Source: Candidatus Omnitrophota bacterium (GTDB taxonomy: Bacteria; Ratteibacteria; UBA8468; B48-G9; DTJG01). Taken from it: a stretch of 64,000 nt of DNA. The stretch lies in the NCBI GenBank assembly GCA_023819255.1, contig JAMWBU010000005.1, positions 1,657 to 65,656 on the forward strand, in the 5' to 3' direction. Both the position numbers and the translations under genes were made by a program. Below the pieces are notes generated by a model. That model was given only the letters and a program-made list of their open reading frames with translations, made no database searches and was not told the DNA's origin. This document shows, piece after piece, positions 1-64,000 of the stretch (positions within the stretch are counted from its first letter, which is position 1; each line of letters begins with the position of its first letter).

Positions 1-371
1 AGGATTCTGTATGAACTTGTCTGATATGTGGCAGTGCGTACAACCCAGCCGATCCCTTTTCTGTGCATTCCTGGACAGCGAAACAGCAACATATTGGGTA
101 AATACGAGTCAATGCATTCCCTGTCTGGATAGTTCAGGACATACCCGGATCTATATCCTATTTCCGGCCATCCCCAACCATCATAGTCCTCCGAGTACAG
201 CAGCACCCCCAAATAAATCTGTTTCAGGTTATTAATGCAAGCCGCCTTGCGCGCCTGTTCGCGCGCCCTGGACAACACCGGCAGTAGCATCGCTGCTAAA
301 ATAGCAATAATCGCTATCACCACCAACAATTCTATGAGCGTAAAACCCTCCATCGGTCCTGTTCTTTTCAT
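1..371 (-). CDS. Prepilin-type N-terminal cleavage/methylation domain protein, DUF1559 family (5' part only; C-terminus lies beyond window start)
   Basis: Reverse-strand translation from ATG at 371..369 gives [52 protein letters not shown]..., a classic type IV pilin-like leader plus hydrophobic helix. AGGAGG lies 8 nt upstream (plus 378-383). The ORF runs off the window edge, so it is absent from the ORF track. It is a paralog of the 26869..27579 gene. Confidence 0.7.
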
Positions 372-396
372 ATCGCCACACCTCCTTTTTCATTAC

Positions 397-985
397 CTAC
401 TTGTGTTCAGCAGTACTTTCCCGTACAATCAGTTCCGGCTGAATAACTACACTTTTAATCTCATCAGGTTTATCCGTCGACAGAATCTCCATAAGGAGTT
501 TTACCGCTTCCCTTCCAACTTTTTCGACATGGGTGTCCACTGTCGTCAAGGCAGGTTGAATCAGAGACGATTCGGAAATATTATCAAGCCCAACGATACT
601 TAAATCACCAGGAACTCAAAGGTTGTGCTTTCTGCAATAATCCAGAATGTGGAGAGCACGATAATCGTTAGCGGCAAATATGGCTGCAGGCGGATCAGGA
701 AGAGAAAAAAGTTCTTCCATAACCAGTTCATCCTGGTTCTTATCTGCGCCATTGGTTTCCTTCATAAGGTTCCAATCCAGCGGTATCCTTGCCTTTCGCA
801 AAGCCTTCTGGTATCCTTTGAACCTGGGAAGAAACCAGGCAGAGGTTATAGGTCCGGTAATGAAACCTATTCTTTTGTGGCCAAGCTCAATAAGATACTT
901 TGTTGCCAGATAGCCTGCCTTCTTCAAATCAATGATTACTGAATGGGTACCCGGCCTTAGAGACAGTTGGATATTATTTGCAAGT
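397..985 (-). pseudogene. LacI-family transcriptional regulator remnant (N-terminal HTH missing, internal frameshift near 612)
   Basis: ORF 616..927(-) encodes a LacI sugar-binding core (KRIGFITGP...AIFAANDYRALHILDYCRKHNL) and ends at a stop. The C-terminal LacI motif continues in the +1 frame (VPGDLSIVGLDNISESSLIQPALTTVDTH...) down to a stop at about 397. Upstream of 927 the frame (..LSLRPGTHSVIIDL) hits stops and no HTH domain is present. Confidence 0.55.
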
Positions 986-1056
986 AGATGTTAAATTTCT
1001 TGATAACTGAAAAACACCTTATGAAAAATTGTAATGATTGGCAGAAATACAAACTC

Positions 1057-2187
1057 CTAATTTTTCAGCCAACCTGTCATTTTTGCAAGAATTCTACCAT
1101 ATTCAATGAAATTTCCCCATGAAATATCAGGTGGTACCCCATGATCGCAGGAAGGAATATACCCACCATCTTCAAGCAAAAATGGAATAAAACTCATTGC
1201 TTCTTCAAGTGCCTTTCCGCCCTTTGCTATTGCCCTTTTGTCTACTCCGCCTCTATAAGCCATGTTTTTCCCGAATTTTTTTCTGTATTCAATAAGATTG
1301 TTCCCTGCTGCTATCTCGATCGGGCTGCATACATCTACGCCTGACTCTATCCAGACAGGAATTAATTCGCCAATATAGCCGTCAGAATCAATTTCAATTA
1401 ATTTACATCCATTTTGCCTTGCTTTTTCACTCCAGGATTCCCAGCATGGAGCAAGAAATTTTTTTGCCATCTGTGGAGAGATCATGCTTTTTTCTTTATA
1501 TGCCATATCCTCACTTATAAGAATATGGTCACATGTTGCCTTTTCAAAAAATCTTTCCATCACAACAAGAACAAAACCTTTCCAGAATTCTGCCATTTCT
1601 TCAACAAAATCAGGATCCTCGATCATAAGCATACAAAGTCCTTCAAATCCGCACCATTCCCTCAGCTGCCAGAATGGACCATGAAAAGAAAGGGACTGAA
1701 GCCATGTCCTGTTTTTGTTTGCTATTGCAAGCTCATCGAAATTTTGCGGAAGTCTTACTGGATCATATGGGTCATACCTTTTTTTCATCTCATACCAGTC
1801 ATTTCTTGTTTCAACCGGAAACTTATGCCATTTTCGTGTGACAAAGTCCTTCGCAGCGCGAAGATAAGATAAATCGTAAGTATCAGAAATTTCCACAATT
1901 GCGCCCATCCAATCCTGGACAATGTAATGACCTTCCTCGTGCTTTAGTATTTTTTCTTCAAAAATCGGATTCATCGCAAATGAAACACTGATGTATTTTG
2001 AGGTATCGGGTTTTTTATATTCAATTCCGATAATTGAACAGAGCGCTTCCATATAATCCTGATTTTCGCCAAGGCCTTCAGAGCGCCACCTTCTTAGCGT
2101 TGACTCCCTTGGACCACCAGGGATAAAACTAATCTTATCTGGTTTGCTGAAATCAAGAGAAGCGATAAATCTTTCTCTAAAATTCAT
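1057..2187 (-). CDS. Uroporphyrinogen decarboxylase (URO-D/MtaA-CmuA-like) family protein
   Basis: 376 aa. The C-terminal half has the URO-D-like pattern (SDGYIGELIPVWIESGVDVCSPIEIAAGNNL...YRGGVD...GGYIPSCDHG). Stop overlaps the start of the next paralog by 4 nt. Confidence 0.55.
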   Translation of the reverse strand: MNFRERFIASLDFSKPDKISFIPGGPRESTLRRWRSEGLGENQDYMEALCSIIGIEYKKPDTSKYISVSFAMNPIFEEKILKHEEGHYIVQDWMGAIVEISDTYDLSYLRAAKDFVTRKWHKFPVETRNDWYEMKKRYDPYDPVRLPQNFDELAIANKNRTWLQSLSFHGPFWQLREWCGFEGLCMLMIEDPDFVEEMAEFWKGFVLVVMERFFEKATCDHILISEDMAYKEKSMISPQMAKKFLAPCWESWSEKARQNGCKLIEIDSDGYIGELIPVWIESGVDVCSPIEIAAGNNLIEYRKKFGKNMAYRGGVDKRAIAKGGKALEEAMSFIPFLLEDGGYIPSCDHGVPPDISWGNFIEYGRILAKMTGWLKN

Positions 2188-3329
2188 AATCTCTCCTTTT
2201 TTCTGGAAAACTTTTTATCCTGTAAACTGTGCCATATTTCAATTACCTGTTCCGGCTCTTCTCCTGCGAAAATCTGTGGCACAAATATCAAATTACCCTT
2301 TCTTTCAAGGGGTTCAAGCACGCGCATAAAATAATCAGACAGAGATTCTTTTTCAAATCTTTTTACTGTTCCAAAGTATGTCTTTCCGCTTTGTGCAATG
2401 GCCTTCATAGTATCTTTCCAGTCAAACCGCTCAGGATTGCCGAAATTGATAATTTTTATATAAGGGCACTGAAGAAAAAATTCCATCAGGTGAGAGCCAC
2501 TTCCGCAAAAATGCAAAAATGCGCCAAACTTAGAAATTGATTTCTCAAAATATGGATAAACCTTTTTAAAAAGTTCGGGTGAAAGCAAAGTTGTTGTGTC
2601 ATCGCAGGTCCTGACACCGGCGCTGGCCATAAAAATTCCGCTGTGAAATCCCTGGCTTAACGGTTCACCAATAAAGCCCTTCATAAAGGAACTTGCAGAA
2701 ACATAAACATATGTTGTAAGAGTAAGAATGTGCTCAACAAATTTCTCGTCGTCAAAAAACTCGGTAAAAATTCTATCTCCTGCGATAAGATGAGCCAAAT
2801 CAAATACTCCCTGAGTATCAGAAAGATAAATTTTGACAAACGGAATGTCTTCAAGTTTTTTCTTATAGAATTCAGTGTATCTGATCCAGTCAGGCATCAA
2901 TCCCTTTTTTTCAACTGGCTCAAAATCTTCAGCCTTCAGCTTCAAAATTTCATTTTTATCGAGGTGCTCTTTTAACCATGGCATCTTATCAGGAAAAATC
3001 TCCTGCTTAAGTCCAAAGATTGTTGCAAGGAAACCTGTTCCGAAATTTACCCTTACGCATGGGATATTGTCTCCTTTTCCTCTGAGCACTGAAAGACATC
3101 CCCATAATTGAGTATAGAGCATCTTTTCAGGGTCATAGAATTGCTGCTTCATATCACAGGATGGAAATTTTTCAATCTCAGGCGCTTTGCCATAAAGAAC
3201 TATGGGAATATAATCCGGCTCAATATTATTCTGGACTGCTTCTTGCCTTTTTATGGCAAGCGCCTGTCTTTTTTCATCATTTTCCTTCTCTATCATTTCA
3301 ATCAGTTCATCAAGCGGAACTTTTTCCAT
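2184..3329 (-). CDS. URO-D-like family protein (second paralog)
   Basis: 381 aa. Similar size and architecture to the neighbour, with HFCGSGSHLMEF and MASAGVRTCDDTT motifs typical of this TIM-barrel family. Translationally coupled to the upstream paralog. Confidence 0.45.
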   Translation of the reverse strand: MEKVPLDELIEMIEKENDEKRQALAIKRQEAVQNNIEPDYIPIVLYGKAPEIEKFPSCDMKQQFYDPEKMLYTQLWGCLSVLRGKGDNIPCVRVNFGTGFLATIFGLKQEIFPDKMPWLKEHLDKNEILKLKAEDFEPVEKKGLMPDWIRYTEFYKKKLEDIPFVKIYLSDTQGVFDLAHLIAGDRIFTEFFDDEKFVEHILTLTTYVYVSASSFMKGFIGEPLSQGFHSGIFMASAGVRTCDDTTTLLSPELFKKVYPYFEKSISKFGAFLHFCGSGSHLMEFFLQCPYIKIINFGNPERFDWKDTMKAIAQSGKTYFGTVKRFEKESLSDYFMRVLEPLERKGNLIFVPQIFAGEEPEQVIEIWHSLQDKKFSRKKERL

Positions 3330-3457
3330 ATAACTCTCCTTTTAACATACTGCGAAAAGGAACATCTTCGAAAATCAGCTATTTTAATGCTAAAAAACCA
3401 TTCGCCAGAAATCTCTCAGGATATCTTTGTATCTGTGAATTTTTATTACTGTATCTT

Positions 3458-6442
3458 TCATTCTGGCATCACGATAAAATCAAAAGCGCCTTCAAGGTCC
3501 ATTGTGATTATTGTTTGCTTTGCTTTTTTTTCAATAGATTTCAATGTGCTTTCTGTTGAAAAGGGCTTCCCCTTTAACGACTGGTTAATTATCAATTTCA
3601 GGTTTTCAACCGGTTTTCCTGACCAGTTTGATATTGTGATTATCTTTGCCTTTTTTCCTTCAATAAGATTTGCCTCAACAAGGTAGTTATCAGTAAAAAC
3701 AGGCGCATTATATTCAAAACTGGAAACAATGTCCTTAAACATCTTTCTTATGGATTCAGGATACTCAGGAGGACAATCAGAAAAAGAAGAAACCCTTTCT
3801 TTCTGTCTGTTTGCGATCACAGCTGAACGCATGTAAGAAATCCCGGGTAAAAAACCACTTATCGCAATTTTCCCTCTGCCCTTTGTTTTTATTGCAAGGG
3901 CAGGATTTCCATCAGAAAAAAATGCGATTGCCTGAGAACTGCTTACATTTTTCATCTTTTGAAACCCGCACACAAGCTCGATTGTTTCTGAAACTGTGGA
4001 ATCAGCAAGTTTAACAAAATCAAAAGGTTTCAACGCAGGCAATCCATAGTAATCGCTGCCTGGTTCAGAAATAAAGTTGAATGCGTCTCTATTTATTCCA
4101 AGATGACTGTCAATGTTTTGTGGATTGTTAAATCTATCATAAATTGCACTTCCTGCGTCAATGAAGAGAAAACCACCATCTGCAGTCCATTCAAAAAGAT
4201 TCTGCATAACCTCTGAAGGAATATGAGAACCTGTAACAAAAATTGCCTTATAGGGTTTAATTTTTCTGTCTATCACATCTTTTTCTGTGATGATATCACA
4301 TTCATATCCAAGATGTCTCAATATAAGCCATAGCCCCATCCTCTCTTTGCCAGAAACAGATGTTGCCTGTTTCAATGTCCATATATCTGTGGTTTGAGAA
4401 TATAAAATAGCCACAGAACTTTTTCGAACTGATGCTTCAAGCAGATAGTCTTCAATTTTCCCGATAGAGTGATTTATTTTCTGTACAGCCGCATATAGGG
4501 AAGGTTCTGGAAGTGGACAGTCAATTCCTGCATAATAGGGTCCATAATTGTAGTAATATATTGCCTTTGCGCCGTGGCCTATCTCAGACGCAACCTTTGC
4601 CTGGGTATCCCAGGGATTTCTGAATATACAATACATTCCAAAGCGATTCTTTGAAGCAGAGCGTAGAAAATCAGCGCGATAACCGCACAGTTGATGGGTT
4701 GTTCCATGATTCAACCAATCCTCTGTCCAGCCAAAAGTAAGAGCGCCTGATTCAAAAATCAAAAACCAGTCGTCTCCTGAATGAAGCATATTCCCGGTAT
4801 ACGTCAGATATTCGCCAAGGTTAGCCGTGGTCTTGGGGTCAGGCGTAAAACTTCCCAGCAAATCTGTTCCGATTTTAAAAAATTCAGCCAGCACCCAGTT
4901 TCTGTAAAGTGCTGTATAATAATATCTTGGGCCATCTTCGGGATTATTTGACGGAAAAATCTGTTCAAGCTCATTCATCCCGAATACTTCTGGCTTGACT
5001 TTTGTTTTTCTCAAAAATTCCCTGAACTTTACGTGGCAGATACTGCATTTGACGATATGCTCCATGCTCACAGAACCAGGTTCATCCATCTGGCTCCATG
5101 CAACCATATCCTTAAAAAGGTCCTGTTTTAAAAATTTTTCTCCAGCTGAATTAACGATATTCTTAATTGCGTCCAGCTGTGGATCCGCAAGACAGCCATT
5201 TCTTGCAAGATGGAAATATGTTGCACCGCCTTTATACTTTGTAAACCCGGCTTCATAGTATAAAGGATCATAACTCCCGATACTGTTAAATCCCATTTTC
5301 GAAAGCACATAAAATTCATTTTCTAAAGTCGCCGGCTGGTAGAAAGAGGAATTCACTGCACAACCTGTCATAACAGGAAATTTTTCCGGCCTTTTGCCGG
5401 CAACTTCAGGAAGTTTTTTTGCAATCCCGTATCCCTTCATACTTCCTTCAAGATCACTGATGATTTTGTCTCTTTTTGACAGGTCAATAAGTAGCAACAT
5501 ACCTGAGCCTTTGCCTGACCTTGTAAAGGTCTTGAAAATTCCATCGTCAGATGGAGTGCTCGATAAAAAAACTGTAAATTCAGAAGACTCAACTCCAGTA
5601 TAATATTCCTGCATTGCCATCAGTTCAAGCTTATGGTCGCCCATCACATCAAAAAAAGATGTGGTGTTAATCCATGGAGACTCATCGCCTGCTCTTAAAA
5701 AATTAGGATTTTCTCCTTCAGGCCTGTATCCTGTAAAACATCCGTAGACAAGACCTGTTTTGAAAATGTTCGAATGCGGAATATGCCATGGTGGCTGGGG
5801 CCTTCTTCCAAAGATATGTATAACACATGGATATTTATGGTTCTTTCCCATGCGAACCTTCATATAAAGCTGCTCTGTGAAATCCGCCATTACAGGTTCA
5901 TAATCCTTTTCATCGCATAAAACGATTATATCGATATGCCTTGTGACCCAGGACGCGCCACCGCGCGGTTCAACCTTCGTAACCACAATATCTGCAGAAC
6001 CTGCCTGTAAATTCACATCAAACCAATCCCAGACAAACTGTCCGTATCCATCCCCCCATTTTTTCTTTCCATCATCGGTATTTCTCAAGCTTTCATTATC
6101 AAAAGTTCTCTCTGCTTTAATATTATCCTGCTGAACAATACTTACCTTAAACATACCCCTGTATGGAAGAATATCAAGATACCTGACCCATAGTTTGTAC
6201 TCGCCCGCTTTTTTTATATTGACTGTTTTTCTTGCTTCCGCAGGACCCCCGATTGAACCTCTAAGCATCTTCCCTTTCGAAGGGAATCCGTAGTACCATC
6301 CAGGAAAGTGTTCAACAACCTGCCACTTCTGTGTTTCAACAGTAATCATATCCTCTGCTTCGAAAAATATCTTTTCAGCAAAGGCCTGTGAAAAGAAAAT
6401 AAAAAGCAAAATAATACTCGCATAGAAAAATTTTTTATTCAT
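3458..6442 (-). CDS. Secreted large protein, putative carbohydrate-active enzyme (function uncertain)
   Basis: 994 aa with an N-terminal signal peptide (MNKKFFYASIILLFIFFSQAFA). No motif I can name with certainty. Its size and neighbourhood with glycan-degrading genes suggest an extracellular glycosidase or binding protein. Confidence 0.35.
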   Translation of the reverse strand: MNKKFFYASIILLFIFFSQAFAEKIFFEAEDMITVETQKWQVVEHFPGWYYGFPSKGKMLRGSIGGPAEARKTVNIKKAGEYKLWVRYLDILPYRGMFKVSIVQQDNIKAERTFDNESLRNTDDGKKKWGDGYGQFVWDWFDVNLQAGSADIVVTKVEPRGGASWVTRHIDIIVLCDEKDYEPVMADFTEQLYMKVRMGKNHKYPCVIHIFGRRPQPPWHIPHSNIFKTGLVYGCFTGYRPEGENPNFLRAGDESPWINTTSFFDVMGDHKLELMAMQEYYTGVESSEFTVFLSSTPSDDGIFKTFTRSGKGSGMLLLIDLSKRDKIISDLEGSMKGYGIAKKLPEVAGKRPEKFPVMTGCAVNSSFYQPATLENEFYVLSKMGFNSIGSYDPLYYEAGFTKYKGGATYFHLARNGCLADPQLDAIKNIVNSAGEKFLKQDLFKDMVAWSQMDEPGSVSMEHIVKCSICHVKFREFLRKTKVKPEVFGMNELEQIFPSNNPEDGPRYYYTALYRNWVLAEFFKIGTDLLGSFTPDPKTTANLGEYLTYTGNMLHSGDDWFLIFESGALTFGWTEDWLNHGTTHQLCGYRADFLRSASKNRFGMYCIFRNPWDTQAKVASEIGHGAKAIYYYNYGPYYAGIDCPLPEPSLYAAVQKINHSIGKIEDYLLEASVRKSSVAILYSQTTDIWTLKQATSVSGKERMGLWLILRHLGYECDIITEKDVIDRKIKPYKAIFVTGSHIPSEVMQNLFEWTADGGFLFIDAGSAIYDRFNNPQNIDSHLGINRDAFNFISEPGSDYYGLPALKPFDFVKLADSTVSETIELVCGFQKMKNVSSSQAIAFFSDGNPALAIKTKGRGKIAISGFLPGISYMRSAVIANRQKERVSSFSDCPPEYPESIRKMFKDIVSSFEYNAPVFTDNYLVEANLIEGKKAKIITISNWSGKPVENLKLIINQSLKGKPFSTESTLKSIEKKAKQTIITMDLEGAFDFIVMPE

Positions 6443-6594
6443 CTTTTTCCTTCAATTTATAAAATTATTTTCTATCCTGTTTCTGAAACCTTCGTCATTA
6501 ATGATCTTGAATTAATCCAGAATATTTTTATTCAATATCCATTATATGTTATCCTGAATTAACGAAAACTCAAAGCCAAAGTATAATATAGATT

Positions 6595-7737
6595 ATGAAA
6601 ATCGTCATTTGCCCTGACTCATTCAAAGGCTCTTTCAGCGCGAAAGAGGTTGCAAAAGCCATCCGGAAAGGAATGAAAAGCGTTTTAACGGATGCACAAT
6701 ATTCAATTCTACCAATGGCTGATGGTGGGGAGGGAACCACTGACGCTCTTTTAAATGCCATAGGCGGGAAAAAATATAAAGCACTTGTCTCTGACCCCCT
6801 GGGAAGAAAAATCTGCGCAGAGTATGCAATTCTGTCTGATGGTACAGGCGTAATTGAAATGGCATCAGCAAGTGGATTACCACTATTGAAGCCAGAAGAG
6901 AGAAATCCGCTTCTCACATCAACATATGGCACAGGCCAACTTATTCTGGAGCTCATCAAAAAAAAAGTTAAATCATTCCTGATAGGTGTTGGCGGAAGCG
7001 CAACAGTCGATGGCGGAATGGGAATGGCAAAAGCCCTTGGAGTCAAATTTTATTCAAGGTCAAAAAAAGAATTAAGAGAAGGTGGTGGATTTCTTGGAAA
7101 ACTTGTAAAAATTGACACTTCAGGAATAAATGTTGATGTTTTGAGAACCGATATTACTGTTCTTTGCGATGTTACAAATCCATTGACCGGCAGATACGGA
7201 GCAGCAAAGGTTTTTGCACCGCAAAAAGGCGCCGACATAAAAATGGTGGAGCTCCTTGAAAAAAACCTCCGCCATTATGCGCAAGTCATACGAGAGCAAT
7301 TAAAAAAAGATGTTGAAAACATACCTGGTTCTGGTGCCGCGGGAGGTCTGGCAGCAGGTCTTGTTGCCTTTCTCAATGCAAAAATTAAAGAAGGAAGCAA
7401 ATTTATCGCAGAAAAAATAGAACTCGAAAAACATATAAAGGATGCTGACATTGTTATAACAGGAGAAGGCAGGATCGATGGCCAGGTGAGTTTTGGAAAA
7501 ACCATCATGGCAGTCCTTGAAAAAGCAAAAAGGCATAATGTACCTGTGATTGCCCTCTGTGGAATTAAATCAGGTTCAATCGACGATTTGTACAGAAACG
7601 GACTTACCGCTGTTTTCTCAATTGTACCGGGACCGGTAAAACTTGAAGAATCAATAAAAAACGCCGGTGATTTCATTAAAGATACATCGAGGGAAATCGC
7701 TAGGTTGATAAAATGTTTCTGCAGGAAAAGATTGTAG
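6595..7737 (+). CDS. glxK: Glycerate kinase (GarK/GlxK family)
   Basis: 380 aa. N-terminus MKIVICPDSFKGSFSAKEVAKAI and the overall length and pattern match the glycerate kinase family. Confidence 0.75.
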   Translation: MKIVICPDSFKGSFSAKEVAKAIRKGMKSVLTDAQYSILPMADGGEGTTDALLNAIGGKKYKALVSDPLGRKICAEYAILSDGTGVIEMASASGLPLLKPEERNPLLTSTYGTGQLILELIKKKVKSFLIGVGGSATVDGGMGMAKALGVKFYSRSKKELREGGGFLGKLVKIDTSGINVDVLRTDITVLCDVTNPLTGRYGAAKVFAPQKGADIKMVELLEKNLRHYAQVIREQLKKDVENIPGSGAAGGLAAGLVAFLNAKIKEGSKFIAEKIELEKHIKDADIVITGEGRIDGQVSFGKTIMAVLEKAKRHNVPVIALCGIKSGSIDDLYRNGLTAVFSIVPGPVKLEESIKNAGDFIKDTSREIARLIKCFCRKRL

Positions 7738-10682
7738 AATTCAGAAAATCCTCTTTGTTGACAGGTATTGTTGAAAAATTAAGAAAGGGCCGGTACCCTT
7801 TGTTTTTTTGCAGTAAAAATTATGGATTTTTTTCTTTCCTTGTATCGAGCCTTTGCTGCGATTTAAAGGATAAAATTTTTCTTGTTATCTGCCAGGATCC
7901 TGAAACTGCGGAAATCTTTTATTCAAACATAAAAACCTTTCTGGATAAGTCAGTCATTCTTTTCCCAGAAAAGGATGTTCACCTCCCACCCGACCATCCT
8001 GTACAGGCAAAAGAAATAGAAAGGGTGATGTGCCTGGCAGATTTAATCAAAAAAAATTGCAGCGCTGTCGTCACATCAATTCAGGCAATATCAGTTTTGC
8101 TGCCTGATATATCAAATTTTGTCCAGCACATCATAGAAATAAGGCCCGGACTTGAGATAAAACGTGAAAAACTTATCTCTCGCCTTATTGCCTATGGATA
8201 CGAAGAGGTTGAGGTCGTTGAAAACCCGGGGGAATTTTGTAGAAGAGGCGGAATAATTGATTTTTTCCAGTTCAAAGGTCAGGCAATAAGAATCGTATTT
8301 GTAGGAGACACAGTGGAATCAATAAGAACATTTGATCCGCAAACACAGATGTCAACAGGAAAAATTGAAAACTGCAAGCTTATTTCGTTAAATGAAAGTT
8401 TCATCAGCGCTCAAAATAGGTCAAGTATCTTTGATTACGCAGGAGAAAACAGAATTATCTTTCTGGTAGGTGCAGCTTCTTTTGAAGATAAACACAGGCA
8501 ACTTAAACAGTTGTGCCATCGCTCAATAAAAAAAGATATCATTGAAATGGACATTTTGAAAACGCAAATTTCCCGGTCAATTTCTCTGGAGCTTGAAATC
8601 CCACCGGATGCCGAAATCGACAGAATTGTTGTTTTCCCTGTGGACACTCCTTCAAGATTTGGCTTCACTGGTGAACAATTCGTCTGGAATCCAGTGAAAA
8701 ATGAACAGATTTTTATTGTTGAAGAAAACAAAATTCACAGGGAAAATCTGAAGAAAATTTTAAAAGACCACAATGTTGAGATTGATGACAATCATTTCAT
8801 TGATGGATATCTTTCAGACCCTTTTACCTTTCCTGTGATAAATTTGACGCTTATTAACACTACCACAATCTTTAATGCAAAACCGGGAAGACCTTTTCGC
8901 AGATTTATGGAGTCGCTACCAGTAACTGAAAGAGACCAGCTTTCTGATGGTGATTATGTCGTCCATTACCAGTATGGTATTGCAAAATTTGACGGTTTTG
9001 AAAAAATCGGTCCCGGTGATGAGGAATTCTTAAAGCTTGAGTTTGCAGAAGGCGAAAAACTTTATCTTCCTTTAAGCGATATTGAATTCATCCATAAATA
9101 TGTTGGGACAAAAGAGAATCCGCAATTGAGTAAGCTCGGAAGCAAAACCTGGATAAAGATAAGAAACGGCGTGAAAGAAGGAATTCAGAATATTGCGAGA
9201 GAACTCTATAATCTGTATGTCGAAAGAAAACACGGTAGGGGCTTTGCATACCCTGAAGATGATGAGTTTCAAAGAATGATTGAAGAAAAATTTCCATACC
9301 AGGAAACTGTTGACCAGCTCAGGGCAATTGAGGAAATAAAAAAGGACCTCCAGAGCACGAAAATTATGGACAGACTTCTGTGCGGAGATTCAGGATATGG
9401 AAAAACGGAACTGGCGATTCGCGCTGCTTTCAAGGTAGTTTCCGGAGGAAAACAGGTGGCTCTACTTTGTCCAACAACAGTGCTTGCTCAACAGCATTTA
9501 AGAACATTCAGGCAGAGAATGCATGGATTCCCGGTAAATATTGAAATGCTTTCCAGATTATATTCGACCTCGCGGCAGAAAAAAATACTTGAACAAATCG
9601 CAACAGGTAAAATTGATATCATCATAGGTACACATAGAATCCTGCAGGAAGATGTCTTATTCAAAAATCTCGGACTTATCATTATCGATGAAGAACAGAG
9701 ATTCGGCGTGTTGCACAAAGAAAAACTCAAAACAAAATTCAGAAACATCGAGGTTTTAACCCTCACTGCGACTCCGATTCCGAGAACGTTGTATTTTTCC
9801 CTTTCTGGTTTGAGGGATATCAGTTTGCTTGAAACCCCGCCGGAGGGAAGATTATCTGTTGCCACATATGTTGGAAGATACAGCGATACGATAGTAAGAA
9901 TGGCAATTCTTAATGAGCTTGAAAGACAGGGACAGATTTTTTATCTTCACAATAGAATCTATGACATACACACTGTCAAGAATAAATTGCAACAGATGTT
10001 TCCTGCAACAAACATTGCCATTGCTCACGGAAGAATGAGCGAACAGAATCTCGCTTCTGTTATGGAGGACTTCTCGGATGGAAAAATTCAGATACTTGTT
10101 GCCACAACAATCGTTGAAAACGGACTTGATGTTCCAAACGCAAATACCCTGATTGTTGACAATGCGCATCTTTTTGGTCTGGCTGACCTTTATCAGCTGC
10201 GGGGAAGGGTTGGAAGATACAGGGTAAAGGCATATGCGTATTTTCTCATTCCCGGCCATCTTCCTATATCAGAACAGACAAAGGAAAGATTGAAAGCCCT
10301 CAGCGAACTTGTAAAGCCAGGAAGCGGAATGAAAATTGCGATGAGAGACCTTCAAATTCGAGGAGCAGGAGATATTCTTGGAAAGAAGCAGAGCGGATAT
10401 ATCAATCAGGTTGGATTTGAGCTTTACTGCAGGTTCTGGAAGGAAGTATCTTCTAAATATACTGGCGAAAAGGTGCAAGAGCCACAAACCCGACCGATGC
10501 TGCGCGGTTTTATCGATCCTGAGTGGATCCCAGCGCCTGGATTGAGATTTGAACTTTACAAAAGAATTTCTGAAATACAGGATTTTCAACATGCAAAAAT
10601 AATTCTTGAGGAATTAGAAGATAGATTTGGTCAGATTCCTGAAAAGGTGAAAAAAATGATTTTATCTATATCAACTGTGTGA
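7713..10682 (+). CDS. mfd: Transcription-repair coupling factor Mfd
   Basis: 989 aa. Superfamily-2 helicase motifs (DSGYGKTE, DEEQRFGV, LTLTATPIPRTL), a RecG-like translocase module and a TRCF C-terminal region. Overlaps the glxK end by 25 nt. Confidence 0.85.
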   Translation: MFLQEKIVEFRKSSLLTGIVEKLRKGRYPLFFCSKNYGFFSFLVSSLCCDLKDKIFLVICQDPETAEIFYSNIKTFLDKSVILFPEKDVHLPPDHPVQAKEIERVMCLADLIKKNCSAVVTSIQAISVLLPDISNFVQHIIEIRPGLEIKREKLISRLIAYGYEEVEVVENPGEFCRRGGIIDFFQFKGQAIRIVFVGDTVESIRTFDPQTQMSTGKIENCKLISLNESFISAQNRSSIFDYAGENRIIFLVGAASFEDKHRQLKQLCHRSIKKDIIEMDILKTQISRSISLELEIPPDAEIDRIVVFPVDTPSRFGFTGEQFVWNPVKNEQIFIVEENKIHRENLKKILKDHNVEIDDNHFIDGYLSDPFTFPVINLTLINTTTIFNAKPGRPFRRFMESLPVTERDQLSDGDYVVHYQYGIAKFDGFEKIGPGDEEFLKLEFAEGEKLYLPLSDIEFIHKYVGTKENPQLSKLGSKTWIKIRNGVKEGIQNIARELYNLYVERKHGRGFAYPEDDEFQRMIEEKFPYQETVDQLRAIEEIKKDLQSTKIMDRLLCGDSGYGKTELAIRAAFKVVSGGKQVALLCPTTVLAQQHLRTFRQRMHGFPVNIEMLSRLYSTSRQKKILEQIATGKIDIIIGTHRILQEDVLFKNLGLIIIDEEQRFGVLHKEKLKTKFRNIEVLTLTATPIPRTLYFSLSGLRDISLLETPPEGRLSVATYVGRYSDTIVRMAILNELERQGQIFYLHNRIYDIHTVKNKLQQMFPATNIAIAHGRMSEQNLASVMEDFSDGKIQILVATTIVENGLDVPNANTLIVDNAHLFGLADLYQLRGRVGRYRVKAYAYFLIPGHLPISEQTKERLKALSELVKPGSGMKIAMRDLQIRGAGDILGKKQSGYINQVGFELYCRFWKEVSSKYTGEKVQEPQTRPMLRGFIDPEWIPAPGLRFELYKRISEIQDFQHAKIILEELEDRFGQIPEKVKKMILSISTV

Positions 10683-10806
10683 GATGTTTGTTTTTTCCCA
10701 TCTTTCTCAAAGAGTGGTTGTGCGCGCACCTGCTAGATTTCTTTGACTTAAACAGCAAAATATGCTTTATTAACAACAGATTAAATTTAAACAATGGAGG
10801 TTTAAT

Positions 10807-11769
10807 ATGCAAAAAGTATTCAATTTTTCTCCGTCAGAATTTTTGCCATTTAAGGATGTGAAGGTAATTGAAAGAGTGCGAAAAATCAAAAAAAAGGACA
10901 TCTGCAAGCACCCCAACAAAAATTTTAAAATTCGCGTCATAGAAGATCAGACAGCGTTTGTTTTTGCCTGGGCTCTTCACATTGTTGGCGGAATAAAGAA
11001 ATCCCTTGAAGAAGGGAAACATCATGTAATAATTCTGCCTGCGCCAAATCCACAGTACGCGCTTGTTGCTGAAATGATCAATCAATTAAATATTTCGTGC
11101 AAACATGTACACACTTTTAATATGGATGAGTACGCCGATGAAAATGGAAATACAGCTCCAAAAGATTGGAAAGGCGGTTTCCAGTACTGGATGTGGCACG
11201 ATTTCTTTAATCGAATAAGGCCTGAACTGAGGATGCCTGAAAAACAAATACATTTTCCGAGCACAAAGAATGTCCAGTATTACAGCAAGATGATTGAAGA
11301 TCTCGGCGGAGCAGATATCTGTTATGGAGGCATTGGCTGGTGCGGACACATTGCATTTTTTGAGCCGCATCTCGGAATTGATTATGTCAATAACTTAGAA
11401 GGTTATCTCAAACTCGGCTCAAGGATTGTTGAACTTCATCCAATAACATTGTGTCAGAACAGTCTGTTTGCTGATGCAGGTTGTTCAGGAGACATTGCTG
11501 CGTGCCCGCCAAAAGCCGCAACAATAGGCCCCAGAGACTTGAAGAATTCAAAGCTTGTAAGTTTCTGGAATGGCTTTTCATACGGAGATGTTTCCTGGCA
11601 GAGATTTATCTCACGGCTTGCTGCGCATGGGCCGGTAAGTCCGCTTGTTCCAGCCAGTATCCTTCAAATCCTAAATAGCGAACTTACACTTTCAGGCAGT
11701 GTCGCAGAGGATTGTAAGACAGAAACAGGAGAAAGAAGAATACCCATCCAGTTTCCGGAGAAAAACTAA
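10807..11769 (+). CDS. Glucosamine-6-phosphate deaminase / 6-phosphogluconolactonase (NagB) family protein
   Basis: 320 aa. The FNMDEY motif and surrounding Rossmann-like pattern are typical of NagB/Pgl sugar-phosphate isomerase-deaminases. RBS GGAGG upstream. Confidence 0.6.
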   Translation: MQKVFNFSPSEFLPFKDVKVIERVRKIKKKDICKHPNKNFKIRVIEDQTAFVFAWALHIVGGIKKSLEEGKHHVIILPAPNPQYALVAEMINQLNISCKHVHTFNMDEYADENGNTAPKDWKGGFQYWMWHDFFNRIRPELRMPEKQIHFPSTKNVQYYSKMIEDLGGADICYGGIGWCGHIAFFEPHLGIDYVNNLEGYLKLGSRIVELHPITLCQNSLFADAGCSGDIAACPPKAATIGPRDLKNSKLVSFWNGFSYGDVSWQRFISRLAAHGPVSPLVPASILQILNSELTLSGSVAEDCKTETGERRIPIQFPEKN

Positions 11770-12776
11770 TGAAAAAACATTTGAAAGGAAAAATAATAGA
11801 CGCACACTCTCATGCTGGAGTATCTCTAAAAGCGTATATGAATATGGAATATCCATATGCTGAAACCATTGAAGGCATTGCTTTCAGACAGGAAAGATAC
11901 GGAATTGACGCCAATTTCGTTTTTCCTTTTTCTCCTGACCTTTTTTTTGACATCAATTTCCTTAAAAAAGGTATATGCAAACCATCAGGAAAACCGGTGT
12001 CAGATGTTCCCTATGCAATCGAGAATGAACTCTTATTAAAAGAAATCTATGAGTTCTGCCCTGAATACAATGGAAGATTTATTCCATTTGTCTCTGTGGA
12101 CCCTGTGAGAGAAATTAAAAAGCAGGTTGTGAATATTTTAAAACTTGAAAAAAAATATAGGATATTCGGGATCAAGATTGTCCCTGTGATATGTCAATCA
12201 AGTATTCTTGGCCTGCTCAAAACTGGGAAGGCCTTTATTGAAATAGCAAAAGAAAGAAACTGGCCTTTCACAATACACACAACAGTACATTCAGCAGAAA
12301 ATTTTTCCCACGCATCAGCAGTTTTTAAGGTTATTGAAAAAAATCCGGATGTGAGGTTCTGCCTGGCTCACTGCATTGGATTTGATAAAAATTATCTGAA
12401 AATGGCTGATAGCATGGAAAATGTATGGGTCGATACATCAGCCCTTACAATTCAGGTACAACTTACGAGAGAAAACCATCCCATCGCAGCCCCGGAGAAT
12501 GAAAGGTTTGATGCCGACTATTCAGATCACAAAAAGGTGTTAAGCTCTCTTGTCGATGCCTTCCCTGAAACCATTGTCTGGGGCACTGATACCCCTGCAT
12601 ATTCTTACATAGCAAGAAGAAAACAGGGAAAAACGAAAGATTCATATGTTGAAACATGGCTTAAAGCCACATACAGAGATGAAATTGACGCCTTGAGAAG
12701 TCTTCCGAGAAATCTTATTTTGAAGATTGCGAACGAAAACACGCTCAATTTTTTATTTGGCCTGGCAGATGATTAA
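11769..12776 (+). CDS. Amidohydrolase-2 (TIM-barrel metal-dependent hydrolase) family protein
   Basis: 335 aa. N-terminal IIDAHSHAG metal-binding HxH motif, later HC..F and D residues. Family includes sugar lactonases and decarboxylases. Start overlaps the stop of the upstream gene. Confidence 0.6.
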   Translation: MKKHLKGKIIDAHSHAGVSLKAYMNMEYPYAETIEGIAFRQERYGIDANFVFPFSPDLFFDINFLKKGICKPSGKPVSDVPYAIENELLLKEIYEFCPEYNGRFIPFVSVDPVREIKKQVVNILKLEKKYRIFGIKIVPVICQSSILGLLKTGKAFIEIAKERNWPFTIHTTVHSAENFSHASAVFKVIEKNPDVRFCLAHCIGFDKNYLKMADSMENVWVDTSALTIQVQLTRENHPIAAPENERFDADYSDHKKVLSSLVDAFPETIVWGTDTPAYSYIARRKQGKTKDSYVETWLKATYRDEIDALRSLPRNLILKIANENTLNFLFGLADD

Positions 12777-14034
12777 ACTGAAATACGGAAAAAGTGGTAT
12801 AGAGCTTAATTATCCAGCGAATTTTGTTGTTTTTGAAGGAAATGATATTTCAGGGATTGAAAATCCTGAAGAAAAAATCAGATGGTCATTGAAAAATCCT
12901 GTCGGATGTCCACCACTTTCCAAAATTGTAAGAAAGAAAAGAATTGAAAAAATATGTATTGTTATTTCTGATCACACAAGGGCTGTGCCGAATAAGATCA
13001 TACTTCCTGTAATTATTGAAACTTTGAAATTTGCTGGAATACCTGATGAAAAGATATTCATACTGATAGGAAACGGCACCCATAGAAGCACGACTGAAGA
13101 AGAAAAGATTGAACTTGCTGGCAAAGAAATTGTTGAAAGGTTTCCAATTTATGACCATTGCTCAACAGACGATTCAATGATAGTAAGGATTGAAAACACT
13201 GATTTTTATGTGAACAAAAGATATCTTGATGCAGACCTGAAAATAGTAACAGGTATGATTGAGCCACATTTTTTTGCTGGATTTTCTGGTGGAAGAAAAG
13301 GTGTTTGTCCTGGGATTGCCGGATATCAATCAATAAAAATATTCCATGGAGCCAGGTTTCTCGAACATCCGAATACAAAGCCAGGAATTCTCGAAAACAA
13401 TCCCTGTCATATATTTGCGACTGAATTTGCAAGAAAAACTGGCATTGATTTCCTTGTAAATGTGACAATAAATAAAAAAGGTGAAATTACAGGAATTTTT
13501 TCTGGAGATTTTGAAAAAGCATTTATGAAAGGAGTCGAGTTTTGCAAAAGTTCCACCACAGTTTTCTCTGAGAAAAAATACAAAATTGTCATTACAACAA
13601 ACGGTGGATACCCGCTTGACAGAGATTTTTATCAGTCTGTAAAAGGAATGGTGACCGCCCTTGAAATAGTGGAAGAAGGTGGCATTATCATCAGCGCAGC
13701 AGAATGTTGCGACGGGGTTGGAAGCGCAAATTTCAAAAAACTTCTGTACGGAATGCAGAAAACCGAAGATTTTATGAAAATGATAATGCAGCCAGGTTAT
13801 TTTCATGACCTCCAGTGGGGAGTGCAACCACTGGTTCATGTAATTGACAGGGCACGCGTATTTCTGGTCTCAACCCTTTCAGAAAAAGATGCAAGTTTGT
13901 GCAAAGTAATTCCTTTTAAAGACATAGATCAGGCAATCAGGGCTGCACTTGATGAATATGGAAAAGAAACTGAAATCGCTGTGATACCGGACGGTCCATA
14001 TACAATTGTTCAATTAAAAAAGGAAAACTTATGA
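12727..14034 (+). CDS. LarA-like (lactate racemase N-terminal domain, DUF2088) nickel-pincer-cofactor-dependent 2-hydroxyacid racemase/epimerase homolog
   Basis: 435 aa. Conserved DHTR and GNGTHR motifs of the LarA family N-domain and overall LarA-like length. An upstream in-frame ATG overlaps the previous gene; the true start may be a downstream Met. Confidence 0.6.
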   Translation: MRTKTRSIFYLAWQMIKLKYGKSGIELNYPANFVVFEGNDISGIENPEEKIRWSLKNPVGCPPLSKIVRKKRIEKICIVISDHTRAVPNKIILPVIIETLKFAGIPDEKIFILIGNGTHRSTTEEEKIELAGKEIVERFPIYDHCSTDDSMIVRIENTDFYVNKRYLDADLKIVTGMIEPHFFAGFSGGRKGVCPGIAGYQSIKIFHGARFLEHPNTKPGILENNPCHIFATEFARKTGIDFLVNVTINKKGEITGIFSGDFEKAFMKGVEFCKSSTTVFSEKKYKIVITTNGGYPLDRDFYQSVKGMVTALEIVEEGGIIISAAECCDGVGSANFKKLLYGMQKTEDFMKMIMQPGYFHDLQWGVQPLVHVIDRARVFLVSTLSEKDASLCKVIPFKDIDQAIRAALDEYGKETEIAVIPDGPYTIVQLKKENL

Positions 14035-15098
14035 ATGATTGGGGATTTTCACCTGATTTTGAAAATTTAAGAAATACTCTTCTGTGGGAAAAAAATTATC
14101 GTGTGCCAAATATGGAGTTTGTTATTGACAGGGAGATAAAAGAAGCCTATTTAAAAAAAGAAGTAAATTCAGTCAAAGAAGAGATTGAATTCAGGCATAG
14201 AGCCGGCTATGACTACATCTGGATAAGTAAGGGAATGGTGGATCCTGCTGGAACTGTTAATAAAGAACTTGTGATGGACGATCCAGCCAAACACTTCAAA
14301 GGAAAAGACATAAGGGTCTGGGCAGAAGAACATACCGGAATTATAAGAACAGAAAAGGATATTGAACAATTTCCATGGCCGGATATTAAGAAAACTGATT
14401 TTTCTGACTTTGAATTTGCAGAGAAGAATTTACCTGATGGAATGAAGGTTTTCGGGGTTTGCGGAAAAATATTTGTTGCAACATGGATGTTACTCGGCTT
14501 TGAAAACTTTGTGATGCTTAGCGTGGAAAAACCAGAATTTGTTGACCATCTGATAAATATAATTGGTGAAACCCAGGTAAGGTTCTGTGAAAAAATGCTT
14601 GAGTTTGAATGCGTTGGCGGAATATGGATTCCAGATGATATTGCCTATAGAACAGGGACCATAATGCCGCCAAAATGGCTTGGAGAAAAGATATTTCCGT
14701 ATTATAAAAGGATGTCAAAAATGATAAAGGATGCAGGAAAATTGTTCCTGTATCACTCTGATGGAAACCTCTACGAAATGCTTGACATCATAATTGACGC
14801 GGGATTTAACGCGCTGCATCCGATTGAACCTGAATCTATGGATATTCAGGAATTAAGAAAAAAAGTTGGTAAAAAGATCGCACTTATCGGAAACATCCGG
14901 GTTCACACCCTTGCAACAGGCACAAAACAGGAAATACAGGCGCTTACAATGGACAGAATCAAAAAATATGGAATGGAAGGCGGTTATGCTGTTGGCTCAA
15001 GTAATTCAGTTCCTAATTATGTACCGCTTGAAAATTATCTTACGATGCTTGAAACAAACGCGAAACATGGGTGGATAAAAGATAAGGAGGTACCGTGA
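14031..15098 (+). CDS. URO-D-like family protein (third paralog)
   Basis: 355 aa. HSDGN...DAGFNALHPIEPESMD pattern of the uroporphyrinogen decarboxylase/MtaA fold. Translationally coupled to the LarA-like gene. Confidence 0.55.
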   Translation: MNDWGFSPDFENLRNTLLWEKNYRVPNMEFVIDREIKEAYLKKEVNSVKEEIEFRHRAGYDYIWISKGMVDPAGTVNKELVMDDPAKHFKGKDIRVWAEEHTGIIRTEKDIEQFPWPDIKKTDFSDFEFAEKNLPDGMKVFGVCGKIFVATWMLLGFENFVMLSVEKPEFVDHLINIIGETQVRFCEKMLEFECVGGIWIPDDIAYRTGTIMPPKWLGEKIFPYYKRMSKMIKDAGKLFLYHSDGNLYEMLDIIIDAGFNALHPIEPESMDIQELRKKVGKKIALIGNIRVHTLATGTKQEIQALTMDRIKKYGMEGGYAVGSSNSVPNYVPLENYLTMLETNAKHGWIKDKEVP

Positions 15099-16156
15099 TC
15101 AGGATTGAAAACCCTTCAAAAAAAGAATATGAAAACATAATGCAATTCCTTGAAGAATCTTTTGACCATTCAAGAGGATTTTTTTATCGGTCGTTTCCGC
15201 AGGTTATGTCAAAAGAAACCCTTGATTACGACAACATTTTTATCATCAGGCAGAACAAAAGGATCGCCTCTTTAATCGGCATATACCCGCAAAATGTTGT
15301 GTTAAACGGAAGGGAAACAACAATTGGTGGTATAGGAAGCGTATCAACCCATCCTGATTTTAGAAACAAAGGATATATGAAGATATTGATGGACTTTTGC
15401 ATAGAAGAGATGAAAAGAAGAAATTATTCATTTTCAATTCTCGGAGGCGATAGACAGCGTTATAACTTCTGGGGATATGAAACATGCGGCGCAAATGCTG
15501 TATTTACCTTCAGTCAGAGAGCCTTTGAAAAAACAGGAATAACCAGCACTGTTTTAGTTTCCAGGTATGACGGCTCGATTGAAACACTTCAAGATATAAA
15601 AGAAGCTCATGAAAAATTTCCATGCTATATTGAAAGAACAATACCGTGGTATAAAAAAGTTTTTGATGAAAGAATACATACCCAGCTTTATTATACAAGA
15701 ATCAGAAACAGTTTTGCATATGCGGTCGCAGTTGGAGAAAGGACGGAAAGAACTATTGTAGAAATTGGCGGAGACAGCAACCTCTGGTGTTCTTTGATAA
15801 ACCAGCTACTTAAAAGATGGAATGCAAACGAAATTAGTGTTAATTTCCCGGCAAACATACCTGAAACAAATGTTTTATTGAAACATGCCAGCAGGTTCAC
15901 TATAGGACCCTTTTTTATGATAAAAATTCTCTCCCTCAAGGACACGATGGATTTTCTTTTCGGAAAGGATTTTGAAAATGAATATCTTGCGAAAATCACT
16001 GAAACAAAAGAAATTGCAGGAAAAGGCAAAAAGCTGGTAGAGCTTGACGAGAAAAAGTGGGTAAGGATTCTTTTCGGTCCCTTTTCTTTAGATACACCTG
16101 ATTTTTTGAAGAAAAAACAATCTCAGTTTTACTGGTGGTTTTTAGATCACATCTAA
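15095..16156 (+). CDS. GNAT family N-acetyltransferase (Eis-like, extended C-terminal domain)
   Basis: 353 aa. Acetyl-CoA binding-like segment (IGGIGSVSTHPDFRNKGYMKILM) in the N-terminal half. Last gene of the 10.8-16.2 kb operon. Confidence 0.5.
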   Translation: MIRIENPSKKEYENIMQFLEESFDHSRGFFYRSFPQVMSKETLDYDNIFIIRQNKRIASLIGIYPQNVVLNGRETTIGGIGSVSTHPDFRNKGYMKILMDFCIEEMKRRNYSFSILGGDRQRYNFWGYETCGANAVFTFSQRAFEKTGITSTVLVSRYDGSIETLQDIKEAHEKFPCYIERTIPWYKKVFDERIHTQLYYTRIRNSFAYAVAVGERTERTIVEIGGDSNLWCSLINQLLKRWNANEISVNFPANIPETNVLLKHASRFTIGPFFMIKILSLKDTMDFLFGKDFENEYLAKITETKEIAGKGKKLVELDEKKWVRILFGPFSLDTPDFLKKKQSQFYWWFLDHI

Positions 16157-17379
16157 TGTTCTGAAACAGGATATCCTATTGAAGCAAGCATTCGCGTTAT
16201 TTCTTCTCTGTTTGAAAGCTCACTGCAAATCTTCACCCTTTTTTTCTTTACATCCACATCAACAATCTTCACTCCCTCAACAGAAGAGATTCTGTCTTGT
16301 ATTTTCTTTGCGCAATTAGCGCAGGAAATCTCAGGAACATTAAAAACATAACAGTGTCCATACTTCTGCCTCACAGAAAATTTTTTTCTGGCCTCAGTTA
16401 TCATAAAATAAACCGCAAATCCGATAAGGATTAATGCTGATATGTATGAAACCAGAAGGAAATTGTTGTGTCTGTGTTGTGTTTCAAAAATACTGATACC
16501 ATAATTACTCACAATCGCATCCAGTCCAATAGCCGATAATAATGAAATGCCAACAATTACGATGATATAGATTATAAAACTCTTTATTCCGAGTGTTCTA
16601 GCGATAAAAAACATGGTAACTGTATTTGTCGCAGGCCCTGTTATTAAAAACACAAGTGCGGCGCCAGGACTTATTCCTTTTGCAATCAAGGATGCTGCAA
16701 TTGGTATCGAGCCTGTCGCACATACATAAAGAGGGACCCCAACAACAAGCATTAACAGGTATGTTAGGTATCTGCTGTCCAGATGGCCCGATAAAAACCG
16801 GTCAGGAACAATGTATGATATTATTCCTCCTATAAGCACTCCCCAGAATATCCATTTTGCTATTGAGCCGTATATTTCTGTGAAAGCATATTTCAATCCG
16901 CCAGCAATTGTTGTTTTCGAACAGGAAAAATTACCCTGTTCAGGTTGTTTTTCAGCGTTTTTCTTTTCTTTTGAAAAAATGTCAACAAGGATCCCGGCCA
17001 CAATGCCAATCAAAACACTTGCAATTATTCTGCAAAACATAAAAAATCCCCCAAGAAGTCCATATGTTGCAAATATTGAATCAATGCCTGTGACAGGGGT
17101 TGAACTTAAGAAAGCGACAACAGAACCCTTGCTTGCTCCTGACTTATAAAAAGTTGCCGCAGGAGGAAGAACACCGCAAGAACAAAGTGGAAGAGGAACT
17201 CCAAATATTACGGCTTTCACAATAGGCAGTATGCCCTTTCCTCCAAGATGCTTCAGGATAATTTCTGGCTTGAAAAAAGCGGAAATAATGCCAGACACAA
17301 CAAAACCGAGCAAAAGATAAAAACTCATCTGTAAAAACAGATTCCATGTTTCCTTAACAATTCCGAAGATCAAGTCCAC
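16153..17379 (-). CDS. SO_0444-family permease with C-terminal heavy-metal-associated (HMA) domain (putative Cu/Zn efflux)
   Basis: 408 aa, multi-TM. C-terminal CANCAKKIQDRISSVEGV...VDVKKKRVKICS is an HMA CxxC metal-binding domain. Confidence 0.65.
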   Translation of the reverse strand: MDLIFGIVKETWNLFLQMSFYLLLGFVVSGIISAFFKPEIILKHLGGKGILPIVKAVIFGVPLPLCSCGVLPPAATFYKSGASKGSVVAFLSSTPVTGIDSIFATYGLLGGFFMFCRIIASVLIGIVAGILVDIFSKEKKNAEKQPEQGNFSCSKTTIAGGLKYAFTEIYGSIAKWIFWGVLIGGIISYIVPDRFLSGHLDSRYLTYLLMLVVGVPLYVCATGSIPIAASLIAKGISPGAALVFLITGPATNTVTMFFIARTLGIKSFIIYIIVIVGISLLSAIGLDAIVSNYGISIFETQHRHNNFLLVSYISALILIGFAVYFMITEARKKFSVRQKYGHCYVFNVPEISCANCAKKIQDRISSVEGVKIVDVDVKKKRVKICSELSNREEITRMLASIGYPVSEH

Positions 17380-17383
17380 TGGT

Positions 17384-18193
17384 TTATGATGAAGTTATTG
17401 AAATGTTCATACTGCCTGTTCTGTATCCTTCGAGATCTAAACTGATACAGGCGTAGCCTATTTCTTTCAGGACCTTTATTATTTTTTTCCTTATATTAAC
17501 AATTTTTGCGATATCATCCGGAGAAACTTCTATTCTGCACATTTTATCATAATCTCTCACTCTCACTTCTAAAAAACCGATTCTTCTTAAATATTCTTCA
17601 GCCCTGCAAATTCTTTCCAACCTCTCTTTTGTGATTTTTTCACCGTATGGAATCCTTGAAGCAAGGCAAGCCATCTGCGGCTTATTCCATGTTGGAAGTC
17701 CCATCTTTTTTGACAGTTCCCTTATATCTTTTTTCCTGAATTCAGCAATCTGCAGTGGCGAAATAACTCCAAACATTGATTTTGCCTTATTTCCAGGCCG
17801 ATAATCAGAGATATCGTCAAAATTTGAACCATCAGCAATAGCATTAAAACCCTCTTTTTTCGCAACAGACGCAAGGCGCGAAAATAAATCCTTTTTGCAA
17901 TAAAAACATCTATCGACAGGGTTTTTTGTAAAGGTTTTATCAGCCAGCTTTTTAGAATTATAGATAAAAACCTTTACACCGAGCGCCCGCGCAAAATCCT
18001 CTGCAAATTTGACCTCATTTTCAGAATAGAGCTCTGCTTTTTCAATAAAAGCACCAACATTTTCTGCTCCAAGACAATCTACAGAGAATCTCATAAGGAA
18101 TGTGCTATCAACTCCTCCAGAATAAGCGATAAGAATTTTCCTGCTTTTTTTCAGGATTTTTTCAAGTTTCTTTTTTTTTTCACCGATATTCAT
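17384..18193 (-). CDS. LarE-like PP-loop ATP-dependent sulfur transferase (TIGR00268 family)
   Basis: 269 aa. PP-loop SGGVDS motif (ILIAYSGGVDSTFL). Cys-rich segment DRCFYCKK plus a downstream Cys (MACLASR) resembling the [4Fe-4S]-binding LarE subclass. Confidence 0.6.
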   Translation of the reverse strand: MNIGEKKKKLEKILKKSRKILIAYSGGVDSTFLMRFSVDCLGAENVGAFIEKAELYSENEVKFAEDFARALGVKVFIYNSKKLADKTFTKNPVDRCFYCKKDLFSRLASVAKKEGFNAIADGSNFDDISDYRPGNKAKSMFGVISPLQIAEFRKKDIRELSKKMGLPTWNKPQMACLASRIPYGEKITKERLERICRAEEYLRRIGFLEVRVRDYDKMCRIEVSPDDIAKIVNIRKKIIKVLKEIGYACISLDLEGYRTGSMNISITSS

Positions 18194-18432
18194 TCTTCAA
18201 CATTCACAACTTCTTTAATCTCAGGAACCCTGTCCTTTATAATTTTTTCAACCCTCATTTTCAATGTTAACTGAGCAAAAGGACAGCCTGCGCAACTTCC
18301 TGTTAGTTTCACCTTTGCGGTATCGCCTGAAACCTCAATAAGCTCACAGTCTCCGCCTTCCATCTGAAGAAAACACCTTATTTCCTTCAATGCCTCTTCC
18401 ACCTTTGTTTTCACTTCCTGATTTGAAGTCAT
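18190..18432 (-). CDS. NifU-like (Nfu) Fe-S cluster carrier domain protein
   Basis: 80 aa. GSCAGCP motif of the NifU C-terminal/Nfu domain. Confidence 0.7.
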   Translation of the reverse strand: MTSNQEVKTKVEEALKEIRCFLQMEGGDCELIEVSGDTAKVKLTGSCAGCPFAQLTLKMRVEKIIKDRVPEIKEVVNVEE

Positions 18433-18447
18433 CAGTCCTCCTTCTGG

Positions 18448-18825
18448 TTAATGTTTTGCCCTTTGTTTCTCTCTATAGTCATTGATTGCGGCGCGAAGTC
18501 CCTGTTCTGCAAGAAGAGAACAGTGTTTCTTCAATGGCGGGAGACCCTCAAGAACATCTACGACATCCTGATTGGTAATCTTTTCCGCTTCTTCAAGGGT
18601 TTTTCCTCTGGCAAGTTCCGTGATCACAGAACTTGTTGCAACAGCAGCTCCGCAGCCAAATGTCTCAAACTTGATGTCTGCAATCCTGTCATCTCTAACC
18701 TTTATATAAATCCACATAACATCTCCACATACAGGATTTCCCACTTTTCCTATTCCATCCGCGTTCTCTATTCTTCCCATATTTCTCGGGTTTTTAAAGT
18801 GATCAAGAAGTTTTTCGCTGTACAT
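18448..18825 (-). CDS. iscU: Fe-S cluster assembly scaffold IscU/NifU N-terminal type
   Basis: 125 aa. YSEKLLDHFKNPRNMG...GNPVCGD...FETFGCGAA conserved Cys/Asp pattern of the U-type scaffold. Confidence 0.8.
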   Translation of the reverse strand: MYSEKLLDHFKNPRNMGRIENADGIGKVGNPVCGDVMWIYIKVRDDRIADIKFETFGCGAAVATSSVITELARGKTLEEAEKITNQDVVDVLEGLPPLKKHCSLLAEQGLRAAINDYREKQRAKH

Positions 18826-18834
18826 TTTTTCTCC

Positions 18835-19734
18835 TTATACATATTTAAGCATTGCGTCGAGAGCGCTGCGCGCCTTTTTAATAACATTTTCTGAAAGAAC
18901 AATTTCATCTGTTTCATTTTCCAGACAGTCTTTTAATTTTTCAAGTGTTGTTTTTTTCATGTTAAAGCAAACTCTGGCTGATCCAAGAGAAAAAAATTCT
19001 TTATACGGATTTTCCTTCTTCAACCTGTGTATCAGCCCTTCTTCTGTGCCTATAATAAATATTTTTGAATCTGAAATTTTTGCCCTTTTCAGCATGCCTG
19101 ATGTTGAAAGCACAAAATCCGCCGCCTCCTGAACTTCAGGATTGCATTCCGGGTGAACCATTATTTCCGCATCAGTATATTTTTTTCTTGCCAGTTTTAA
19201 ATCCTGTATTGTAAATTGTCTGTGAACAAAACAGTACCCATCCCACAGAATCAATTTTTTTTCAGGAACCTGTTTCTGAACAAAATAACCAAGATTCCTG
19301 TCAGGTAGAAAAATTACTGTGTCTGAAGGAATATTTTTAACAACCGTAGCCGCATTCGATGAAGTGCAGCAAACATCAGAAATCGCTTTTACATCAGCTG
19401 AAGTATTCACATATGAAACAACCGGAACATCAGGATTTTTTTCTTTTAATTTCATCACATCTTCAACCCTTGCCATATCCGCAAGAGGACAACCCGCATC
19501 AAAGGCGGGCAAAAAAACCTTTTTTCCTGGATTTAAAATTTTTGCTGTCTCTGCCATGAATCTTACACCACAAAAAATGATAAGACCAGAATCTGTTATT
19601 TCCGTTGCTTTTCTTGCAAGCTCAAGACTGTCCCCAACAAAATCCGCTACATCCTGTATTTCTGGCAATTGATAATTATGCGCCAGAATCACAGCATTTT
19701 TCTTCTCTTTGATTTTTCTTATTTCATCTATCAT
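18835..19734 (-). CDS. nadA: Quinolinate synthase NadA
   Basis: 299 aa. N-terminal KNAVILAHNYQLPEIQDVADFVGDSLELA and internal repeats typical of NadA. Confidence 0.85.
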   Translation of the reverse strand: MIDEIRKIKEKKNAVILAHNYQLPEIQDVADFVGDSLELARKATEITDSGLIIFCGVRFMAETAKILNPGKKVFLPAFDAGCPLADMARVEDVMKLKEKNPDVPVVSYVNTSADVKAISDVCCTSSNAATVVKNIPSDTVIFLPDRNLGYFVQKQVPEKKLILWDGYCFVHRQFTIQDLKLARKKYTDAEIMVHPECNPEVQEAADFVLSTSGMLKRAKISDSKIFIIGTEEGLIHRLKKENPYKEFFSLGSARVCFNMKKTTLEKLKDCLENETDEIVLSENVIKKARSALDAMLKYV

Positions 19735-19735
19735 C

Positions 19736-20896
19736 TTATTTTTTGTTCCAGAAAGGAGACATCTTCCTTAACTTCTCAACAATTTCAGGTAATACATCTG
19801 CGGTTTTCTCAATATCAGCCATTGTATTGGACCTACCAAGGCTGAATCTTAAAGAGCCATGCGCAACCTCTGGCGGAATACCAAGCGCAAGAAGCACGTG
19901 AGACGGCTCCAGAGAACCAGAGGTACAGGCAGAGCCAGAAGATACGCATATTCCTTCAAAATCAAGATGCAAAAGCATGCTTTCGCCCTCAACATATTTA
20001 ACGCAAATGTTGAGCGTGTTATAAAGACGCTTTTCAGGGTGTCCATTAACAATGATTTCAGGTATTCTTTCAACAAGTTTCTTTTCAAGCTCATCCCTGA
20101 GAATTTTTTCTTTTGATGAATCCTGAGCCATTTTTTCCTCAGCGATCTCGCACGCTTTCCCAAGTCCGACCATAGCAGGGACATTCTCTGTTCCCGGCCT
20201 CAAACCCTTTTCCTGATGTCCGCCATAAAAAACGGGCTTAAATTTTACTCCTTTTCTCACATAAAGAGCCCCTATTCCTTTTGGTCCGTAAAACTTGTGT
20301 CCTGACAGTGAAAAAAAGTCCACATTTAATTTTTTTACAGACACAGGAATTTTTCCTGCCACCTGAACCCCATCGCAGTGGAAAACAATATTATTTTCTT
20401 TCGCGATTTTTCCAATTTGCTCAATGGGTTCGATTGTTCCAATTTCATTGTTCGCAGCCATTATCGAAATAAGCATTGTTTTCTCATTTATTGCTTTTCT
20501 CACATCGTCAGGATCAATAATTCCATACCTGTCTACTGGAAGATAGGTCACCTGAAAGCCCATATTTTTTTCAAGAAACTTGCAAACATTCAGCACAGCA
20601 TGGTGTTCAATCAGCGAAGTTATGATGTGGTTGCCTCTGTTTTTCAAAAGCAATGCAGTGCCGATAATTGCGATATTGTTGCTTTCTGTTCCACCTGATG
20701 TAAAAATTATTTCTTCAGATGAAGCATCAAGCAATCTTGCCACCTTTTTCCTCGCATCCTCAACTGCCTCTTTTGCTCTTTGAGAGGCGGTGTAGATAGA
20801 AGAGGGATTAAAAAACATTTCAGTAAACCATTTTTTCATTTCCTCAAGCACAACCGGATCGCAGGGAGTTGTCGCATTATGGTCAAGATATATCAT
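19736..20896 (-). CDS. Cysteine desulfurase (NifS/IscS class, PLP-dependent)
   Basis: 386 aa. MIYLDHNATTP start, PLP-lysine region SLSGHKFYGPKG, active-site loop SSGSACTSG. Confidence 0.85.
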   Translation of the reverse strand: MIYLDHNATTPCDPVVLEEMKKWFTEMFFNPSSIYTASQRAKEAVEDARKKVARLLDASSEEIIFTSGGTESNNIAIIGTALLLKNRGNHIITSLIEHHAVLNVCKFLEKNMGFQVTYLPVDRYGIIDPDDVRKAINEKTMLISIMAANNEIGTIEPIEQIGKIAKENNIVFHCDGVQVAGKIPVSVKKLNVDFFSLSGHKFYGPKGIGALYVRKGVKFKPVFYGGHQEKGLRPGTENVPAMVGLGKACEIAEEKMAQDSSKEKILRDELEKKLVERIPEIIVNGHPEKRLYNTLNICVKYVEGESMLLHLDFEGICVSSGSACTSGSLEPSHVLLALGIPPEVAHGSLRFSLGRSNTMADIEKTADVLPEIVEKLRKMSPFWNKK

Positions 20897-20908
20897 TTTG
20901 GTTCCTTT

Positions 20909-21319
20909 TTAAAATTTTATTTTTATCGCTCTTACCATACACCCTTTAACACATAACATACAGGTGATACACTTTTCATAGTCAAAAAGAACCTTTCTTG
21001 TTGAGCCGTCATAATAGAAAGCGTTTGTCGGACAGAGTCCAATACATACACCGCAATGTGTACAAATCTTATCGTCCTTGGTAATATCCTGCTTCAACCT
21101 CTGAAGTATGATATTCTGATTTTTCAGTTCTTTCAAAACATGTTTGACAACATTTTCTTCGCCCGTGAAAACAATAACCATTAGCCCCTCTTTCTGAGGA
21201 AGAACCTGCGCCTGCAGGATATTAAATTCTATGTCGTATTTTTTCACAAGATTTGAAATTGTCGGTTTATCAACAAGTTCTCTGGGAAATTTAAGCACCA
21301 CCCTTTCGCTTATCTTCAT
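20909..21319 (-). CDS. NIL-domain 4Fe-4S ferredoxin (MA1822-like partner of COG1900 protein)
   Basis: 136 aa. N-terminal NIL domain (FNILQAQVLP...) followed by two CxxCxxCxxxCP ferredoxin motifs (CTHCGVCIGLCP, CITCMLCVKGC). Confidence 0.7.
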   Translation of the reverse strand: MKISERVVLKFPRELVDKPTISNLVKKYDIEFNILQAQVLPQKEGLMVIVFTGEENVVKHVLKELKNQNIILQRLKQDITKDDKICTHCGVCIGLCPTNAFYYDGSTRKVLFDYEKCITCMLCVKGCMVRAIKIKF

Positions 21320-22521
21320 TGGATTTTCTCCTTTGTTTCAAAACCTTTCATCTTTACTCCTGATTCTTTACCAGGCAGTTTTGCCACAGGGTTGGTAAGT
21401 TCAAAACTTCTCGATGAAATCCAGTTTTTAAGTATCCCGGCAATTTTTCTTGCCATGACAAAGCTTGAGAGCGCGCCGGTTGGAATCGTTCTCTCGCCAA
21501 CCTTGATACTTCCAGAAAAAAGCTCTGCATAGCTTGCTTCTCCAAGAATATCAGGCTTTCTTTCTGGATAACTTTTGCTGTAATCAACAACAGGAGCAAA
21601 CATTTTTTCAGCGGGAATTCCGCACCAGAACGCAACCTTCTCATCCACAACAGGAATAGGTATGCCTATTCCGACAATAAGGGTAACTCCATAACCAACA
21701 AAAGAAGCGCCACGCAAAAATTCTCCATTCATTTGTTTCAAGTCGCCAATAACAGCAAGGGTCCCTGCGGGCCTTTTTGGCACCCCTTCTGAAGTCCTTT
21801 CAACTGATGGATTGTGCTGTGTGCCGTGCCATGCAACATAACCGATACCGCCGCCGAGAAAAATTTTTGTTCCAATCCCGATTGAATAATACTCAGGATC
21901 TCTCAAGAGAGGAGAAAGAACCCCCGCAGAACAGAAATTCGCATTACCAAAGTTTGGCTTCAATATCCCCATATATGTATACAACATCCTGTCTGAAGAA
22001 TTTACAGCAACATTATAATTCTGATAACAATTTCTAGGATTGAATAAGATAGCCTCATTAATGTTTTTCAGCGAAAAATAAGACCTCAATTCTTTTCTGG
22101 GATAACAATCAGTGCCATATGATGTTGCCTCAAGAAGTATACTTCTTCCACTGACGAGCTCTTCAATCACATAACCTCCGCCATAGCTGAATTCGCCTGG
22201 ATAGTAGAGATTTTTTGGATCGTCCGGCGGAATTGCGGTCGCGCCAAGATAGACATCAACCGCTGCAAGCCCTGCGTAGGCAGGCACTCCGTTAAGAAAA
22301 CATGTTCCGCCGCCAATCTTAATTCTTGGAGCGGGGTGTCCAAAATTTAAGTAAATGCTGCTTGAACACATTGGGCCAAATGTTCCTGTTGTCACAACAT
22401 CCACCTCTTTCGCTGCTTTTACTTCGCCTTTTTTTTTCACAACCTCAAGCATCTCTTCAGCGGTGACTATAACTGCCTGTCCCTTTCTTATTTTTTCATT
22501 AATTTCTTCTATTGTTTTCAT
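21316..22521 (-). CDS. COG1900/DUF39 family protein (MA1821-like, sulfide-dependent homocysteine biosynthesis)
   Basis: 401 aa. Characteristic N-terminus (KGQAVIVTAEEM...VDVVTTGTFGPMCSS...) of the DUF39 family. Translationally coupled to the NIL-ferredoxin gene. Confidence 0.65.
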   Translation of the reverse strand: MKTIEEINEKIRKGQAVIVTAEEMLEVVKKKGEVKAAKEVDVVTTGTFGPMCSSSIYLNFGHPAPRIKIGGGTCFLNGVPAYAGLAAVDVYLGATAIPPDDPKNLYYPGEFSYGGGYVIEELVSGRSILLEATSYGTDCYPRKELRSYFSLKNINEAILFNPRNCYQNYNVAVNSSDRMLYTYMGILKPNFGNANFCSAGVLSPLLRDPEYYSIGIGTKIFLGGGIGYVAWHGTQHNPSVERTSEGVPKRPAGTLAVIGDLKQMNGEFLRGASFVGYGVTLIVGIGIPIPVVDEKVAFWCGIPAEKMFAPVVDYSKSYPERKPDILGEASYAELFSGSIKVGERTIPTGALSSFVMARKIAGILKNWISSRSFELTNPVAKLPGKESGVKMKGFETKEKIQ

Positions 22522-22563
22522 AAACTTCCCCTTTTTAACTATGTCTGAAGAAACAAAAAATAC

Positions 22564-22986
22564 TCAGGCTTTTCTCTGGCTATCTAGTTTTCTTTGTTCT
22601 TTAATAAAATCCTCCAGGGTTATGCTTTTTAATACACTGGATATTTTATCATCTAACCTGTCCCATATAATTCTTGCACCACAGAATTTCACTCTCGGGC
22701 ATAATCCTGAATCTTGCAGGCATTCAATCTTGCTTATGCCTTCGAGTGCGCCGATGATATCATATAAAGTAATATCTTTCGGATTTTTCGCAAGGATATA
22801 ACCACCCTTCTTTGCTCTTGTTCTTCTTATAAAACCCTTATTTCTCAAATCGTTGAGAATGTGGTCAAGATATTTCAAAGAAAGATTTTGCCTTTCACTG
22901 ATATGTTTAAGAAGTACCGGCGTACTATTGGTCCCAATTTCAATAAGACCTCTTATTCCATACCTGACGCGGGTTGTTATAAACAT
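22564..22986 (-). CDS. Rrf2 family transcriptional regulator (IscR-like)
   Basis: 140 aa. N-terminal winged HTH (RVRYGIRGLIEI...LKHISERQNLSLKYLDHILNDLRNKGFI) and three C-terminal Cys (CLQDSGLCPRVKFC) for Fe-S binding. First gene of the Fe-S/sulfur operon. Confidence 0.8.
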   Translation of the reverse strand: MFITTRVRYGIRGLIEIGTNSTPVLLKHISERQNLSLKYLDHILNDLRNKGFIRRTRAKKGGYILAKNPKDITLYDIIGALEGISKIECLQDSGLCPRVKFCGARIIWDRLDDKISSVLKSITLEDFIKEQRKLDSQRKA

Positions 22987-23147
22987 TTTCTATTGCCTTT
23001 TTCTACTTATTCTATACCATTTATATTATAAAAGAATTCAAAACCGATGTCAAGCGACAGTTTTTTCATAAGAGATTTATGGTGATTGCATGCTTTTGAC
23101 TTTTATGAAAAACAGGTATATTCTTTTTTCTCAAAAAGGGGGAAAAA

Positions 23148-23987
23148 ATGGAGATTGGTTTTTTGACAGCTCCGTTTCTGAAGGAAAGTCTTGAATATGT
23201 TTTGCAATTTGCGTCTGAGAATGGATTTACAAAGGTTGAAATTTTCTCTGTGCCTGGTGCAGGCCATATCGTGCCGGAAGAGGTCCTTGCGGATGGCTGT
23301 AAAAAACTCAATGATCTTTTTAATCTCTATGGGGTCAGACCATCAAGCTATGCCTGTTATGCGAATATCCTTGACCCGGATACTAAACGCAGGCAACAGA
23401 TAATAAAGCATCTTGAAAATTTAGTCCTTGTTGCAGAAATGACCGGGGTTGATATAATCTGCACGAATGCTGGCATGCCTTTGCCAGAAAAAACAAAGAT
23501 GCAAACAATTGAACAGGATGTCGCGCCTTATTTTAAACAAATTTGTTCTTTTGCCGCTAAACACATGGTAAAAATAGCGCTTGAGAACTGGTTTGCCACA
23601 AATATCCAGCATCTCGAACACTGGAAAAAACTTTTTGAGCTGGTGCCTTACCCAAACCTTGGACTCAATTTTGACCCTTCGCATCTTGTCCATCAGGGAA
23701 TTGATTACCTTGCGGCAGTGGATGAATTTGCGACACGTATCTTCCATACGCATGCCAAGGACTGTGAAATCAACCAGCATCTGCTTAAAAGGATTGGCAA
23801 TCAGGAAAAAGGATGGTGGAGATATGTAATTCCGGGTTATGGCAGGATTCAATGGGGTAGATATATTTCAAAACTCAGAAAAATTGGATACAATGGGGTT
23901 CTCAGCATTGAGCACGAAGACAGTACACTTGGAAGAGAGGAAGGCTTCATAGTGGGCAAAAAATATCTATCTCAGTTTATTGTGTGA
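23148..23987 (+). CDS. Sugar phosphate isomerase/epimerase (xylose isomerase-like TIM barrel)
   Basis: 279 aa. Pattern EIFSVPG...IALENWF...HTHAKD...SIEHED typical of AP-endonuclease 2/xylose isomerase-like TIM barrels. Confidence 0.65.
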   Translation: MEIGFLTAPFLKESLEYVLQFASENGFTKVEIFSVPGAGHIVPEEVLADGCKKLNDLFNLYGVRPSSYACYANILDPDTKRRQQIIKHLENLVLVAEMTGVDIICTNAGMPLPEKTKMQTIEQDVAPYFKQICSFAAKHMVKIALENWFATNIQHLEHWKKLFELVPYPNLGLNFDPSHLVHQGIDYLAAVDEFATRIFHTHAKDCEINQHLLKRIGNQEKGWWRYVIPGYGRIQWGRYISKLRKIGYNGVLSIEHEDSTLGREEGFIVGKKYLSQFIV

Positions 23988-24025
23988 ATTTGTAAAATAG
24001 CGCCAAGTGATTTAAAATAAATTAA

Positions 24026-25318
24026 ATGGAAATACTTATTAAAAACATTCGTGTGATAGATCCCTATTGCAAGATTGACAGCATAAGAGATGTTTTGATC
24101 TCAGGAGCCAGTTTTTCACAAATCTCTAAAAGCATCCACAAAAAAAACCCAAAGACAATCGATGGAACAGGCTTGTGGCTTATTCCCGGACTTATTGATA
24201 TGCACTGCCACCTTCGTGAACCAGGCAATGAAGGGGAAGAAACAATTCTGTCCGGAAGCATCTCTGCTGCCGCTGGCGGTTTCACAACAATATGCTGCAT
24301 GGCAAACACTGACCCTCCCGTAGACAACAAGGTTGTTGCGGGATATATATTTGAAAAAGCAAAAAATGCACCTATCAAGGTTCTGCCCTATGGAACAATC
24401 ACTGCGGGAAGAAAAGGCACATCCCTTTCGCCCATGGGAGAATTATCTGAAGCAGGTGTCATTGGATTTTCTGATGATGGAAACTGCGTAATGGATAGCC
24501 TGATATTCAGAAGGGCCCTTGAATACAGCAAGCCATGGGGAAAAATTGTTATATCCCACAGCGAAGACCAGATTCTCGCGAAAAATGGGGTGATGAATGA
24601 AGGCATTCTATCTACAAAACTGGGACTAAGAGGTATTCCTGCAGAGGCAGAACACATAATGGTTTACAGGGACATATCTCTTGCTAAATTGACAGGCGCG
24701 AAACTTCATCTTGCGCACCTGACAACAAAAAAGTCGCTTGATCTTGTCAGGGAGGCAAAAAAGGAATTCAAAAATATCACATGCGAGGTCGCGGTTCACC
24801 ATCTCGTACTGACTGAAGACGCTCTTTCAAATTATGACGCAAATGCAAAGGTCAACCCACCCCTGAGAACACAGCAAGATATTAGAGCGCTTGTGAAAGG
24901 AATTAAGGAAAATATTATTGATGCTATCGTAACAGACCATGCCCCTCACTCAGAAGAAGAAAAAGGTTCAGGCATCGAAAACGCGCCTTTTGGAATGATT
25001 GGATTTGAAACTGCACTACCTCTTGCAATGTCACTTGTTAAATACGGATTGAAACCAATTCAAATCATTGAAAAATTGACAATTGGCCCTGCAAGAGTGC
25101 TGAAAATTCAGCCCGGTACAATAACTCAAGGGGCAGAGGCAAACTGCGTGATATTCGACCCGGAAAAAGAATGGGTTGTGACAAAGGACAATATTCTTTC
25201 ACAAAGCAAAAATACTCCCTTCCTTAACAAAAAGATTAAGGGCAAGGTCCTGTACACATTCCATCGCGGAAATATCGTTTATTCTGACAAATCAATGTCG
25301 CAGAATAAGGGGTGTTAA
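24026..25318 (+). CDS. pyrC: Dihydroorotase-like cyclic amidohydrolase
   Basis: 430 aa. DMHCHLREPG metal-binding motif, downstream His/Asp ligands (HLAHL, DHAPH), and type-I DHOase length. Confidence 0.7.
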   Translation: MEILIKNIRVIDPYCKIDSIRDVLISGASFSQISKSIHKKNPKTIDGTGLWLIPGLIDMHCHLREPGNEGEETILSGSISAAAGGFTTICCMANTDPPVDNKVVAGYIFEKAKNAPIKVLPYGTITAGRKGTSLSPMGELSEAGVIGFSDDGNCVMDSLIFRRALEYSKPWGKIVISHSEDQILAKNGVMNEGILSTKLGLRGIPAEAEHIMVYRDISLAKLTGAKLHLAHLTTKKSLDLVREAKKEFKNITCEVAVHHLVLTEDALSNYDANAKVNPPLRTQQDIRALVKGIKENIIDAIVTDHAPHSEEEKGSGIENAPFGMIGFETALPLAMSLVKYGLKPIQIIEKLTIGPARVLKIQPGTITQGAEANCVIFDPEKEWVVTKDNILSQSKNTPFLNKKIKGKVLYTFHRGNIVYSDKSMSQNKGC

Positions 25319-26739
25319 TGAACATTATCATCATTGTCTCTGATACGCTGAGACGAGACCATCTTGGGTGTTATGGCAATGGCTGGATTTCAACACCAAA
25401 TATCGACAAATTTTCAAGAATTTCTCTAACCTTTGAAAACACTTACATTGGCTCATTCCCGACTGTTCCAAATAGAAGGGACCTGTTTACAGGAAGATTT
25501 ACTTTTACATACACAGACTGGTCGCCGCTGACCGCTGAAGAGGTAGTTATTTCGGAAATTCTTGAAAAACAGGGATACCTGTCAATGTTTATCGCTGATA
25601 CTCCGCACACGACAGCTCCTGGTTATAATTATCAGAGAGGATTTTCTGCGTGGTTAAAAATCAGAGGCCAGGAAGGAGACCCGATTACAACCGACCCTGT
25701 TGATATTAAGCTGCCATGCGCTCCCCATAAATTAAGAAACCCTGAAAGAGTTAAACAGATGCTGCGAAACAATCTTCTTCGAAAATCAGAAGAGGATTAT
25801 TTCTGCGCACAGACAATGCGGCAGGCGTGTATGTGGCTTGAAAAAAACTACAGGGAAAAATTTTTTCTTTATGTTGATACCTTTGACCCGCATGAACCAT
25901 GGGATCCACCGCATTATTATGTAGACATGTATGATAGGAACTACGATGGAGAGGAAGTTATCTATCCTGTCTATGGTCCATGCGATTATCTTACAAAAAG
26001 AGAAATCAAGCATATCAGGGCACACTACGCCGGAGAGGTCACGCTTGTTGACAGATGGGTGGGTCGCTTATTCCAGAAAATTGAAGATCTCGATCTGCTT
26101 AACAACACAATCATTGTGTTTACAACCGATCACGGCTTTTATCACGGCGAACATCACCTTATGGGAAAAAGCATTATCACAGAAAAATACCAGGGGCTTG
26201 CTCCACTGTATGAAGAGGTAACTCAGATTCCCCTTATTATGTACATACCAAAAACTAAGAGCAGAAAAATAAAGGGGCTTGTGCAGATTCCTGATATTAC
26301 CGCAACAATTCTTGACCTGGTGAAGGCAAAACACGATGTAAGAATGGATGGAAAGTCCCTACTTCCCCTGATAGAGAAAAACAAGAAGATAAGAAATTTT
26401 GCGGTAAGCGCGCCTTCAATCATTTATGGTTCAACAGGAGGTCAAAAAGTGACGATCACAACTGACGACGGCTGGACACTGATTTCCGGACTGAAAATAA
26501 GTGAAACAAAAGAATACATCACAAGAATCGTTGATGGACAGGTGCGAATACAAAAACCTTTGAGCAGAAATCTTGAACCAGAACTTTATTACCTGCCTCA
26601 CGACCCATCGCAAAACAAGAATATTTTTTCAAAAAATAAGGAAAAGGCGAAACAGATCCATGCGAAATTTGTTGAGTTTCTCAAAGATACAAAAACAGAT
26701 GAAAAAATTGTCACGATGTGGTCTGATTTCGAAATTTAG
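25312..26739 (+). CDS. Sulfatase-like hydrolase (alkaline phosphatase superfamily)
   Basis: 475 aa. N-terminal IIIVSDTLRRDHLGCYGN and C-terminal TTDHGFYHGEHH are sulfatase-like. The formylglycine-motif position reads S-F-P-T-V-P-N-R-R (non-canonical, possibly Ser-type). Overlaps the pyrC stop by 7 nt. Confidence 0.55.
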   Translation: MLMNIIIIVSDTLRRDHLGCYGNGWISTPNIDKFSRISLTFENTYIGSFPTVPNRRDLFTGRFTFTYTDWSPLTAEEVVISEILEKQGYLSMFIADTPHTTAPGYNYQRGFSAWLKIRGQEGDPITTDPVDIKLPCAPHKLRNPERVKQMLRNNLLRKSEEDYFCAQTMRQACMWLEKNYREKFFLYVDTFDPHEPWDPPHYYVDMYDRNYDGEEVIYPVYGPCDYLTKREIKHIRAHYAGEVTLVDRWVGRLFQKIEDLDLLNNTIIVFTTDHGFYHGEHHLMGKSIITEKYQGLAPLYEEVTQIPLIMYIPKTKSRKIKGLVQIPDITATILDLVKAKHDVRMDGKSLLPLIEKNKKIRNFAVSAPSIIYGSTGGQKVTITTDDGWTLISGLKISETKEYITRIVDGQVRIQKPLSRNLEPELYYLPHDPSQNKNIFSKNKEKAKQIHAKFVEFLKDTKTDEKIVTMWSDFEI

Positions 26740-26816
26740 CAGCATCTGATTTCACCGCAAAAAAGCCTCCTTAAATCCAGGCCGGCTAAAATTTTTCTAT
26801 AATCAGTCCGGGGGAC

Positions 26817-26845
26817 TTGACATATGGTAGCACGTATTTTATAAT
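26817..26845 (+). promoter_or_regulatory. Consensus sigma70-type promoter (TTGACA-N17-TATAAT) upstream of the DUF1559 prepilin gene
   Basis: TTGACA at 26817-26822, exact 17-nt spacer, TATAAT at 26840-26845, then RBS AAGGAGG at 26858-26864 and ATG at 26869. Confidence 0.5.
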
Positions 26846-26868
26846 TGTAACACCAAAAAGGAGGCACC

Positions 26869-27579
26869 ATGAAAAAAGGATTTACTTTAATTGAGATGCT
26901 TGTGGTGATAGCGATTATCTCTATTCTTGCGGCAATGCTTTTACCTGCGCTTTCTAAGGCAAGGGAAAAGGCAAGACAGGCTGTTTGTATGAGTAACTTC
27001 AAGCAGATTGGCATTGCGATGGAATTGTACGCAAATGACTATGACGAATTTTATCCTGTAAACCCGTACTGGAAGACACGACTCTGGGTTTATGTTTCCC
27101 CTGAAATGAGAAACAGAATTTCGCAGTGTCCTTCAAGACACGGAAAGACAATATCTCCTGATAACTGGTATATTGGTCAGGGTTATAACATCGGCAGCGG
27201 AATATTCCCAGGCTTTATGGGACAAAAACGAAGCCGCATAGTAAATCCTTCTGAAAAAATTATGGTTCTTGACTGGGGAAGAGAAAAAGATGGAAAAGGC
27301 GGATGCAATGCTGGAGCGCCTTACAGCGATATAGGGGTTTTGAGCGTGGATACTTCCGGTGCATTTAATGTTGCCGGCACAAGCCACTGGGCAGTATGCA
27401 GAATCCATTCAGGCGGCGCCAACATTCTTTTCGGAGATGGGCATGTTGGCTGGATGAAACCAGAACAATTTCACAGTGATGTTAAGGATGTTGACGATAA
27501 CGGAAGCCCGATTCCAGCAACTCCAAACATTGCCGCTGAATGGAGAAAATACTGGGACACAGAATACGCCAGCAACTAA
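26869..27579 (+). CDS. Prepilin-type N-terminal cleavage/methylation domain protein, DUF1559 (H-X9-DG) family
   Basis: 236 aa. [37 protein letters not shown] leader plus helix. C-terminal [16 protein letters not shown] is the H-X9-DG signature of PVC DUF1559 proteins. Confidence 0.75.
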
Positions 27580-27590
27580 CAGAGCATAAA

Positions 27591-28403
27591 ATGAAAAGAA
27601 TTTCTGCTCTTTTACTATTTACTTTTTCATTTTGCTTTGCCGCAAGTATTGAGGTAGTTTCAACAACATCGCAAATTGCAGCGGTTGTTAGCGAAATCGG
27701 CAAAGACTGTGTAAATATCGCTGTGTTAATTCCGCCAGGAATATGCCCGGGACACTACGAAATAAAACCAAATGACATAAAGAAACTGTGGAATGGCGGA
27801 GTGCTTTTTTACCATGGGTGGGAAGGATTCATTGATGATATCTCAAAATCAGTGCCAGGCGCCGGTTCAAGAATGTTCAAAATAGATGTTTCTGGAAGCT
27901 GGCTTGTGCCTGAAATTCAGATTAAGGCAGCTGAAAAAATTGCTGATGTTTTGAGAAATATTGATCCTGAACGCAAAAAGTTTTATGAAACAAATCTCGA
28001 ATTTTATAAAAATCAGATGAAAGAGCTTGACAGAAAAATTAAAAATTTTGTCTACGAAAACAATCTTATCGGGATAAAAGTAGTTTGTTCTGAAATGCAA
28101 AAATATTTTCTGAAATATCTGAAATTTGATGTTATTGATTGCTTTGGCAGGGATGAAGAAATAACTCCAGGAGAAATAGCGCGATTGATCGACAGTATAA
28201 AAAATCATAAGGTCAAAATTATTGTAAGCAATTTGCAAAGCGGCACCTCAACCGGAGAGATGCTCGCAAAAAGAACTTCCGTCCCACATGTCATTATCAG
28301 CAATTTTCCTGGCGGATTTGAAAACACTAAAACCATTGAAGCCACCATTATGAAAAATATCAACCTATTGAAAACTGCTGCGTACAATAATACAAACAGA
28401 TGA
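27591..28403 (+). CDS. Metal ABC transporter substrate-binding protein (ZnuA/TroA family)
   Basis: Start chosen at MKRISALLLFTFSFCFA (signal peptide) rather than the ORF-track ATG at 27540. TroA-like fold pattern with His residues (PGICPGHYE). Confidence 0.65.
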   Translation: MKRISALLLFTFSFCFAASIEVVSTTSQIAAVVSEIGKDCVNIAVLIPPGICPGHYEIKPNDIKKLWNGGVLFYHGWEGFIDDISKSVPGAGSRMFKIDVSGSWLVPEIQIKAAEKIADVLRNIDPERKKFYETNLEFYKNQMKELDRKIKNFVYENNLIGIKVVCSEMQKYFLKYLKFDVIDCFGRDEEITPGEIARLIDSIKNHKVKIIVSNLQSGTSTGEMLAKRTSVPHVIISNFPGGFENTKTIEATIMKNINLLKTAAYNNTNR

Positions 28404-29092
28404 AAAACCTTGTCCTTGAAAATGTAACTGTGGAAAGAAACCACAGAATTGTTCTCGATGGCATCAACCTTTCTGTACAGGCAGGCGAAAGTATTGGAAT
28501 CTTTGGCCCAAATGGCGCAGGAAAAACAACTCTCCTGAACCTTATCAACGGTCTGATAAATTATAAGACAGGTAAGATTCTTGTCGGGGATGTAATTGTA
28601 AATCCTGCCAGTTCTAGAAAAATACAGCTCATCACGGGTTATGTTCCTCAAAATTTTGAAACTGATCCTAGAATACCTGTATTGACCGGAACAGTCGTAT
28701 TGTCCGGTTGTTACGGAAAACTCGGACTTTTTCGTTATCCAGATTCCTTATTGATAGAAAAAGCAAAAAAAATTATGAATCAACTTGAAATAACACACCT
28801 ATTTATGAGGCCTTTTGGACAGATATCGGGCGGAGAAAGACAGAAGGCAATGATAGCGCGCGCTTTGATGCAGGAACCAGAAATCCTTCTTCTCGACGAA
28901 CCATTTTCATCTATTTCTGAGCGCTCAAAAGAAACAATTTCAGATATTATTAAAAGATGGCAAGAAGAAAGAGGTTCCACAATGCTGATTGTGTCTCACG
29001 AAAGCACTGTTATCGAAAAAATGTGTGACCGCGTGGTCTATCTGGAGGAAGGGCAGATCGTTTTGAAGGAAAAAATCTATGGACGTTTATAG
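28400..29092 (+). CDS. Metal ABC transporter ATP-binding protein
   Basis: 230 aa. Walker A GPNGAGKTT, ABC signature SGGERQ, Walker B LLLDEP. Confidence 0.8.
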   Translation: MKNLVLENVTVERNHRIVLDGINLSVQAGESIGIFGPNGAGKTTLLNLINGLINYKTGKILVGDVIVNPASSRKIQLITGYVPQNFETDPRIPVLTGTVVLSGCYGKLGLFRYPDSLLIEKAKKIMNQLEITHLFMRPFGQISGGERQKAMIARALMQEPEILLLDEPFSSISERSKETISDIIKRWQEERGSTMLIVSHESTVIEKMCDRVVYLEEGQIVLKEKIYGRL

Positions 29093-29885
29093 TTTTATGT
29101 TTTATTCTTGGGCCGGAGCAATTCTTACCGGCCTGACCTGTTCTTTGATAGGAGTCATGATTGTTACAATGGGTATTTCATTCATAGGTGTTTGTATGTC
29201 CCATGCTGCGTTTGCAGGAGCCCTTGCGGGGATTATAATGCGCATAAACCCTGTGTTTTCAGCTTTTATTTTCTGTTTCATCGTTGCAGCAATTTTAGGG
29301 CCTGTTTCTGATAGAGGAGAAATTAAGGCAGATACAACACTCGGAATCATTTTTACCTCGTCTCTTGGTCTGTCATTTCTTCTTCTTCCAATGATACCCG
29401 GATCAAAAAGCGAGGGCCTCAGGTTTTTATGGGGAAACATCCTCACAGTCAGCGATACAGACCTTATGATAGTGGGAATTGTTTGTGTCCTTGTGCTTAT
29501 CTCTGTCATTGCATTTTTTAAGGAGATTCAGCTTCTAATATTCAATAGAATCATAGCCGCTTCCACTGGAATTCCTGCTAAACAGATATACTATCTGGTT
29601 CTTTTTTTATGTGGAGCAGCCATCACGGCATCCATAAAGGCTGTTGGAGGACTGCTTGTGTTTGCCCTGATAGTCAATCCGGCTGCAGCAGCATATCAAA
29701 TTACATACGATTTGAAGAAACTTTTTTTGTTATCATCGATTTTCGGAATAGCTTCAGGTTGTCTTGGTCTGTTTTCTGCATTCTTGTTCAATATCCCGGC
29801 CGGAGCGCCCATAGCACTATGTTCTGTTTTAATATTTATCACAGCAACAATTTTTTCTCCTAAGAGAAGATTTCATGCAAGATAA
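29079..29885 (+). CDS. Metal ABC transporter permease (ZnuB/TroCD-like)
   Basis: 268 aa, about 8 TM helices, ABC-3 family pattern. Operon with the SBP and ATPase. Confidence 0.7.
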   Translation: MDVYSFMFYSWAGAILTGLTCSLIGVMIVTMGISFIGVCMSHAAFAGALAGIIMRINPVFSAFIFCFIVAAILGPVSDRGEIKADTTLGIIFTSSLGLSFLLLPMIPGSKSEGLRFLWGNILTVSDTDLMIVGIVCVLVLISVIAFFKEIQLLIFNRIIAASTGIPAKQIYYLVLFLCGAAITASIKAVGGLLVFALIVNPAAAAYQITYDLKKLFLLSSIFGIASGCLGLFSAFLFNIPAGAPIALCSVLIFITATIFSPKRRFHAR

Positions 29886-30465
29886 AAGAATTGGGTTTTT
29901 TGACAAACTTGCCAAAAACTGGGACAGCAATCAAGATGAGGTGAGCCTTAAAAGAGTTATTGATGAAACAAATATTAAAAAGGGCTCAGCGGTTTGCGAC
30001 GTTGGCACAGGCACTGGGGTTCTTTTGCCGTATATTGTTGAAAAGGTAGAAGAAACCGGTAAGGTAATTGCTATTGACTATTCTTCCGAAATGATAAAAA
30101 AGGCAAAAGAGGAATGGGGAAAATTAGCAGTTGAGTTTGTTGTTGCTGATATCCACAATACAGGTTTTCCTGACAGCTGCTTTGATTATGTCATCTGTAA
30201 TGCCTGCTTTCCCCATTTTGAAAAAAAGAAGATCGCCCTTAAAGAGATTCATCGAATCTTGAAAAAGGGTGGAACAATTGTTATTTCTCATCCGAGAGGA
30301 AGAGAATTTGTTAATAAACTACATAGAGAAGCATGCGAATGCATTAAAAGAGACAGAGTTTTTGAGGCAGATATTCTTGCCAAACTTTTGAAACAGCAAA
30401 ATTTCACTCCTTTAAAAACCATTGACGAGCCTAATTTCTATTTTGTCTCAGCAGTAAAATCATAA
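29875..30465 (+). CDS. Class I SAM-dependent methyltransferase
   Basis: 196 aa. Motif I VCDVGTGTGVL and post-I acidic residue (AIDYS). Confidence 0.65.
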   Translation: MQDKRIGFFDKLAKNWDSNQDEVSLKRVIDETNIKKGSAVCDVGTGTGVLLPYIVEKVEETGKVIAIDYSSEMIKKAKEEWGKLAVEFVVADIHNTGFPDSCFDYVICNACFPHFEKKKIALKEIHRILKKGGTIVISHPRGREFVNKLHREACECIKRDRVFEADILAKLLKQQNFTPLKTIDEPNFYFVSAVKS

Positions 30466-30569
30466 CTTTCAATTTCATAACCCTTAAAACCAATGTGTTA
30501 TAATTAACATTGAACTGTTTTTAAAAGACCCTTATAAACCGGTTGAGAATTTTTTGATGGAGGCAGAAA

Positions 30570-31646
30570 ATGGGTAAGAATTTAGTTAGAGTGGCGATTT
30601 TAGGTCAGGGAAGAAGCGGTAGGGACATTCATGGCCGCTATCTATTTTCAGCAAAAGATAAATATATGATTGTCGCTGCATGTGATGTTTTACCGGATAG
30701 ACGGAAAAGGGCCGCACAGGAATATGGATGCGATGTTTATTCTGATTACAGAGAGATTCTTAAAAGAAAAGATATAGATTTATTTATTAATGCGCTTCCC
30801 AGCCATCTTCATGCCTGTGTGACAGAAGAAATTTTGAATGCAGGTTTTAATGTGCTGTGTGATAAACCACTTGCAAAAAAAGTAAAAGAGGTTGACAGGC
30901 TTATAAAAACCGCCAAAAAGAAGAAAAAGTTGCTTGCGATTTTTCAGCAATCAAGATATTCACCAGCATTTCAGCAGATAAAAAAAATTATAAAATCAGG
31001 AGTTCTCGGCAGGATTGTCCAGATAAGTATCGCATACAACGGCTTTTCAAGAAGGTGGGACTGGCAGACCCTTCAAAGATTTTATGGCGGAAGCTTATTA
31101 AATACAGGTCCTCATCCGCTTGACCAGGCTTTGAATCTTTTGAATACGGATAAAATGCCAGAAGTTACCTGCACAATGGATAGAGTAAATACATATGGCG
31201 ATGCAGAGGACTATGTGAAAATACTTTTGCGCACGCCAGGAAAACCGCTTATAGACCTCGAAATATCTTCCTGCTGCGCGTACCCATGTTTTAACTACAA
31301 TATTCAGGCAAGCAGGGGAGGACTGAAAGGCACATTGACTCATCTGGAATGGAAGTATTATAAACCGCAGGAAGCGCCAGAAAGGAAATTGCAAACCTCT
31401 CCACTGGCGCAACCTGACGGTACGCCTGCCTATTGCAGTGAAACGCTCAAGTTTTATGAGGAAAAATGGGATCTTCCTGAACAGCAGAAAGATCTGTTTA
31501 TGACAATGACAGACGCCTTTTACAACATGCTTTATGATGCGATTGTTCGTGGGAAAAAACTTGAGATCACCCCGCAACAGGTCCGTCAGCAAATAGCAGT
31601 AATTGAAAAATGCCACAAGCAGAACAAAAACATATACAGAAAGTAA
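30570..31646 (+). CDS. Gfo/Idh/MocA family oxidoreductase
   Basis: 358 aa. N-terminal Rossmann VRVAILGQGRSG and the EKPLA motif (CDKPLAKK). Confidence 0.7.
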   Translation: MGKNLVRVAILGQGRSGRDIHGRYLFSAKDKYMIVAACDVLPDRRKRAAQEYGCDVYSDYREILKRKDIDLFINALPSHLHACVTEEILNAGFNVLCDKPLAKKVKEVDRLIKTAKKKKKLLAIFQQSRYSPAFQQIKKIIKSGVLGRIVQISIAYNGFSRRWDWQTLQRFYGGSLLNTGPHPLDQALNLLNTDKMPEVTCTMDRVNTYGDAEDYVKILLRTPGKPLIDLEISSCCAYPCFNYNIQASRGGLKGTLTHLEWKYYKPQEAPERKLQTSPLAQPDGTPAYCSETLKFYEEKWDLPEQQKDLFMTMTDAFYNMLYDAIVRGKKLEITPQQVRQQIAVIEKCHKQNKNIYRK

Positions 31647-31816
31647 AAAAGATAAAATTGATTAGTTTCTAGCACCTTAATCCCTTACCAAAAAACAGCA
31701 TCTAAAACTCTGCTAAACTCTTAATCTTTTTCTTCTTTCCCTTGTTTTAATCAGAACAAGAAACAAAAGCGAAACAAAAACCACAAAAGGCAGCGAAACC
31801 CTTTTCTTGAATTTAT

Positions 31817-32551
31817 TTGATGGCTGATGTATTATTTTTTGGAGGTGAAAAAATGAAAACAGGGATAAAGATACTCGGTTTGATTGCCGCTTTTTGTTTG
31901 TTTTGTGAATTAACATTGGGAGGTGATAAAAAAATGGAACAAAATATTAAATGGCTGGGACATGCCAGTATTCTCATTGAAAAGGATGGTAAAAAAATCT
32001 ATGTTGACCCGTGGAAACTGAAATCAGGCAAAGCAGACATAATTCTTATAACCCATTCTCATTACGATCATTGCAGCATTGAGGATATAAATAAGATTGC
32101 AACTGATAAAACCACTATAATTGCAACCCCGGATAGCATTGAAAAAATAGCAAAAGGCATCAGGAAAAAGATTTCGCCAGGAACTGAAATTGACCTCGGG
32201 TGGGTAAAGATCGCAGGCGTACCTGCTTATAACATCAACAAGCAATATCACCCGAAATCGAATAACTGGGTTGGATATGTCATCAAGTTTTCTGATGCTT
32301 CAATCTATGTCGCAGGAGATACTGATTTTATCCCTGAAATGAAAAATATCCAGGCGGATATAGTGATATTTCCTGTTGGCGGAACATATACTATGAATGC
32401 GCAGGAAGCAGCCCAGGCAGTAAACACAATAAAACCAAAGTTAGCGATACCAATTCATTTTGGAGACATTGTAGGCTCTAAATCGGATGCTGAAAAATTT
32501 GCTTCTCTTGTAAAGGAATCTCAGGTGAAAATCCTGACGCCTGAAGAATAA
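31817..32551 (+). CDS. MBL-fold metallo-hydrolase, probable lipoprotein
   Basis: 244 aa. Signal peptide plus HxHxDH motif (ITHSHYDHC). The true start may be the downstream MKTGIKILG. Confidence 0.65.
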   Translation: MMADVLFFGGEKMKTGIKILGLIAAFCLFCELTLGGDKKMEQNIKWLGHASILIEKDGKKIYVDPWKLKSGKADIILITHSHYDHCSIEDINKIATDKTTIIATPDSIEKIAKGIRKKISPGTEIDLGWVKIAGVPAYNINKQYHPKSNNWVGYVIKFSDASIYVAGDTDFIPEMKNIQADIVIFPVGGTYTMNAQEAAQAVNTIKPKLAIPIHFGDIVGSKSDAEKFASLVKESQVKILTPEE

Positions 32552-32582
32552 TCTTTTTACGCTGACAGGAAAAATAGCGCAA

Positions 32583-33053
32583 CTACCTTGGCCTTACCCT
32601 TGCTGTGCCATCAGAAGCATAGATTACCTGAACTGAATCACCTGGCTTGAAATTGTCCTGATCGGTCTTTTCCTGAATAATCGCGACTGTTCTTCCATCC
32701 TCAAGTTTTACGGTAATTTCAAGACCGACCTTTGTGGTAACCTTTTTTTCGATAGCGCCGCCCGCGACTGCTCCTGCCACTCCGCCAATAATTGTGGCTG
32801 CTGTTCTTCCTCTTCCCTCGCCAATGCTCTGACCAACAGCGGCTCCTGCAGCAGCGCCAGTAATGGTTCCAGCAGGACCTGCCTGACCTTCAATGGTAAC
32901 CTGGTTCACTGTCACAACTGTGCCGTAGTAAACTGTCTGCATTTTTCTTGCTTCATCCCTTTGATAGCTGGATCCGCTCATAGGCGTCTGGCAACCTGAA
33001 AACAGCACAATCAACGCCAGAAGCAAAATTCCTGCTGAAAAAAACTTTTTCAT
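32583..33053 (-). CDS. Glycine-zipper (SlyB/17-kDa antigen-like) outer-membrane lipoprotein
   Basis: 156 aa. Lipoprotein signal (LFSGCQTP) and a Gly/Ala zipper (AGTITGAAAGAAVGQSIGEGRG...IIGGVAGAVAGGAI). Confidence 0.55.
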   Translation of the reverse strand: MKKFFSAGILLLALIVLFSGCQTPMSGSSYQRDEARKMQTVYYGTVVTVNQVTIEGQAGPAGTITGAAAGAAVGQSIGEGRGRTAATIIGGVAGAVAGGAIEKKVTTKVGLEITVKLEDGRTVAIIQEKTDQDNFKPGDSVQVIYASDGTARVRPR

Positions 33054-33193
33054 TTTCCCTCCCTGTCAGTTTTCGAATTCCCTCATTTATTATATTCACT
33101 TTCATAAATTTTGACAATCGAAATGAAGAAAAGTTTATTAAAAAATACAATTCAGAACCTGCCAGCCTTATTGATTGGAAGTGCCAAAGGGCG

Positions 33194-33287
33194 GGCGGTG
33201 TGTATTTGAAAAAATCCGAACCGATTTCATTAACGGGCTCGGCGGGCGGACTTCCCCCCGAAGAACCCCCCTTCCGCCCGCCTCGCC
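33194..33287. repeat. IR1-L: 94-bp perfect inverted repeat, left copy (GC-rich, internal GGCGGGCGGA...TCCGCCCGCC palindrome)
   Basis: Exact reverse complement of 35020..35113, verified base by base. About 60% GC in an AT-rich context. A 7-nt imperfect extension runs to 33295. Confidence 0.9.
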
Positions 33288-33301
33288 CGAAAGCGAAAAG
33301 G

Positions 33302-33338
33302 ACGATTTCAAGTTTTTCTTTGGCGGCAAATTCTTTTA
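33302..33338. repeat. 37-nt inverted copy of the serine recombinase 5' coding region (codons about 27-39, KEFAAKEKLEIV)
   Basis: Exact reverse complement of 35336..35372 inside the recombinase gene. Sits 14 nt from IR1-L and 2 nt past the endonuclease stop. Confidence 0.85.
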
Positions 33339-33340
33339 TT

Positions 33341-33835
33341 TTATTTAGTATCTTGATAAATAACTTTTCCATTTTGCTTTGCCCATTCTTCAGAAAAACC
33401 GACATGGGATATTTTATTACTACTCCGGTCTAACTGACGTTCGGTCTCTTTCAATAAAACCCTTGGTTCAATTTCATAAATTATTTTTACGCGTAAAGGG
33501 TCTTTTTTGTAAAAAATTGCTAAATAAATCATCTTATTTCTGGTAATTCTTAAAAGCGATTCGGCGCGTTTATCAGCTGGTTCCTTGAACATTCTATCTA
33601 ATTGACCCGTGCCACCTTCATAACAAGTAAGATACTCATACTTAATATTCGGATTGTTTCTATCTCTGGCATCTGCATCTCTTTTTGAGGCTATTACCTC
33701 ATGCCCTAGTATTTCAGAAACTATCATTTCTTTTACTAACCCCGGTTGTAAAATATTTGGTATTCCTACTTGTAATGCTAACTCTTGGGCTCTTTTAACC
33801 AACCTTATAATTTCAGATATTATTTTTTGTATCAT
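33341..33835 (-). CDS. Type II restriction endonuclease, PvuII-like
   Basis: 164 aa. Aligns along its length with R.PvuII as I recall it: AQELALQVGIPNILQ vs QDLALKHGINDIFQ, a DA.D....YEY catalytic-region motif, and IYLAIFY / IEP segments near the C-terminus. Follows the MTase gene after 9 nt. Confidence 0.5.
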   Translation of the reverse strand: MIQKIISEIIRLVKRAQELALQVGIPNILQPGLVKEMIVSEILGHEVIASKRDADARDRNNPNIKYEYLTCYEGGTGQLDRMFKEPADKRAESLLRITRNKMIYLAIFYKKDPLRVKIIYEIEPRVLLKETERQLDRSSNKISHVGFSEEWAKQNGKVIYQDTK

Positions 33836-33844
33836 AATAATTCG

Positions 33845-34636
33845 CTAAAATAATCGAGAAGACAGATTTAATTCTATGTCATTTAATCTTTTTTGGCAAA
33901 TATTAACCATATCGGAATTTATTTCAATCCCTATAAAATTTCTTTTTAATTCTTTACAAACCACCAATGTTGTCCCAGTACCTGCAAATGGATCAAGAAC
34001 TAAATCTCCTTCATTTGAGCTAGCTTTTACAATTCTTTCGATCAATTTTTTGGGTTTTTGAATTGTATTCAAAAAATCCTTCGATAACAATTCCTTAGAT
34101 TTATAGGTAAGTTGTTTAATATCACCCCAAACATCTCCCGGATTTTTACCTTTTTCATTAAATTTTGTCTTTGGAAATTTCCCATTAATTACTGATGGTA
34201 CTTTTTCACACCTTCTCCTGTGCTCTAATTCAACTAATTGAGGAACGCGAATCAAATCTAGGTTAAAGACTTTTGCTTTCCCTTTGGTAAAATAAGCAAT
34301 AATATCATAGTTATTTGTAAAAGTTGTTCTTCCTTGCCCCAGTCTGCTGGGCTGATACCATACGATTTTAGAATTCAAGGTTAAGAATGGTCTATAATCA
34401 ATAAAATCTATACAATCTGGCTTTCCAAAAAGATATAGTGCGCCTCCCTTTTTCAAGACACGCGAAAACATTTTTATCAATCCTAAATTATATTCTTGAA
34501 TATTCCTTAACCTATCCCAACCGTTTTTAGTAACTCCATAAGGACCATCACATACTATTAAATCGATTGATTCATCTTCAATTTCATCTAACAACTTCCA
34601 ACAATCACCTTTGTAAATTTTATTAACCTCTATCAT
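33845..34636 (-). CDS. DNA methyltransferase (beta-class N4-cytosine/N6-adenine; motif IV before motif I)
   Basis: 263 aa. GDCWKLL, DLIVCDGPYGV (motif IV variant of D/SPPY) and LDPFAGTGTT (motif I). Typical Type II M-subunit size. Confidence 0.8.
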   Translation of the reverse strand: MIEVNKIYKGDCWKLLDEIEDESIDLIVCDGPYGVTKNGWDRLRNIQEYNLGLIKMFSRVLKKGGALYLFGKPDCIDFIDYRPFLTLNSKIVWYQPSRLGQGRTTFTNNYDIIAYFTKGKAKVFNLDLIRVPQLVELEHRRRCEKVPSVINGKFPKTKFNEKGKNPGDVWGDIKQLTYKSKELLSKDFLNTIQKPKKLIERIVKASSNEGDLVLDPFAGTGTTLVVCKELKRNFIGIEINSDMVNICQKRLNDIELNLSSRLF

Positions 34637-34638
34637 AT

Positions 34639-34854
34639 TTATTTCTTGATCAATTCTTCTATTGTTATATTTAATGTTTTTGCAATTTTCGCCATAACAA
34701 AAACTGACGGCTTTTTAATGACTCCGGTTTCAATTTTGGTAAGGGTGGTATAAGGAATATCCGCTTTCCTAGCGAATTCGTCTTGGGAAAGTTCAAGTTT
34801 AAGCCGCAACGCCTTTATTTTCTTGCCCAATTTATTTCCTTGATTATTTTCCAT
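34639..34854 (-). CDS. Controller (C) protein of R-M system, XRE-family helix-turn-helix
   Basis: 71 aa. LRLKLELSQDEFARKADIPYTTLTKIETG is a canonical XRE HTH. 2-nt gap to the MTase gene (C-M-R co-oriented). Confidence 0.65.
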   Translation of the reverse strand: MENNQGNKLGKKIKALRLKLELSQDEFARKADIPYTTLTKIETGVIKKPSVFVMAKIAKTLNITIEELIKK

Positions 34855-35019
34855 AATTTGATAACATTATATTGTTTTGCTATAATTCTATACAAATATA
34901 TGATAACAAATAAAAGTAAAACAATCAAGAATAAGAAAAGCCCGCTTCTGGCCAAAATAAAGTTCGAGCCGACATTTTTTCAAGTTCTGTGGCGGTTTGC
35001 CTTTCCGCTTCCGCTTTCA

Positions 35020-35113
35020 GGCGAGGCGGGCGGAAGGGGGGTTCTTCGGGGGGAAGTCCGCCCGCCGAGCCCGTTAATGAAATCGGTTCGGATTTTTTCA
35101 AATACACACCGCC
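35020..35113. repeat. IR1-R: 94-bp perfect inverted repeat, right copy
   Basis: Reverse complement of 33194..33287. Flanked on the inner side by an 18/20 inverted match (34984-35003) to recombinase nt 35388-35407. Confidence 0.9.
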
Positions 35114-35149
35114 AAACGGTAAAAGTTCTTGCTGGCTCGCCCTCTGCGA
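35109..35149. repeat. IR2-L: 41-bp perfect inverted repeat, left copy (inverted copy of the tRNA-Ser 3' end plus flank)
   Basis: Exact reverse complement of 36662..36702. Overlaps IR1-R by the 5-nt CCGCC/GGCGG core. Lies about 105 bp upstream of the recombinase start. Confidence 0.9.
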
Positions 35150-35253
35150 GAGCGCAAAGTGCGCTCCAGCCGATTTTGAAGCTGAAATTTAATTTTTTGT
35201 CTTTGTTCCGCCGAAGGCGGAACGCCAGAAGCGAGCTTTTCTAAATTAAGACC

Positions 35254-36975
35254 ATGAAATACTTTATCTATTGCAGAAAATCAACGGATTCAGAAGAAAG
35301 ACAAGTTTTGAGTATTGAAGCTCAGCTTGCTGAGCTAAAAGAATTTGCCGCCAAAGAAAAACTTGAAATCGTTGCCTCGCTTTGTGAGGCGCAAACCGCC
35401 AAAGAACCTGGCCGAAAAATTTTCGGAGAAATGTTAGACCGGATTTGCGCTGGCGAAGCCAGCGGAATTTTGGCTTGGCACCCGGACAGATTAGCAAGAA
35501 ATTCAATAGACGGCGGAAAAATAATTTATCTGCTGGACACGGGAAAGATTAAAGATTTGAAGTTCCCGACATTTTGGTTTGAGAATACGCCGCAGGGGAA
35601 ATTCATGCTTTCCATCGCTTTTGGACAAAGCAAATACTATGTGGACAATTTAAGCGAGAACATCAAACGGGGACACCGCCAAAAACTGCGAAAAGGAATT
35701 TGGCCGGGCTTCGCGCCGCTTGGCTATCTTAATAATCACAGAACAAAGGAAGTAGATTTAGACAGAGATAAAGCACCCTTTATCAAAAAAGCATTTGAGC
35801 TTTACGCTACTGGCGACTACACATTAAAAGCCATAAGGCAATTTTTGGCGGATAGCGGAATAACGAGTTATAGAAAGAAACCGCTTTCTGTTTCCTGTGT
35901 CCAGCGAATGCTCAAAAATCATTTTTATTACGGAGTATTTAAGTTTAACAATGAAGTTTATCAGGGGAGCCATGGGCCAATTATTTCCAAGAAACTTTTT
36001 GATTCTGTTCAACAAGTGATGAATAATCGAGGCAAGAAGAAAAGAAAGAGAAAACACGAGTTTGCTTTTTCCGGTTTTATGCGTTGCGGAAATTGCGGCT
36101 GTATGATAACCGCCGAAAAACAAAAAGGGCATAACTACTATCGATGCACCAAGAAAAAGCAAAAATGCGAGGAAAAGTATTTAAGAGAAGAAAGTCTTGT
36201 TGAACAGATGAGAGATTTTATTCAAAAAGTTTCTTTGCCTGATGATTGGGCGGAAAATATGCTTGCCGAGTTAGATAAAGAAAAAGAGCAAGCTAAAAAA
36301 GATGGAGAAAATTTTGTTCAAAATCTCCAAAATCAAAAAACCGAAGTCGAACAGAAAATTGAAAAGCTTTTAGACCTCTACATCGCCGGCGGAGCTTTGA
36401 CGCTTGAAGAATATCAAACCAAGAAACAAAAACTGCTCAACGAAAAACTGGATATTGAGCAAAAAATCCGAGATTTTGAACAATCGGGGAATAATTGGCT
36501 CGAACCGATGAAAGAAATGATTTTTGAGGCGAAACAAGCCAAAATTCTATTGTCGCAAGGCGACAATCAGCAAATCATAACATTTCTAAAAAATGTCGGC
36601 TCGAACTTTATTTTGAAAGACAAAAAATTAAATTTCCGCTTCAAAATCGGCTGGCGAGCCATCGCAGAGGGCGAGCCAGCAAGAACTTTTACCGTTTGGC
36701 GGAGGGGGTGGGATTCGAACCCACGTCCCGATTACTCGAGAACACGCTTTCCAAGCGTGCGCACTCGGCCACTATGCGACCCCTCCACTGGGATTCAATT
36801 ACTGGCTGGCTTGTCTTGCAAACAGCTTTGCCGGAAATTCATAACCTGCTTTGATACGTTTTTCAAGAAGCTTTTTTGCTCTTCTGTTGAGTCGTTCAAA
36901 TGGAATAACGCCTTTTTCAAATTCTTTAAGCTGCTGTCTCGCAACACAACTACGCCTGTGATAGTGTTTCGCTAA
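35254..36975 (+). CDS. Large serine recombinase (resolvase/integrase family); 3' end of ORF runs antisense through tRNA-Ser and is probably not native
   Basis: N-terminal catalytic domain YCRKSTDSEERQVLSIEAQ (Ser nucleophile), resolvase core, zinc-ribbon (CGNCGCMITAEK...YYRCTKK) and coiled-coil (EQKIEKLLDLYIAGG) typical of large serine recombinases. No in-frame stop until 36975. Residues about 470-512 (..TFTVWRRGWDSNPRPDY..) are encoded on the strand opposite IR2-R and tRNA-Ser. Confidence 0.8.
   Translation: MKYFIYCRKSTDSEERQVLSIEAQLAELKEFAAKEKLEIVASLCEAQTAKEPGRKIFGEMLDRICAGEASGILAWHPDRLARNSIDGGKIIYLLDTGKIKDLKFPTFWFENTPQGKFMLSIAFGQSKYYVDNLSENIKRGHRQKLRKGIWPGFAPLGYLNNHRTKEVDLDRDKAPFIKKAFELYATGDYTLKAIRQFLADSGITSYRKKPLSVSCVQRMLKNHFYYGVFKFNNEVYQGSHGPIISKKLFDSVQQVMNNRGKKKRKRKHEFAFSGFMRCGNCGCMITAEKQKGHNYYRCTKKKQKCEEKYLREESLVEQMRDFIQKVSLPDDWAENMLAELDKEKEQAKKDGENFVQNLQNQKTEVEQKIEKLLDLYIAGGALTLEEYQTKKQKLLNEKLDIEQKIRDFEQSGNNWLEPMKEMIFEAKQAKILLSQGDNQQIITFLKNVGSNFILKDKKLNFRFKIGWRAIAEGEPARTFTVWRRGWDSNPRPDYSRTRFPSVRTRPLCDPSTGIQLLAGLSCKQLCRKFITCFDTFFKKLFCSSVESFKWNNAFFKFFKLLSRNTTTPVIVFR
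36662..36702. repeat. IR2-R: 41-bp perfect inverted repeat, right copy (covers the last 6 nt of tRNA-Ser incl. CCA plus 35 nt of 3' flank)
   Basis: Reverse complement of 35109..35149, verified base by base. Lies inside the recombinase reading frame. Confidence 0.9.
36697..36786 (-). tRNA. tRNA-Ser (anticodon GGA), type II with long variable arm, CCA encoded
   Basis: Manual fold of the reverse complement: acceptor GGAGGGG/CCCCTCC, D-stem GCA/TGC, anticodon stem CACGC/GCGTG with loop TTGGAAA (anticodon GGA), 18-nt variable arm, T-stem GTGGG/CCCAC with TTCGAAT loop, discriminator G, CCA. Confidence 0.85.
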
Positions 36976-36996
36976 TAATTTCTGCTGTTTTTTCAT
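36799..36996 (-). CDS. Hypothetical small basic protein
   Basis: 65 aa, Lys/Arg-rich. Good RBS (GGAGG 6 nt upstream of ATG). No recognisable family. Overlaps the implausible tail of the recombinase ORF on the other strand. Confidence 0.3.
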   Translation of the reverse strand: MKKQQKLLAKHYHRRSCVARQQLKEFEKGVIPFERLNRRAKKLLEKRIKAGYEFPAKLFARQASQ

Positions 36997-37073
36997 CCAT
37001 AACCTCCGCGTAATCCCTCAATTGATATTTTACTTGAATAGATAAGTTGATGTCAAAAAAACAGTTGATTTTT

Positions 37074-38432
37074 CTACTTTTCTTGTTTCTTTAATTTACA
37101 GATCAGTTCTTTCATTTTTTTCACTGGTTCAACCCTTGAAAGGGCGTATTTTTTTATCCATACATTTGGCACAAGGCCCCTGTGAGTTTTTTCCCATTCT
37201 CTCGCAGATTCCTTTACTTTCTTCAATAACTCAAAAATCGCTTTTCTTGCATTCTTTGCTCTCACTGGATTTATTCTTTCTGGTTCACCTGCAAGATGCG
37301 CCTGCTGAAGATAGTTTCTGAAAACAAAAAATGCTGTATCTCGATTTTTTTGAAGCTCTTCAGAAACCTGACGGCATTTTTGAAAATGCCCGGTGCCTAT
37401 ACCCTGATTCTGGCAGTGCTTTAAAAACGCATCTGCCCATTCAGAAGCTTTCTCCGGAATATCTCCATCCCAGGCAATTTTGCCGGCAAGTGCAAGAGTA
37501 TGAAGGCTTGCCTCAATTCCTTCACAGGGGCTGACAAATGTGTTATAACGGCTCCAGCCAGTGGCAATCACGCCTTCCATTTTCATCTCACGGGCATATT
37601 TTACCCACTGGTGCATATTGATGGTTCTCGACTCAATATTAGGAACATCAACATAGGCCCCTTCTGCGCCCTTGAAAGCAGAAGCTGCCCAGATTCTGCA
37701 GCTTGCTTTTTTGAATTTTTCCATAGTTTCCTTTTTAACAAATGTGAACGGGTCCTTAGAATAACTCCAGCACATAAGGTCTGTATGCTTTGCTATTCTT
37801 TTCAGTTCTGTTATGTTCCAGTTCCTCATCATATCGTCCCAGATGATGGGTCTGATGCCGTTTTTATTTAGAAATTCTAAAATTGGCTCAATGTGACCAA
37901 GATATAATTTGGCTTTGCCATTATTCTGAACAAATTTTTTGCATTTATCACAGGAACCTAAACTCCATACCTCGTCACCGCCGACATGAAAGTACTTGAT
38001 GTTTTTGTGTGTTAAAAGAATATCCTTGATCATATCAAGTATGATTTCACGAGACCCCTTTTTCAAGGGACAGATGTCGCTGACATTATCAGGAATCTCG
38101 CGAAGATATTTGAACCTTCTTTTAGAAAGCACATTCTCCAGATGGCCGAAGGATTGTACAAGGGGAATTATCTCTATGCCAAGTTTTTCAGCCCTGGCGA
38201 GAAACTTCTTTATTGTTGATAACGAGTATGCGGTTTCATTTCGTAAAACTGTATATGTTTTCCATGGATAGGTATCTTCCCACTCCACCAGTACGCAGTT
38301 TATTCTTGCCTGATGGAGAAGATCTAGGATTTCCAGTAATCTTGCTGAAGAAGGCGGAAGACCTTTCAAATCAAGATGAATTCCTCTCATTTCAACTGCT
38401 GGTTGATTTCTTAAAAAAAATTTCTCAGACAT
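37074..38432 (-). CDS. Glycoside hydrolase family 20-like beta-N-acetylhexosaminidase catalytic domain protein
   Basis: 452 aa. TIM-barrel with HVGGDE motif (FHVGGDEVW) and conserved Trp/Asp pattern of GH20. No signal peptide. Confidence 0.6.
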   Translation of the reverse strand: MSEKFFLRNQPAVEMRGIHLDLKGLPPSSARLLEILDLLHQARINCVLVEWEDTYPWKTYTVLRNETAYSLSTIKKFLARAEKLGIEIIPLVQSFGHLENVLSKRRFKYLREIPDNVSDICPLKKGSREIILDMIKDILLTHKNIKYFHVGGDEVWSLGSCDKCKKFVQNNGKAKLYLGHIEPILEFLNKNGIRPIIWDDMMRNWNITELKRIAKHTDLMCWSYSKDPFTFVKKETMEKFKKASCRIWAASAFKGAEGAYVDVPNIESRTINMHQWVKYAREMKMEGVIATGWSRYNTFVSPCEGIEASLHTLALAGKIAWDGDIPEKASEWADAFLKHCQNQGIGTGHFQKCRQVSEELQKNRDTAFFVFRNYLQQAHLAGEPERINPVRAKNARKAIFELLKKVKESAREWEKTHRGLVPNVWIKKYALSRVEPVKKMKELICKLKKQEK

Positions 38433-38465
38433 GTCGTCTCCTGTGTAAATGGAATTTTGTATTAT

Positions 38466-39302
38466 TCACTGCATATATATCCCGAACATAAACCTGCCTG
38501 TGTTTTTTTCGACCCTGTGTGAATAAAAAATATGGGTGTTTTCAGCCGTACACATGTCAGGAGAAAAAATTCTATTTCTGTTGATACCTTTTTCAGTTAA
38601 CTGAGAAACAACTATTCCCTTAAGGTCAAGGTGGTAACTCTTGTTGTTTTCTATAACAAAATCCCTGTAAACGTCACCAAATTTTTCAGCAAGCTGCGCG
38701 GATACTGTATAGCATCTGTAACATATTGATGGACTTATACATGCGATAAGATTGTCTGGCTTGCATCCACAATTTTCAACCATCTTATCCACAAGTTTTC
38801 CACAGATATTCATAAGACATCCCTTCCATCCGCTATGACATATCCCTGAAACATATTTTTCAGGGTCAAAAATAATGACACCTACACAATCAGCAAGGCT
38901 TATAGCAAGGCATACACCCATCTGGTCAGTAAACATCGCATCCCCTTCTAAAACAGGAACTTGAAATGCTTTTCCGCAATCAGAAGCCCCCACATAATGG
39001 ACACTATCCCCGTGTACCTGATTCAAAAATACAAATCTTTCTACTGGAATTTTCATTCTGGCTGCCGTAATAATCCTGTTTTCTATTATTATTTCTGGGC
39101 TGTCTTGTGTATTAAAGGATATGTTGCATGTTTCAAAGGGCCAGAGTGAAAAACCGCCATGTCTTGTCGTGCAGAAAATAGAAACAGGAACCTCATCAAA
39201 AGAAATATAAAAAGGATAATGGCTATAGTCCATTTTTTTGAAGTTTTTTTTCGAGAGATTTTTGCTGAAGAATAAGGGTGACATCCGCTCTTGTTTTTTC
39301 AA
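38466..39302 (-). CDS. pgeF: Peptidoglycan editing factor PgeF (YfiH/DUF152, purine nucleoside phosphorylase/laccase-like)
   Basis: 278 aa. QVHGDSV and GICHSGWKG motifs of the YfiH family. Confidence 0.75.
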   Translation of the reverse strand: MKKQERMSPLFFSKNLSKKNFKKMDYSHYPFYISFDEVPVSIFCTTRHGGFSLWPFETCNISFNTQDSPEIIIENRIITAARMKIPVERFVFLNQVHGDSVHYVGASDCGKAFQVPVLEGDAMFTDQMGVCLAISLADCVGVIIFDPEKYVSGICHSGWKGCLMNICGKLVDKMVENCGCKPDNLIACISPSICYRCYTVSAQLAEKFGDVYRDFVIENNKSYHLDLKGIVVSQLTEKGINRNRIFSPDMCTAENTHIFYSHRVEKNTGRFMFGIYMQ

Positions 39303-39861
39303 CTACTGACCTGAAAACATCCACAGATCTTCTCAATCCCCTTGTTAGAACATCAGGGTAGTCAAATGAATTCAAAAAATAATAGATATCATCCATCAGG
39401 CTCAGCATATCTTCAAGTTCGCCTGTTTCATTTTTTCTCATTCTATCAAGAATGTTTCTCCTTAGTTCTCCCATTGCCTCTGAAAGCCCGTGAAGAAAAC
39501 TTATTCTGTCAAATGCTTTAAAATCAGGAATAAAAATCGTTTTTTCTTTTAAAATCCTGTAAAGCACAAGGGCCTCTATGAGTTCTTTTTCAGCATTGTG
39601 AAGAAACCCTGCATACTGGATTTCAGGGAATTTAATGACTGATTGTCGCGCAGAAATAAGAAGTGATGTCGCCTGTTCAAGAAGTTTTCTTGAATCCTCA
39701 AAATCTCCCTGATGCATTTTTTTTATTGCTCTTGACGAAAGTCTTATAACTTCCCGCGCAAGCCTGAGCGACTGTTCACGCGAGTGATCCTGGTTTTCAA
39801 AATAATCTCTGAATTCTTTTTCTAATTTTTCTAATTCTGTCTGATGGCGGGTTTTTTTCAT
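39223..39861 (-). CDS. Hypothetical alpha-helical protein (possibly translin/HEPN-like)
   Basis: 212 aa, predicted all-helical, no confident family. Overlaps the upstream NYN gene by 65 nt and the downstream pgeF by about 80 nt. Confidence 0.3.
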   Translation of the reverse strand: MKKTRHQTELEKLEKEFRDYFENQDHSREQSLRLAREVIRLSSRAIKKMHQGDFEDSRKLLEQATSLLISARQSVIKFPEIQYAGFLHNAEKELIEALVLYRILKEKTIFIPDFKAFDRISFLHGLSEAMGELRRNILDRMRKNETGELEDMLSLMDDIYYFLNSFDYPDVLTRGLRRSVDVFRSVVEKTRADVTLILQQKSLEKKLQKNGL

Positions 39862-40306
39862 AGTATTTTTCCAGTTCGTTTCTTATTTCTGGCACACGAT
39901 TGTACGGGATTGCTTTATCTTCAATATCTTTTTTTTTATTTGCCTTTTTTTGTTCCAGAATATCAATAAATTGTTCAACTTTCAAGGTTCGCAATCCGGC
40001 AAGTTTTGCCTTTTTCCTTATCTCGTTGTCATTGGATACTATCGTTGTATCCCTGCCAGAAGAAGGAATTTTTTTAATAATAACGCTGTCTGCCGTGTCA
40101 TCGTATGACCAGACAACTTTAATATTCTGCGATGAAAGGGATGTATCAGACCATCCATCAAAAACAACCGTGAATTTTACAGAAGGGTGATGTCTGAGAT
40201 ATGCTTTCAAAAATATAATCAATACATGCCTGTCATCAAGCGTTTTTTTGCCTGACTGCCAGAGTTTATGCTTTATTATGTTGTTACCATCAATAACATA
40301 GTGCAT
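39797..40306 (-). CDS. NYN-domain (YacP/Rae1-like) putative ribonuclease
   Basis: 169 aa. N-terminal YVIDGNNII and acidic residues spaced as in YacP-like NYN/PIN nucleases. Confidence 0.5.
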   Translation of the reverse strand: MHYVIDGNNIIKHKLWQSGKKTLDDRHVLIIFLKAYLRHHPSVKFTVVFDGWSDTSLSSQNIKVVWSYDDTADSVIIKKIPSSGRDTTIVSNDNEIRKKAKLAGLRTLKVEQFIDILEQKKANKKKDIEDKAIPYNRVPEIRNELEKYYEKNPPSDRIRKIRKRIQRLF

Positions 40307-40310
40307 TTAC

Positions 40311-41630
40311 TTAAAGAACAGGGAAATAATTTTCAACCTCATACCGGCTGACACAAACCCTGTATTTATCCCATTCAATCTTTTTGTTCTCGATGAATTT
40401 TTCAAAAATATGCGTTCCAAGCGCTTCCTTTACAAGAGCGCTCTTTTCTGTCTCATGAATTGCTTCGATCAAACTTCCGGGCAGTGTTTCAATACTGTTT
40501 TTCTTTTTCTCTTCAATGCTCATCTCATAAATGTCAGTTTCAATGGCATCAGGCAGTTTTAATTTTTCTTCTATCCCGGCAAATCCTGCTGCAAGAATAA
40601 CGGTAAAAGCAAGGTACATATTACAGGCTGGATCAGGACTTCTCAATTCTACACGGCTTGCGCTTTCTTTTCCCGGCTTATAAATTGGCACACGAACAAG
40701 CGCAGAACGATTTTTCCTACCCCATGAGATATAGACAGGCGCCTCAAAACCCGGAACAAGCCTCTTATATGAATTAACCCATTGATTGCACACAGATGTT
40801 ATCTCCTTTATGTATTTCAAAAGTCCGGCCGTGTAGGATTTTGCGACAGAGGAAAGATAATTTGAATCTTTTCCATCGTAAAAGGCATTTTTCCCATCCT
40901 TAAATAGCGACTGGTGTATATGAAGGCCGCTTCCATTCTGTCCAAAAAGGGGCTTTGGCATAAATGTGGCGTAGATTCCATTTGAAGCAGCCACCTGCTT
41001 GATTAAAATTTTAAGAGTCACCATCATATCAGCCATCACTAGTGCGTCAGCATACCTTATGTCAATCTCGTGCTGGCTTGGCGCAACTTCATGGTGCGCA
41101 GCTTCAACTTTTATTCCCATTTTTGCGCACATCGAAACTGTTTCATTTCTCACCTGAGAGCCGATATCTGCGGGAATAAAGTCAAAGTATGTTGCCTGGT
41201 CAAGAAGATCCGGATTTCCGGGCGCTTTGAAATAAAAAAACTCAAGTTCAGGACCAACATTAAAAACATAACCATGATTTTTTATTTTTTTCAGGTACCT
41301 TTTCAACACATAACGCGAATCGCCATCATAAAACTTACCTTCTGGCGTAAAAATTGAGCAGAAAAACCTTGCTGTTGGAAATTTTGCCCATGGTAGAACA
41401 AGGTATGTCTCTGGCTCTGGCTTAAGAATCAGATCGCTTTCAAAAATTCTTGCGAATCCTTCAATGGATGAACCATCAAATCCAATGCCCTCATCAAGGG
41501 CTTTTTCAAGCTCATCGGGAGTTATTGTAACTGTCTTCAACTGTCCAAGTATATCTACAAACCAGAGTTCCACAAACTGAATCCTGTCTGCCTTAATTTG
41601 TTTCAATACAGTATCCTTATCCATTTTCAA
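40311..41630 (-). CDS. glnA: Glutamine synthetase type I
   Basis: 439 aa. N-terminal beta-grasp (IQFVELWFVDILGQLK) and catalytic-domain motifs (GSGLHIHQS, NPYL-like, adenylylation-region absent or present unclear). Confidence 0.85.
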   Translation of the reverse strand: MKMDKDTVLKQIKADRIQFVELWFVDILGQLKTVTITPDELEKALDEGIGFDGSSIEGFARIFESDLILKPEPETYLVLPWAKFPTARFFCSIFTPEGKFYDGDSRYVLKRYLKKIKNHGYVFNVGPELEFFYFKAPGNPDLLDQATYFDFIPADIGSQVRNETVSMCAKMGIKVEAAHHEVAPSQHEIDIRYADALVMADMMVTLKILIKQVAASNGIYATFMPKPLFGQNGSGLHIHQSLFKDGKNAFYDGKDSNYLSSVAKSYTAGLLKYIKEITSVCNQWVNSYKRLVPGFEAPVYISWGRKNRSALVRVPIYKPGKESASRVELRSPDPACNMYLAFTVILAAGFAGIEEKLKLPDAIETDIYEMSIEEKKKNSIETLPGSLIEAIHETEKSALVKEALGTHIFEKFIENKKIEWDKYRVCVSRYEVENYFPVL

Positions 41631-41895
41631 CTCCTTTCTTTAAAATCCGCCATTATATTTGCATATAATAGCATAATTCCAAACCGATTACTAATATCGA
41701 CCATTCCTGCACAATCAATCAACCGATCCGGCTTTATCTTATAACATATCAGCTTGCGCATATAAATATTGGAACAAAATTGGCTTTTTGGAATTTCTTC
41801 TTTGTTTGGAGTATTTACGCAGAAAGGAAAAAGTGATATTATTAAAACAAACTCCGGCCATTTAAACATAATTTACAGCCGCAAGATCAAAGACC

Positions 41896-43305
41896 ATGGA
41901 AATTATCAAAGAAAACTGTGGACTGGCAGGTATTTTCAGACATGCGCAGGCAACAGAAATACTTTATCTCTCATTATTTTCCCTCCAGCACAGAGGCCAG
42001 GAAGCAGCTGGCATCTTGCTTGGCGGTGAAAATTCTACCTGCTTTCATGGAGGTAGCGGGCTTGTTTCTGATGTTTTCAGTTCAAGCATAATCAAATCAT
42101 TGAAAGGAAACTATGGCATAGGCCATGTGAGATACTCAACAACAGGAACCAGCAACCCCAGAAATATCCAGCCATTTTCCATTGAATACAAAGGAAAAAC
42201 GCTGGCTGTTGCGCACAATGGAAACCTTACAAACAGCCGCATTTTGAGAAAAAAACTCGAAAGGCATGGTTCAATCTTCCAGACAACCATGGACAGCGAA
42301 ATCATACTTCATCTTTTTGTAAGAAGCAATGGAACAGATATTAAGGAAAAAATGACAAAGACGCTCAATCAATTAAAAGGCGCTTTTTCTCTTTTAATAT
42401 TTACTGAAAACAGCATTATTGCAGCAAGAGACCCTAATGGATTCAGGCCACTGTGCATCGGTACCCTTAACAAGAAAAGTTATGTGGTCGCTTCTGAAAC
42501 ATGCGCTTTTGATCTCATTGGAGCAGAATATTTGCGAGATGTGGAACCTGGAGAAATGATAATTTTTTCAGACAGGGGAATGGACTGTTATAAATGGGCA
42601 GAAGGACAAAAAAAATCACATTGCATCTTTGAATTCATTTATTTCGCAAGACCGGACAGCTATATTTTTACTAAGAGCGTCTATCTTGTTAGAAAATCTC
42701 TTGGTTACAACCTTGCGAAAGAATGCGATTTTACCGGAGACATAGTGATGCCTGTGCCTGATTCTGGCTCGATCGCGGCTTTAGGATTTTCACAGAAAAA
42801 AAAGATTCCATTTGAATTCGGCGTAATAAGAAATCATTATATCGGAAGAACTTTCATTCAGCCGGTTCAACAGATGCGGGATTCAGGAGTAAGGATAAAG
42901 CTGAATCCCGTAAAATCTGTTGTTCAGGGTAAAAGCCTCATATTGATTGAGGATTCAATCGTCAGGGGAACCACCTGCAGAAATAGAATCAGGTCATTGA
43001 GAGCTGCTGGCGCAAGAAGAGTAATGCTGGGAATTTCATGCCCGCCAATTGTGGCTCCATGCTATTTCGGAATTGACTTTCCTTCAAAGGAAGAACTGAT
43101 AGCGAACAAAAAAAAAGTGGAAGAAATAAAGCAATTTCTTGGCCTTGATGCGCTGCATTACCTCAGTTTACATGGATTGCTTGATGCGATGCCGCTTCCA
43201 CCTGATGAGTTCTGTACAGCATGTTTTACCGGCAAGTATCCTGTGAAACCCGATTACGCTTTTAACAAATATCAGTGGGAGAAAAAAAACTGTTGTGATT
43301 TCTGA
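41896..43305 (+). CDS. purF: Amidophosphoribosyltransferase PurF
   Basis: 469 aa. N-terminal nucleophile Cys in CGLAGIF, PRTase motif (VMPVPDSG), C-terminal Cys cluster for [4Fe-4S] (CYFGIDFP...CTAC). Confidence 0.85.
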   Translation: MEIIKENCGLAGIFRHAQATEILYLSLFSLQHRGQEAAGILLGGENSTCFHGGSGLVSDVFSSSIIKSLKGNYGIGHVRYSTTGTSNPRNIQPFSIEYKGKTLAVAHNGNLTNSRILRKKLERHGSIFQTTMDSEIILHLFVRSNGTDIKEKMTKTLNQLKGAFSLLIFTENSIIAARDPNGFRPLCIGTLNKKSYVVASETCAFDLIGAEYLRDVEPGEMIIFSDRGMDCYKWAEGQKKSHCIFEFIYFARPDSYIFTKSVYLVRKSLGYNLAKECDFTGDIVMPVPDSGSIAALGFSQKKKIPFEFGVIRNHYIGRTFIQPVQQMRDSGVRIKLNPVKSVVQGKSLILIEDSIVRGTTCRNRIRSLRAAGARRVMLGISCPPIVAPCYFGIDFPSKEELIANKKKVEEIKQFLGLDALHYLSLHGLLDAMPLPPDEFCTACFTGKYPVKPDYAFNKYQWEKKNCCDF

Positions 43306-43330
43306 TACCGACTTATCACACTATCGCTAT

Positions 43331-44893
43331 CTATGATTGTTTCATACTGTAATATTCTTTTATGTCCCTGATTTCTATTTTTCCTTCTTTCAATTTTTTT
43401 ATCGCAAGCACTGTGGCATACGCGGCCCTTATGGTCGTAATCAAGGGAATATTTCTATGAACAGCAATCGTCCTTATGGAAATAATGTCTTTTTTCGGCT
43501 TTTTTCCTGATGGTGTGTTAATAATTAGCTGAATCTGATTATTCTTGATGAAATCTATGATATTGGGCCTTTCAGACTCATAGAGTTTACCTGCAATTTT
43601 AACATCAAGACCCATTTCAGAAAGAAATCTTCCTGTGCCCCTGGTGGCAATAATTTTAAAACCCAGATTCTGAAATTCTTTAGCCACTGGATGTATTAAA
43701 CCTTTGTGTTTGTCCTGAACACTTATAAAAACATTTCCCCCCAAAGGAAGTTTCTGGCCGGCAGCCAGCTGGCTTTTTGCGTAAGCCATTTCAAATGTCT
43801 TATCAATGCCTATCACCTCTCCGGTCGATTTCATTTCAGGTCCTAAAATTGCGTCCACATTTGAAAATCTGTTGAAAGGAAAAACAGACTCTTTCACCGC
43901 GAAATAATTTAATTTCACTTCTTTTTCAAATTGAAGTTCAGACAAACTTTTTCCCAGCATTATTTTTGTAGCAAGTTTAGCAAGTGGCACGCCGATTGTC
44001 TTGCTCACAAACGGCACTGTTCTTGAAGCTCGAGGATTAACTTCAAGGATATAAATCTCATCATCTTTTACCGCAAATTGTATATTTAGAAGTCCCACGA
44101 TATTCAATGAAAGCGCAAGTTTTTTTGTGGCTATTATTATCTCATCTACAACGGATTCTTTCAGGCTGAAAGGTGGAATCACTGTTGCGCTGTCTCCTGA
44201 GTGTATACCTGCTTCTTCTATGTGTTCCATAATTCCGCCGATTACGCATTTTTCGCCATCGCATATCGCATCCACGTCCACCTCAGCCGCATCATCAAGA
44301 AATTTGTCAATCAAAACAGGGTGATAAGGCGATGCCTCTATTGCTTTTCCAACAAATTCTTCGAGAGATTCCCTGTCATAAACAATCTGCATAGCCCTGC
44401 CGCCAAGAACATAAGAAGGCCTGACAAGAACTGGAAAACTTAATTTTTCTGCTATCTGCAGGGCTTCATAAAAACCTGTCGCTGTTGCGCTTTCTGGTTG
44501 TTTCAATCCAAGGTTATCAAGAAGCATTTTAAACTTCTTTCTATCTTCTGCGATATCTATTGCCTGCGGGCTTGTACCAAGTATTCTCACGCCTGCATTC
44601 ATCAAAGGTATGGCAAGTTTCAAAGGCGTCTGCCCACCAAATTGAAGTATCACACCTTCCGGATTTTCCTTTTCAAGAATATTCAGCACATCTTCAAATG
44701 TCAGTGGTTCAAAATATAACCTGTCAGAAGTATCATAGTCAGTCGAAACAGTCTCAGGGTTGCAGTTAATCATAATACTTTCATAGCCATGCTCTCTCAA
44801 TGCGAACGAGGCGTGAACACAGCAATAATCAAACTCTATGCCCTGGCCTATTCTGTTTGGACCTCCTCCGAGTATAGCAACTTTTTTCTTCAT
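43331..44893 (-). CDS. carB: Carbamoyl-phosphate synthase large subunit, C-terminal half (split CarB)
   Basis: 520 aa. Second ATP-grasp repeat (VAILGGGPNRIGQGIEFDYCCVHA) plus MGS-like allosteric domain. Separate ORF from the N-half with an 11-nt gap. Confidence 0.8.
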   Translation of the reverse strand: MKKKVAILGGGPNRIGQGIEFDYCCVHASFALREHGYESIMINCNPETVSTDYDTSDRLYFEPLTFEDVLNILEKENPEGVILQFGGQTPLKLAIPLMNAGVRILGTSPQAIDIAEDRKKFKMLLDNLGLKQPESATATGFYEALQIAEKLSFPVLVRPSYVLGGRAMQIVYDRESLEEFVGKAIEASPYHPVLIDKFLDDAAEVDVDAICDGEKCVIGGIMEHIEEAGIHSGDSATVIPPFSLKESVVDEIIIATKKLALSLNIVGLLNIQFAVKDDEIYILEVNPRASRTVPFVSKTIGVPLAKLATKIMLGKSLSELQFEKEVKLNYFAVKESVFPFNRFSNVDAILGPEMKSTGEVIGIDKTFEMAYAKSQLAAGQKLPLGGNVFISVQDKHKGLIHPVAKEFQNLGFKIIATRGTGRFLSEMGLDVKIAGKLYESERPNIIDFIKNNQIQLIINTPSGKKPKKDIISIRTIAVHRNIPLITTIRAAYATVLAIKKLKEGKIEIRDIKEYYSMKQS

Positions 44894-44904
44894 ATTTTCA
44901 GCAT

Positions 44905-46542
44905 CTAATCCTGTTCATAGGTAGAATAGTAATAGGGCGTATAGGCGACAAATTCTCCGGCGCATGTGTCCACGCATTTATATTCAGATTCAATTCCATA
45001 TGCTTTTCTCAGTTTCCTCACACTTTGTTCTGTATTACCTGTTAGTTTACCTATATGAGAATCAGAAAAACCAAATTCTTTTGCCTTTTTCATTGTTTCG
45101 CAATCAATCGCCCTGCCATTAAATTTCTCAATCTCTTTTTCAAATTCAACGATTTCTTGTATATTTGAAAGAAACCATCTATCTATTTTGCACAGTTGAT
45201 AAACCTCTTCAACGCTTTTTCCTTCTTTAAAAGCTTTTTTTATCAAGAAAACCCTTTTGGGATTTGGCGTTTTCAATCCTTCCTCAACCTGTAAGTCAGT
45301 TTTTATATCTTCCAGACCAAGGTATCCCTCCTCCATGCTTCTGAGGGCTTTCTGGAATGCTTCTTTGAATGTCCTTCCTATCGCCATAACTTCTCCGACT
45401 GATTTCATCGCTGTACCAACAATAGCGGGTGTCTCCTGAAATTTTTCAAAATTGAATTTTGGAATTTTTACAACACAGTAGTCAATCGCTGGTTCAAAAC
45501 AGGCAGGGGTCTTTTTTGTAATATCGTTTGGAATTTCGTCAAGGGTGTATCCTATCGCAAGCTTTGTGGCAATTTTTGCGATTGGGAAACCAGTTGCTTT
45601 TGAGGCAAGGGCGGAACTTCTCGAAACACGCGGATTCATTTCAATAACAACCATTTCTCCGTTTTCAGGATTTATCGCAAACTGAATATTTGAACCTCCT
45701 GTTTCCACTCCTATCTCCCTTATAATCTTTATCGCGGCGTCCCTCATATCCTGATATTCTCTATCAGTGAGCGTCTGAACAGGAGCCACTGTGATACTAT
45801 CTCCTGTGTGAATTCCCATAGGATCAAAGTTTTCAATGGAACATATAACCACAACATTATCCTTAATATCTCTCATCAGTTCAAGTTCAAACTCTTTCCA
45901 ACCATAAACTGATTGTTCGATAAGTATCTCTCCTATGAAACTTGTCTTAAGTCCATTTTCAGAAAGTTCCTCAAATTCTTCTAAATTGTAAGCAATTGAG
46001 CTGCCTGTCCCGCCAAGAGTGTAAGCAGGTCTTATTATCACTGGAAACCCAATCATCTTTGCTATTTCCAGCGCTTCAACGGGATTTCGAGCAACGCCGC
46101 TTTGGGGAACTTTCAGCCCAATTTTTTGCACGGACTCTTTGAACAATTGTCTGTCTTCTGCTTTTTTTATTGCCTCGTAATTTGCGCCTATGAGTTTCAC
46201 ACCAAATTTTTCAATTACACCATTTTCGCACAGTTTTGTAGCGAGATTCAGCGCGGTCTGACCGCCAAGGGTCGGAAGAAGCGCGTCAGGTCTCTCTTTT
46301 TCAATAATCTTTGCTACTATTTCTGGTAAGAGAGGTTCAAGATAAACTCTATCAGCCATTTCAGGGTCTGTCATAATGGTCGCCGGATTGCTGTTTACAA
46401 GAACAACCTGATATCCCTCTTCCTTTAGTGCCTTACAAGCCTGGGAACCAGAATAATCAAACTCGCATGCTTGCCCTATCACAATGGGACCCGAGCCTAT
46501 CAACAGGATTTTTTTAATATCTGTTCTTTTTCCCATTTTCAA
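44905..46542 (-). CDS. carB: Carbamoyl-phosphate synthase large subunit, N-terminal half (split CarB)
   Basis: 545 aa. First ATP-grasp repeat ([24 protein letters not shown]) and oligomerisation domain. Ends with a stop 11 nt before the C-half start. Confidence 0.8.
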
Positions 46543-47605
46543 TCATGGCAAAAAATTTTTCGAAAAGGTATCTTGCGTCCCTTGGTCCAGGAGCGTCCTC
46601 AGGATGGAACTGCACGCTGAAAACAGATAATTTTTTGTGCTCAAAACCTTCAAGCGTCTGATCATTTAGATTGATGTGAGTTACTTCAATATGAGGGTCT
46701 TTTATCGAGCTTGCGTCAACGCAAAAGCCGTGATTTTGCACTGTGATATAAATCTTTCCGCTTATCAGATCTTTAACTGGATGATTTGCTCCGTGATGGC
46801 CGAACTTCAGCTTGTATGTTTTTCCGCCAAAAACCTGGCCGAGTATCTGATGACCAAGACAGATACCAAAAACAGGAAATTTTTCAACCAGGTTAGAAAC
46901 TGTTTCTATCACATAGCGAAGCGGTTCAGGATCTCCGGGGCCATTCGAAATCAAAATTGCGTCCGGCTTTTCTTTTTCAATTTCCTGATAGGGCGCAGTG
47001 GCAGGATAAACAACAACTCTAATTCCTCTGACCGCGAGAAGTCTGAGTATGTTATATTTTACTCCGCAATCAATAACAACAACCTTGTATTTGCCATCAA
47101 CGTTCCAGACATATGGAGCGCTTTTCACAACATCTCTAACAAGATCTCTTCCAACAAGAGACGGGGAGTTTTTAACCTTTTCAAGCATCTCTTTTTTATC
47201 ACGCTCTCCATAAAATATTCCTGCTCTTTGAGCTCCCCTGTCTCTCAACAATTCAGTGACTTTCCTTGTATCCACACCTTCAATACCTGTGATATTGTTT
47301 TCTCTTAAAAGATCGTCAATAGATTTCTCGGCCCTCCAGTTTGAATAGGTTTTACTTTTTTCTTTCACAACAAAACCCGCAAGGTGAATTTTGTATGATT
47401 CAATGTCTGAACTGTTTATTCCATAATTGCCAATCAAAGGATATGTCATTGTTACAATCTGGCCTTTGTAGGAAGGATCATAAATAATTTCCTGATACCC
47501 TGTCATGCTGGTGTTGAAGATGAGTTCGCCAAAAGATTCGGTTTGAGCGCCAAAAACTTCTCCGGTATATATTGAACCATCCTCAACAACAAGATAGCCC
47601 TTCAT
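46514..47605 (-). CDS. carA: Carbamoyl-phosphate synthase small subunit (glutamine amidotransferase)
   Basis: 363 aa. N-terminal CarA domain ([16 protein letters not shown]) and class-I GATase catalytic triad region (GICLGHQ, HGANHP). Confidence 0.85.
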
Positions 47606-47644
47606 TTTTTACAAATCTTTTTTGGCTGAGAAAATAAGCAGTAA

Positions 47645-50377
47645 TCAACCCTTTATCACATTGAAGCATTTTTCACACAATTCTGGATGCTGGCTGAAAT
47701 GTCCAACTGTTTGATGGTGTATCCAGCACCTGGCGCATTTTTTAAGAGCGGTTTTTTTCGCAATGATTTCCAGATTCTCTCCTTCCGCGATTGAGCATTC
47801 AGCAACCATCAGGAGATTTGTAAGATCAGGAAAACTTTCAATAAACGCCTTATTTTCGCCATCTGTTCTAATTTCAATCGCTGCTTCAAGACTGCTGCCG
47901 ATGTTTCCTGCAGACCTTTGCTGTTCAATCTGCTTCAAAACAAGTTTCCTGAAATCAAAAAATCTTGCCCATCTTTCAAGTAATCTGCTGTCAGGTTTTC
48001 TTAATTCAGGCCAGGTCTCAAGAAAAACACTTTCTTTTTTTCTACCTGGCATAAAAGAGTAAGCTTCCTCGCATGTGAAAGAAAGCGCTGGAGCAAGCAT
48101 AATAACAACCGACTTAAGTATTTGATAAATTGCGTATTGAGCAGCCCGACGGCTTGAAGAATTTTTTCCGTGCGTGTATAATCTATCTTTCAGGTAGTCA
48201 AGATAAAAAGAAGACATATCAATATTGCAGAAGTTGAAAATTTCACTTATACCTTTGTGAAAGAGACATTTTTCATAGTAGTTTGAAACATCGCATATAA
48301 GTTGATATGTTCTTTCAAGAGCCCATCTGTCAACCTCAAGCAGTTGGACTTTTTCAAGATCAGGATCGCAGTCGTAAAGATTGCCAAGCATAAACCTCAT
48401 TGTATTTCTGATTGTTCTGTAAACAATTACAAGATGGTCGATTATTTTCTGTGAAATTCTCATATCCTGCTGGTAGTTTTCACTTACTGTCCACAACCTC
48501 AATATGTCAGCGCCATATTTTTTTATAACCTGGTCCGGCGTTATAACATTGCCGAGCGATTTTGACATTTTTCTTCCTTCAGCATCCACAACAAAACCAT
48601 GAGTAACAACTGCTGAAAAGGGCGCTTTCTTCTCAATAGCGCAGGAAGTGATAAGAGATGTCTGAAACCATCCGCGATGCTGGTCGCTGCCTTCAAGATA
48701 CATATCAGCAGGCCATTTCAAATGTTTGTGGTTTTTTAGCACAGCAAGATGGCTTACACCTGAATCAAACCACACATCAAGAATATCCTTTTCTTTTCTA
48801 AAAGGACCCCTGCTGCTACAATAAGGACAAGCAAAATCCTCAGGTAATAGCTCTTTTTCTTCCTTCTCAAACCAGATGTTTGAACCATACTTTCCAACAA
48901 GTTCTGCAACTACTGCAATCGTTTGTTCATTGCATACAGGTTTGCCGCATTTTTCGCAGTAGAACACAGGAAGAGCCACTCCCCACAATCTCTGTCTAGA
49001 AAGGCACCAGTCAGGCCTTAAAGCAACCATGCTTGAGATTCTTGACTGGCCTTCTTCAGGTATCCATTGTGTTTTTTCTATCTCGCTCTGAAGGAGATGA
49101 CGCAGATTGTTATGGTCTATCTTCAAAAACCACTGTTTTGTCGCCCTGAAAATTACAGGCTTTTTACATCTCCAGCAATGCGGATATGAGTGCTGATAAG
49201 GTTCGCTGTGAAGAATAATGCCTTTTTTGCTCAAATTTTCAACAATCAATGGGTCAGCGTCAAAAACAAGTATCCCCTTCCATTCAGGGACTTCTTCTGT
49301 AAATCTTCCCCTTTCATCGACAGGAGATATAACATCAAGATTATATCTGAGCCCTGTTTGATAATCTTCCTCACCATGACCGGTTGCTGTGTGAACGCAG
49401 CCTGTGCCTTCTGCGTCAGAAACATAATCAGCCAGCACAACAATAGATTCTCTTTCAATAAAAGGATGAAGACAGATTGTTTTCTCAAGTTGATAACCCT
49501 TAAAAGAAGCCACTTTTTCGCATTGCCATTTTAGTTTTTCACAGATTACACCAGAAAGCTTTTCAGCGACGATGAAATAACCTGATTGGGTTTTTATCAG
49601 CGAATAATTCAGTTCCGGGTGAACCGCGATAGCCACATTTGCCGGCAGTGTCCAGGGAGTTGTTGTCCATATTAGAAATGATGTGCCCTCTGGCAGATTA
49701 AAATCAACTGAAAACCTTTTTACAGGAAATTTCACATAAACAGAAGGGCTTGTTTCATCCCAGTACTCAACCTCTGCTTCTGCAAGTGCTGTCTGACAGT
49801 GCCAGCACCAGTATATCGGCTTGTACCTCTGGATTATATAACCATTGATGAAAAGTTTTCCAAAACTTTCCACGATTGTCTTTTCATAGATCGGGTTAAG
49901 GGTGAGATATGGATTTTCCCAGTCCCCAAATACTCCAAGTCGTTTGAATTCATCTCTCTGTATTCCCATAAATTTTATTGCATAATCATGGGCTTTTTTT
50001 CTAAAAACGATTATGTCCACAGCATTTTTATCCTTTATCTGCATCTGCTGGAAAACCTGATGCTCAATCGGCATTCCGTGGCAATCCCATCCAGGGACAT
50101 AAGGAGAAAAGAATCCCTGCAAAGATTTGATTTTTACAACTGTGTCCTTCAAAATTTTGTTAAGCGCTGTTCCCAGGTGTATATGTCCATTGGCGTAGGG
50201 CGGCCCATCATGAAGTATAAATGATTTCCCGCCAGAATTCTTTTCAAGAATCTTTTTATAAATGTCCAGTGATTGCCATTTTTCCAAAATTTGAGATTCT
50301 CTTCTGGCAAGGTCCGCTTTCATCGGAAAATCAGTTTTTGGAAGAAGCACTGTTTCTGAATAGTTTTTATCAGCCAT
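47645..50377 (-). CDS. ileS: Isoleucyl-tRNA synthetase
   Basis: 910 aa. HIGH-type motif (PYANGHIHLGTALNKI), KMSKS (KMSKSLGN), CP1 editing domain, C-terminal Zn-finger (CARCW...CEKC). Confidence 0.9.
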   Translation of the reverse strand: MADKNYSETVLLPKTDFPMKADLARRESQILEKWQSLDIYKKILEKNSGGKSFILHDGPPYANGHIHLGTALNKILKDTVVKIKSLQGFFSPYVPGWDCHGMPIEHQVFQQMQIKDKNAVDIIVFRKKAHDYAIKFMGIQRDEFKRLGVFGDWENPYLTLNPIYEKTIVESFGKLFINGYIIQRYKPIYWCWHCQTALAEAEVEYWDETSPSVYVKFPVKRFSVDFNLPEGTSFLIWTTTPWTLPANVAIAVHPELNYSLIKTQSGYFIVAEKLSGVICEKLKWQCEKVASFKGYQLEKTICLHPFIERESIVVLADYVSDAEGTGCVHTATGHGEEDYQTGLRYNLDVISPVDERGRFTEEVPEWKGILVFDADPLIVENLSKKGIILHSEPYQHSYPHCWRCKKPVIFRATKQWFLKIDHNNLRHLLQSEIEKTQWIPEEGQSRISSMVALRPDWCLSRQRLWGVALPVFYCEKCGKPVCNEQTIAVVAELVGKYGSNIWFEKEEKELLPEDFACPYCSSRGPFRKEKDILDVWFDSGVSHLAVLKNHKHLKWPADMYLEGSDQHRGWFQTSLITSCAIEKKAPFSAVVTHGFVVDAEGRKMSKSLGNVITPDQVIKKYGADILRLWTVSENYQQDMRISQKIIDHLVIVYRTIRNTMRFMLGNLYDCDPDLEKVQLLEVDRWALERTYQLICDVSNYYEKCLFHKGISEIFNFCNIDMSSFYLDYLKDRLYTHGKNSSSRRAAQYAIYQILKSVVIMLAPALSFTCEEAYSFMPGRKKESVFLETWPELRKPDSRLLERWARFFDFRKLVLKQIEQQRSAGNIGSSLEAAIEIRTDGENKAFIESFPDLTNLLMVAECSIAEGENLEIIAKKTALKKCARCWIHHQTVGHFSQHPELCEKCFNVIKG

Positions 50378-50860
50378 TTATTTTCCGCCTTTCAGTTTCT
50401 TTATAAGTATCGCTACTCTTTTCCCTGCATCTCTGCATTCTTTCAATGCTTTCTCATCGGGGCTGTCTATTGCGACAGGCCCGTAATGACCGCCTTCTGT
50501 TGTACCCTGGACAATCATTCCGTGTATCAGCATCATCTGGATCATCGAAAGAATTGTTGTCTCATTTCCGCCGGCAATGTTTGCTGATGAAGTAAATGCG
50601 GCTCCGACCTTGCCAATCATCTTTCCATAAAACCTAACTGAATCGTCAAAAAGTTTCTTTATCTCCCACGCTGGAGCACCAAAATATGTTGGAGAACCCG
50701 CGATAATCCCATCATACTCTATCAATTCTTTTGCGTCTGTTTCTTCAACCTTTTTAACTACGGCTTCAACATCTTCAGCAACAACGCCTTTTGCAATCTC
50801 CCGAGCCATTTTTTCAGTGTTTCCGGTCCTCGAATAGTAGACAATCAACACTCTTGCCAT
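50378..50860 (-). CDS. Flavodoxin-like fold NAD(P)H-dependent FMN reductase / flavodoxin family protein
   Basis: 160 aa. RVLIVYYSRTGNTEKMA N-terminus and GSPTYFG motif. Directly abuts the ileS start. Confidence 0.6.
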   Translation of the reverse strand: MARVLIVYYSRTGNTEKMAREIAKGVVAEDVEAVVKKVEETDAKELIEYDGIIAGSPTYFGAPAWEIKKLFDDSVRFYGKMIGKVGAAFTSSANIAGGNETTILSMIQMMLIHGMIVQGTTEGGHYGPVAIDSPDEKALKECRDAGKRVAILIKKLKGGK

Positions 50861-50932
50861 AATTTACCTCCTGAAAAAAAGTTGAATTTTTTTGGTATAT
50901 ATTATACAACCAAAAATGTCATCAGATGAAAC

Positions 50933-53104
50933 CTATTCTGAAAGAAGGACTATTTCATAGTCGTTTATCTGTGGCAACATAAAAGAAAGTCGGTCTTTTT
51001 TTCTCTTTGTTTTGAACGACTTTCCTGAAGAAAGGGATCTGGCTTTATTAAAAAAAGTCCTTACTGACATTTCTATGTTATAAAGTGGAATTATCCTGTC
51101 CATAGGCCGTTTCATATCAGCAGTGACATTCACAAGATGAACAAGCAACCCTTTTTCATTTTTCCTCATTTCAATCGCAAGGCTTCCAGGCGCATTTGTT
51201 TCAATTTGAAGCCCGCCAGGCACAAACTTTTTAATGACAGAGTGGATAAGTTCCTTATGCCAGTCAATATGAAACATGTTGAAACTTTCAAAAACTGGAG
51301 AAGCAAAATAGATAACTTTTCCTCTGCCCTTTTTGGAAATTACAATTGCCGGATATTCACTTACTCCTTTCGGTTGAGAGTATGCATAGTTCAAAGGATT
51401 TAAGTACTTCGCAATTATCTGCGCTTCTTTTTTTGCCTTTATTAAAAGGCCATTCACCGGTCTTGGAATAAGGATATCTTTTTCAATCCCAGCAATATTT
51501 TGAGTTAGAACGATGTAATCCTCTATTCTTGAAGGTCTTAAAACTCCACATATCTGTTCAATCCCGAGAAAATCAAGCCAGCTATTACGATCCACAATCT
51601 CGCCATATTCATTGTAGAATCCTGACTCAAAGTCGCAAAGAAGCGCTCCACCTTTTCTTACATAATCCATTATTACCGCAATCTGACTGTCAGAAAGACA
51701 AGCTGAATTAGGAAGAATAAGAAGTTTCAACTTTTTAAGTGTCTCCTGATTGAGATACTCGTCCCATAATACCCTGACAGGAATATGGGCAAAATTACAT
51801 AAATCAAGGCATCCATGATTTTCATTGTTCAGTATTTTCTCGCTCACCTCTCTTTGTTTCTTTATGTCTTCTATCAACTTGCTGCCGGTATCCATAATCA
51901 AGCCCTGCTCTTTCCCAGAACCTGCCCCATAACATAACCCCTTATGCGAGGAAATATAGTAATACAGTGTTTTATTTGATATTAAAACTCCTGTTTCAGC
52001 TGCTGAAACACTGCCTTCGATAAATTTTTCATTTTTTTCAATCAATGCTGCTGTCTTCAAGCCGCCTATCGCATACTTTTTTGTTTTTTCAATGGCTGGA
52101 TAAAAAATCGCAAACCAGGTATTTGAACCTCCTGCTGTTGCCTGCGCAATGGCAGTTGAAAATTCAGCCTCAACAAGCCCAACATAGTGCCAGGTTGAAA
52201 GTGTATGATGGGTAAAAACCACAGACGGATTTTTCCCGGCAGAAAGAAACCGTGAAAGATTTAATGTGGTATAAGGCGAGATATAATATTCTGAGCAATG
52301 GAAAAAATCCTCTGCTCCAGTGAATGTCTGATAATTTTCCATCCTTGCGGCATCATAACCAACAAGAATGTTTGAAGCGCTGAACCCTCCGCCATTAAGA
52401 AACATAACGGCGTCTTTTTTTATTTTCTTTGCTGTTTCGCTGGCGTCTTTCATAAAGTCAGCCCAGCTCTGCGAACGAAATTCAGCAAACTTTTTCCAGC
52501 AGGGATCAGTCCAGTCAAGAAATTTTGGAAGATGCTGGCATCCTGTCATTCTTTTGAATTTCTCCTGGCAATGCCGACAGTAACAAACCCCTGGATAAAC
52601 AACCGGCCCGTCAAGAAAACATCCATCCACGCCTGTCTTCATCACCTCCGCAATCATTTCAAACGCCCAGTTTCTCCACGGGCCGTTAACGCAAAAAGTA
52701 GTACCATTGCCATAAAGAGGTTTTTTCCTTCCATAGGGTATGCCATCTTCACAGAGCTGTTCCCATCCAGGATTTTTTTCTGCAAACTCGTAGCTATACC
52801 AGTGCATATTTATGTAAGCAATGACATAAAGGTTATGTTTTTTCGCGACAGGCACATATTCTCTTAAAAGATCTCTTGAACCGAGCACTGGTAATTTTTC
52901 AAATTTATCAGAGTTAAATGTTGTGAGGTATCCTGTTCCTGGCGCGCATCCTGGTGTTGCCATAATCCATTCGCAGTTTGCCTTCCACAATTTTCTTGTT
53001 TCTCTTGCGGTCTTATTCAGGTCTGATTTCAAGAATGGTGAAAAATCGAAAATATAATCCCGGCGAAACATTCTAACAGGTCTATCCCACCAGTTTCTGA
53101 CCAT
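50933..53104 (-). CDS. Putative glycoside hydrolase (GH42-like/GHL6-type TIM barrel with beta-galactosidase trimerisation-like domain)
   Basis: 723 aa, cytoplasmic. N-terminal TIM-barrel-like region with Cys cluster (CRHCQEKF) reminiscent of GH42 Zn site. Assignment tentative. Confidence 0.35.
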   Translation of the reverse strand: MVRNWWDRPVRMFRRDYIFDFSPFLKSDLNKTARETRKLWKANCEWIMATPGCAPGTGYLTTFNSDKFEKLPVLGSRDLLREYVPVAKKHNLYVIAYINMHWYSYEFAEKNPGWEQLCEDGIPYGRKKPLYGNGTTFCVNGPWRNWAFEMIAEVMKTGVDGCFLDGPVVYPGVCYCRHCQEKFKRMTGCQHLPKFLDWTDPCWKKFAEFRSQSWADFMKDASETAKKIKKDAVMFLNGGGFSASNILVGYDAARMENYQTFTGAEDFFHCSEYYISPYTTLNLSRFLSAGKNPSVVFTHHTLSTWHYVGLVEAEFSTAIAQATAGGSNTWFAIFYPAIEKTKKYAIGGLKTAALIEKNEKFIEGSVSAAETGVLISNKTLYYYISSHKGLCYGAGSGKEQGLIMDTGSKLIEDIKKQREVSEKILNNENHGCLDLCNFAHIPVRVLWDEYLNQETLKKLKLLILPNSACLSDSQIAVIMDYVRKGGALLCDFESGFYNEYGEIVDRNSWLDFLGIEQICGVLRPSRIEDYIVLTQNIAGIEKDILIPRPVNGLLIKAKKEAQIIAKYLNPLNYAYSQPKGVSEYPAIVISKKGRGKVIYFASPVFESFNMFHIDWHKELIHSVIKKFVPGGLQIETNAPGSLAIEMRKNEKGLLVHLVNVTADMKRPMDRIIPLYNIEMSVRTFFNKARSLSSGKSFKTKRKKDRLSFMLPQINDYEIVLLSE

Positions 53105-53235
53105 TATTCCCCCTCGTTACACTTCAAAAGATGCAAAATTTGATAGCTATTATTATATTCTATCACAGGATAAATGTTTTATATGGCGCAATGGGCACAC
53201 TGGACATTTTAAGTTTAATGTATTACAATTTTTAT

Positions 53236-54291
53236 ATGACAGAATTATGTAAATTCTTTTGCATAATAACCTTCGCAATTTTATCCCCCCTGTATGCACA
53301 TCTTTGTGATAATGTTTTCAGACAGGCAGATAAACTAATTGTTAAACCTGAGATTTACAACATTATCGTTAAAGATAAAGCGACCTTTAAAATTTTTCTT
53401 CAGAACAACATGGATAGAGCCATAGCAGAAATAAAACTTATCGCTGAAAGCCCTGCTTTTGATTTCCAGATCTACCCAATGAAGATGTCTGTTCCAAAGG
53501 ACCAGAGAGTTTATTTTGAGGTGACTATGACCCCGAAACCAAATACATCTTCTGGAAACTATCCTGTAACATTCAGACTCGTCGGCGGCGGAAGAGAATT
53601 CAAAAGCTTCAATCTTGATGTTTCTGGAGAAGCGGCTAACAGGGTTCAGGAGAAAAAGGAAACGCCAATGTCTGAAAATAAATCCAGCCCTGAGACGCAA
53701 CCTTCCAGAAAAAAAGAGTCAGCGCTTCTTTCAGTTAAAAAAATATTCCAGCCGCCAAAGATAGACGGTAGACTTATGGAAGAATGCTGGAAAAACGCTG
53801 GAGTTGCTGGAAATTTTTCCTGTCCCGGACAGGGAAAACCCGTGTATCAAACAGTTGGACTTTTCACCTACGACGCGAGTTCGCTATACCTGGGGTTTTA
53901 TTGCAGGGACAATGAACCTGAAAAGATTTCCGATAAAGACAGAATTGAGATACAGATATCATCAGATCCTTCAGGAAAAACCTATTATTCCATTGTTCTA
54001 ACAGGTGACAGAAAAATGACATTCAAGAAAGTCAGGTCTTCTGGCGAAGTGCAGGACCTTCAGCCAGCAAATCTGGTCTATGGAATGTACAGGGGCATCA
54101 ATGCCTGGATGATTGAAATCGGCATTCCTTTTTCTTCAATAGGAACCAGAACCCCTGAACCAGGCGAGACCTGGTTATTGAAAATTATTCGCACAAAATC
54201 AACCGGTTATATTGAGGAAAGTTACTGGGCTATGGATGCTTCATCCTACCATCAGGAAAAAGGTTTCGGACAGATTGTTTTTGCTCCATAG
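53236..54291 (+). CDS. Secreted protein with C-terminal CBM9-like/DOMON-like carbohydrate-binding domain
   Basis: Start moved to MTELCKFFCIITFAILSPLYA (signal peptide). C-terminal PKIDGRLMEECWKNAG...YDASSLYLGFYCRDNEP matches the CBM9-like PxIDG...W...YD..LY pattern. Confidence 0.45.
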   Translation: MTELCKFFCIITFAILSPLYAHLCDNVFRQADKLIVKPEIYNIIVKDKATFKIFLQNNMDRAIAEIKLIAESPAFDFQIYPMKMSVPKDQRVYFEVTMTPKPNTSSGNYPVTFRLVGGGREFKSFNLDVSGEAANRVQEKKETPMSENKSSPETQPSRKKESALLSVKKIFQPPKIDGRLMEECWKNAGVAGNFSCPGQGKPVYQTVGLFTYDASSLYLGFYCRDNEPEKISDKDRIEIQISSDPSGKTYYSIVLTGDRKMTFKKVRSSGEVQDLQPANLVYGMYRGINAWMIEIGIPFSSIGTRTPEPGETWLLKIIRTKSTGYIEESYWAMDASSYHQEKGFGQIVFAP

Positions 54292-54303
54292 ATTATTAAC
54301 AAG

Positions 54304-54846
54304 ATGAAAACATTTCTTATTTTTCTCATACCAATCCTGTATTGTCTTGCTTATGGTGCGGACCAGATACAGATAGAATTTGAATATCCTTCCATAACAG
54401 GCGACTTTTATGTCGCTGGAACAGTGTTTTTCCCTCCGTCGGCAGCTCCTGATTTAAAAAAAATACTTGTTATGGATAAAGACACAAGAAAGGAAATTCC
54501 ATCAAAAATCGTGGTACAGGACAATTGGCCTGATGGCTCGGTTTTGAGTGCAGAGATAGTTTTTCCTGCCAACAGCCAGAAAAAAGGAAAATACATCATT
54601 TTTTACGGAGGTGATGTGGAAAGAAAAAAATCTTTTGTTGAAGCGGCTGTTCTTCCAACAGTATCTTTTATTGTACCTGGCGCGGGTAACACAGTAGAAA
54701 ATATGGATGTGTCTGTCGGGCAGATAAATGTGAGAGTTGACAGAAGTACAAACATCAGGTACTGGTGGTATATCCTGCCTGTCTTCTTTTTGATTCTTAT
54801 CACTGTGTTAAGGACATTACGAACAATAAGGATGCAAAAGTTATGA
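54304..54846 (+). CDS. Hypothetical exported protein with C-terminal membrane anchor
   Basis: 180 aa. Signal peptide, beta-rich body, C-terminal TM (WWYILPVFFLILITVL). Confidence 0.3.
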   Translation: MKTFLIFLIPILYCLAYGADQIQIEFEYPSITGDFYVAGTVFFPPSAAPDLKKILVMDKDTRKEIPSKIVVQDNWPDGSVLSAEIVFPANSQKKGKYIIFYGGDVERKKSFVEAAVLPTVSFIVPGAGNTVENMDVSVGQINVRVDRSTNIRYWWYILPVFFLILITVLRTLRTIRMQKL

Positions 54847-55883
54847 AGAAAATTACGATGACAAGAAGAATTGTACAGGTTTTTTGTTTGATTCTTCTTG
54901 TATATGGCGGATACATATTCAAGGAATGGAAACAATCACCTGAAACCGAACAATCTCTTTTTCCTGCATTGAAAGCGCCAGCAGGAAGCATTTCTATCAC
55001 TAAACTTGAGAAAGGAAGCATACTCTGGCCATCAGGGGCAACTCCTGTGATCGAAAACTATCCGCCATCTCTTGTGTGCAGGTTTAACCCGAAAGGGGGT
55101 ATGTTTAAGGCATGCATCCTGCACTTTTTTTCTGAAAACCTCACCTGGCAAACCCAGTTAAAATATCTATTGCCTTATATTACGCTTTTTATTCTGCTAT
55201 GTTTTCTTCTCGGAAGAATGTGGTGCGGATGGGTTTGTCCCATAGGAACTACAGGCGACTTCCTCACATTCTTAAGAAGGAAAATGAATATCCCGGTGAA
55301 AAGGTTTCCACATAATTTCAGAATTAATCTCTCTTTTACTGGCTATGGACTTATGGCGATAGCCCTTACGATTTCCACAATAATAGGTATGCCCAATTTT
55401 GCGAGATACCAGTGTTACTGGTTTCTGCCTTACTGTCAGATATGCCCTGCGCGGCTCATCTGTCCTTTGTTCGGCTTAATAAGGCCGAACTGGAAGGATT
55501 TTTCAACATCCATCACAACAACCTTTACACTTCTTGCATGGATTGTTCTTGGGCTCTTTATTGCCGCCTTCTATTTTGGAAGACGGGTCTGGTGTCATAT
55601 GTGTCCTGTTGGCCTGATTAACTCATGGTTCAATAAAGGAGCTGGCGTTGAACTTCACAAAAAACCCATCAAATGCATTAAGTGCGGATATTGCGCTGAC
55701 GCCTGCCCTATGGGACTTACAAAAATGTACGAAATGGACAAAGATGGCATTTACAACCAGAATTCCTGTATAATGTGCCTGCGATGTGTTGAGGTATGCC
55801 CGAGAAAAGGATGCCTCAGTGTAAAATTCTTTGGCAAAGGGATAAGGATTAAGGATTTTTTCAGGAGAAAAAATGCAGAATAA
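54843..55883 (+). CDS. NapH/MauN-like membrane-bound polyferredoxin (4Fe-4S binding)
   Basis: Start at MKKITMTRR. TM helices with CPxG-type motifs (WCGWVCPIGT, VWCHMCPVG) and two C-terminal CxxCxxCxxxCP ferredoxin motifs. Confidence 0.6.
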   Translation: MKKITMTRRIVQVFCLILLVYGGYIFKEWKQSPETEQSLFPALKAPAGSISITKLEKGSILWPSGATPVIENYPPSLVCRFNPKGGMFKACILHFFSENLTWQTQLKYLLPYITLFILLCFLLGRMWCGWVCPIGTTGDFLTFLRRKMNIPVKRFPHNFRINLSFTGYGLMAIALTISTIIGMPNFARYQCYWFLPYCQICPARLICPLFGLIRPNWKDFSTSITTTFTLLAWIVLGLFIAAFYFGRRVWCHMCPVGLINSWFNKGAGVELHKKPIKCIKCGYCADACPMGLTKMYEMDKDGIYNQNSCIMCLRCVEVCPRKGCLSVKFFGKGIRIKDFFRRKNAE

Positions 55884-57117
55884 ATTTCTTGATCGTTATG
55901 GCAGAGCCGTCTTAAAAGGATTTACTTCCACCCGGTCCATCAAAAGCAACGCTAATTCTGAATTGCTTGAATATTCCAGCAGATCAAAAAATTCTTTAAT
56001 GAAAAAATTTTATCAAGACATTGAGGATTTTGAAACAGGAAAGTTTCTCTATCCAGAAAAACCGGTTGTTGGTTACTTTTGCAGCCTCGTGCCTGAAGAA
56101 CTAATTCTTGCCTGCAACCTGCACCCTGTGAGGTTGTGTTGTGAAGAAAACCTCTGGACCCAAGCAGGTGAAGAGATTATTCCAGGAGATGTATGCCCGG
56201 TGGTTAAATCTATATGCGGGAAGTTTTACAACCAGATGTATGACAGATTTGATCTTGTAGTTGTTCCTGGAAGCTGCGACCCAAAAACGAAACTTGCGGA
56301 GTTGCTTTCTCCTTTGAAAGAAGTGTATTTTCTCGATCCCGGAAGAGATTGCGATTATCTAAAAAACGCTGACATCTGGGGAGAAAAATACACAAAGTTT
56401 TTTGATTTTCTAAAAGAAAGATTTCATTGCTCGTCAGGAAGAAAACATTTGCTTTCCGCGTGTAAGAAAACAAACGCGCGCACAGAAATTTTTAGAAAGA
56501 TTTATCAATTTCGAACAAGAAATCCCGAAGCGATAAACAGCTTCGATTATTACATAATGATTTACGCTTCTTTCTTCATGGATATAGAGATTTGGAACAA
56601 TCTTGCTGAGAACGTTTACAGAGAAGCGCTTGAAACCAGAGAAATTTGCAAAAATCCAAAAATCCTTCTTGCTGGAACGCCGGTTATATTTCCAAACTTC
56701 AAGATTATCGATGTTATTGAACAAGCAGGATTGTCCCTGGCGGCTGACATTCAGTGCACAACTTTTGGACGATTTTATAATCCAGTTGAAATAGATGAAG
56801 ATACCGAGTCGGGTATTATCAGGGCGTTGAGCCTGAAAGATATTGCTGGAAGCATCTGCCCCTGTTTGTTAAACCTTGAAAAATTAGTCAATCTCATTGT
56901 CGATGCGGTAAGCCAGCATAATCTTGATGGAGTAATATATTACAATCTGAGATTGTGCCAGGTGTTTGACATCCAGACAGCAGTCATAAGACAGGCGCTG
57001 AAAGAAAAAGACATTCCATTTATTTCAATAAAAACAGACCTTGGCAACCAGGATACCGGACAGTTAAAAACAAGATTGGAAGCATTCAGGGAGATGATTG
57101 AGTCGCGCAGAAACTAA
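55873..57117 (+). CDS. 2-hydroxyacyl-CoA dehydratase family protein (HgdB/BcrC/YjiM-like), solitary subunit
   Basis: 414 aa. VGYFCSLVPEELILA N-terminal signature of PF06050 plus conserved Cys (CPVVKS, PGSCDPK) for Fe-S ligation. Confidence 0.65.
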   Translation: MQNKFLDRYGRAVLKGFTSTRSIKSNANSELLEYSSRSKNSLMKKFYQDIEDFETGKFLYPEKPVVGYFCSLVPEELILACNLHPVRLCCEENLWTQAGEEIIPGDVCPVVKSICGKFYNQMYDRFDLVVVPGSCDPKTKLAELLSPLKEVYFLDPGRDCDYLKNADIWGEKYTKFFDFLKERFHCSSGRKHLLSACKKTNARTEIFRKIYQFRTRNPEAINSFDYYIMIYASFFMDIEIWNNLAENVYREALETREICKNPKILLAGTPVIFPNFKIIDVIEQAGLSLAADIQCTTFGRFYNPVEIDEDTESGIIRALSLKDIAGSICPCLLNLEKLVNLIVDAVSQHNLDGVIYYNLRLCQVFDIQTAVIRQALKEKDIPFISIKTDLGNQDTGQLKTRLEAFREMIESRRN

Positions 57118-57128
57118 AGGAGGCTTTT

Positions 57129-57884
57129 TTGAAAGCAGGGATAGACATTGGTTCAGTGATGACAAAGTGCGTTGTTGTGAAGGAAGAAAAAATCATATCA
57201 AAGGCGATAGCAAGATCAGGCGCAATGCCTGAAAAAATAGCAGAAAAGGTGCTGCTGGATGCCTTGCAGAGTGCTGAAATTCAGTTTTCTCAAATAGAAA
57301 AAATCGTCTCGACCGGCTATGGCAGGTACATTTTCTCACCGTCTCACTCAGTTATAACAGAAGTTTCAGCGGCGGCAAGAGCCGCTTTTTTCCTTTCTGG
57401 ACGGAACCAATGTCTTGTCATTGATGTAGGCGGACAGGATACAAAAACGATAGAAGTTGATAAAAACGGTGAGGTTGTGGATTTTTTGATGAACGACAAG
57501 TGCGCCGCAGGAACAGGGAGGTTTCTTGAAATGATGGCAAATGTTTTAGAAACAGATATTTATGGGCTCGGGACATTCTCATTGCAGGCAGAAAAGCCGG
57601 TGTTGATAAGTTCGACATGCAGCGTTTTTGCGGAAAGCGAAGTTGTTTCCCTTATCGCCCATAATGAAAAAAAGGAAAATATTGCTGCAGGCCTTATCAA
57701 TGCCATTGCTTCGAGAATTTCAACAATGATGAACCATTTCAACAGAAAACTTCCTGTTATTTTTTGTGGAGGCGGTGCAATTATACCAGGGCTTAAGGAA
57801 AGCATTGAAAAAATAAGCAATAGACCAATTCAGATTCCCGAAAACCCGCAGTTTGTTGTTGCTTTTGGCGCCGCGCTCAGTTGA
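57129..57884 (+). CDS. CoA-substrate-specific enzyme activase (HgdC/BcrAD/YjiL-like ASKHA ATPase)
   Basis: 251 aa. AGIDIGSVMTKCVVV phosphate-1 motif, GGQDTK, and the two Cys for the bridging [4Fe-4S] (DKCAAGTG, STCSVF). Confidence 0.75.
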   Translation: MKAGIDIGSVMTKCVVVKEEKIISKAIARSGAMPEKIAEKVLLDALQSAEIQFSQIEKIVSTGYGRYIFSPSHSVITEVSAAARAAFFLSGRNQCLVIDVGGQDTKTIEVDKNGEVVDFLMNDKCAAGTGRFLEMMANVLETDIYGLGTFSLQAEKPVLISSTCSVFAESEVVSLIAHNEKKENIAAGLINAIASRISTMMNHFNRKLPVIFCGGGAIIPGLKESIEKISNRPIQIPENPQFVVAFGAALS

Positions 57885-57939
57885 CACAACCAAAAAGTTT
57901 TAATAAAATTATGTCGTTTCTTTTTAACAGGAGGAAACA

Positions 57940-58125
57940 ATGAAAGTAAAAATAGATGAAAGCACATGCACAGGATGCGGTCTTTGCGCAGATAACTGCC
58001 CTGAGGTATTTGAACTGGGAGATTCTGTAGCAAAGGTCATTGCTGACCCTGTACCTGCCGAAAAGGAAGAATGCGCAAAAGAGGCAGCAGAAAATTGTCC
58101 GGTAGATGCTATATCCATCGAATAA
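57940..58125 (+). CDS. Small single-cluster [4Fe-4S] ferredoxin
   Basis: 61 aa. CTGCGLCADNCP plus distal C...CP (ENCPVDAISIE), like Pyrococcus/Thermotoga-type ferredoxins. Confidence 0.7.
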   Translation: MKVKIDESTCTGCGLCADNCPEVFELGDSVAKVIADPVPAEKEECAKEAAENCPVDAISIE

Positions 58126-59692
58126 GACGTACTTGGCAAAATTTGGGAATGCCTTTATACTTACAATTTTTCTTGCAGGTTGTTCCGCCAACCATCAGGA
58201 AAGGGCGCAGAAACACCTGTTGATTTCATTGCGGGAATACGAGAAAAGCATCTATGAAAATCCCGAAGACGAATCCTTGCAGAAAAAATATTATGCGCTT
58301 GCTTTAATTGGACTTGGCGAAACACAGGCAAAAACAGAGCTTTTTCTCATTTACAGGGCAATAAATAAAGAAAAAGAAGCTAATTTTTTACTGAGCCAGC
58401 TTATTTCAAAAAATGCTGATGAAGAATGTTCAAAATATCTTGAGAAAAAGCTTGATGTTGTTTATAACCTCCAGCAGCGCATCTATATTTACCAGGCCCT
58501 GACATACCTGAATCCTCAAAATCCCTCTTTTTTTGATAAACTTGGACGGTTGTATCTCGGCATAGAAAAAACACCTGATGGAATCGAAGCGCTTTCAAAA
58601 TCGATTGAGCTCGGCAACAGAAACCCTGATTCGGTTAATTATCTTGTAAGGGCTTATGAAAAAGAAAAAAGGTATCAGGACGCTGTTTTTCTGCTTCAAA
58701 GGATTCTTTCTGAAAAAGAAGATTTGAAATTCAGAAATCTTCTTGCCAATGTATACAAAAAGCAGGGAAAAAAGGACCTGTATCTGGCTGAAATTGAAAA
58801 ATTAAATAAAAAAACGCCTCTTATAGCATTCAAAAAACCTGAGATTCAAAAGATTGAGAAAAAACCATCAGAACCAGAAAAAATATTATTAAGCCAGAGG
58901 ATAGATGTGGAACCATACAAATTCCTCGTTGTGGATAAATCATCGCAAAATCTCAGTGTCTATCAGTTTGATGGGATAGAGATAAAAAAAATCCTGCAGC
59001 TCCCCTGCACAACAGGGAAAAACATGGAAGACAAAAAAAGGCAAGGAGACCTCGCAACGCCCGAAGGGACTTTTCTTATAAAGTTTTCTATTCCCGGGGA
59101 AAAGCTCGACCCAAAGTATGGTGCAGGTGCATATGTTCTTGATTTCCCGGATTATCTTTCAAGGAGAATGGACAAGGACGGAAGCGGTATCTGGCTTCAC
59201 GGCACGCCAATTGAAAGGCCTCCATATAACAGCGAAGGTTGCGTGGTTGTAAGTGACAAGGACTTTCTTGCTCTGCAGCAGTATATAGAACCAGGCAGAA
59301 CCTACATACATATTGTAAAACAAATAGAAGACACCAATCTTTCTGACTTACTCCTTGTCTGGAAAACAGTACAGGGGTGGAAACAATCATGGGAAAGAAT
59401 CGACATTGAAGGATATCTTTCTTTTTATGACGAAAATTTCAGAAGCGATGGAAAAGATAAAAAAACATGGGCTGAGTACAAAAAAAGGGTGAATAGAAAC
59501 AAGCAATTTGTGAAAGTTGAATTAGAAAGACCTGTTATTGTCCCTTATGGCAACACAGGGTTTGGATATGTTTTTCTTCTGGATGCAATACAGAGATATG
59601 AATCAAACAATCTTAGAAGCATAACCCGAAAAAATATCTATCTGGCAAAAAATAATGGCGGTTATAAAATCATAGGCGAACTTGTGAAATAA
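58106..59692 (+). CDS. L,D-transpeptidase (YkuD) domain lipoprotein with TPR-like N-terminal region
   Basis: 528 aa. Lipobox-like LAGCS. C-terminal catalytic HGT...SEGCVVV motif of YkuD. Confidence 0.55.
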   Translation: MLYPSNKTYLAKFGNAFILTIFLAGCSANHQERAQKHLLISLREYEKSIYENPEDESLQKKYYALALIGLGETQAKTELFLIYRAINKEKEANFLLSQLISKNADEECSKYLEKKLDVVYNLQQRIYIYQALTYLNPQNPSFFDKLGRLYLGIEKTPDGIEALSKSIELGNRNPDSVNYLVRAYEKEKRYQDAVFLLQRILSEKEDLKFRNLLANVYKKQGKKDLYLAEIEKLNKKTPLIAFKKPEIQKIEKKPSEPEKILLSQRIDVEPYKFLVVDKSSQNLSVYQFDGIEIKKILQLPCTTGKNMEDKKRQGDLATPEGTFLIKFSIPGEKLDPKYGAGAYVLDFPDYLSRRMDKDGSGIWLHGTPIERPPYNSEGCVVVSDKDFLALQQYIEPGRTYIHIVKQIEDTNLSDLLLVWKTVQGWKQSWERIDIEGYLSFYDENFRSDGKDKKTWAEYKKRVNRNKQFVKVELERPVIVPYGNTGFGYVFLLDAIQRYESNNLRSITRKNIYLAKNNGGYKIIGELVK

Positions 59693-60985
59693 TCACTTTT
59701 TCAGAAAAACCTCAATCACAGGCACACAAACATCTGGTTTCTGCACAGGAAGCAACAGGGTTGTCATAGAAATTTCCTCATCCTGATTTCTGTTTCTCAA
59801 ATATGGATATCTTATCTTTTGAACAGGAATTTCTGACGCATCGTTAAGAAGCTGAGCGTATTCAATCCTTTCTCCAAAATCAACCTGCAAAAACCTGTAC
59901 GGCCATGAAAAGATGTGGATGTAAAGACGATTTGTTTCTGGATTATATGTCAGTCTGCAATCTTTTGGCGGTTTGAATTCATCAGGCGCCTGAGTGCAAC
60001 CGTAAATAGATCTGCTGTGCCTCTTCATCCACTCACCTATGCCAGTAAGTCGCTCTGTTGCTCTACTGTCAAACTCTCCTCTTGCGGTTGGACCAACATT
60101 CAAAAGCAAGTTTCCATTTTTGCTCACAATATCGATAAGCATTTTCACAAGGACATCTACACTCTTCCATGAAGCCTCGTCCCTGTGGTATCCCCAGGAG
60201 CCTGAAAATGTGTGGCATGCTTCCCACACAACAGGTTTTCCATCAACAGCGATGGCTTCTGGCACATCAATCTGTTCAGGAGTAAGAAAATCCGCCTCTT
60301 CAGGAAGGTCAAGCCTGTTGTTTATAAGAATATGCGGCTGAACAGATCTTATCATCTTGACAAGATTTTCGCTATCCCAGTCTTGTCTGCCCTTGCCAAT
60401 CCATCCAGCAGGCGTGTTCGGACCAGACGGATAACTGAAATCGCACCAGAGAATGTCAATCTTACCATAATTTGTGAGAAGCTCTTTTATCTGATTATGA
60501 AGGTACTGTCTGTATTTACTCATATCCCGGTATTTATTGAGATTATCACGGTCAGGATGATTTCTCAATGGATGAAGGCTGTCAATGGTAAAATCTGGAT
60601 GATGCCAGTCAATAAGTGAATAATAAAATCCGATCTTCAACCCATTTTCTCTGAAAGCATCTACAAACTCTCTTATTAAATCTCTTTTCGCAGGAGTATT
60701 TGTCGCCTTATAATCAGTATACTTGCTATCAAACAGGCAAAAACCATCATGATGTTTTGTGGTTATAACAGCATATTTCATACCTGTCTGCTTTGCCATT
60801 TTTGCCCATTGAGAAGCATCAAAAAGGTCAGGATTGAAATTCTCGAAATAGATATCATATTTTTCATCAGGTATTTCTTCGCGATTTTTTACCCACTCAT
60901 GCCTCGCAGGCATAGCATATATTCCCCAGTGAATAAACATGCCAAATCTATCATGGACAAACCATCTTGAATCGCCTTTAGTCAT
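59693..60985 (-). CDS. Alpha-L-fucosidase (GH29)
   Basis: 430 aa. RFGMFIHWGIYAMP...AVITTKHHDGFCLFDS is the GH29 catalytic-nucleophile region. Cytoplasmic (no signal peptide). Confidence 0.75.
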   Translation of the reverse strand: MTKGDSRWFVHDRFGMFIHWGIYAMPARHEWVKNREEIPDEKYDIYFENFNPDLFDASQWAKMAKQTGMKYAVITTKHHDGFCLFDSKYTDYKATNTPAKRDLIREFVDAFRENGLKIGFYYSLIDWHHPDFTIDSLHPLRNHPDRDNLNKYRDMSKYRQYLHNQIKELLTNYGKIDILWCDFSYPSGPNTPAGWIGKGRQDWDSENLVKMIRSVQPHILINNRLDLPEEADFLTPEQIDVPEAIAVDGKPVVWEACHTFSGSWGYHRDEASWKSVDVLVKMLIDIVSKNGNLLLNVGPTARGEFDSRATERLTGIGEWMKRHSRSIYGCTQAPDEFKPPKDCRLTYNPETNRLYIHIFSWPYRFLQVDFGERIEYAQLLNDASEIPVQKIRYPYLRNRNQDEEISMTTLLLPVQKPDVCVPVIEVFLKK

Positions 60986-61031
60986 TTTTTCCTCCTTTTA
61001 TAATTTAATTCTATCATGGATGTATAAACTG

Positions 61032-62693
61032 TCAATCTTCACCGGCAACAGGAAGAATGATATGACTTGGCCAGCTGGAATCATGGAAGATTGACTGATG
61101 CGCAATCTGAAATTTTGTATCTGTTGCAGGGTCTCTACCTGTATTAAGGTTTCTGTCCCACAAAGGAAAATTGCTGCTTGTTATGTAAACACAAATTTTA
61201 TGGCCCTTTTTGAACAGGTTGGATACAGGCATCATCTCAATATGAAACTCATAAATTTTTCCTGGTTTGATAAAAACCGGCTCACCCTGGATGTCATTCC
61301 TAAATCTTGCCCTTATTATGCCCTCCGATATGTTTATTGATCTTCCATCAGGATAAACATCTGCAAGTTTTATAACAAAGTCAGTGTCTATCGCTGAAGA
61401 AGATGCAAAAAGTATAAATGAAATTGGACCTGTAATTTCAATATCATTTTTCAAAACACTGGATTTGTATACAAGCACATCTTTTCTTTTCTCAAGTATT
61501 CTCTGATCATATGGACCGGGCTTTGCAATTTCATAAAGCCCGGGGTTGTAGGGACCTATGGAATGGTTTCCTCCAATTGTAGGCAGCGGGTTTTCAGGGT
61601 CATAATCGTAATAATCAGGATTCTCATCCTGAGGATGTTTTCTGTTAAGAAACCCGCCTTTATGGATATACCACTTCTGGTATTTAATCCTGGCAGGTGG
61701 CCACTGGTATTCATCCTGCCATATATTTTTACCCATCATAAAAATTCTTATTGGCGCTTTTTGAAATTCACAGGGTTTTTTTTCGTGTAAAAGAAAGTCG
61801 AGCCACCTGACGGTCGCATCGTTTTCTTCTAACGATTCAGGCCCGAAATCCACCTCGCCAAGAACTGTTGATGGATTTATGCCATGAGTCCATGGACCGA
61901 TAATTATTCTGTGGCTTTCAGCAATTTCTTTTGTTTTGCCGTGTTTCTTAATCTGTTGAAAAATATCAAGCATTTGAGAAGGGTAATAATCATACCAGCC
62001 GCCAATCAATAAAACTGGCATCTGAAACTTTTCATAGTGAGATAAAAGGTTGAACCTTTTCCAGAAATGCCCGTACACATTATTTGAGACAAAATCCCTG
62101 TACGATTTTACAATTCCTGATCCACTCTTTGCGTCAAGCTCTATGATTGGCAGGGATTTGACCAGCTCTGCAACATCAAATATAGGCATTGTTTGAGCTT
62201 CTGAAGTTCTGCTATTTGTTTCAAAGCAGAGCCAGCTCCAGGTTAGACCAAGTGAAAAAGCGCCGTTACAGAAGTATCCCTGCTTCCAGCAATCGCCTGT
62301 CATAAACTGAGGAACGATCGTAGTTAAGTGTTTACTACCTGATATTGCCGCAAAAAATTGGGTTGCTGCAAGATATGAAGCACCATACATTCCAATTTTC
62401 CCGTTACACCAGGGCTGTTTTGTAATCCATTGCAGTGTGTCATACCCGTCTTTTTCCTCATTGATAAAAGGATAAAAAGAACCGTCAGAAGCATATCTTC
62501 CCCTGCAGTCCTGCGAAACAAAAGCAATGCCTCTGTTAAGAAAATCGACAGGATTGACGAAATTGCGATTATAGGCAGTCCTTACAAGAACAACCGGCCA
62601 AGAACCTTTTTCATCAGGAAGAAAGACATTTGTCGCAAGATCAATTCCGTCTCGCATCTTTACTCTGATGTTCCTTTCTACTTTTATTCCCAT
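61032..62693 (-). CDS. CocE/NonD family hydrolase (X-Pro dipeptidyl-peptidase S15-like alpha/beta hydrolase)
   Basis: 553 aa. N-terminal VKMRDGIDLATNVFLPDEKGSWPVVLVRTAY and GASYLA nucleophile elbow. C-terminal beta-sandwich. Confidence 0.65.
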   Translation of the reverse strand: MGIKVERNIRVKMRDGIDLATNVFLPDEKGSWPVVLVRTAYNRNFVNPVDFLNRGIAFVSQDCRGRYASDGSFYPFINEEKDGYDTLQWITKQPWCNGKIGMYGASYLAATQFFAAISGSKHLTTIVPQFMTGDCWKQGYFCNGAFSLGLTWSWLCFETNSRTSEAQTMPIFDVAELVKSLPIIELDAKSGSGIVKSYRDFVSNNVYGHFWKRFNLLSHYEKFQMPVLLIGGWYDYYPSQMLDIFQQIKKHGKTKEIAESHRIIIGPWTHGINPSTVLGEVDFGPESLEENDATVRWLDFLLHEKKPCEFQKAPIRIFMMGKNIWQDEYQWPPARIKYQKWYIHKGGFLNRKHPQDENPDYYDYDPENPLPTIGGNHSIGPYNPGLYEIAKPGPYDQRILEKRKDVLVYKSSVLKNDIEITGPISFILFASSSAIDTDFVIKLADVYPDGRSINISEGIIRARFRNDIQGEPVFIKPGKIYEFHIEMMPVSNLFKKGHKICVYITSSNFPLWDRNLNTGRDPATDTKFQIAHQSIFHDSSWPSHIILPVAGED

Positions 62694-62710
62694 ATAGAAA
62701 CACCGTTTAT

Positions 62711-63610
62711 TTGATATATAATATCACAATGCCATCGGTGAAAAAATACATTCAAAAAATTTTTGATGGGACAGGGTTTCCAGTAAAAATCGCTCATGCG
62801 CGCGGATATGGTGAAACTTTTCCTTCGCACAGATTACACTATCATACCGCAGATCTTGAAATGCAGTTCATTAAAAAAGGGGAAGGATTTTATTTTATTA
62901 AGAATAGAAGATATGCTGTTAAACCATCATCTGCCCTTGTTATCCATAGCAATGAAGTCCATCATTTTTTTTCAGGCGGTGCAAAAAACTTTATTGACAA
63001 AACTTCTGTTATGCTGTACCCGGGTATCTTCAAAAAAACATTTATTGAAAAACACATTTCGTCCTTGATCTATTGCAACAAAAACTTTCCACATCAGATT
63101 TTTTTCAGCGATAAAGAGTTTTCAATTATTGAATTCTTGCTTGATGCCGCAGATAGCGAAATAAAACAGCAAAATAAATTCTGGAAGGAGTCAACAACAA
63201 ACTTCATTGAACAGATTTGCCTTTTGCTTCTGCGCAGGATAGAAGAAGGTCAAGCAATCAACCGGCAAGCAAATACAAACAAAATAGTGCAGTCAGCAAT
63301 TTCTTATATCGAACAAAACTTTGCCCGAGAAATCACCCTTAAGAGTTTAAGTAAGGAACTTAATGTTTCCCGGTTTCATTTAAGCCATCTTTTCACTCAA
63401 TATGCCGGGGTGTCATTTAAAACATATTTGATACGGAGAAGGGTTGAAGAAGCCAAAAAGCTTTTGAAAGAAACCGATTTGAAAGTTTCAGGGATATCTG
63501 GAAGATCTGGTTTTTCTGACATAAGCTCTTTTGTAAAATCGTTCAAAAGAATCACAGGCGCAAGCCCTGCCTCATACCGCAAAATTTTCCAGCAGCTCAG
63601 CAAAAAATAA
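62711..63610 (+). CDS. AraC family transcriptional regulator (cupin sensor + AraC HTH)
   Basis: 299 aa. C-terminal dual HTH (KSLSKELNVSRFHLSHLF...FSDISSFVKSFKRITGASPASYR). Confidence 0.8.
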   Translation: MIYNITMPSVKKYIQKIFDGTGFPVKIAHARGYGETFPSHRLHYHTADLEMQFIKKGEGFYFIKNRRYAVKPSSALVIHSNEVHHFFSGGAKNFIDKTSVMLYPGIFKKTFIEKHISSLIYCNKNFPHQIFFSDKEFSIIEFLLDAADSEIKQQNKFWKESTTNFIEQICLLLLRRIEEGQAINRQANTNKIVQSAISYIEQNFAREITLKSLSKELNVSRFHLSHLFTQYAGVSFKTYLIRRRVEEAKKLLKETDLKVSGISGRSGFSDISSFVKSFKRITGASPASYRKIFQQLSKK

Positions 63611-63663
63611 CTTGAACAACTCCTGCATCTGGAATAAGATAATTGAAATCACAAGGAGTGTTT

Positions 63664-64000
63664 ATGAGCAAACTGGCGCTTTTCGGCGGAGAACCAGCAG
63701 TCAAAAATAAGTCTGACGACATTTTCAAAAGGAACATTACAAAAGAAATGGAAGACGCTGTACTTAAGGTTTTGCATGAATGGAAAATGTCTTCTATTGA
63801 TATTACGAAGGAATTTGAAACGGCTTTCGCTGACTGGCACAACATGAAGTACGGATTGGGGTGCAACACAGGCACCAGCGCGCTTCATTGCGCAATGTTC
63901 GCAGCAGGTATCGGCGAAGGGGACGAAATAATATGTCAGAGCACCACATACTGGGCAAGCTGTCTGCCTGCTTTCTCGCTTGGCGCAACTGTGGTTTTTG
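63664..64000 (+). CDS. DegT/DnrJ/EryC1/StrS family PLP-dependent aminotransferase (5' part; continues beyond window)
   Basis: ATG at 63664 with AGGAG RBS. MSKLALFGGEPAV...FETAFADWHNMKYGLGCNTGTSALHCAMFAAGIGEGDEIICQ is the canonical DegT N-terminus. No stop before the window end. Confidence 0.65.
   Translation, partial: MSKLALFGGEPAVKNKSDDIFKRNITKEMEDAVLKVLHEWKMSSIDITKEFETAFADWHNMKYGLGCNTGTSALHCAMFAAGIGEGDEIICQSTTYWASCLPAFSLGATVVF

What the first reader, a model, noticed from the sequence alone, without database searches (positions are those of the whole stretch)
10807..16156. Carbohydrate operon centred on a LarA homolog: NagB-like, amidohydrolase-2, LarA-like, URO-D-like, GNAT
- Five translationally coupled genes.
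- LarA-family enzymes (DHTR/GNGTHR motifs present) use the Ni-pincer nucleotide cofactor. Beyond lactate racemase, they include 2-hydroxyacid and sugar-acid racemases/epimerases.
- Combined with a NagB/Pgl-fold isomerase-deaminase, a TIM-barrel lactonase/decarboxylase-type amidohydrolase, a URO-D-fold protein and an acetyltransferase, this looks like an uncharacterised pathway converting an amino-sugar or sugar acid via a 2-epimerisation step.
- The cofactor-synthesis gene larE-like is 3 kb downstream on the other strand. No larB/larC in the window.
Basis: partly seen in the sequence, partly recalled or inferred. Interest (0 to 1): 0.6.

Follow-up and report, generated by a model that had tools for sequence, protein, structure and literature searches.

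The report
Sugar operon with accessory nickel-pincer racemase
An uncultured Omnitrophota bacterium carries a conserved five-gene operon of unknown function, in which a widespread amino-sugar-type enzyme pair has picked up an optional nickel-cofactor racemase that most likely flips a small lactate-like acid rather than a sugar acid.

Summary
Five same-strand genes (10807-16156) have start/stop overlaps of 1, 8, 4 and 4 nt and a conserved promoter-like motif. The gene order recurs in 12 or more independent Omnitrophota-type contigs.

The LarA homolog (true start ATG 12769) keeps every catalytic and cofactor-binding residue of LarA. A [4Fe-4S]-type LarE lies 3.3 kb downstream. No LarB or LarC is in the window.

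- **The operon is not centred on LarA.** The core is the NagB-like + Amidohydro_2 pair. The NagB-like family is very conserved (55-93% identity among the 80 loci retrieved; 506 matching stretches in GTDB species genomes). It occurs across PVC phyla, Atribacterota and Armatimonadota, usually without LarA.
- **The amidohydrolase looks like an N-deacylase.** In other lineages its place is taken by NagA-like or PIG-L deacetylases, never together with it. This favours an N-deacylase over a lactonase or decarboxylase.
- **LarA and URO-D-like are accessory.** They are deleted or decayed in three natural variants.
- **The LarA pocket is lactate-racemase-like.** It reads F,F,W,G, with F,L,W,E in a sister lineage, not the gluconate-epimerase type E,V,A,H. 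Its next relatives sit beside D-lactate-dehydrogenase-like FAD oxidases.

Best reading: an uncharacterised amino-sugar catabolic module plus a short-chain 2-hydroxyacid racemase. The substrate is unknown. Moderately interesting.

The parts
10743..10771 (+). Promoter-like motif TTGACT-N17-TTTATT, followed by a GGAGG ribosome-binding site, upstream of the first gene
   Evidence: The sequence was read. The same motif (TTGACTGAAAAAGCAAAATATGTTTTATTA and variants) lies upstream of the NagB-like gene in nearly all related loci. This includes loci with different upstream genes (L006/L017/L103, L016/L094) and the distant lineage L105. Function is inferred, not shown.
10807..11769 (+). NagB-like sugar(-phosphate) deaminase/isomerase homolog ('NagBL'), 320 aa
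   Evidence: There is no Pfam hit. NCBIfam nagB scores 62 bits, far below its cutoff. PDB NagB structures match at E 4e-10, with FNMDEY and GGIGxxGHIAFxEP conserved, and the Arg and Lys that align with the NagB phosphate binders also conserved. The family is very conserved: 57-93% identity among the 120 listed hits and 55-99% among the 80 genome loci, with 74% mean column identity in a 12-sequence cross-phylum alignment.
11769..12776 (+). Amidohydro_2 metal-dependent hydrolase ('Amh2'), 335 aa; inferred N-deacylase
   Evidence: PF04909 scores 66 bits. H13, H15, H170, H201 and D274 are invariant in the family alignment. It lies directly downstream of NagBL in most loci. It never co-occurs with the NagA-like or PIG-L genes that take its place in other lineages. 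It has no PDB sequence relative.
12769..14034 (+). LarA homolog (NPN-dependent 2-hydroxyacid racemase, lactate-racemase branch), 421 aa
   Evidence: Lar_N + LarA_C are present. Ni_dep_LarA scores 412 bits, below the 460 cutoff. The best PDB match is Isosphaera pallida LarA 9EIA/9EID at about 5e-95. D72, R75, H108, H174, K184, H200, Y294, Q295 and K298 are all conserved. The specificity positions read F,F,W,G.
14031..15098 (+). URO-D/MtaA-fold protein ('UroDL'), 355 aa, function unknown
   Evidence: PF01208 scores 73 bits. The AF2 model has pLDDT 90.5. Foldseek gives MtaA 4AY7 at TM 0.72 and URO-D structures at TM 0.64-0.72. The MtaA Zn-binding cysteines are replaced (YHSDG, GSSNS). H242, D244, E266 and N325 are invariant.
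15095..16156 (+). Eis-like GNAT N-acetyltransferase (Acetyltransf_9), 353 aa
   Evidence: PF13527 scores 74 bits and PF00583 scores 36 bits. The best PDB match is 3N7Z, a GNAT-family protein, at E 1e-11 over residues 45-283. It is conserved at the operon's 3' end in all variants. In L106 it occurs alone after mfd.
17384..18193 (-). LarE, ATP-dependent sulfur insertase for NPN synthesis, [4Fe-4S]-type (not part of the operon, but the only cofactor gene in the window)
   Evidence: TIGR00268 scores 315 bits against a cutoff of 150. It carries the SGGVDS P-loop and a CXXC-C motif (C96, C99, C176), as defined for T. maritima LarE in PMC9283937.

Best explanation
This is a self-promoted five-gene catabolic operon of an Omnitrophota bacterium, built from modules.

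**Core module (inferred function).**
- The Amidohydro_2 enzyme removes an N-acyl group from an N-acylated amino sugar, probably carrying an anionic group at C6 such as phosphate.
- The NagB-like enzyme then opens the ring and converts the 2-amino-aldose into a ketose with loss of ammonia, as NagA/NagB do for GlcNAc-6-P.

**Accessory module.**
- The LarA homolog is a genuine nickel-pincer-nucleotide enzyme. It inverts C2 of a small 2-hydroxy acid (lactate-sized to about C4) by the proton-coupled hydride-transfer mechanism of lactate racemase.
- It acts on a by-product or co-substrate of the pathway, so that the organism's stereospecific downstream enzymes can use it. It does not act on the sugar backbone.
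- The URO-D-fold protein, which has a His/Asp/Glu-type site instead of the MtaA zinc-thiolate site, is a dispensable helper of unknown chemistry.
- The Eis-like GNAT acetylates an amine of the substrate or of a side product.

**Shown here:** operon structure, conservation, modularity, residue conservation, fold of UroDL.

**Inferred:** the deacylase/deaminase roles, the size class of the LarA substrate, and any link between the LarA substrate and the sugar. The identity of the sugar is not known.
For: **Operon.** All four junctions overlap. A promoter-like motif is conserved across lineages. The gene order is conserved in 12 or more contigs and in a second lineage at 49-84% identity.

**Core.**
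- The NagBL family matches 506 stretches in GTDB species genomes.
- Among 72 non-Omnitrophota loci, Amh2 lies within 6 kb in 38, NagA-like in 6 and PIG-L in 3. These three partners never occur together.
- In L046 a NagA-like gene sits exactly where Amh2 normally sits.
- The NagB catalytic Asp, His and Glu, and the Arg and Lys aligned to the phosphate binders, are conserved.
- Neighbours in other phyla are catabolic: FGGY kinase, DhnA-type aldolase, AraC/DeoR/ROK regulators, ABC/MFS transporters, GH29, FucI and esterases.

**LarA.**
- All NPN-binding and catalytic residues are present.
- The pocket reads F,F,W,G, or F,L,W,E in sister lineage L105. The published LAR signature is F,F,W,E/Q (PMC11770544).
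- Its next relatives are adjacent to FAD_binding_4 oxidases. In Kiritimatiellia/Verrucomicrobiota loci a LAR-type LarA + FAD oxidase pair sits next to NagBL-Amh2.

**Accessory status.** L099 lacks UroDL. L013 has one deletion spanning LarA-UroDL. L015 has a UroDL deletion and a LarA frameshift. NagBL, Amh2 and GNAT are intact in all three.

**Cofactor.** LarE is 3.3 kb downstream of LarA.
Against: - No enzyme of the cluster has been assayed, and no family member is characterised in the searched literature.
- Amh2 belongs to a Pfam family known for lactonases, decarboxylases and hydratases, not deacetylases. The displacement argument rests on few, phylogenetically clustered loci.
- NagBL fails the NagB equivalog threshold, lacks Asp141 and has a changed phosphate loop (LPAPNP instead of LPTGGTP), so it may not be a deaminase.
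- An N-acetyltransferase beside an N-deacylase is not explained.
- The Omnitrophota operon has no kinase, aldolase or transporter, so the pathway is incomplete locally.
- The E/Q-to-Gly change in the LarA pocket could admit a larger substrate than assumed. LarAH10 shows that pocket signatures do not always predict gluconate epimerase activity (PMC11770544).
- LarB and LarC were not found.
Confidence: 0.45

Rival explanations
1. One reading: the LarA homolog is the central enzyme, a C2-epimerase of a sugar acid or amino-sugar acid (gluconate/mannonate, glucosaminate). The amidohydrolase acts as a lactonase feeding it.
For: - LarA homologs include D-gluconate/D-mannonate 2-epimerases, and LarAH10 does this with a non-GntE pocket (PMC11770544).
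- Amidohydro_2 includes sugar lactonases (established knowledge).
- The Gly at the T359 position enlarges the pocket.
- FGGY kinases near NagBL in other phyla give second-best hits to gluconokinase.
Against: - The pocket is F,F,W,G, not E,V,A,H.
- The sister-lineage operon keeps the plain LAR signature F,L,W,E.
- NCBIfam hexonate-epimerase models score only 27-54 bits against 412 bits for lactate racemase.
- LarA is lost in natural variants while the rest persists.
- The NagBL-Amh2 pair occurs mostly without any LarA.
- Amh2 is interchangeable with N-deacetylases, not with lactonases.
Confidence: 0.15
2. The genes are neighbours by inheritance and compaction only. LarA is an ordinary lactate racemase for general lactate metabolism, and the GNAT and URO-D-like genes are unrelated passengers. 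The five do not form one pathway.
For: - GNAT alone follows glycerate kinase-mfd in L106.
- UroDL and LarA come and go independently of the core.
- UroDL relatives sit in unrelated sugar loci.
- LAR-type LarA genes are usually stand-alone with an FAD oxidase.
- All the lineages are related, so synteny may be inherited.
Against: - All four junctions overlap, and there is a single conserved promoter-like motif.
- The block stays intact when both flanks change.
- It persists at 49-66% identity for LarA, UroDL and GNAT in L105.
- A separate association of LAR-type LarA with NagBL-Amh2 exists in Kiritimatiellia/Verrucomicrobiota loci.
Confidence: 0.22
3. Salvage or catabolism of a lactyl-bearing or 6-deoxy amino sugar. 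Candidates are N-acetylmuramic acid from prey peptidoglycan, which releases D-lactate, or N-acetyl-fucosamine/quinovosamine, which yield lactaldehyde and then lactate. This would explain directly why a lactate racemase is attached. It is a specific sub-case of the best explanation.
For: - The LarA pocket is LAR-type, and D-LDH-like FAD oxidases are partners.
- FGGY ketose-kinase-like genes and class I aldolase genes accompany NagBL in PVC operons.
- FucI, an FGGY kinase, GH29 and NagBL share one Aerophobetes operon.
- GH29 genes lie near the cluster in several loci.
- MurQ-type elimination chemistry is mechanistically close to the NagB enolamine step (established knowledge; inference).
Against: - No etherase, kinase or aldolase is in the Omnitrophota operon.
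- The residues aligned to the NagB phosphate-binding Arg and Lys are conserved, which argues against a neutral 6-deoxy substrate.
- No biochemical precedent exists.
- The GH29 association is weak: 1 of 72 loci within 6 kb.
Confidence: 0.2
4. A biosynthetic operon that makes an N-acetylated amino sugar or sugar derivative for the cell envelope. NagBL would run in the aminating direction, GNAT would acetylate the product, and LarA would supply a D-2-hydroxy acid.
For: - A GNAT in the operon fits synthesis better than breakdown.
- L. plantarum LarA supplies D-lactate for the cell wall (established knowledge).
- The very high conservation of NagBL resembles a housekeeping enzyme.
Against: - In other phyla NagBL-Amh2 sits with transporters, sugar kinases, aldolases, glycoside hydrolases and AraC/DeoR/ROK/LacI-type regulators. 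These are typical of catabolism.
- No glycosyltransferase or nucleotidyltransferase is in the cluster.
- A hydrolase partner (Amh2, NagA-like or PIG-L) is consistently present.
Confidence: 0.08

Closest known systems
LarA of Isosphaera pallida (LarAH2, short-chain aliphatic 2-hydroxyacid racemase; PDB 9EIA/9EID/9EIF) and LarA of Lactiplantibacillus plantarum (PDB 5HUQ)
   Same: - Full-length alignment at about 5e-95 (I. pallida) and 4e-70 (L. plantarum).
- Same two domains.
- Identical NPN-tethering Lys, Ni-binding His, Arg75, both catalytic His, and the Tyr/Gln/Lys carboxylate clamp.
- Expected to use the same proton-coupled hydride-transfer mechanism.
   Different: - It scores below the NCBIfam lactate-racemase equivalog cutoff (412 against 460).
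- The position equivalent to T359 (E/Q in most LARs) is Gly in this clade.
- It is embedded in a sugar-type operon rather than a lar operon, and it is not beside a D-LDH-like oxidase.
GntE (LarAH19/20, D-gluconate/D-mannonate 2-epimerases)
   Same: Same superfamily and cofactor.
   Different: The specificity residues E,V,A,H of GntE are not present (F,F,W,G here). NCBIfam hexonate-epimerase models score 27-54 bits.
nagA-nagB (GlcNAc-6-P deacetylase + GlcN-6-P deaminase)
   Same: - An adjacent hydrolase + NagB-fold pair.
- NagBL keeps the FNMDEY Asp, the GH..EP His and Glu, and the Arg and Lys aligned with the NagB phosphate binders.
- In some lineages the hydrolase partner is a true NagA-like or PIG-L deacetylase.
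   Different: - NagBL is 320 aa with a roughly 50-aa N-terminal extension and inserts.
- It has no Pfam hit and scores far below the nagB cutoff.
- Asp141 is replaced by Cys/Ser/Ala, and the LPTGGTP loop by LPAPNP.
- The hydrolase is Amidohydro_2, not Amidohydro_1.
MtaA (methylcobamide:CoM methyltransferase, PDB 4AY7) and uroporphyrinogen decarboxylase
   Same: UroDL has the same (beta/alpha)8 URO-D fold (TM 0.72). It retains the His that aligns with the first MtaA zinc ligand.
   Different: - The two Cys zinc ligands are Asp and Ser/Asn.
- No corrinoid protein gene is nearby.
- Sequence identity is 14-17%.
- Relatives sit in sugar transport/kinase loci.
Eis-family GNATs (Acetyltransf_9; e.g. 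PDB 3N7Z, M. tuberculosis Eis)
   Same: An N-terminal GNAT domain with the R-x-x-G-x-x acetyl-CoA motif, followed by a second region that aligns with the 3N7Z protein (residues 45-283).
   Different: It is shorter (353 aa against about 390-410). The substrate is unknown, and there is no link to aminoglycosides.

Membership tests
LarA superfamily (NPN-dependent 2-hydroxyacid racemases/epimerases) | Lar_N (PF09861) + LarA_C (PF21113) architecture | tested here: met
   206 and 110 bits, both far above the Pfam cutoffs.
LarA superfamily (NPN-dependent 2-hydroxyacid racemases/epimerases) | Cofactor residues: Lys184 (thioamide tether), His200 (Ni ligand), Arg75/Asp72 | tested here: met
   Alignment to 5HUQ/6C1W. 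All are conserved in the clade and in 110 relatives.
LarA superfamily (NPN-dependent 2-hydroxyacid racemases/epimerases) | Two catalytic histidines (His108, His174) and the carboxylate clamp Tyr294/Gln295/Lys298 | tested here: met
   GTHR, EPHFF and FYQSVK motifs.
LarA superfamily (NPN-dependent 2-hydroxyacid racemases/epimerases) | NPN biosynthesis genes larB, larC and larE in the same genome | tested here: inconclusive
   LarE is present at 17384-18193. No LarB or LarC is in the 64-kb window. The rest of the genome could not be searched.
Lactate racemase sensu stricto (NCBIfam NF033504 equivalog; LAR group) | Score at or above the curated equivalog cutoff | tested here: not met
   411.8 bits against a cutoff of 460. 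It is still the best-scoring model.
Lactate racemase sensu stricto (NCBIfam NF033504 equivalog; LAR group) | Specificity signature F,F,W,E/Q at LarA1 positions 175, 176, 358, 359 (PMC11770544) | tested here: inconclusive
   F,F,W,G in the window clade, so three of four match. F,L,W,E in the sister operon lineage L105.
GntE-type gluconate 2-epimerases | Specificity signature E,V,A,H at the same positions | tested here: not met
   F,F,W,G. NF052594 scores 27 bits and NF052592 scores 54 bits.
NagB (glucosamine-6-phosphate deaminase) | Sequence-model membership (Pfam Glucosamine_iso; TIGR00502 cutoff) | tested here: not met
   No Pfam hit. TIGR00502 scores 62.3 bits against 236.9.
NagB (glucosamine-6-phosphate deaminase) | Catalytic Asp72, His143 and Glu148, and phosphate binders Arg172 and Lys208 (E. 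coli numbering, from established knowledge) | tested here: met
   FNMDEY, GHIAFFEP, and the aligned R206 and K236 are conserved. However, Asp141 is Cys/Ser/Ala and the TGGT phosphate loop is APNP.
Amidohydro_2 (PF04909) | Pfam membership and the HxH...H...H...D metal/catalytic set | tested here: met
   66 bits against a cutoff of 26. H13, H15, H170, H201 and D274 are invariant. The sub-family function (lactonase, decarboxylase or amidase) is not determined.
URO-D / MtaA superfamily | URO-D fold | tested here: met
   PF01208 scores 73 bits. The AF2 model has pLDDT 90.5. Foldseek gives TM 0.72 to 4AY7 and 1J93.
URO-D / MtaA superfamily | MtaA-type zinc site (His-x-Cys ... Cys) | tested here: not met
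   H-S-D and G-S-S-N-S occupy the aligned positions.
LarE ([4Fe-4S]-dependent type) | TIGR00268 membership, SGGxDS P-loop and CXXC-C motif (PMC9283937) | tested here: met
   315 bits against a cutoff of 150. SGGVDS, C96-x-x-C99 and C176 are present.

The most novel reading that the evidence does not exclude
The NagB-like + Amidohydro_2 pair may be the signature of an undescribed catabolic route, widespread in anoxic-habitat glycan degraders, for an N-acylated amino sugar other than GlcNAc.

- **Distribution:** PVC phyla, Omnitrophota, Atribacterota, Armatimonadota and Aerophobetes.
- **Partners in PVC phyla:** an FGGY kinase, a second Amidohydro_2 paralog and a DhnA-type class I aldolase.
- **Candidate substrates:** a 6-deoxy-, 6-sulfo/6-sulfated or lactyl-bearing hexosamine.
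- **Role of the racemase:** in Omnitrophota and some Kiritimatiellia/Verrucomicrobiota the route has recruited an NPN-dependent racemase to handle the chiral C3 hydroxy-acid it releases. This would be the first physiological coupling of a LarA enzyme to amino-sugar breakdown.
Probability: 0.25. Interest if true: 0.7.

Novelty: new variant of a known kind. Interest (0 to 1): 0.5.

Why it matters
LarA-family enzymes are among the few known users of the nickel-pincer cofactor. For most homologs the physiological role is unknown (PMC7583248, PMC11770544). This operon gives a LAR-branch LarA a defined and conserved genetic context, with natural 'knock-out' variants and a diagnostic pocket change (E/Q to G). 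That makes its role directly testable.

The work also exposes an uncharacterised enzyme pair that is very conserved and phylogenetically broad: NagB-like + Amidohydro_2. It matches 506 stretches in GTDB species genomes and lies in the sugar-utilisation loci of PVC bacteria and candidate phyla, which dominate polysaccharide turnover in sediments and digesters. Assigning its substrate would improve annotation of thousands of genomes.

If the cluster turns out to be a plain lactate racemase next to unrelated genes, the finding is ordinary.

Tried and rejected
1. **TTG 12727 as the LarA start.** Rejected. Only the ATG 12769 product is on record.
2. **LarB/LarC in the window.** All 57 ORFs were scanned and none was found.
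3. **AF2 model of NagBL from a 12-sequence alignment.** It failed (pLDDT 42.5), so no fold search was done.
4. **Structure of Amh2.** PDB sequence and profile searches gave nothing.
5. **Riboswitch or other RNA upstream of the operon.** None was found in Rfam.
6. **Literature on this gene combination.** Nothing was found for Omnitrophota LarA or for URO-D-like proteins in sugar loci. The 2026 NPMN-enzyme discovery paper does not mention URO-D or Amidohydro_2.
7. **Errors in my first ORF clustering.**
   - It merged FGGY kinases with a second Amidohydro_2 paralog through a fusion protein in L035. I first misread this as 'two FGGY genes', and a Pfam scan corrected it.
   - It produced antisense shadow ORFs in high-GC loci (cluster c2).
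   - Cluster c6 mixed GFO/IDH/MocA proteins and aminotransferases.
   - Counts were redone with HMMs on six-frame ORFs.
8. **Window ORF 24026-25318 as a NagA candidate.** Rejected. It is dihydroorotase.
9. **Upstream glycerate kinase-mfd as part of the operon.** Rejected as unproven. The operon has its own conserved promoter-like motif, and in L006/L103 other genes separate them.
10. **The palindrome GTGCGCGCAC (10720-10729).** It is not conserved in relatives.

Full report
**1. What is in the sequence**

The window is about 39% G+C. Between 10807 and 16156 it carries five + strand ORFs of 320, 335, 435 (421), 355 and 353 aa.

The junctions are TAATG (1-nt overlap), ATGATTAA (8 nt, using ATG 12769), ATGA (4 nt) and GTGA (4 nt). 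Shine-Dalgarno-like GGAGG/AAGGAGG sequences precede the first and last genes.

The mechanical TTG 12727 start of the LarA ORF is wrong. Only the 421-aa product starting at ATG 12769 is on record in public assemblies.

The source is an uncultured 'Candidatus Omnitrophica' bacterium. An ENA contig of 79 kb and an NCBI MAG carry the identical LarA homolog.

**2. Family assignments**

| Gene | Result |
|---|---|
| 1 (NagBL) | No Pfam hit. NCBIfam nagB 62 bits (cutoff 237). PDB NagB structures at E 4e-10, with FNMDEY and GGIGxxGHIAFxEP conserved, plus the Arg and Lys that align with the NagB phosphate binders. |
| 2 (Amh2) | Amidohydro_2, 66 bits. No relative among solved structures by sequence or profile. 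|
| 3 (LarA homolog) | Lar_N + LarA_C. Best NCBIfam model is nickel-dependent lactate racemase, 412 bits, under its 460 cutoff. |
| 4 (UroDL) | URO-D, 73 bits, with weak MtaA-like hits. |
| 5 (GNAT) | Acetyltransf_9 (Eis-like) GNAT. |

- Downstream on the minus strand lie an ArsP_1+HMA permease (SO_0444 Cu/Zn efflux family), LarE, NifU, IscU, NadA, a class V aminotransferase (cysteine desulfurase type), NIL-ferredoxin, HcyBio and Rrf2.
- Upstream lie glycerate kinase and Mfd.
- None of the 57 ORFs of the window is LarB- or LarC-like.

**3. The LarA homolog is a competent NPN enzyme of the lactate-racemase branch**

Alignment to L. plantarum LarA (5HUQ/6C1W) and Isosphaera pallida LarA (9EIA/9EID, about 5e-95) shows that Asp72, Arg75, His108, His174, Lys184, His200, Tyr294, Gln295 and Lys298 are all conserved.

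Urdiain-Arraiza et al. (PMC11770544) use four positions to predict specificity: LarA1 F175, F176, W358 and T359.
- Lactate racemases (LARs) have F,F,W,E/Q.
- Gluconate epimerases (GntEs) have E,V,A,H.

The results here are:
- The window protein and its eight closest full-length cluster representatives (65-75% identity) have F,F,W,G.
- The next relatives (about 50% identity) have F,M,W,E or F,M,W,Q.
- The two such relatives whose loci were read with an adjacent oxidase sit directly upstream of an FAD_binding_4/FAD-oxidase_C gene. This is the D-lactate-dehydrogenase/GlcD type. It is also the context class (COG0277) that Desguin et al. found recurrently for LarA homologs (PMC7583248).
- A second, more distant lineage of the same five-gene operon (L091/L105) has F,L,W,E.

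The racemase of this operon was therefore recruited from ordinary short-chain 2-hydroxyacid racemases. In the window's lineage it then acquired a pocket-enlarging E/Q-to-Gly change. Nothing in the sequence resembles a hexonate epimerase (27-54 bits to those models).

**4. The operon is conserved but modular**

The five genes occur in the same order in L001-L007, L012, L016, L017, L025, L094, L097/98, L100, L103/104 and L105.

In L006/L103/L104 the downstream flank is ribonucleotide reductase and enolase, not the permease and LarE. Upstream, unrelated genes intervene before mfd. The block therefore moves as a unit.

A motif TTGACT-N17-TTTATT, often with TG upstream of the second hexamer, lies 35-60 nt before the NagB-like start in nearly all loci. 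This includes loci with different upstream genes and L105. In the window it is at 10743-10771. I read it as the operon's own promoter, which is an inference.

Conservation differs strongly between genes. Against L105 the identities are NagBL 84%, UroDL 66%, Amh2 60%, LarA 53% and GNAT 49%.

Four natural variants are informative:
- **L099** lacks UroDL cleanly. About 150 nt of non-coding DNA lie between an intact LarA gene and GNAT.
- **L013** has one in-frame deletion running from LarA residue ~115 to UroDL residue ~317.
- **L015** has an internal UroDL deletion and a frameshifted LarA gene. NagBL, Amh2 and GNAT are intact in all three of these variants.
- **L106** has glycerate kinase-mfd-GNAT with none of the other four genes.

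So LarA and UroDL are accessory, and the tie between GNAT and the rest is the weakest.

**5. The real core is NagB-like + Amidohydro_2, and it is widespread**

- **Family size.** The NagB-like protein retrieves 3558 proteins at E <= 1e-5. The 120 listed hits are 57-93% identical and come from Verrucomicrobiota, Kiritimatiellia, Planctomycetota, Spirochaetales and Marinimicrobia, including the cultured Adhaeretor mobilis.
- **Conservation.** A 12-sequence cross-phylum alignment has 74% mean column identity.
- **Genome scan.** In the GTDB species genomes 506 matching stretches encode it, and 80 loci were retrieved.

With HMMs run on six-frame ORFs, the 72 retrieved non-Omnitrophota loci have the following within 6 kb of NagBL:

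| Neighbour | Loci (of 72) |
|---|---|
| Amh2 ortholog | 38 |
| FGGY kinase | 16 |
| DhnA-type class I aldolase | 15 |
| Second Amidohydro_2 paralog (Amh2B) | 13 |
| NagA-like Amidohydro_1 | 6 |
| FAD oxidase | 4 |
| PIG-L deacetylase | 3 |
| LAR-type LarA | 3 |

- **Recurrent operon.** In Phycisphaerae/Planctomycetia the operon is (AraC) | aldolase - FGGY - Amh2B - NagBL - Amh2. FGGY and Amh2B are fused in L035.
- **Other contexts.**
   - GH29 - radical SAM - URO-D-like - GH116 - FucI - FGGY - NagBL - esterase in an Aerophobetes MAG.
   - MFS - NagBL - GFO/IDH/MocA - PIG-L in Armatimonadota.
   - ROK regulator, AP_endonuc_2 and ABC transporter genes in Caldatribacterium.
- **Alternative partners.** Amh2, NagA-like and PIG-L never co-occur (38 + 6 + 3 loci, no overlap). 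In L046 the NagA-like gene occupies exactly the slot downstream of NagBL.

This is the pattern of non-orthologous displacement. It is my main reason to read Amh2 as an N-deacylase and NagBL as the following deaminase/isomerase, analogous to NagA/NagB. The caveats are that the displaced loci are few and phylogenetically clustered, and that Amidohydro_2 has no characterised deacetylase that I know of.

NagBL keeps the NagB catalytic Asp, His and Glu and the aligned Arg and Lys. It replaces Asp141 (Cys/Ser/Ala) and the LPTGGTP phosphate loop (LPAPNP). The E. coli numbering is from established knowledge. This suggests a related but different anionic amino-sugar substrate.

**6. URO-D-like and GNAT**

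- **Fold.** UroDL models confidently (pLDDT 90.5). It superposes on MtaA and URO-D at TM 0.64-0.72.
- **Metal site.** The MtaA zinc cysteines are Asp and Ser/Asn. H242, D244, E266 and N325 are invariant in 41 relatives. It is therefore neither a thiol methyltransferase nor obviously a uroporphyrinogen decarboxylase.
- **Relatives.** Relatives at 50-59% identity occur in Planctomycetes and Spirochaetes. One sits at the end of a sugar ABC transporter operon next to an FGGY kinase, AP_endonuc_2 and Dak1/Dak2.
- **Chemistry.** Unknown.
- **GNAT.** It is Eis-like, with an intact acetyl-CoA motif. Why an acetyltransferase sits with a putative deacylase is unexplained.

**7. How it most likely works**

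- **Shown:** one transcription-unit-like block, a conserved core pair, an accessory racemase with a complete NPN active site and a LAR-type pocket, and a nearby [4Fe-4S]-type LarE.
- **Inferred, steps 1-2:** Amh2 deacylates an N-acyl amino sugar (phosphate or similar). NagBL then converts it to a ketose plus ammonia.
- **Inferred, step 3:** a chiral C3-C4 2-hydroxy acid linked to the pathway is racemised by LarA, so that a stereospecific enzyme elsewhere can use it. That acid could come from lactaldehyde or lactate of a 6-deoxy sugar, from D-lactate of a lactyl ether such as MurNAc, or from a hydroxyacyl N-substituent.
- **Support for that link:** LAR-type LarA + FAD oxidase pairs lie next to NagBL-Amh2 in Kiritimatiellia/Verrucomicrobiota loci L051, L052 and L061.

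I put 0.45 on this general model. I put about 0.2 on the specific lactyl/6-deoxy amino-sugar version.

'Mere synteny with an ordinary lactate racemase' gets 0.22.

**8. Comparison with known systems and novelty**

The LarA homolog is a new member of the LAR branch with a variant pocket. The operon context is not among those described for LarA homologs (PMC7583248, PMC11770544), and I found no paper on it.

The NagB-like/Amidohydro_2 pair appears uncharacterised despite its breadth. I rate the whole as a new variant of a known kind: a carbohydrate catabolic operon with an NPN racemase. Interest is 0.5. It is not surprising in mechanism, but it offers a testable physiological role for a LarA enzyme and a handle on a large unannotated enzyme pair.

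**9. Limits**

- There is no biochemical evidence.
- Genome-wide larB/larC status is untested.
- The NagBL and Amh2 structures were not obtained.
- Co-occurrence counts are not corrected for phylogeny.
- Some MAG variants could be assembly artefacts. The L013 and L015 remnants do, however, retain recognisable flanking residues of both genes.

Noticed in passing
window 16153-22986 (minus strand): LarE is the penultimate gene of a tightly packed minus-strand gene string: Rrf2 - HcyBio - NIL/4Fe-4S ferredoxin - cysteine desulfurase (Aminotran_5) - NadA - IscU - NifU - LarE - ArsP_1/HMA permease. LarE has the CXXC-C motif of the [4Fe-4S]-dependent type. That type needs a cysteine desulfurase as sulfur donor (PMC9283937). 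NadA makes the nicotinate precursor of the NPN cofactor. In T. maritima these genes are dispersed. Here the sulfur donor, Fe-S scaffold, pyridine precursor enzyme and LarE are physically linked.
   Followed up: partly
window 16153-17379 (minus strand): A permease of the ArsP_1 family has a C-terminal heavy-metal-associated domain and is convergent with the operon, with stop codons overlapping. It passes the NCBIfam SO_0444 Cu/Zn efflux cutoff (330 against 300 bits). Whether it moves nickel is unknown. It is absent from the L006/L103-type loci.
   Followed up: no
window 10743-10771 and the equivalent positions in L003-L105: A conserved 30-nt motif (TTGACTGAAAAAGCAAAATATGTTTTATTA and variants) lies upstream of the NagB-like gene across lineages. 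The conservation of the spacer (AAAATaTG) goes beyond what a promoter needs and could mark a regulator binding site.
   Followed up: partly
window 54765-57884 (+ strand): Three adjacent genes encode a ferredoxin-like membrane protein (Fer4_5), a 2-hydroxyglutaryl-CoA dehydratase D-component homolog (HGD-D, 233 bits) and a BcrAD/BadFG-type activator ATPase. 2-Hydroxyacyl-CoA dehydratases act on (R)-2-hydroxyacyl-CoA. A 2-hydroxyacid racemase in the same genome could feed such an enzyme, as lactate racemase does in the acrylate pathway. The genes are 40 kb from the operon, and no link was tested.
   Followed up: no
window 33845-36975: A DNA N6/N4 methylase (minus strand) and a large serine recombinase (Resolvase + Recombinase + Zn ribbon, 35254-36975, + strand) lie here. 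A tRNA gene sits on the opposite strand at 36700-36786, inside the 3' end of the recombinase ORF. This looks like an integrated mobile element at a tRNA.
   Followed up: no
window 1057-6442 (minus strand): There is a second, divergent URO-D-like paralog (1057-2187; 27.5% identical to UroDL over 200 aa). Beside it are two proteins with no family match (381 aa and 994 aa). The 994-aa protein is conserved upstream of the operon in the Omnitrophota loci, and a distant relative lies near NagBL in a Verrucomicrobiota locus (L055). URO-D-like genes also turned up near LarA homologs in L008, L009 and L010, so this fold seems expanded in these genomes.
   Followed up: partly
L013:7073-7450, L015:2236-3680, L099:7850-8000: These are natural decay variants of the operon. 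L013 has an in-frame LarA-UroDL deletion chimera. L015 has a frameshifted LarA gene plus a UroDL remnant. L099 has a clean UroDL absence. They are useful as natural knock-outs if the MAG assemblies are correct.
   Followed up: yes
L035:7726-9987; L029:7634-9977; L039:12124-14694: In Phycisphaerae/Planctomycetia an FGGY kinase is followed by a second Amidohydro_2 paralog distinct from Amh2, and in L035 it is fused to it. The fusion suggests consecutive steps (phosphorylation then hydrolysis) in the unknown pathway.
   Followed up: partly
window 23148-31646 and 37074-38432, 50933-53104, 59693-60985: The window carries several glycan-degradation-type genes: a sulfatase with an SGSH_C domain, a weak GH20 hexosaminidase-like protein, a GHL6/GH42M protein, a GH29 alpha-L-fucosidase, AP_endonuc_2 and GFO/IDH/MocA proteins, and a DUF1559/N-methyl pilin-like protein typical of PVC-type bacteria. 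This is consistent with a saccharolytic lifestyle.
   Followed up: no

Follow-up and report, generated by a model that had tools for sequence, protein, structure and literature searches.

A nine-gene operon of an uncultured Omnitrophota anaerobe that probably bundles minimal iron-sulfur cluster assembly with its consumers

Gene content and layout of the operon

The stretch of DNA analysed here (64 kb, hereafter the window) carries nine ORFs on the minus strand from 22986 to 16153, all at the coordinates given in the initial annotation. From first to last, they encode Rrf2, COG1900/HcyBio, a NIL-ferredoxin, NifS, NadA, IscU, Nfu, LarE, and an SO_0444-type permease with an HMA domain. The intergenic gaps in this order are 42, -4, 12, 1, 9, 15, -4, and 4 nt, the start of the NIL-ferredoxin gene overlapping the preceding stop and the Nfu stop overlapping the LarE start by 4 nt each. 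A Shine-Dalgarno-like sequence precedes most of the nine starts. The sigma-70-type promoter (TTGACA-17-TATAAT, 23025..23053, minus strand) lies 39 nt 5' of the Rrf2 ATG and is the sole 12/12 consensus match within 15900-23300. Internal promoter-like matches are weak and as frequent as expected by chance, and terminator-like matches do not exceed the frequency seen in shuffled sequence. The TTGACA...-10 element, followed by a GATATAGAATAAGTAGAA-like sequence, is common to the window and three related loci (L086, L088, and L089), and the conserved block 3' of the promoter is a possible Rrf2 operator. The single-operon layout proposed at the outset is upheld by the gaps of -4 to 42 nt, the one perfect promoter, and the conserved gene order, and the nine genes would be co-transcribed. 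Scores above curated cutoffs (NifS, IscU, NadA, LarE, and the permease) and full-length Pfam matches (the others) likewise bear out the identities of all nine genes, and each of the proteins retains its ligand and catalytic residues.

The first gene (22564..22986) encodes an Rrf2-family regulator of the IscR type (PF02082, 105 bits) with three cysteines, C89, C96, and C102. Its best PDB match is 4cic, which has Ser at the positions aligned with the three Cys of the query. As in the iscR/cymR-iscS-iscU(-mnmA) operons of anaerobes and Gram-positive bacteria, Rrf2 heads the operon, the regulator has Cys where Thermincola potens IscR has its ligands, and MnmA is part of the cluster in loci related to the window. 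Unlike the regulators of those operons, it scores under the cutoffs of both the IscR and the CymR equivalog models, and the identity of the sensed signal is therefore uncertain. Autoregulation of the operon by this protein is presumed.

The next two genes encode the subunits of L-aspartate semialdehyde sulfurtransferase (abbreviated L-ASST). The COG1900/HcyBio subunit (21316..22521) matches PF01837 with 479 bits over 349/349 profile positions, scores 104 bits against the methanogenesis marker 16 model (cutoff 364), and has C52, C139, and C197 invariant among orthologs. The second subunit (20909..21319) joins a NIL domain (PF09383) to a 2x[4Fe-4S] ferredoxin (Fer4 families) with eight invariant Cys in two CxxCxxCxxxC motifs. 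The full-length PF01837 match and the NIL plus two-cluster ferredoxin architecture support the earlier assignment of this pair to the aspartate-semialdehyde sulfurtransferase route to homocysteine. The pair resembles MA1821/MA1822 of Methanosarcina acetivorans and the Desulfovibrio DUF39 and NIL/ferredoxin proteins (PMC12068725, PMC5764234) in its full-length COG1900 domain, in the N-terminal Cys conserved in a GTFGPMC context, and in the NIL domain and two [4Fe-4S] motifs that adjoin COG1900. It differs from them in that the COG1900 subunit has no CBS domain, no COG2122/AbpE-like partner was found within the 64-kb window, and a cysteine desulfurase gene is directly next.

This gene (19736..20896) encodes a NifS/MisS-type desulfurase (TIGR03402, 577 bits, cutoff 531) with K201 and C324 invariant. 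It is followed by the genes for the [4Fe-4S] enzyme quinolinate synthase, NadA (18835..19734; NF006878, 425 bits, cutoff 294; C82, C168, and C256 invariant), a single-domain IscU/MisU scaffold (18448..18825; TIGR03419, 197 bits, cutoff 188; C33, C58, and C102 conserved), and an Nfu-type carrier consisting of the NifU C-terminal domain with its CxxC motif (18190..18432; PF01106, 87 bits; C47 and C50 invariant). Bacillus subtilis reportedly has a nifS-nadBCA linkage, which is said to have been described by Sun and Setlow in 1993. In both cases, a NifS-like desulfurase is linked to NAD synthesis via NadA; in the window, nadA stands alone without nadB or nadC, 1 nt after nifS and inside an Fe-S operon. 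A NifS-type desulfurase beside a single-domain IscU is also found in the minimal iron-sulfur system (MIS: MisS and MisU), and the core in the window likewise lacks HscBA chaperones, an A-type carrier, and a ferredoxin (PMC13066941). The MIS was described as having no carrier protein (PMC13066941), whereas the window's core includes Nfu. Five genes are additional to both the MIS and the iscR-type operons, namely those for the two L-ASST subunits, NadA, LarE, and the metal permease.

LarE (17384..18193; TIGR00268, 315 bits, cutoff 150) is a [4Fe-4S]-type ATP-dependent sulfur insertase of nickel-pincer nucleotide synthesis that matches the PDB entries 5udq (E=1.7e-53) and 8cnz (E=4.9e-26). Residues S25GGVDS30, C96, C99, C176, S179, R211, and R213 are invariant. 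The alignment of C96, C99, and C176 with the Cys of the Methanococcus maripaludis enzyme (8cnz) agrees with its first placement in the CxxC...C [4Fe-4S] subclass; in L. plantarum LarE, Trp and Ala occupy the CxxC positions and Cys176 is one residue earlier (PMC9283937). The protein shares with the [4Fe-4S] LarE of Thermotoga maritima and M. maripaludis the PP-loop SGGxDS and CxxC...C motifs, the third Cys one residue off L. plantarum Cys176, and the phosphate-binding Ser/Arg/Arg (PMC9283937, PMC8961635). Unlike in these organisms, larE in the window is translationally coupled to Nfu and has no adjacent larB/larC. The desulfurase genes of T. maritima are far from larE (PMC9283937), whereas larE in the window shares one operon with NifS and IscU. 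TtuA, ThiI, and TilS were rejected as identities for this protein, all three models scoring far under their cutoffs (TtuA, a tRNA thiolase, only 34 bits against 450).

Conservation in relatives and around LarE

About six lineages of Omnitrophota relatives from metagenomes keep the nine-gene order, and their LarE identity goes as low as 54%. The order is complete in the L086/L088/L089 lineage, in L155, and in L087, where cysK and a ferredoxin gene are inserted after rrf2, and the partial contigs L083, L084, and L090 are consistent with it. Protein identities across the conserved loci range from 44% to 91%, and the order is more than chance. Looser versions occur in two candidate-phylum MAGs, WOR-1 and Saganbacteria (LarE-Rrf2-NifS-IscU-permease-MnmA-NadA), in a Brocadiaceae locus (Rrf2-CysK-NifS-NadA-LarE-IscU), and in a Thermodesulfobacteriota locus (LarC...Rrf2-CysK-HcyBio-NIL-MnmA-LarE). 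Related operons also carry further sulfide-dependent enzymes, such as Thi4 sulfide-dependent thiazole synthase.

LarE neighbourhoods were compared in 122 loci, or 108 after dereplication, a metagenome sample that was seeded on the window's LarE, which inflates the share of the window's own clade in the following counts: same-strand genes within 5 kb of LarE encode LarB (23), MnmA (18), LarC (15), Nfu (12), NadA (12), IscU (11), NifS (11), and Rrf2 (10), and Nfu abuts LarE in 11/108. The sulfur-trafficking neighbours (MnmA, Nfu, NifS, IscU, NadA, and Rrf2) are thus about as common as LarB/LarC in these dereplicated loci.

Sulfur, cluster, and metal handling

In this anaerobic Omnitrophota bacterium, the locus is probably a single transcription unit in which a minimal Fe-S assembly system, composed of the NifS/MisS desulfurase, the single-domain IscU/MisU scaffold, and the Nfu carrier, is bundled with the consumers of its products. 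The three-Cys Rrf2 would sense Fe-S status and control the promoter at 23053-23025. NifS would take sulfur off cysteine as persulfide, IscU would assemble clusters, and Nfu would hand [4Fe-4S] to the NIL-ferredoxin, NadA, and LarE. COG1900 and the NIL-ferredoxin would convert aspartate semialdehyde to homocysteine, with sulfur for which the adjacent NifS, instead of free sulfide, may be the source. All of these hand-offs between the operon's proteins are predicted.

A weaker but credible alternative is co-regulation without direct hand-off, in which the genes are grouped solely through shared cysteine and Fe-S dependence: L-ASST would use free sulfide as in methanogens, NadA would be a labile Fe-S client, and NifS sulfur would go to IscU only. 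The initial annotation had linked COG1900/NIL to NifS, and this linkage was found in related genomes. When HcyBio instead of LarE serves as the anchor, 3/6 independent contexts have a linked NifS-like gene; in the other three, which are more easily reconciled with co-regulation, a COG2122-like AbpE_bact gene or nothing comes after the pair. Such a partner is required in Desulfovibrio homocysteine synthesis (PMC5764234), but in the window's clade there is no local COG2122 gene and NifS starts 12 nt past the NIL-ferredoxin gene. PMC5764234 bears on both readings: it states that the methanogen pathway runs on sulfide (citing Allen et al. 2015), but also that a persulfide forms in vivo on the conserved Cys of the COG1900 protein (citing Rauch). 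Co-regulation would also accommodate sulfide-dependent additions to related operons such as Thi4; it is less compatible with the direct donation of sulfane sulfur by IscS to the [4Fe-4S] LarE of T. maritima in vitro (PMC9283937). The latter result agrees with the initial proposal that a cysteine desulfurase feeds LarE.

The last gene (16153..17379) encodes an ArsP_1/SO_0444-family permease (NF033936, 330 bits, cutoff 300) with a C-terminal, CopZ/CopP-like HMA domain (PF00403); the gene caller favours a later start, which gives 391 aa. The Cys of its C66-S-C68 and HMA C353xxC356 motifs are invariant. It belongs to the same NCBIfam equivalog family as SO_0444 of the SO_0443-SO_0444 copper/zinc efflux locus of Shewanella oneidensis and shares its CSC motif (PMC3219624), the signature of the SO_0444 family (bioRxiv 10.1101/2022.07.06.499078). 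Growth depends on SO_0444 when Zn or Cu causes stress (PMC3219624). Unlike SO_0444, the window's permease has a fused HMA domain, and it sits in an Rrf2-headed Fe-S operon rather than beside a ZntR-like regulator. The earlier suggestion that it protects Fe-S assembly is plausible: the thiol-lined protein would clear Cu/Zn, which poison this process, with both direction and substrate predicted from its family.

It is unlikely that the permease instead works as an importer, supplying for instance Fe(II) to cluster assembly or Ni(II) to the pincer cofactor, or that it carries a sulfur or metalloid compound. The ArsP_1 family does include organoarsenical and SaoE-type carriers (bioRxiv 10.1101/2022.07.06.499078), but the window's protein is above the SO_0444 and below the SaoE cutoff, and both its CSC motif and its HMA domain are typical of soft-metal export. 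An adjoining MerR/ZntR-type metal sensor, as in SO_0443-SO_0444 (PMC3219624), is missing, and the gene directly follows LarE in the window and IscU in the WOR-1 and Saganbacteria loci; however, the permeases of the latter two score below the SO_0444 cutoff and have no HMA domain, so this cross-phylum link may involve a different subfamily.

LarE and the nickel-pincer cofactor

As first reported, larB and larC do not occur in the 64-kb window (HMMs from verified seeds, six-frame translation, even at E<=10); nor were they found in the 10 kb left of it on the ENA contig, so a complete NPN pathway in the genome is an assumption. A LarA homolog (12727-14034, plus strand; Lar_N and LarA_C domains), missed in the initial annotation, lies 3.3 kb downstream of larE inside a convergent operon (10807-16156) and is conserved as a neighbour in L083, L087, and L090. 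Although it scores 412 bits against NF033504, under the cutoff of 460, its H119, H181, K191, and H207 align with H108, H174, K184, and H200 of L. plantarum LarA, and it thus keeps the four NPN-related residues, namely two catalytic His, the Lys tether, and the Ni-ligand His. It is the likely user of the cofactor that LarE helps make.

The initial annotation held up in its observations, but its interpretation did so only in part: it had taken the missing larB/larC to mean that LarE is a paralog serving another thiolation, and against this speak the LarA homolog, the kept phosphate-binding residues, and the LarE tree. Such a paralog, fed by NifS/IscU/Nfu and acting on a thiocarboxylate in another cofactor or on tRNA, is very improbable: the larB/larC gap and the clade-biased LarE sample (41 of 122 loci with sulfur/Fe-S genes only, 25 with larB/larC only, and 1 with both; MnmA abutting LarE in 14/108) are outweighed by the intact NPN site of the LarA homolog, kept in three relatives, by S179, R211, and R213, which bind the phosphate of pyridinium-3,5-dicarboxylate mononucleotide (P2CMN) and are invariant in 109/109 LarEs irrespective of gene context, by 48% identity to a larB-linked LarE vs 37% to L. 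plantarum LarE, which is biochemically proven, by the interleaving of LarEs beside sulfur genes with those beside larB/larC in the tree, by the low TtuA, ThiI, and TilS scores, and by L040, where a sulfur cluster of the same kind has larC 8 kb upstream.

Judged by its sequence and surroundings, LarE is an ordinary nickel-pincer sulfur insertase. It would hold its cluster via C96, C99, and C176, in line with the tri-Cys [4Fe-4S] cluster that T. maritima LarE requires (PMC9283937), adenylate P2CMN, and transfer a non-core sulfide that NifS replenishes. LarC encoded elsewhere would then insert nickel, and the cofactor would serve the LarA-type racemase 3.3 kb away.

All parts of this locus are of known types, and the novelty is the arrangement rather than a new system: an uncultured anaerobe carries its Fe-S cluster assembly genes and several dependent enzymes in one operon.

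Operon layout and regulation

All nine ORFs of the operon at 22986–16153 are on the minus strand at the very coordinates given by the initial annotation, and the Pfam and NCBIfam assignments agree with the identities listed there. The gene order is Rrf2, HcyBio/COG1900, NIL-ferredoxin, NifS, NadA, NifU/IscU, Nfu, LarE, and permease. NadA scored 425 bits against a cutoff of 294, Nfu is an 80-residue domain protein, and the expected ligand and catalytic residues are kept in each operon protein on comparison among orthologs. The genes are separated by 42, −4, 12, 1, 9, 15, −4, and 4 nt, and a Shine-Dalgarno-like sequence is found at most of the nine starts. The sole perfect match to TTGACA-17-TATAAT within 15900-23300 is located 39 nt 5' of the Rrf2 start. 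Terminator-like matches inside the operon did not exceed the frequency seen for shuffled sequence, and zero Rfam matches to riboswitches or other RNA elements were obtained in 10000-26000 at E<=0.1.

An identical LarE is attributed at NCBI to a Candidatus Omnitrophica MAG, and the same operon is also carried by an ENA contig of 79 kb and by a Logan contig. The ENA contig spans only positions 1-41182 of the window, with the operon well within this shared part, and the right end of the window (41182 onward) maps to separate short contigs (L153 and L154), including GCA_023818575.1 JAMWBT010000078.1. Naive longest-ORF gene calling replaced IscU by a 147-aa ORF at 18451-18894 (+), which is antisense to IscU and NadA and almost certainly spurious. 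Elsewhere in the window, the interval 33341-36975 combines an N6/N4 DNA methylase, a large serine recombinase, and a 164-aa ORF without a family match, and resembles a small island of mobile or restriction-modification type.

Among solved structures, the Rrf2 protein is closest to Thermincola potens IscR (4cic). Residues C89, C96, and C102 in the C-terminal part align with Ser positions of this structure, a triple Cys-to-Ser mutant in which the serines mark the mutated cluster ligands. The protein falls below both the IscR equivalog (TIGR02010, 90 bits, cutoff 208) and the CymR equivalog (92 bits, cutoff 195). After the -10 element (22987-23024), the block GGTATAGAATAAGTAGAA is common to the window and three related loci (L086, L088, and L089) and is a candidate Rrf2 operator. 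It contains no clear palindrome in the window; a more distant locus, L045, has TAATCCTATAGGATTA, a perfect palindrome, at the corresponding site upstream of Rrf2. From the conserved block and the palindrome at the same place, we infer that Rrf2 may be autoregulated.

The assembly core consists of NifS (TIGR03402, 577 bits, cutoff 531) and a clostridial-type single-domain NifU/IscU (TIGR03419, 197 bits, cutoff 188), and the operon contains no Hsc or IscA genes. By sequence, this adjacent pair fits a minimal iron-sulfur (MIS) or NIF-like assembly system, which it resembles in having NifS, a single-domain IscU, no chaperones, and no A-type carrier (PMC13066941). MIS has been described as lacking a carrier and is little studied (PMC13066941), whereas in the window an Nfu carrier and recognisable client genes accompany the pair. 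Among operon types, the Rrf2-IscS-IscU(-MnmA) cluster found in anaerobes and Gram-positive bacteria comes closest.

LarE and the nickel-pincer pathway

The LarE protein matches TIGR00268/COG1606 with 315 bits (cutoff 150), and its PP-loop SGGxDS motif, S25GGVDS30, is invariant. It aligns gap-free to the wild-type chain of Lactobacillus plantarum LarE (5udq, E=1.7e-53) and to 8cnz, the LarE of Methanococcus maripaludis. Residues C96, C99, and C176 of the CxxC...C motif match the cysteines of 8cnz. In L. plantarum LarE, Trp and Ala occupy the CxxC cysteine positions, and the sacrificial Cys176 is placed one residue ahead of the third Cys of the window protein. Such a single-residue shift between LarE subclasses has been reported, the cluster-dependent subclass being the majority type (PMC9283937), and M. 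maripaludis LarE is regarded as [4Fe-4S]-dependent (PMC8961635). The phosphate of the LarE substrate, P2CMN, is bound in the L. plantarum enzyme by S180, R212, and R214 (PMC9283937). These residues of 5udq align without gaps with S179, R211, and R213 of the window protein, whose equivalents are invariant in 28 close homologs and in 109 LarEs from the fetched loci.

A tRNA thiolase identity was rejected, since all model scores for TtuA, NcsA, ThiI, and TilS were below their cutoffs. The TtuA model gave 34 bits (cutoff 450) and the ThiI Pfam 19.8 bits (cutoff 20.5), and the PDB TtuA match reached an E value of only about 5e-6, compared with 1.7e-53 for 5udq. Judged by the matching cysteines, the retained phosphate binders, and the low thiolase scores, the window protein is a LarE of the [4Fe-4S]-cluster-dependent subclass, as had been proposed from its cysteine pattern, and would be predicted to bind such a cluster and to turn over catalytically with a cysteine desulfurase.

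Scanning genomes with an alignment of LarEs gave 80 loci (42-50% identity, many phyla), and a metagenome scan with the window LarE protein gave 67 loci, close relatives included. Loci were annotated by tblastn and seed-built HMMs, and the LarB, LarC, MnmA, and CysK seeds were verified. Dereplication at 90% LarE identity gave 108 loci, in which same-strand genes within 5 kb were counted. The following counts overweight the clade of the window since its LarE served as the seed for the metagenome scan: LarB 23, MnmA 18, LarC 15, Nfu 12, NadA 12, IscU 11, NifS 11, Rrf2 10, permease 8, NIL-ferredoxin 8, HcyBio 7, and CysK 6 within 5 kb, and LarB 15, MnmA 14, and Nfu 11 directly abutting LarE. The 80 genome-scan loci alone gave LarB 18, LarC 14, Rrf2 11, MnmA 10, CysK 8, NifS 7, NadA 5, and HcyBio 4. 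Cluster-type larE is located near sulfur-trafficking genes about as often as near larB/larC, and often right after nfu. This is a modestly new point; no description of larE inside isc/nif operons was found in the literature searched for LarE, lar genes, and MIS.

The complete nine-gene order recurs in the lineage of L086, L088, and L089, in L087, where cysK and a ferredoxin are inserted after rrf2, and in L155, which was found independently via HcyBio (LarE 54% and permease 44% identical to the window). Three truncated contigs (L083, L084, and L090) are consistent with it. L096 and L097 have the order Rrf2-CysK-Thi4-HcyBio-NIL-NifS-NadA-IscU-RseC-unknown-Nfu-LarE, without the permease. Looser versions seen in other phyla are LarE-Rrf2-NifS-IscU-permease-MnmA-NadA in WOR-1 and Saganbacteria (two candidate-phylum MAGs), Rrf2-CysK-NifS-NadA-LarE-IscU in a Brocadiaceae locus, and LarC...Rrf2-CysK-HcyBio-NIL-MnmA-LarE in a Thermodesulfobacteriota locus. 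Rrf2-CysK-Nfu-HcyBio-NIL-LarE-NifS is the order in another Omnitrophota locus. A conserved 360-373-aa protein without a family match immediately precedes Nfu-LarE in L093, L096, and L098. Further sulfur enzymes in related operons are a sulfide-dependent thiazole synthase (Thi4), CysK, a CysE-like hexapeptide transferase, RseC, FdhD, MOSC, and DsrE (L096 3382-4155 and 8243-9713, L021 1881-2657, L159, and L160).

The initial annotation had noted that larB and larC are missing and suggested that this LarE paralog might serve a different thiolation reaction. The first part stands: neither tblastn from 32 seeds nor HMM searches of the six-frame translation matched larB or larC in the window, and no lar genes were found on the source contig over 10 kb leftward of it. 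Among 122 LarE loci before dereplication, 25 had only LarB/C, 41 only sulfur or Fe-S genes, one both, and 55 neither. Several observations speak against the proposed role outside the lar pathway, which we judge to be wrong. In a rough neighbour-joining tree (no support values), LarEs of the sulfur and larB/larC contexts interleave, and a separate sulfur-context paralog family was rejected on this ground. The LarE motif set is identical in both contexts, and the window LarE shares 48% identity with a larB-linked LarE versus 37% with the L. plantarum enzyme of proven function. Because of the interleaving, these identities, and the shared motifs, we conclude that the sulfur-context and lar-context LarEs are one enzyme in two genomic arrangements, probably also in the genome of the window. 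The retained P2CMN binders also argue against a non-lar role, as does a nearby homolog of the racemase LarA.

This LarA homolog (12727-14034, +), overlooked in the initial annotation, lies 3.3 kb from LarE and is a likely user of nickel-pincer nucleotide (NPN) as cofactor, its NPN site being intact. Among solved structures, LarA racemases are its best relatives (9eid, 322 bits; 5huq, 240 bits). H119, H181, K191, and H207 align with H108, H174, K184, and H200 of L. plantarum LarA, the two catalytic His, the cofactor-tethering Lys, and the nickel ligand. The score against the lactate-racemase equivalog (412) is slightly under the cutoff of 460, and the malate racemase cutoff is also missed. The gene belongs to a convergent five-gene operon (10807-16156, +) encoding a NagB/6-phosphogluconolactonase-like protein, Amidohydro_2, the LarA homolog, a URO-D/MtaA-like protein, and a GNAT acetyltransferase. 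The stop codon of this convergent operon overlaps that of the permease, and the operon is retained in L083, L087, and L090.

The homocysteine pair and the permease

The COG1900 protein matches PF01837 with 479 bits over 349/349 positions, and its gene is overlapped by 4 nt by that of the NIL plus two-cluster ferredoxin protein, which has eight invariant Cys. Together, such proteins form L-aspartate semialdehyde sulfurtransferase, in which a conserved Cys carries a persulfide; the Desulfovibrio enzyme requires a COG2122 partner (PMC12068725, PMC5764234). C52 is invariant in 8 orthologs and is near the essential Cys54 (MA1821 numbering) by position number only. No solved structure was found for COG1900. 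Coenzyme M synthase/methanogenesis marker 16 (MMP16, COG1900d) was excluded as an identity (TIGR03287, 104 bits, cutoff 364); the ferredoxin of the window is a separate protein, whereas that of the COG1900d type is inserted in the COG1900 domain.

Three AbpE_bact proteins used in tblastn gave zero matches to COG2122/AbpE_bact in the window, although the gene may be elsewhere in the genome, and no COG2122-like AbpE_bact was found in any LarE locus. Six HcyBio-anchored contexts served as a sample independent of LarE. One is the same nine-gene operon, and in two others, one a Chloroflexi locus and the other a 1.8-Mb contig, HcyBio lies within Rrf2-CysK-...-NifS clusters, one of which also carries Thi4, CysE-like, FdhD, MOSC, and NadA genes. 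In the remaining three contexts, HcyBio lacks linkage to NifS. A COG2122-like AbpE_bact gene directly follows NIL-ferredoxin in two of the six and is nearby in a third. Because the linkage is mixed and AbpE_bact is absent from the window, NifS as sulfur donor to the COG1900 homocysteine enzyme is a reasonable hypothesis, no more. A set of ZnuA, ABC ATPase, ABC-3 permease, and SAM methyltransferase genes (27540-30465, +) lies 4.5 kb upstream of the operon and recurs in the unrelated contig L160 (10198-13254), 2 kb from HcyBio-NIL-AbpE.

The permease (ArsP_1 plus a C-terminal HMA domain with CxxC) scored 330 bits against the SO_0444 Cu/Zn efflux equivalog (cutoff 300), and its C66-S-C68 motif is invariant. 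This CSC motif is the signature of the SO_0444 family (bioRxiv 10.1101/2022.07.06.499078). Fitness data within the family come from SO_0444 itself only, which is required when cells grow under Zn or Cu stress (PMC3219624). The predicted permease could plausibly shield cluster assembly by exporting Cu/Zn. The WOR-1 and Saganbacteria permeases after IscU are below the SO_0444 cutoff and lack the HMA domain. The permease is the least conserved operon gene in the clade (44-67% identity, whereas NifS and IscU of the closest relatives reach 81-87%), and in the close relative L083 (4505-5726) it is broken into three ORFs, which may reflect a pseudogene or an assembly error.

A possible sulfur hub and its meaning

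Each extra operon gene belongs to a known family, and the arrangement is a new variant; the accepted functions of the individual proteins are unchanged by it. A tentative and rather unlikely reading of the operon is that a single desulfurase of the NifS/MisS type serves as a hub for sulfur. This enzyme would give cysteine-derived sulfane sulfur to IscU, directly to COG1900 in place of COG2122 or free sulfide, and to the open iron of the LarE cluster, and the 80-residue Nfu, translationally coupled to LarE, would serve LarE as a dedicated [4Fe-4S] donor.

The operon, which comes from uncultured anaerobes, lends genomic support to the biochemical model of a [4Fe-4S] LarE recharged by a cysteine desulfurase. 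The larE and desulfurase genes of the model organism Thermotoga maritima are unlinked (PMC9283937). Making active cluster-type LarE has been flagged by the nickel-pincer field as a practical hurdle (PMC11796402), and co-expression with the natural NifS/IscU/Nfu set identified here could yield such enzyme. The operon also offers a candidate sulfur donor for the COG1900 homocysteine pathway of bacteria in vivo, and shows a "minimal" MIS-type Fe-S system alongside a carrier and identifiable clients. If the hub reading is true, larE would be as much a member of a sulfur-trafficking regulon as of the lar operon.

What the first reader, a model, noticed from the sequence alone, without database searches (positions are those of the whole stretch)
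33194..36786. R-M cassette and serine recombinase wired together by two nested perfect inverted-repeat pairs ending in a tRNA-Ser
- A 94-bp perfect inverted repeat (33194-33287 / 35020-35113) brackets a 1.7 kb segment holding exactly the C-M-R genes. The R stop is 2 nt from the inner repeat-associated sequence.
- A second, 41-bp perfect inverted repeat (35109-35149 / 36662-36702) brackets the large serine recombinase gene. It overlaps IR1 by a CCGCC/GGCGG core. Its right copy covers the last 6 nt (incl. CCA) of tRNA-Ser(GGA) plus 35 nt of flank.
- A 37-nt exact inverted copy of recombinase codons 27-39 (33302-33338) lies beside IR1-L, and an 18/20 inverted match to recombinase nt 35388-35407 lies beside IR1-R (34984-35003).
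- The R-M genes are visibly AT-rich and the repeats GC-rich relative to the host.
- This architecture is not a standard IS or prophage att arrangement. It looks like a recombinase-driven invertible (shufflon-like) or recently rearranged mobile module in which both the R-M cassette and the recombinase gene sit on invertible segments. That could give phase-variable restriction or self-limiting mobility.
Basis: seen in the sequence. Interest (0 to 1): 0.85.

Follow-up and report, generated by a model that had tools for sequence, protein, structure and literature searches.

The report
Mobile restriction cassette inserted at tRNA-Ser
A 3.5-kb mobile element carrying a restriction-modification defence system has inserted at the end of a serine tRNA gene; it belongs to a very widespread family, which I could not find described, whose members all keep a mirror-image spare copy of their own docking site.

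Summary
Conspecific assemblies hold the empty site. The element is therefore a 3,504-bp insertion (33199-36702) at the 3' end of tRNA-Ser(GGA), with the 5-bp core GGCGG duplicated.

It is not a one-off rearrangement. The same layout recurs in about 40 independent loci whose large serine recombinases (LSRs) are 55-93% identical, at 12 or more tRNA types and in several phyla.

- **The repeats are att-site arms.** IR1 is the P' arm and IR2 is the P arm. Each occurs once at an element end (attL, attR) and once in a complete, inverted attP between the cargo operon and the recombinase gene.
- **The core tracks the target.** It co-varies with the 3' end of the target tRNA.
- **The P' arm mimics the tRNA T-loop**, placed 5 bp further out. 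That is the published attP/attB rule for LSRs.
- **The "C" gene is element backbone.** M and R (PvuII-like here) sit in a swappable defence-cargo slot.
- **Orientation is essentially fixed**: 140 loci against 3 for the recombinase, 42 against 1 for the cargo. Shufflon-like phase variation is not supported, although rare inversion-derived variants exist.

What the internal inverted attP does is unresolved. I found no published description.

The parts
33194..33198 (.). attL core GGCGG. It is the left copy of the 5-bp target duplication. Host DNA lies to its left.
   Evidence: The empty site in L220, L221 and L224 matches window 33034-33198 and 36698-37017, and the two matches overlap in GGCGG.
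33194..33298 (+). IR1-L, the P' arm of attP (called A in this report). It holds a T-loop mimic, TCCGAAC, at 33215-33221 and a G+C-rich hairpin at 33225-33298.
   Evidence: repeat; motif and hairpin conserved in about 30 elements.
33302..33338 (+). Bf: an exact inverted copy of recombinase nt 83-119. It is a conserved backbone fragment at the distal end of the cargo slot.
   Evidence: Present next to IR1-L in 22 of 69 distinct loci, with a mean 97% identity to the locus's own recombinase.
33341..33835 (-). Cargo gene R: a PvuII-family restriction endonuclease, 164 aa.
   Evidence: It has no Pfam hit of its own. A homologue 73% identical (P0225) carries PF09225 (Endonuc-PvuII), and there is a weak PDB hint to PvuII.
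33845..34636 (-). Cargo gene M: an N4/N6 DNA methyltransferase, 263 aa.
   Evidence: PF01555, E = 3.6e-44; NCBIfam adenine-specific DNA methyltransferase.
34639..34854 (-). Xre-type HTH regulator, 71 aa. It is the first gene of the cargo operon and part of the element backbone, not of the R-M system.
   Evidence: PF01381. It is about 90% identical to the HTH of L001, whose M and R are different. Window/L001 homology runs from 34633 to 36786, and the cargo is unrelated.
34855..34933 (.). Divergent promoter region between the HTH gene and the recombinase side.
   Evidence: Consensus scan: plus strand TTGATA-17-TATAAT with TG (34858-34886, 11 of 12); minus strand 34928-34900 (9 of 12). These are predictions only.
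34934..35000 (+). Boxes C, D and E. They are inverted copies of the recombinase upstream box (35224-35242), recombinase nt 1335-1362 and recombinase nt 138-157.
   Evidence: C and D are conserved in position family-wide and match their own partner at 97-99%.
35009..35204 (+). Internal, complete, inverted attP: IR1-R (P' arm, 35009-35113), core CCGCC (35109-35113) and IR2-L (P arm copy, 35109-35204).
   Evidence: IR1-R meets IR2-L at the tRNA-derived core; the two overlap by a few nt (typically 3-8) in all but two of the 35 loci with both repeats.
35205..35242 (+). Hairpin GTTCCGCCGAAGGCGGAAC followed by box C', immediately upstream of the recombinase start codon.
   Evidence: Sequence; the C/C' pairing.
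35254..36702 (+). Large serine recombinase, 483 codons up to the crossover core. The ORF then runs on, antisense through the tRNA, to 36975 (573 aa as called).
   Evidence: Resolvase, Recombinase and Zn_ribbon_recom domains. Relatives end at residues 470-483 plus tails that depend on the integration site.
36616..36702 (+). IR2-R, the P arm of attP. It also encodes the last 29 codons of the recombinase. The attR core GGCGG is at 36698-36702.
36697..36786 (-). tRNA-Ser(GGA), the B' half of the target. Its T-loop, TTCGAAC, is at 36714-36720. The element supplies the encoded CCA.
   Evidence: ARAGORN; Rfam 56.9 bits. The empty site encodes CCC in place of CCA.

Best explanation
Window 33199-36702 is one integrated copy of a 3.5-kb integrative element.

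**How it integrates.** Its large serine recombinase joins the element's attP to the 3' end of a tRNA gene. In this report P means the last ~90 nt of the recombinase gene, and P' means the ~105-nt arm A.
- attP: P arm - core - P' arm.
- attB: host flank - GGCGG - tRNA acceptor and T-arm.
- attL: host - GGCGG - P' arm. This is IR1-L.
- attR: P arm - GGCGG - tRNA. This is IR2-R.

**Why there are two repeat pairs.** Every family member also carries a second, complete attP in inverted orientation (IR1-R plus IR2-L). It lies between the divergently transcribed Xre-cargo operon and the recombinase gene. That is why two inverted-repeat pairs appear and overlap in the core.

**Site recognition.** The enzyme recognises the tRNA T-loop (xTCGAAC, 17 nt from the TGG that encodes CCA). 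It recognises a mimic of that motif in the P' arm 5 bp further out, as serine integrases do for attB versus attP.

**Gene roles.**
- The Xre gene belongs to the element. By inference, it is a repressor that is absent when the element enters a new cell. That absence would let the recombinase and the cargo operon fire once, with M expressed before R.
- M and R occupy a cargo slot. In relatives the slot holds other defence genes.

**The internal attP.** It is inherited, and a DNA-level process keeps it identical to the terminal arms. My best guess is a cis-acting role: a binding site for the integrase, plus hairpin insulators directly upstream of its own gene, which keep the recombinase silent while it faces the tRNA. 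Recombination at this site happens only rarely. When it does, it turns the recombinase gene round, and a deletion then yields a simpler derivative (X-type).

**Shown:** the insertion, the att anatomy, the family conservation, the modular cargo, the fixed orientation.
**Inferred:** regulation by the Xre protein, and the function of the internal attP.
For: - **Empty site.** Three conspecific assemblies carry ...CCAAAGGGCG-GGCGG-AGGGGGTGGGATTCGAACC..., with flanks 99.4-100% identical. The two flank matches overlap in GGCGG. The occupied form is also present in GCA_023818575.1.
- **Domains.** Resolvase, Recombinase and Zn-ribbon domains are present.
- **Family size.** At least 574 related loci occur in species-representative genomes.
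- **Conserved architecture.** 64 loci have IR2 and 35 have IR1 plus IR2, which meet at a core; in all but two they overlap there, by 1-17 nt (typically 3-8). Within an element, IR2 arms and boxes are 97-99% identical on average, and IR1 arms were 87-100% in the loci listed.
- **Core co-variation.** The core follows the target tRNA: Ser TGGCGG, Gln TGGCTG, Leu TGGTGC, Asn TGGCTC, Trp/Glu TGGCAG, Ala/Val/Tyr TGGTGG.
- **T-loop mimic.** xxCGAAC lies at +22 in the P' arm, or is readable there, in nearly all of 23 distinct elements (TTTGAAC in one, and one could not be scored). The tRNA T-loop lies at +17. The 5-bp shift of the zinc-ribbon-domain motif between attP and attB is the published rule (PMC3783163).
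- **Backbone versus cargo.** Window/L001 homology covers A plus Bf, and HTH through to the tRNA. M and R are unrelated.
- **Cargo in relatives.** Type II, IIG and III R-M, Mrr, GmrSD-HNH, HD, radical SAM and Ltp.
- **Orientation census.**
- **Derivatives.** X-type at two different tRNA-Ser genes and one tRNA-Asn. A recombinase-less copy carrying the same C-M-R cassette.
- **Tandem arrays.** Arrays at a single tRNA.
- **Mismatch spectrum.** Arm mismatches show no G.U bias: IR2 44 versus 46, IR1 22 versus 26.
Against: - Nothing has been tested experimentally.
- If the excised circle holds two identical attP sites, integration should give two orientations in equal numbers. Only one is seen, and I can explain this only by invoking selection.
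- No recombination directionality factor (the accessory protein that lets serine integrases excise) is recognisable, so excision is unexplained.
- An operator or insulator role needs only ~25 bp per half-site. It does not explain ~100-nt arms kept identical.
- The P arm lacks the T-loop-like motif, so the attP is asymmetric in a way not described for model integrases.
- Promoters are consensus predictions only.
- In this window IR2 is perfect for only 41 nt although the insertion is recent (identical flanks). Perfect long arms are therefore not needed for the last move, which leaves their conservation unexplained.
Confidence: 0.8

Rival explanations
1. Programmed inversion switch. The integrase recombines the internal attP with attR, or with attL. 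Because the exchanged arms are identical, the products are again an attP-like and an attB-like site, so the recombinase segment (or the cargo) can flip back and forth. This would give on/off control of the integrase or phase-variable restriction.
For: - Three cores lie in alternating orientation, with two adjacent bracketed segments.
- X-type variants need an inversion of the recombinase segment or a D/D' inversion.
- One locus has an inverted cargo (L060).
- Many contigs break inside the internal attP.
- attR-like sites are reused as targets in tandem arrays.
Against: - Consensus orientation is the same in 140 of 143 recombinase cases and 42 of 43 cargo cases, across independent assemblies, hosts and samples.
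- Inverting the cargo would not change its own promoter, which lies inside the segment.
- Contig breaks are equally well explained by multi-copy elements and tandem arrays.
Confidence: 0.15
2. Historical relic. The layout arose once, for example by nested insertion of one element into the recombinase gene of another followed by deletions. It is simply inherited. The host's homologous recombination keeps the arms alike by gene conversion, and the internal attP has no function.
For: - The fragments Bf, E, D and C are pieces of a recombinase gene in its natural cyclic order.
- Four junctions (D'|G', D'|C', hp|C', hp'|G') form a reciprocal set.
- Nested insertions into recombinase genes do occur (L094).
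- The mismatch spectrum is neutral.
- X-type and recombinase-less derivatives show the layout is dispensable.
Against: - The layout persists down to 55% protein identity with near-perfect arms.
- Short boxes of 19-37 nt also track their partners. That is hard to maintain by gene conversion alone.
- Simpler X-type forms are rare (3 of 84), although they arise repeatedly.
Confidence: 0.3
3. RNA-level self-silencing. The recombinase mRNA starts in the divergent promoter region. Its ~360-nt leader (boxes C, D and E, the P' arm copy and the P arm copy) pairs with the ribosome-binding region, nt 138-157 and the last 115 nt of the same mRNA, which blocks translation.
For: - A strong promoter-like site at 34858-34886 points towards the recombinase through these segments.
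- All the complementary pieces lie on the same strand.
Against: - Mismatches between arms show no excess of G.U-compatible changes: IR2 44 versus 46, C 4 versus 4.
- Perfect 87-nt duplexes are not needed for such control.
- IR1 and Bf cannot be explained this way.
Confidence: 0.07
4. Assembly artefact: a chimeric inverted duplication.
For: Inverted patchworks can arise from amplification chimeras.
Against: - The same architecture appears in dozens of independent assemblies, including a complete genome (AP024682.1).
- A second assembly of the same species has the same left junction.
- The precise empty site fits a real insertion.
Confidence: 0.01

Closest known systems
Large serine recombinase (serine integrase) integration modules, e.g. 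phiC31, Bxb1, Listeria A118/LI, SPbeta SprA
   Same: - Resolvase, Recombinase and zinc-ribbon domains.
- Short crossover core duplicated at both ends.
- The distal recognition motif lies 5 bp further from the crossover in attP than in attB (PMC3783163).
   Different: - The target is the 3' end of tRNA genes, which was reported as not known for serine integrases (PMC7192596).
- attP overlaps the 3' end of the integrase gene.
- Only one half of each site carries the recognisable motif.
- No directionality factor gene is seen.
- A second, complete, inverted attP is kept inside the element.
SCC elements with Ccr recombinases (staphylococcal cassette chromosome)
   Same: - Small cargo cassettes are moved by large serine recombinases into the 3' end of one conserved gene.
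- The target survives insertion, so tandem composite arrays build up.
- The best NCBIfam hit is CcrB, though far below its cutoff.
- What I state about SCC biology is from my own knowledge.
   Different: - Different target (rlmH versus tRNA).
- No internal inverted att copy.
- Different cargo.
- Only weak sequence relationship (93.9 bits against a cutoff of 900).
Tycheposons (tRNA-targeting cargo elements of marine bacteria; bioRxiv 10.1101/2020.12.28.424599)
   Same: - Small cargo-carrying elements specific for particular tRNA genes.
- They accumulate next to the tRNA.
- A minority use large serine recombinases.
   Different: - Mostly tyrosine recombinases.
- Many carry replication genes.
- The nested inverted att architecture is not described for them.
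DNA-inversion systems and shufflons (Hin/Gin/Pin, R64 shufflon, phase-variable hsdS loci)
   Same: Segments bracketed by inverted repeats lie next to a site-specific recombinase gene, and adjacent segments share a middle site.
   Different: - Orientation is fixed across about 40-140 independent loci.
- The repeats are ~100-nt att arms, not ~26-bp crossover sites.
- The enzyme is an integrase-type large serine recombinase.
- The unit as a whole is an insertion with an empty site.
C-protein-controlled type II R-M systems (PvuII type)
   Same: A small HTH gene heads an operon with a methyltransferase and a PvuII-family endonuclease.
   Different: The HTH gene stays with the recombinase backbone when the R-M genes are exchanged for unrelated cargo.
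Yeast 2-micron plasmid (FLP/FRT within long inverted repeats)
   Same: In the inferred circular form, the element would have one pair of ~200-nt inverted repeats, each containing a recombination site, dividing the circle into two unique segments.
   Different: - No replication functions.
- A serine rather than a tyrosine recombinase.
- No sign of flip-flop isomers. This is a resemblance only.

Membership tests
Large serine recombinase integrative element | Recombinase with an N-terminal resolvase catalytic domain, a recombinase domain and a zinc-ribbon domain | tested here: met
   PF00239 (3.3e-18), PF07508 (8.3e-17) and PF13408 (6.7e-09). PDB sequence hits to SPbeta and A118 integrases.
Large serine recombinase integrative element | Precise insertion with a short duplicated crossover core, and an uninterrupted attB in relatives | tested here: met
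   Empty site in L220, L221 and L224. The 5-bp GGCGG is shared by both junctions.
Large serine recombinase integrative element | attP and attB carry the same distal motif, 5 bp closer to the crossover in attB | tested here: met
   xTCGAAC lies at +17 in the tRNA and at +22 in the P' arm (or is readable there) in nearly all of 23 distinct elements; met for one half-site only.
Large serine recombinase integrative element | Recombination directionality factor for excision | tested here: inconclusive
   The only other backbone gene is a 71-aa Xre HTH protein. These factors have no common signature, so sequence cannot settle this.
Large serine recombinase integrative element | A circular excised form with a P-core-P' junction | tested here: inconclusive
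   A strict junction pattern gave 0 hits in metagenome contigs. A looser pattern found one such junction (L133), but a tandem array explains it equally well.
Invertible-segment or shufflon phase-variation system | Inverted repeats bracket the segment | tested here: met
Invertible-segment or shufflon phase-variation system | Both orientations occur in nature | tested here: not met
   Recombinase convergent with the tRNA in 140 cases against 3 the other way. Cargo in the standard orientation in 42 against 1. Minor subpopulations cannot be seen in assemblies.
Invertible-segment or shufflon phase-variation system | Inversion changes the expression or sequence of a gene | tested here: not met
   The cargo operon carries its own promoter region inside the bracketed segment. 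Read-through of the recombinase in the flipped state stops after about 50 codons.
C-controlled type II restriction-modification system | A methyltransferase and a cognate endonuclease | tested here: met
   M: PF01555. R: homologue P0225 carries PF09225, the PvuII endonuclease family. Specificity and activity were not tested.
C-controlled type II restriction-modification system | The controller gene is part of the R-M unit and travels with it | tested here: not met
   The HTH gene is conserved with the recombinase backbone next to unrelated cargo. It does accompany M-R in the recombinase-less copy L096.

The most novel reading that the evidence does not exclude
The internal inverted attP and attR share an identical P arm. 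An ordinary attP x attB-type reaction between them would flip the integrase gene and regenerate both substrates. This would be a reversible switch that needs no directionality factor.

- In the resting state (the only one seen) the gene faces the tRNA and is silent.
- In the flipped state the gene sits behind the tRNA promoter. It makes integrase until it flips back, excises the element, or decays by a 230-bp deletion into the simpler X-type form.

The element would thus carry a self-limiting, DNA-encoded controller of its own mobility.
Probability: 0.15. Interest if true: 0.85.

Novelty: new variant of a known kind. Interest (0 to 1): 0.72.

Why it matters
- **A target thought unusual for this enzyme class.** In 2020, serine integrases were reported as not known to use tRNA genes. 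Here a large family does so systematically, at a dozen or more tRNA types. Its attP arm imitates the tRNA T-loop with the 5-bp offset predicted from structural work.
- **Ready-made att pairs.** The family offers natural attP/attB pairs with simple, readable specificity rules. These could be useful for integrase engineering.
- **A vehicle for defence genes across phyla.** These 3-6-kb elements have no transfer genes, yet copies with 84-93% identical recombinases occur in genomes assigned to Patescibacteria, Omnitrophota, Marinimicrobia, Nitrospira and Brocadia, and a recombinase-less derivative in Bacteroidota. They deliver restriction and other defence genes behind a built-in regulator. This may be a main route by which small-genome bacteria acquire defence.
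- **An unexplained design feature.** The inverted spare attP, conserved and kept sequence-identical to the ends, has no counterpart in model integrase systems.

Tried and rejected
- **Exact-protein look-ups** of M and of the 573-aa recombinase ORF: not on record.
- **Viral contigs:** only two truncated hits, so the element is not phage-borne.
- **Strict pattern for the circle or flipped junction** in metagenome contigs: 0 hits. The relaxed pattern gave 120 or more hits. Nearly all were tRNA junctions or tandem arrays.
- **Dispersed repeat (MITE) idea for the 94-nt repeat:** there is no other copy in the window. In relatives it always sits in the same two places.
- **Recombinase-HTH fusion in the flipped state:** the frame closes after the P' arm. 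The 559-aa fusion P0036 belongs to the X-type deletion variant.
- **RNA-pairing explanation:** no G.U bias among arm mismatches.
- **Rfam:** only the tRNA.
- **Literature:** seven full-text searches found no description of this family or layout.
- **Evolutionary origin of fragments Bf, C, D and E:** I tried to derive it from dimers, nested insertions and inversions. None gave a unique path. I report only that they form a recombinase gene in cyclic order.

Full report
**1.

- IR1 (33194-33287 / 35020-35113) is a perfect 94-nt inverted repeat. It extends to 105 nt at 98%.
- IR2 (35109-35149 / 36662-36702) is a perfect 41-nt inverted repeat. It extends with one 9-nt indel to 35109-35204 / 36616-36702.
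- The two pairs overlap in CCGCC (35109-35113).
- 33302-33338 is an exact inverted copy of recombinase nt 83-119. 34981-35000 matches the inverse of nt 138-157 at 18 of 20.
34953-34980 is an exact inverse of recombinase nt 1335-1362. 34934-34952 matches the inverse of the box just upstream of the recombinase start at 18 of 19.
- tRNA-Ser(GGA) is at 36697-36786 on the minus strand.
- The 105-nt repeat has no further copy in the window.

**2. Genes**

On the minus strand:
- a 164-aa protein (33341-33835);
- an N4/N6 DNA methyltransferase (33845-34636);
- a 71-aa Xre-type HTH protein (34639-34854).

On the plus strand is a large serine recombinase with Resolvase, Recombinase and zinc-ribbon domains.

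The 164-aa protein has no Pfam hit of its own. A homologue 73% identical carries the PvuII endonuclease family. An identical protein is annotated in a Candidatus Omnitrophica MAG, which identifies the host.

The recombinase ORF as called (573 aa) runs antisense through the tRNA. Relatives align only to residues 470-483, and their tails depend on what lies beyond the insertion point.

**3. It is an insertion, and its ends are now exact**

A look-up of the flanking lipoprotein found three conspecific contigs (L220, L221, L224). In them the lipoprotein gene and the tRNA are adjacent.
- The empty site reads ...GGAAGTGCCAAAGGGCG-GGCGG-AGGGGGTGGGATTCGAACC....
- It matches window 33034-33198 and 36698-37017. 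The match is 100% in L221.
- The two matches overlap in GGCGG.

The element is therefore 3,504 bp (33199-36702) with a 5-bp core duplication. It is polymorphic within the species, and a second assembly has the occupied form. In the empty site the tRNA gene encodes CCC after the discriminator base. The element supplies an encoded CCA.

**4. The layout is a family trait, not a local rearrangement**

The recombinase has thousands of relatives, with 84-93% identical copies in genomes named as Brocadia, Paceibacterota and Nitrospira and more distant ones in Saganbacteria, Thermodesulfovibrionales and others. At least 574 loci occur in species-representative genomes, mostly Patescibacteria.

In L001 (a Marinimicrobia contig of 201 kb, recombinase 93% identical) and L006 (84%) I found the same parts:
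- a 108-110-nt IR1 around the cargo;
- an 87-nt perfect IR2 around the recombinase gene;
- the same 28-nt, 20-nt and 37-nt inverted fragments;
- a tRNA-Ser at the recombinase 3' end.

A scripted survey gave these counts:
- IR2 in 64 loci.
- IR1 plus IR2 in 35 loci (about 30 distinct elements), where they meet at a core; in all but two they overlap there, by 1-17 nt (typically 3-8).
- This holds down to 55% recombinase identity.
- Targets include tRNA-Ser, Leu, Gln, Asn, Arg, Tyr, Lys, Val, Ala, Trp, Glu and Pro genes.

**5. The repeats are att-site arms**

Written in one orientation, the three sites of the window are:
- left end: host - GGCGG - TGTGTATTTGAAAAAATCCGAACC...
- internal site (reverse complement): ...CTTTTACCGTTT - GGCGG - TGTGTATTTGAAAAAATCCGAACC...
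- right end: ...CTTTTACCGTTT - GGCGG - AGGGGGTGGGATTCGAACC (tRNA)

That is attL, attP and attR.

Across the family the core follows the target tRNA's terminal bases: TGGCGG for Ser, TGGCTG for Gln, TGGTGC for Leu and Lys, TGGCTC for Asn, TGGCAG for Trp and Glu, TGGTGG for Ala, Val and Tyr.

In nearly all of 23 distinct elements the P' arm carries xxCGAAC 22 nt from the TGG (TTTGAAC in one; one could not be scored). The tRNA T-loop (TTCGAAC or a close variant) lies at 17 nt. A 5-bp inward shift of the zinc-ribbon-domain motif in attB relative to attP is exactly what Rutherford et al. showed for the Listeria integrase (PMC3783163).

The P arm has no such motif, and the host-side half of attB is arbitrary. 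By inference, recognition rests on one half of each site.

**6. Backbone and cargo**

Window/L001 homology covers 33195-33318 (the P' arm and part of the 37-nt fragment) and 34633-36786 (the HTH stop codon to the tRNA, 88%). Everything between is unrelated: PvuII-like M and R here, and a CfrBI-type endonuclease, a HEAT-repeat methyltransferase and Mrr there.

The HTH protein is about 90% identical in the two elements and tracks the recombinase in other relatives. It is the element's regulator, not the R-M system's own controller.

Cargo in other members:
- type II, IIG (Eco57I/MmeI-like) and III R-M systems;
- Mrr, GmrSD-HNH and HNH nucleases;
- HD-domain and radical SAM proteins;
- an Ltp-type lipoprotein;
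- several unknowns.

The box upstream of the recombinase (35224-35242) recurs, in the same orientation relative to its gene, upstream of the HTH promoter (34934-34952). The two boxes co-vary between elements: 97% identical within an element and 37% between elements. I read these boxes as candidate operators. That is an inference.

**7. Orientation is fixed, but derivatives exist**

Among distinct recombinase copies:
- 140 have a convergent tRNA at the 3' end, and 19 have none.
- 81 have no tRNA upstream, and 3 have a co-directional tRNA upstream.
- The HTH gene is divergent and adjacent to the recombinase in 40 loci, plus 2 at a greater distance. It is inverted in 1 locus (L060) and downstream in 1.

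The three exceptions with an upstream tRNA (L089, L024, L062) are a simpler "X-type": tRNA - core - P arm copy - recombinase - HTH - cargo - P' arm. It has no internal attP and has the junction D'|C'. This form is what results if the recombinase segment inverts and the 230 bp between the resulting direct 28-nt repeats are lost.

Other derivatives:
- **Recombinase-less copy.** L096/L097 (Bacteroidota) keep tRNA-Ser(GGA), 33 nt of the P arm, HTH-M-R (R 90% identical to the window's) and the P' arm.
- **Tandem arrays.** In about 14 of 81 metagenome hits the recombinase 3' end abuts the P'-type arm of another element. A complete Parcubacteria genome has three or more units in a row at one tRNA-Ser.
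- **Nested insertion.** One lineage inserts into the recombinase gene of other elements. This produces the ~900-aa ORFs seen in the protein search.

**8. The unresolved part: why keep an inverted attP?**

- **Arms evolve in concert.** Arms are 97-100% identical within an element, while the P arm is only about 34% identical in register between elements.
- **The process acts on DNA.** Mismatches between arms show no excess of G.U-compatible changes. This argues for DNA-level homogenisation and against selection on RNA pairing.
- **The fixed orientation is a puzzle.** A circle with two identical attP sites should integrate in two orientations, and only one is found. I can explain this only by selection. 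The other orientation puts the integrase gene behind the tRNA promoter while a reactive attP is still present.
- **Long perfect arms are not required to move.** The window's IR2 is perfect for only 41 nt although the flanks are identical to the empty site.

My preferred reading is a cis-acting role. The internal site would bind the integrase and carry hairpin insulators directly upstream of its gene, and recombination there would be rare. I hold this with modest confidence. The self-flipping switch and the "inherited relic" readings remain open.

**9. Comparison with what is known**

The enzyme and the att logic are those of serine integrases. The following are not described in what I could search:
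- the tRNA target;
- the T-loop mimic in the P' arm;
- the overlap of attP with the integrase gene;
- the regulator-led defence cargo slot;
- above all, the conserved inverted attP.

Mageeney et al. (2020) stated that use of a tRNA gene by a serine integrase had not been reported (PMC7192596). Tycheposons are the nearest ecological analogue. SCC elements are the nearest for tandem build-up, but that comparison rests on my own knowledge.

**10. Limits**

- Everything here is comparative sequence analysis.
- Host assignments of MAG contigs can be wrong.
- Assemblies show only majority orientations.
- Promoters are consensus matches.
- Excision, circular forms and the transfer route were not observed.

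Noticed in passing
window 36703-36975 (+): The recombinase ORF stays open for 90 codons beyond the crossover core, antisense through the tRNA and the neighbouring 65-aa ORF. Database relatives therefore have arbitrary C-termini (483-530 aa) set by the integration site. In a circular form the tail would instead be encoded by the P' arm and run to 33348.
   Followed up: partly
L094 5660-10365 (also P0097, P0103, P0107, P0111, P0114-P0117): One element is inserted inside the recombinase gene of another, at the conserved FGQSKYY(V/I)DNLSEN region. The result is a ~900-aa read-through ORF. Many such long ORFs exist, which suggests a lineage that targets the integrase genes of related elements.
   Followed up: partly
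L083 (AP024682.1, complete Parcubacteria genome) 2440-13175: At least three family elements, or their remnants, lie in tandem at a single tRNA-Ser(GGA). The unit nearest the tRNA has the more degraded IR1 (79%). This bears on whether newcomers enter at attR or at attL.
   Followed up: partly
L096/L097 6771-8667 (Bacteroidota): A recombinase-less copy carries the same HTH-M-R cassette (R 90% identical) at a tRNA-Ser(GGA). It keeps 33 nt of the P arm and a full P' arm, so it looks like a fixed, immobilised R-M system.
   Followed up: yes
window 35391-35410 and 34981-35000: The recombinase coding sequence at nt 138-157 contains CCGCCAAA, the same 8 nt as the core plus the start of the P arm. This pseudo-core lies next to the point where the cargo-side recombinase fragments are broken (nt 119 / 138).
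   Followed up: no
L113 1-665 / 3742-4406: A 4.4-kb metagenome contig has 665-nt perfect terminal inverted repeats, each containing a recombinase 3' end. It is either two head-to-head elements or an assembly fold-back.
   Followed up: no
L098 60-410, L099 4-354 (IMG/VR contigs): The only viral-contig hits are the first 117 codons of a 77% identical recombinase, followed by unrelated DNA.
   Followed up: no
L220/L221 5760-6000 versus window 36697-36702: The uninterrupted tRNA-Ser(GGA) gene encodes CCC after the discriminator base. After insertion the gene encodes CCA, so the element changes how the tRNA 3' end is made.
   Followed up: partly
L002, L004, L005, L008, L014, L019, L020, L022, L025 and others: A striking share of contigs start 80-300 nt upstream of the recombinase gene, inside the internal attP, and many contigs are only 1.5-1.9 kb (recombinase alone). 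This is consistent with multi-copy elements, or with the same recombinase unit being linked to different cargo in one sample.
   Followed up: partly
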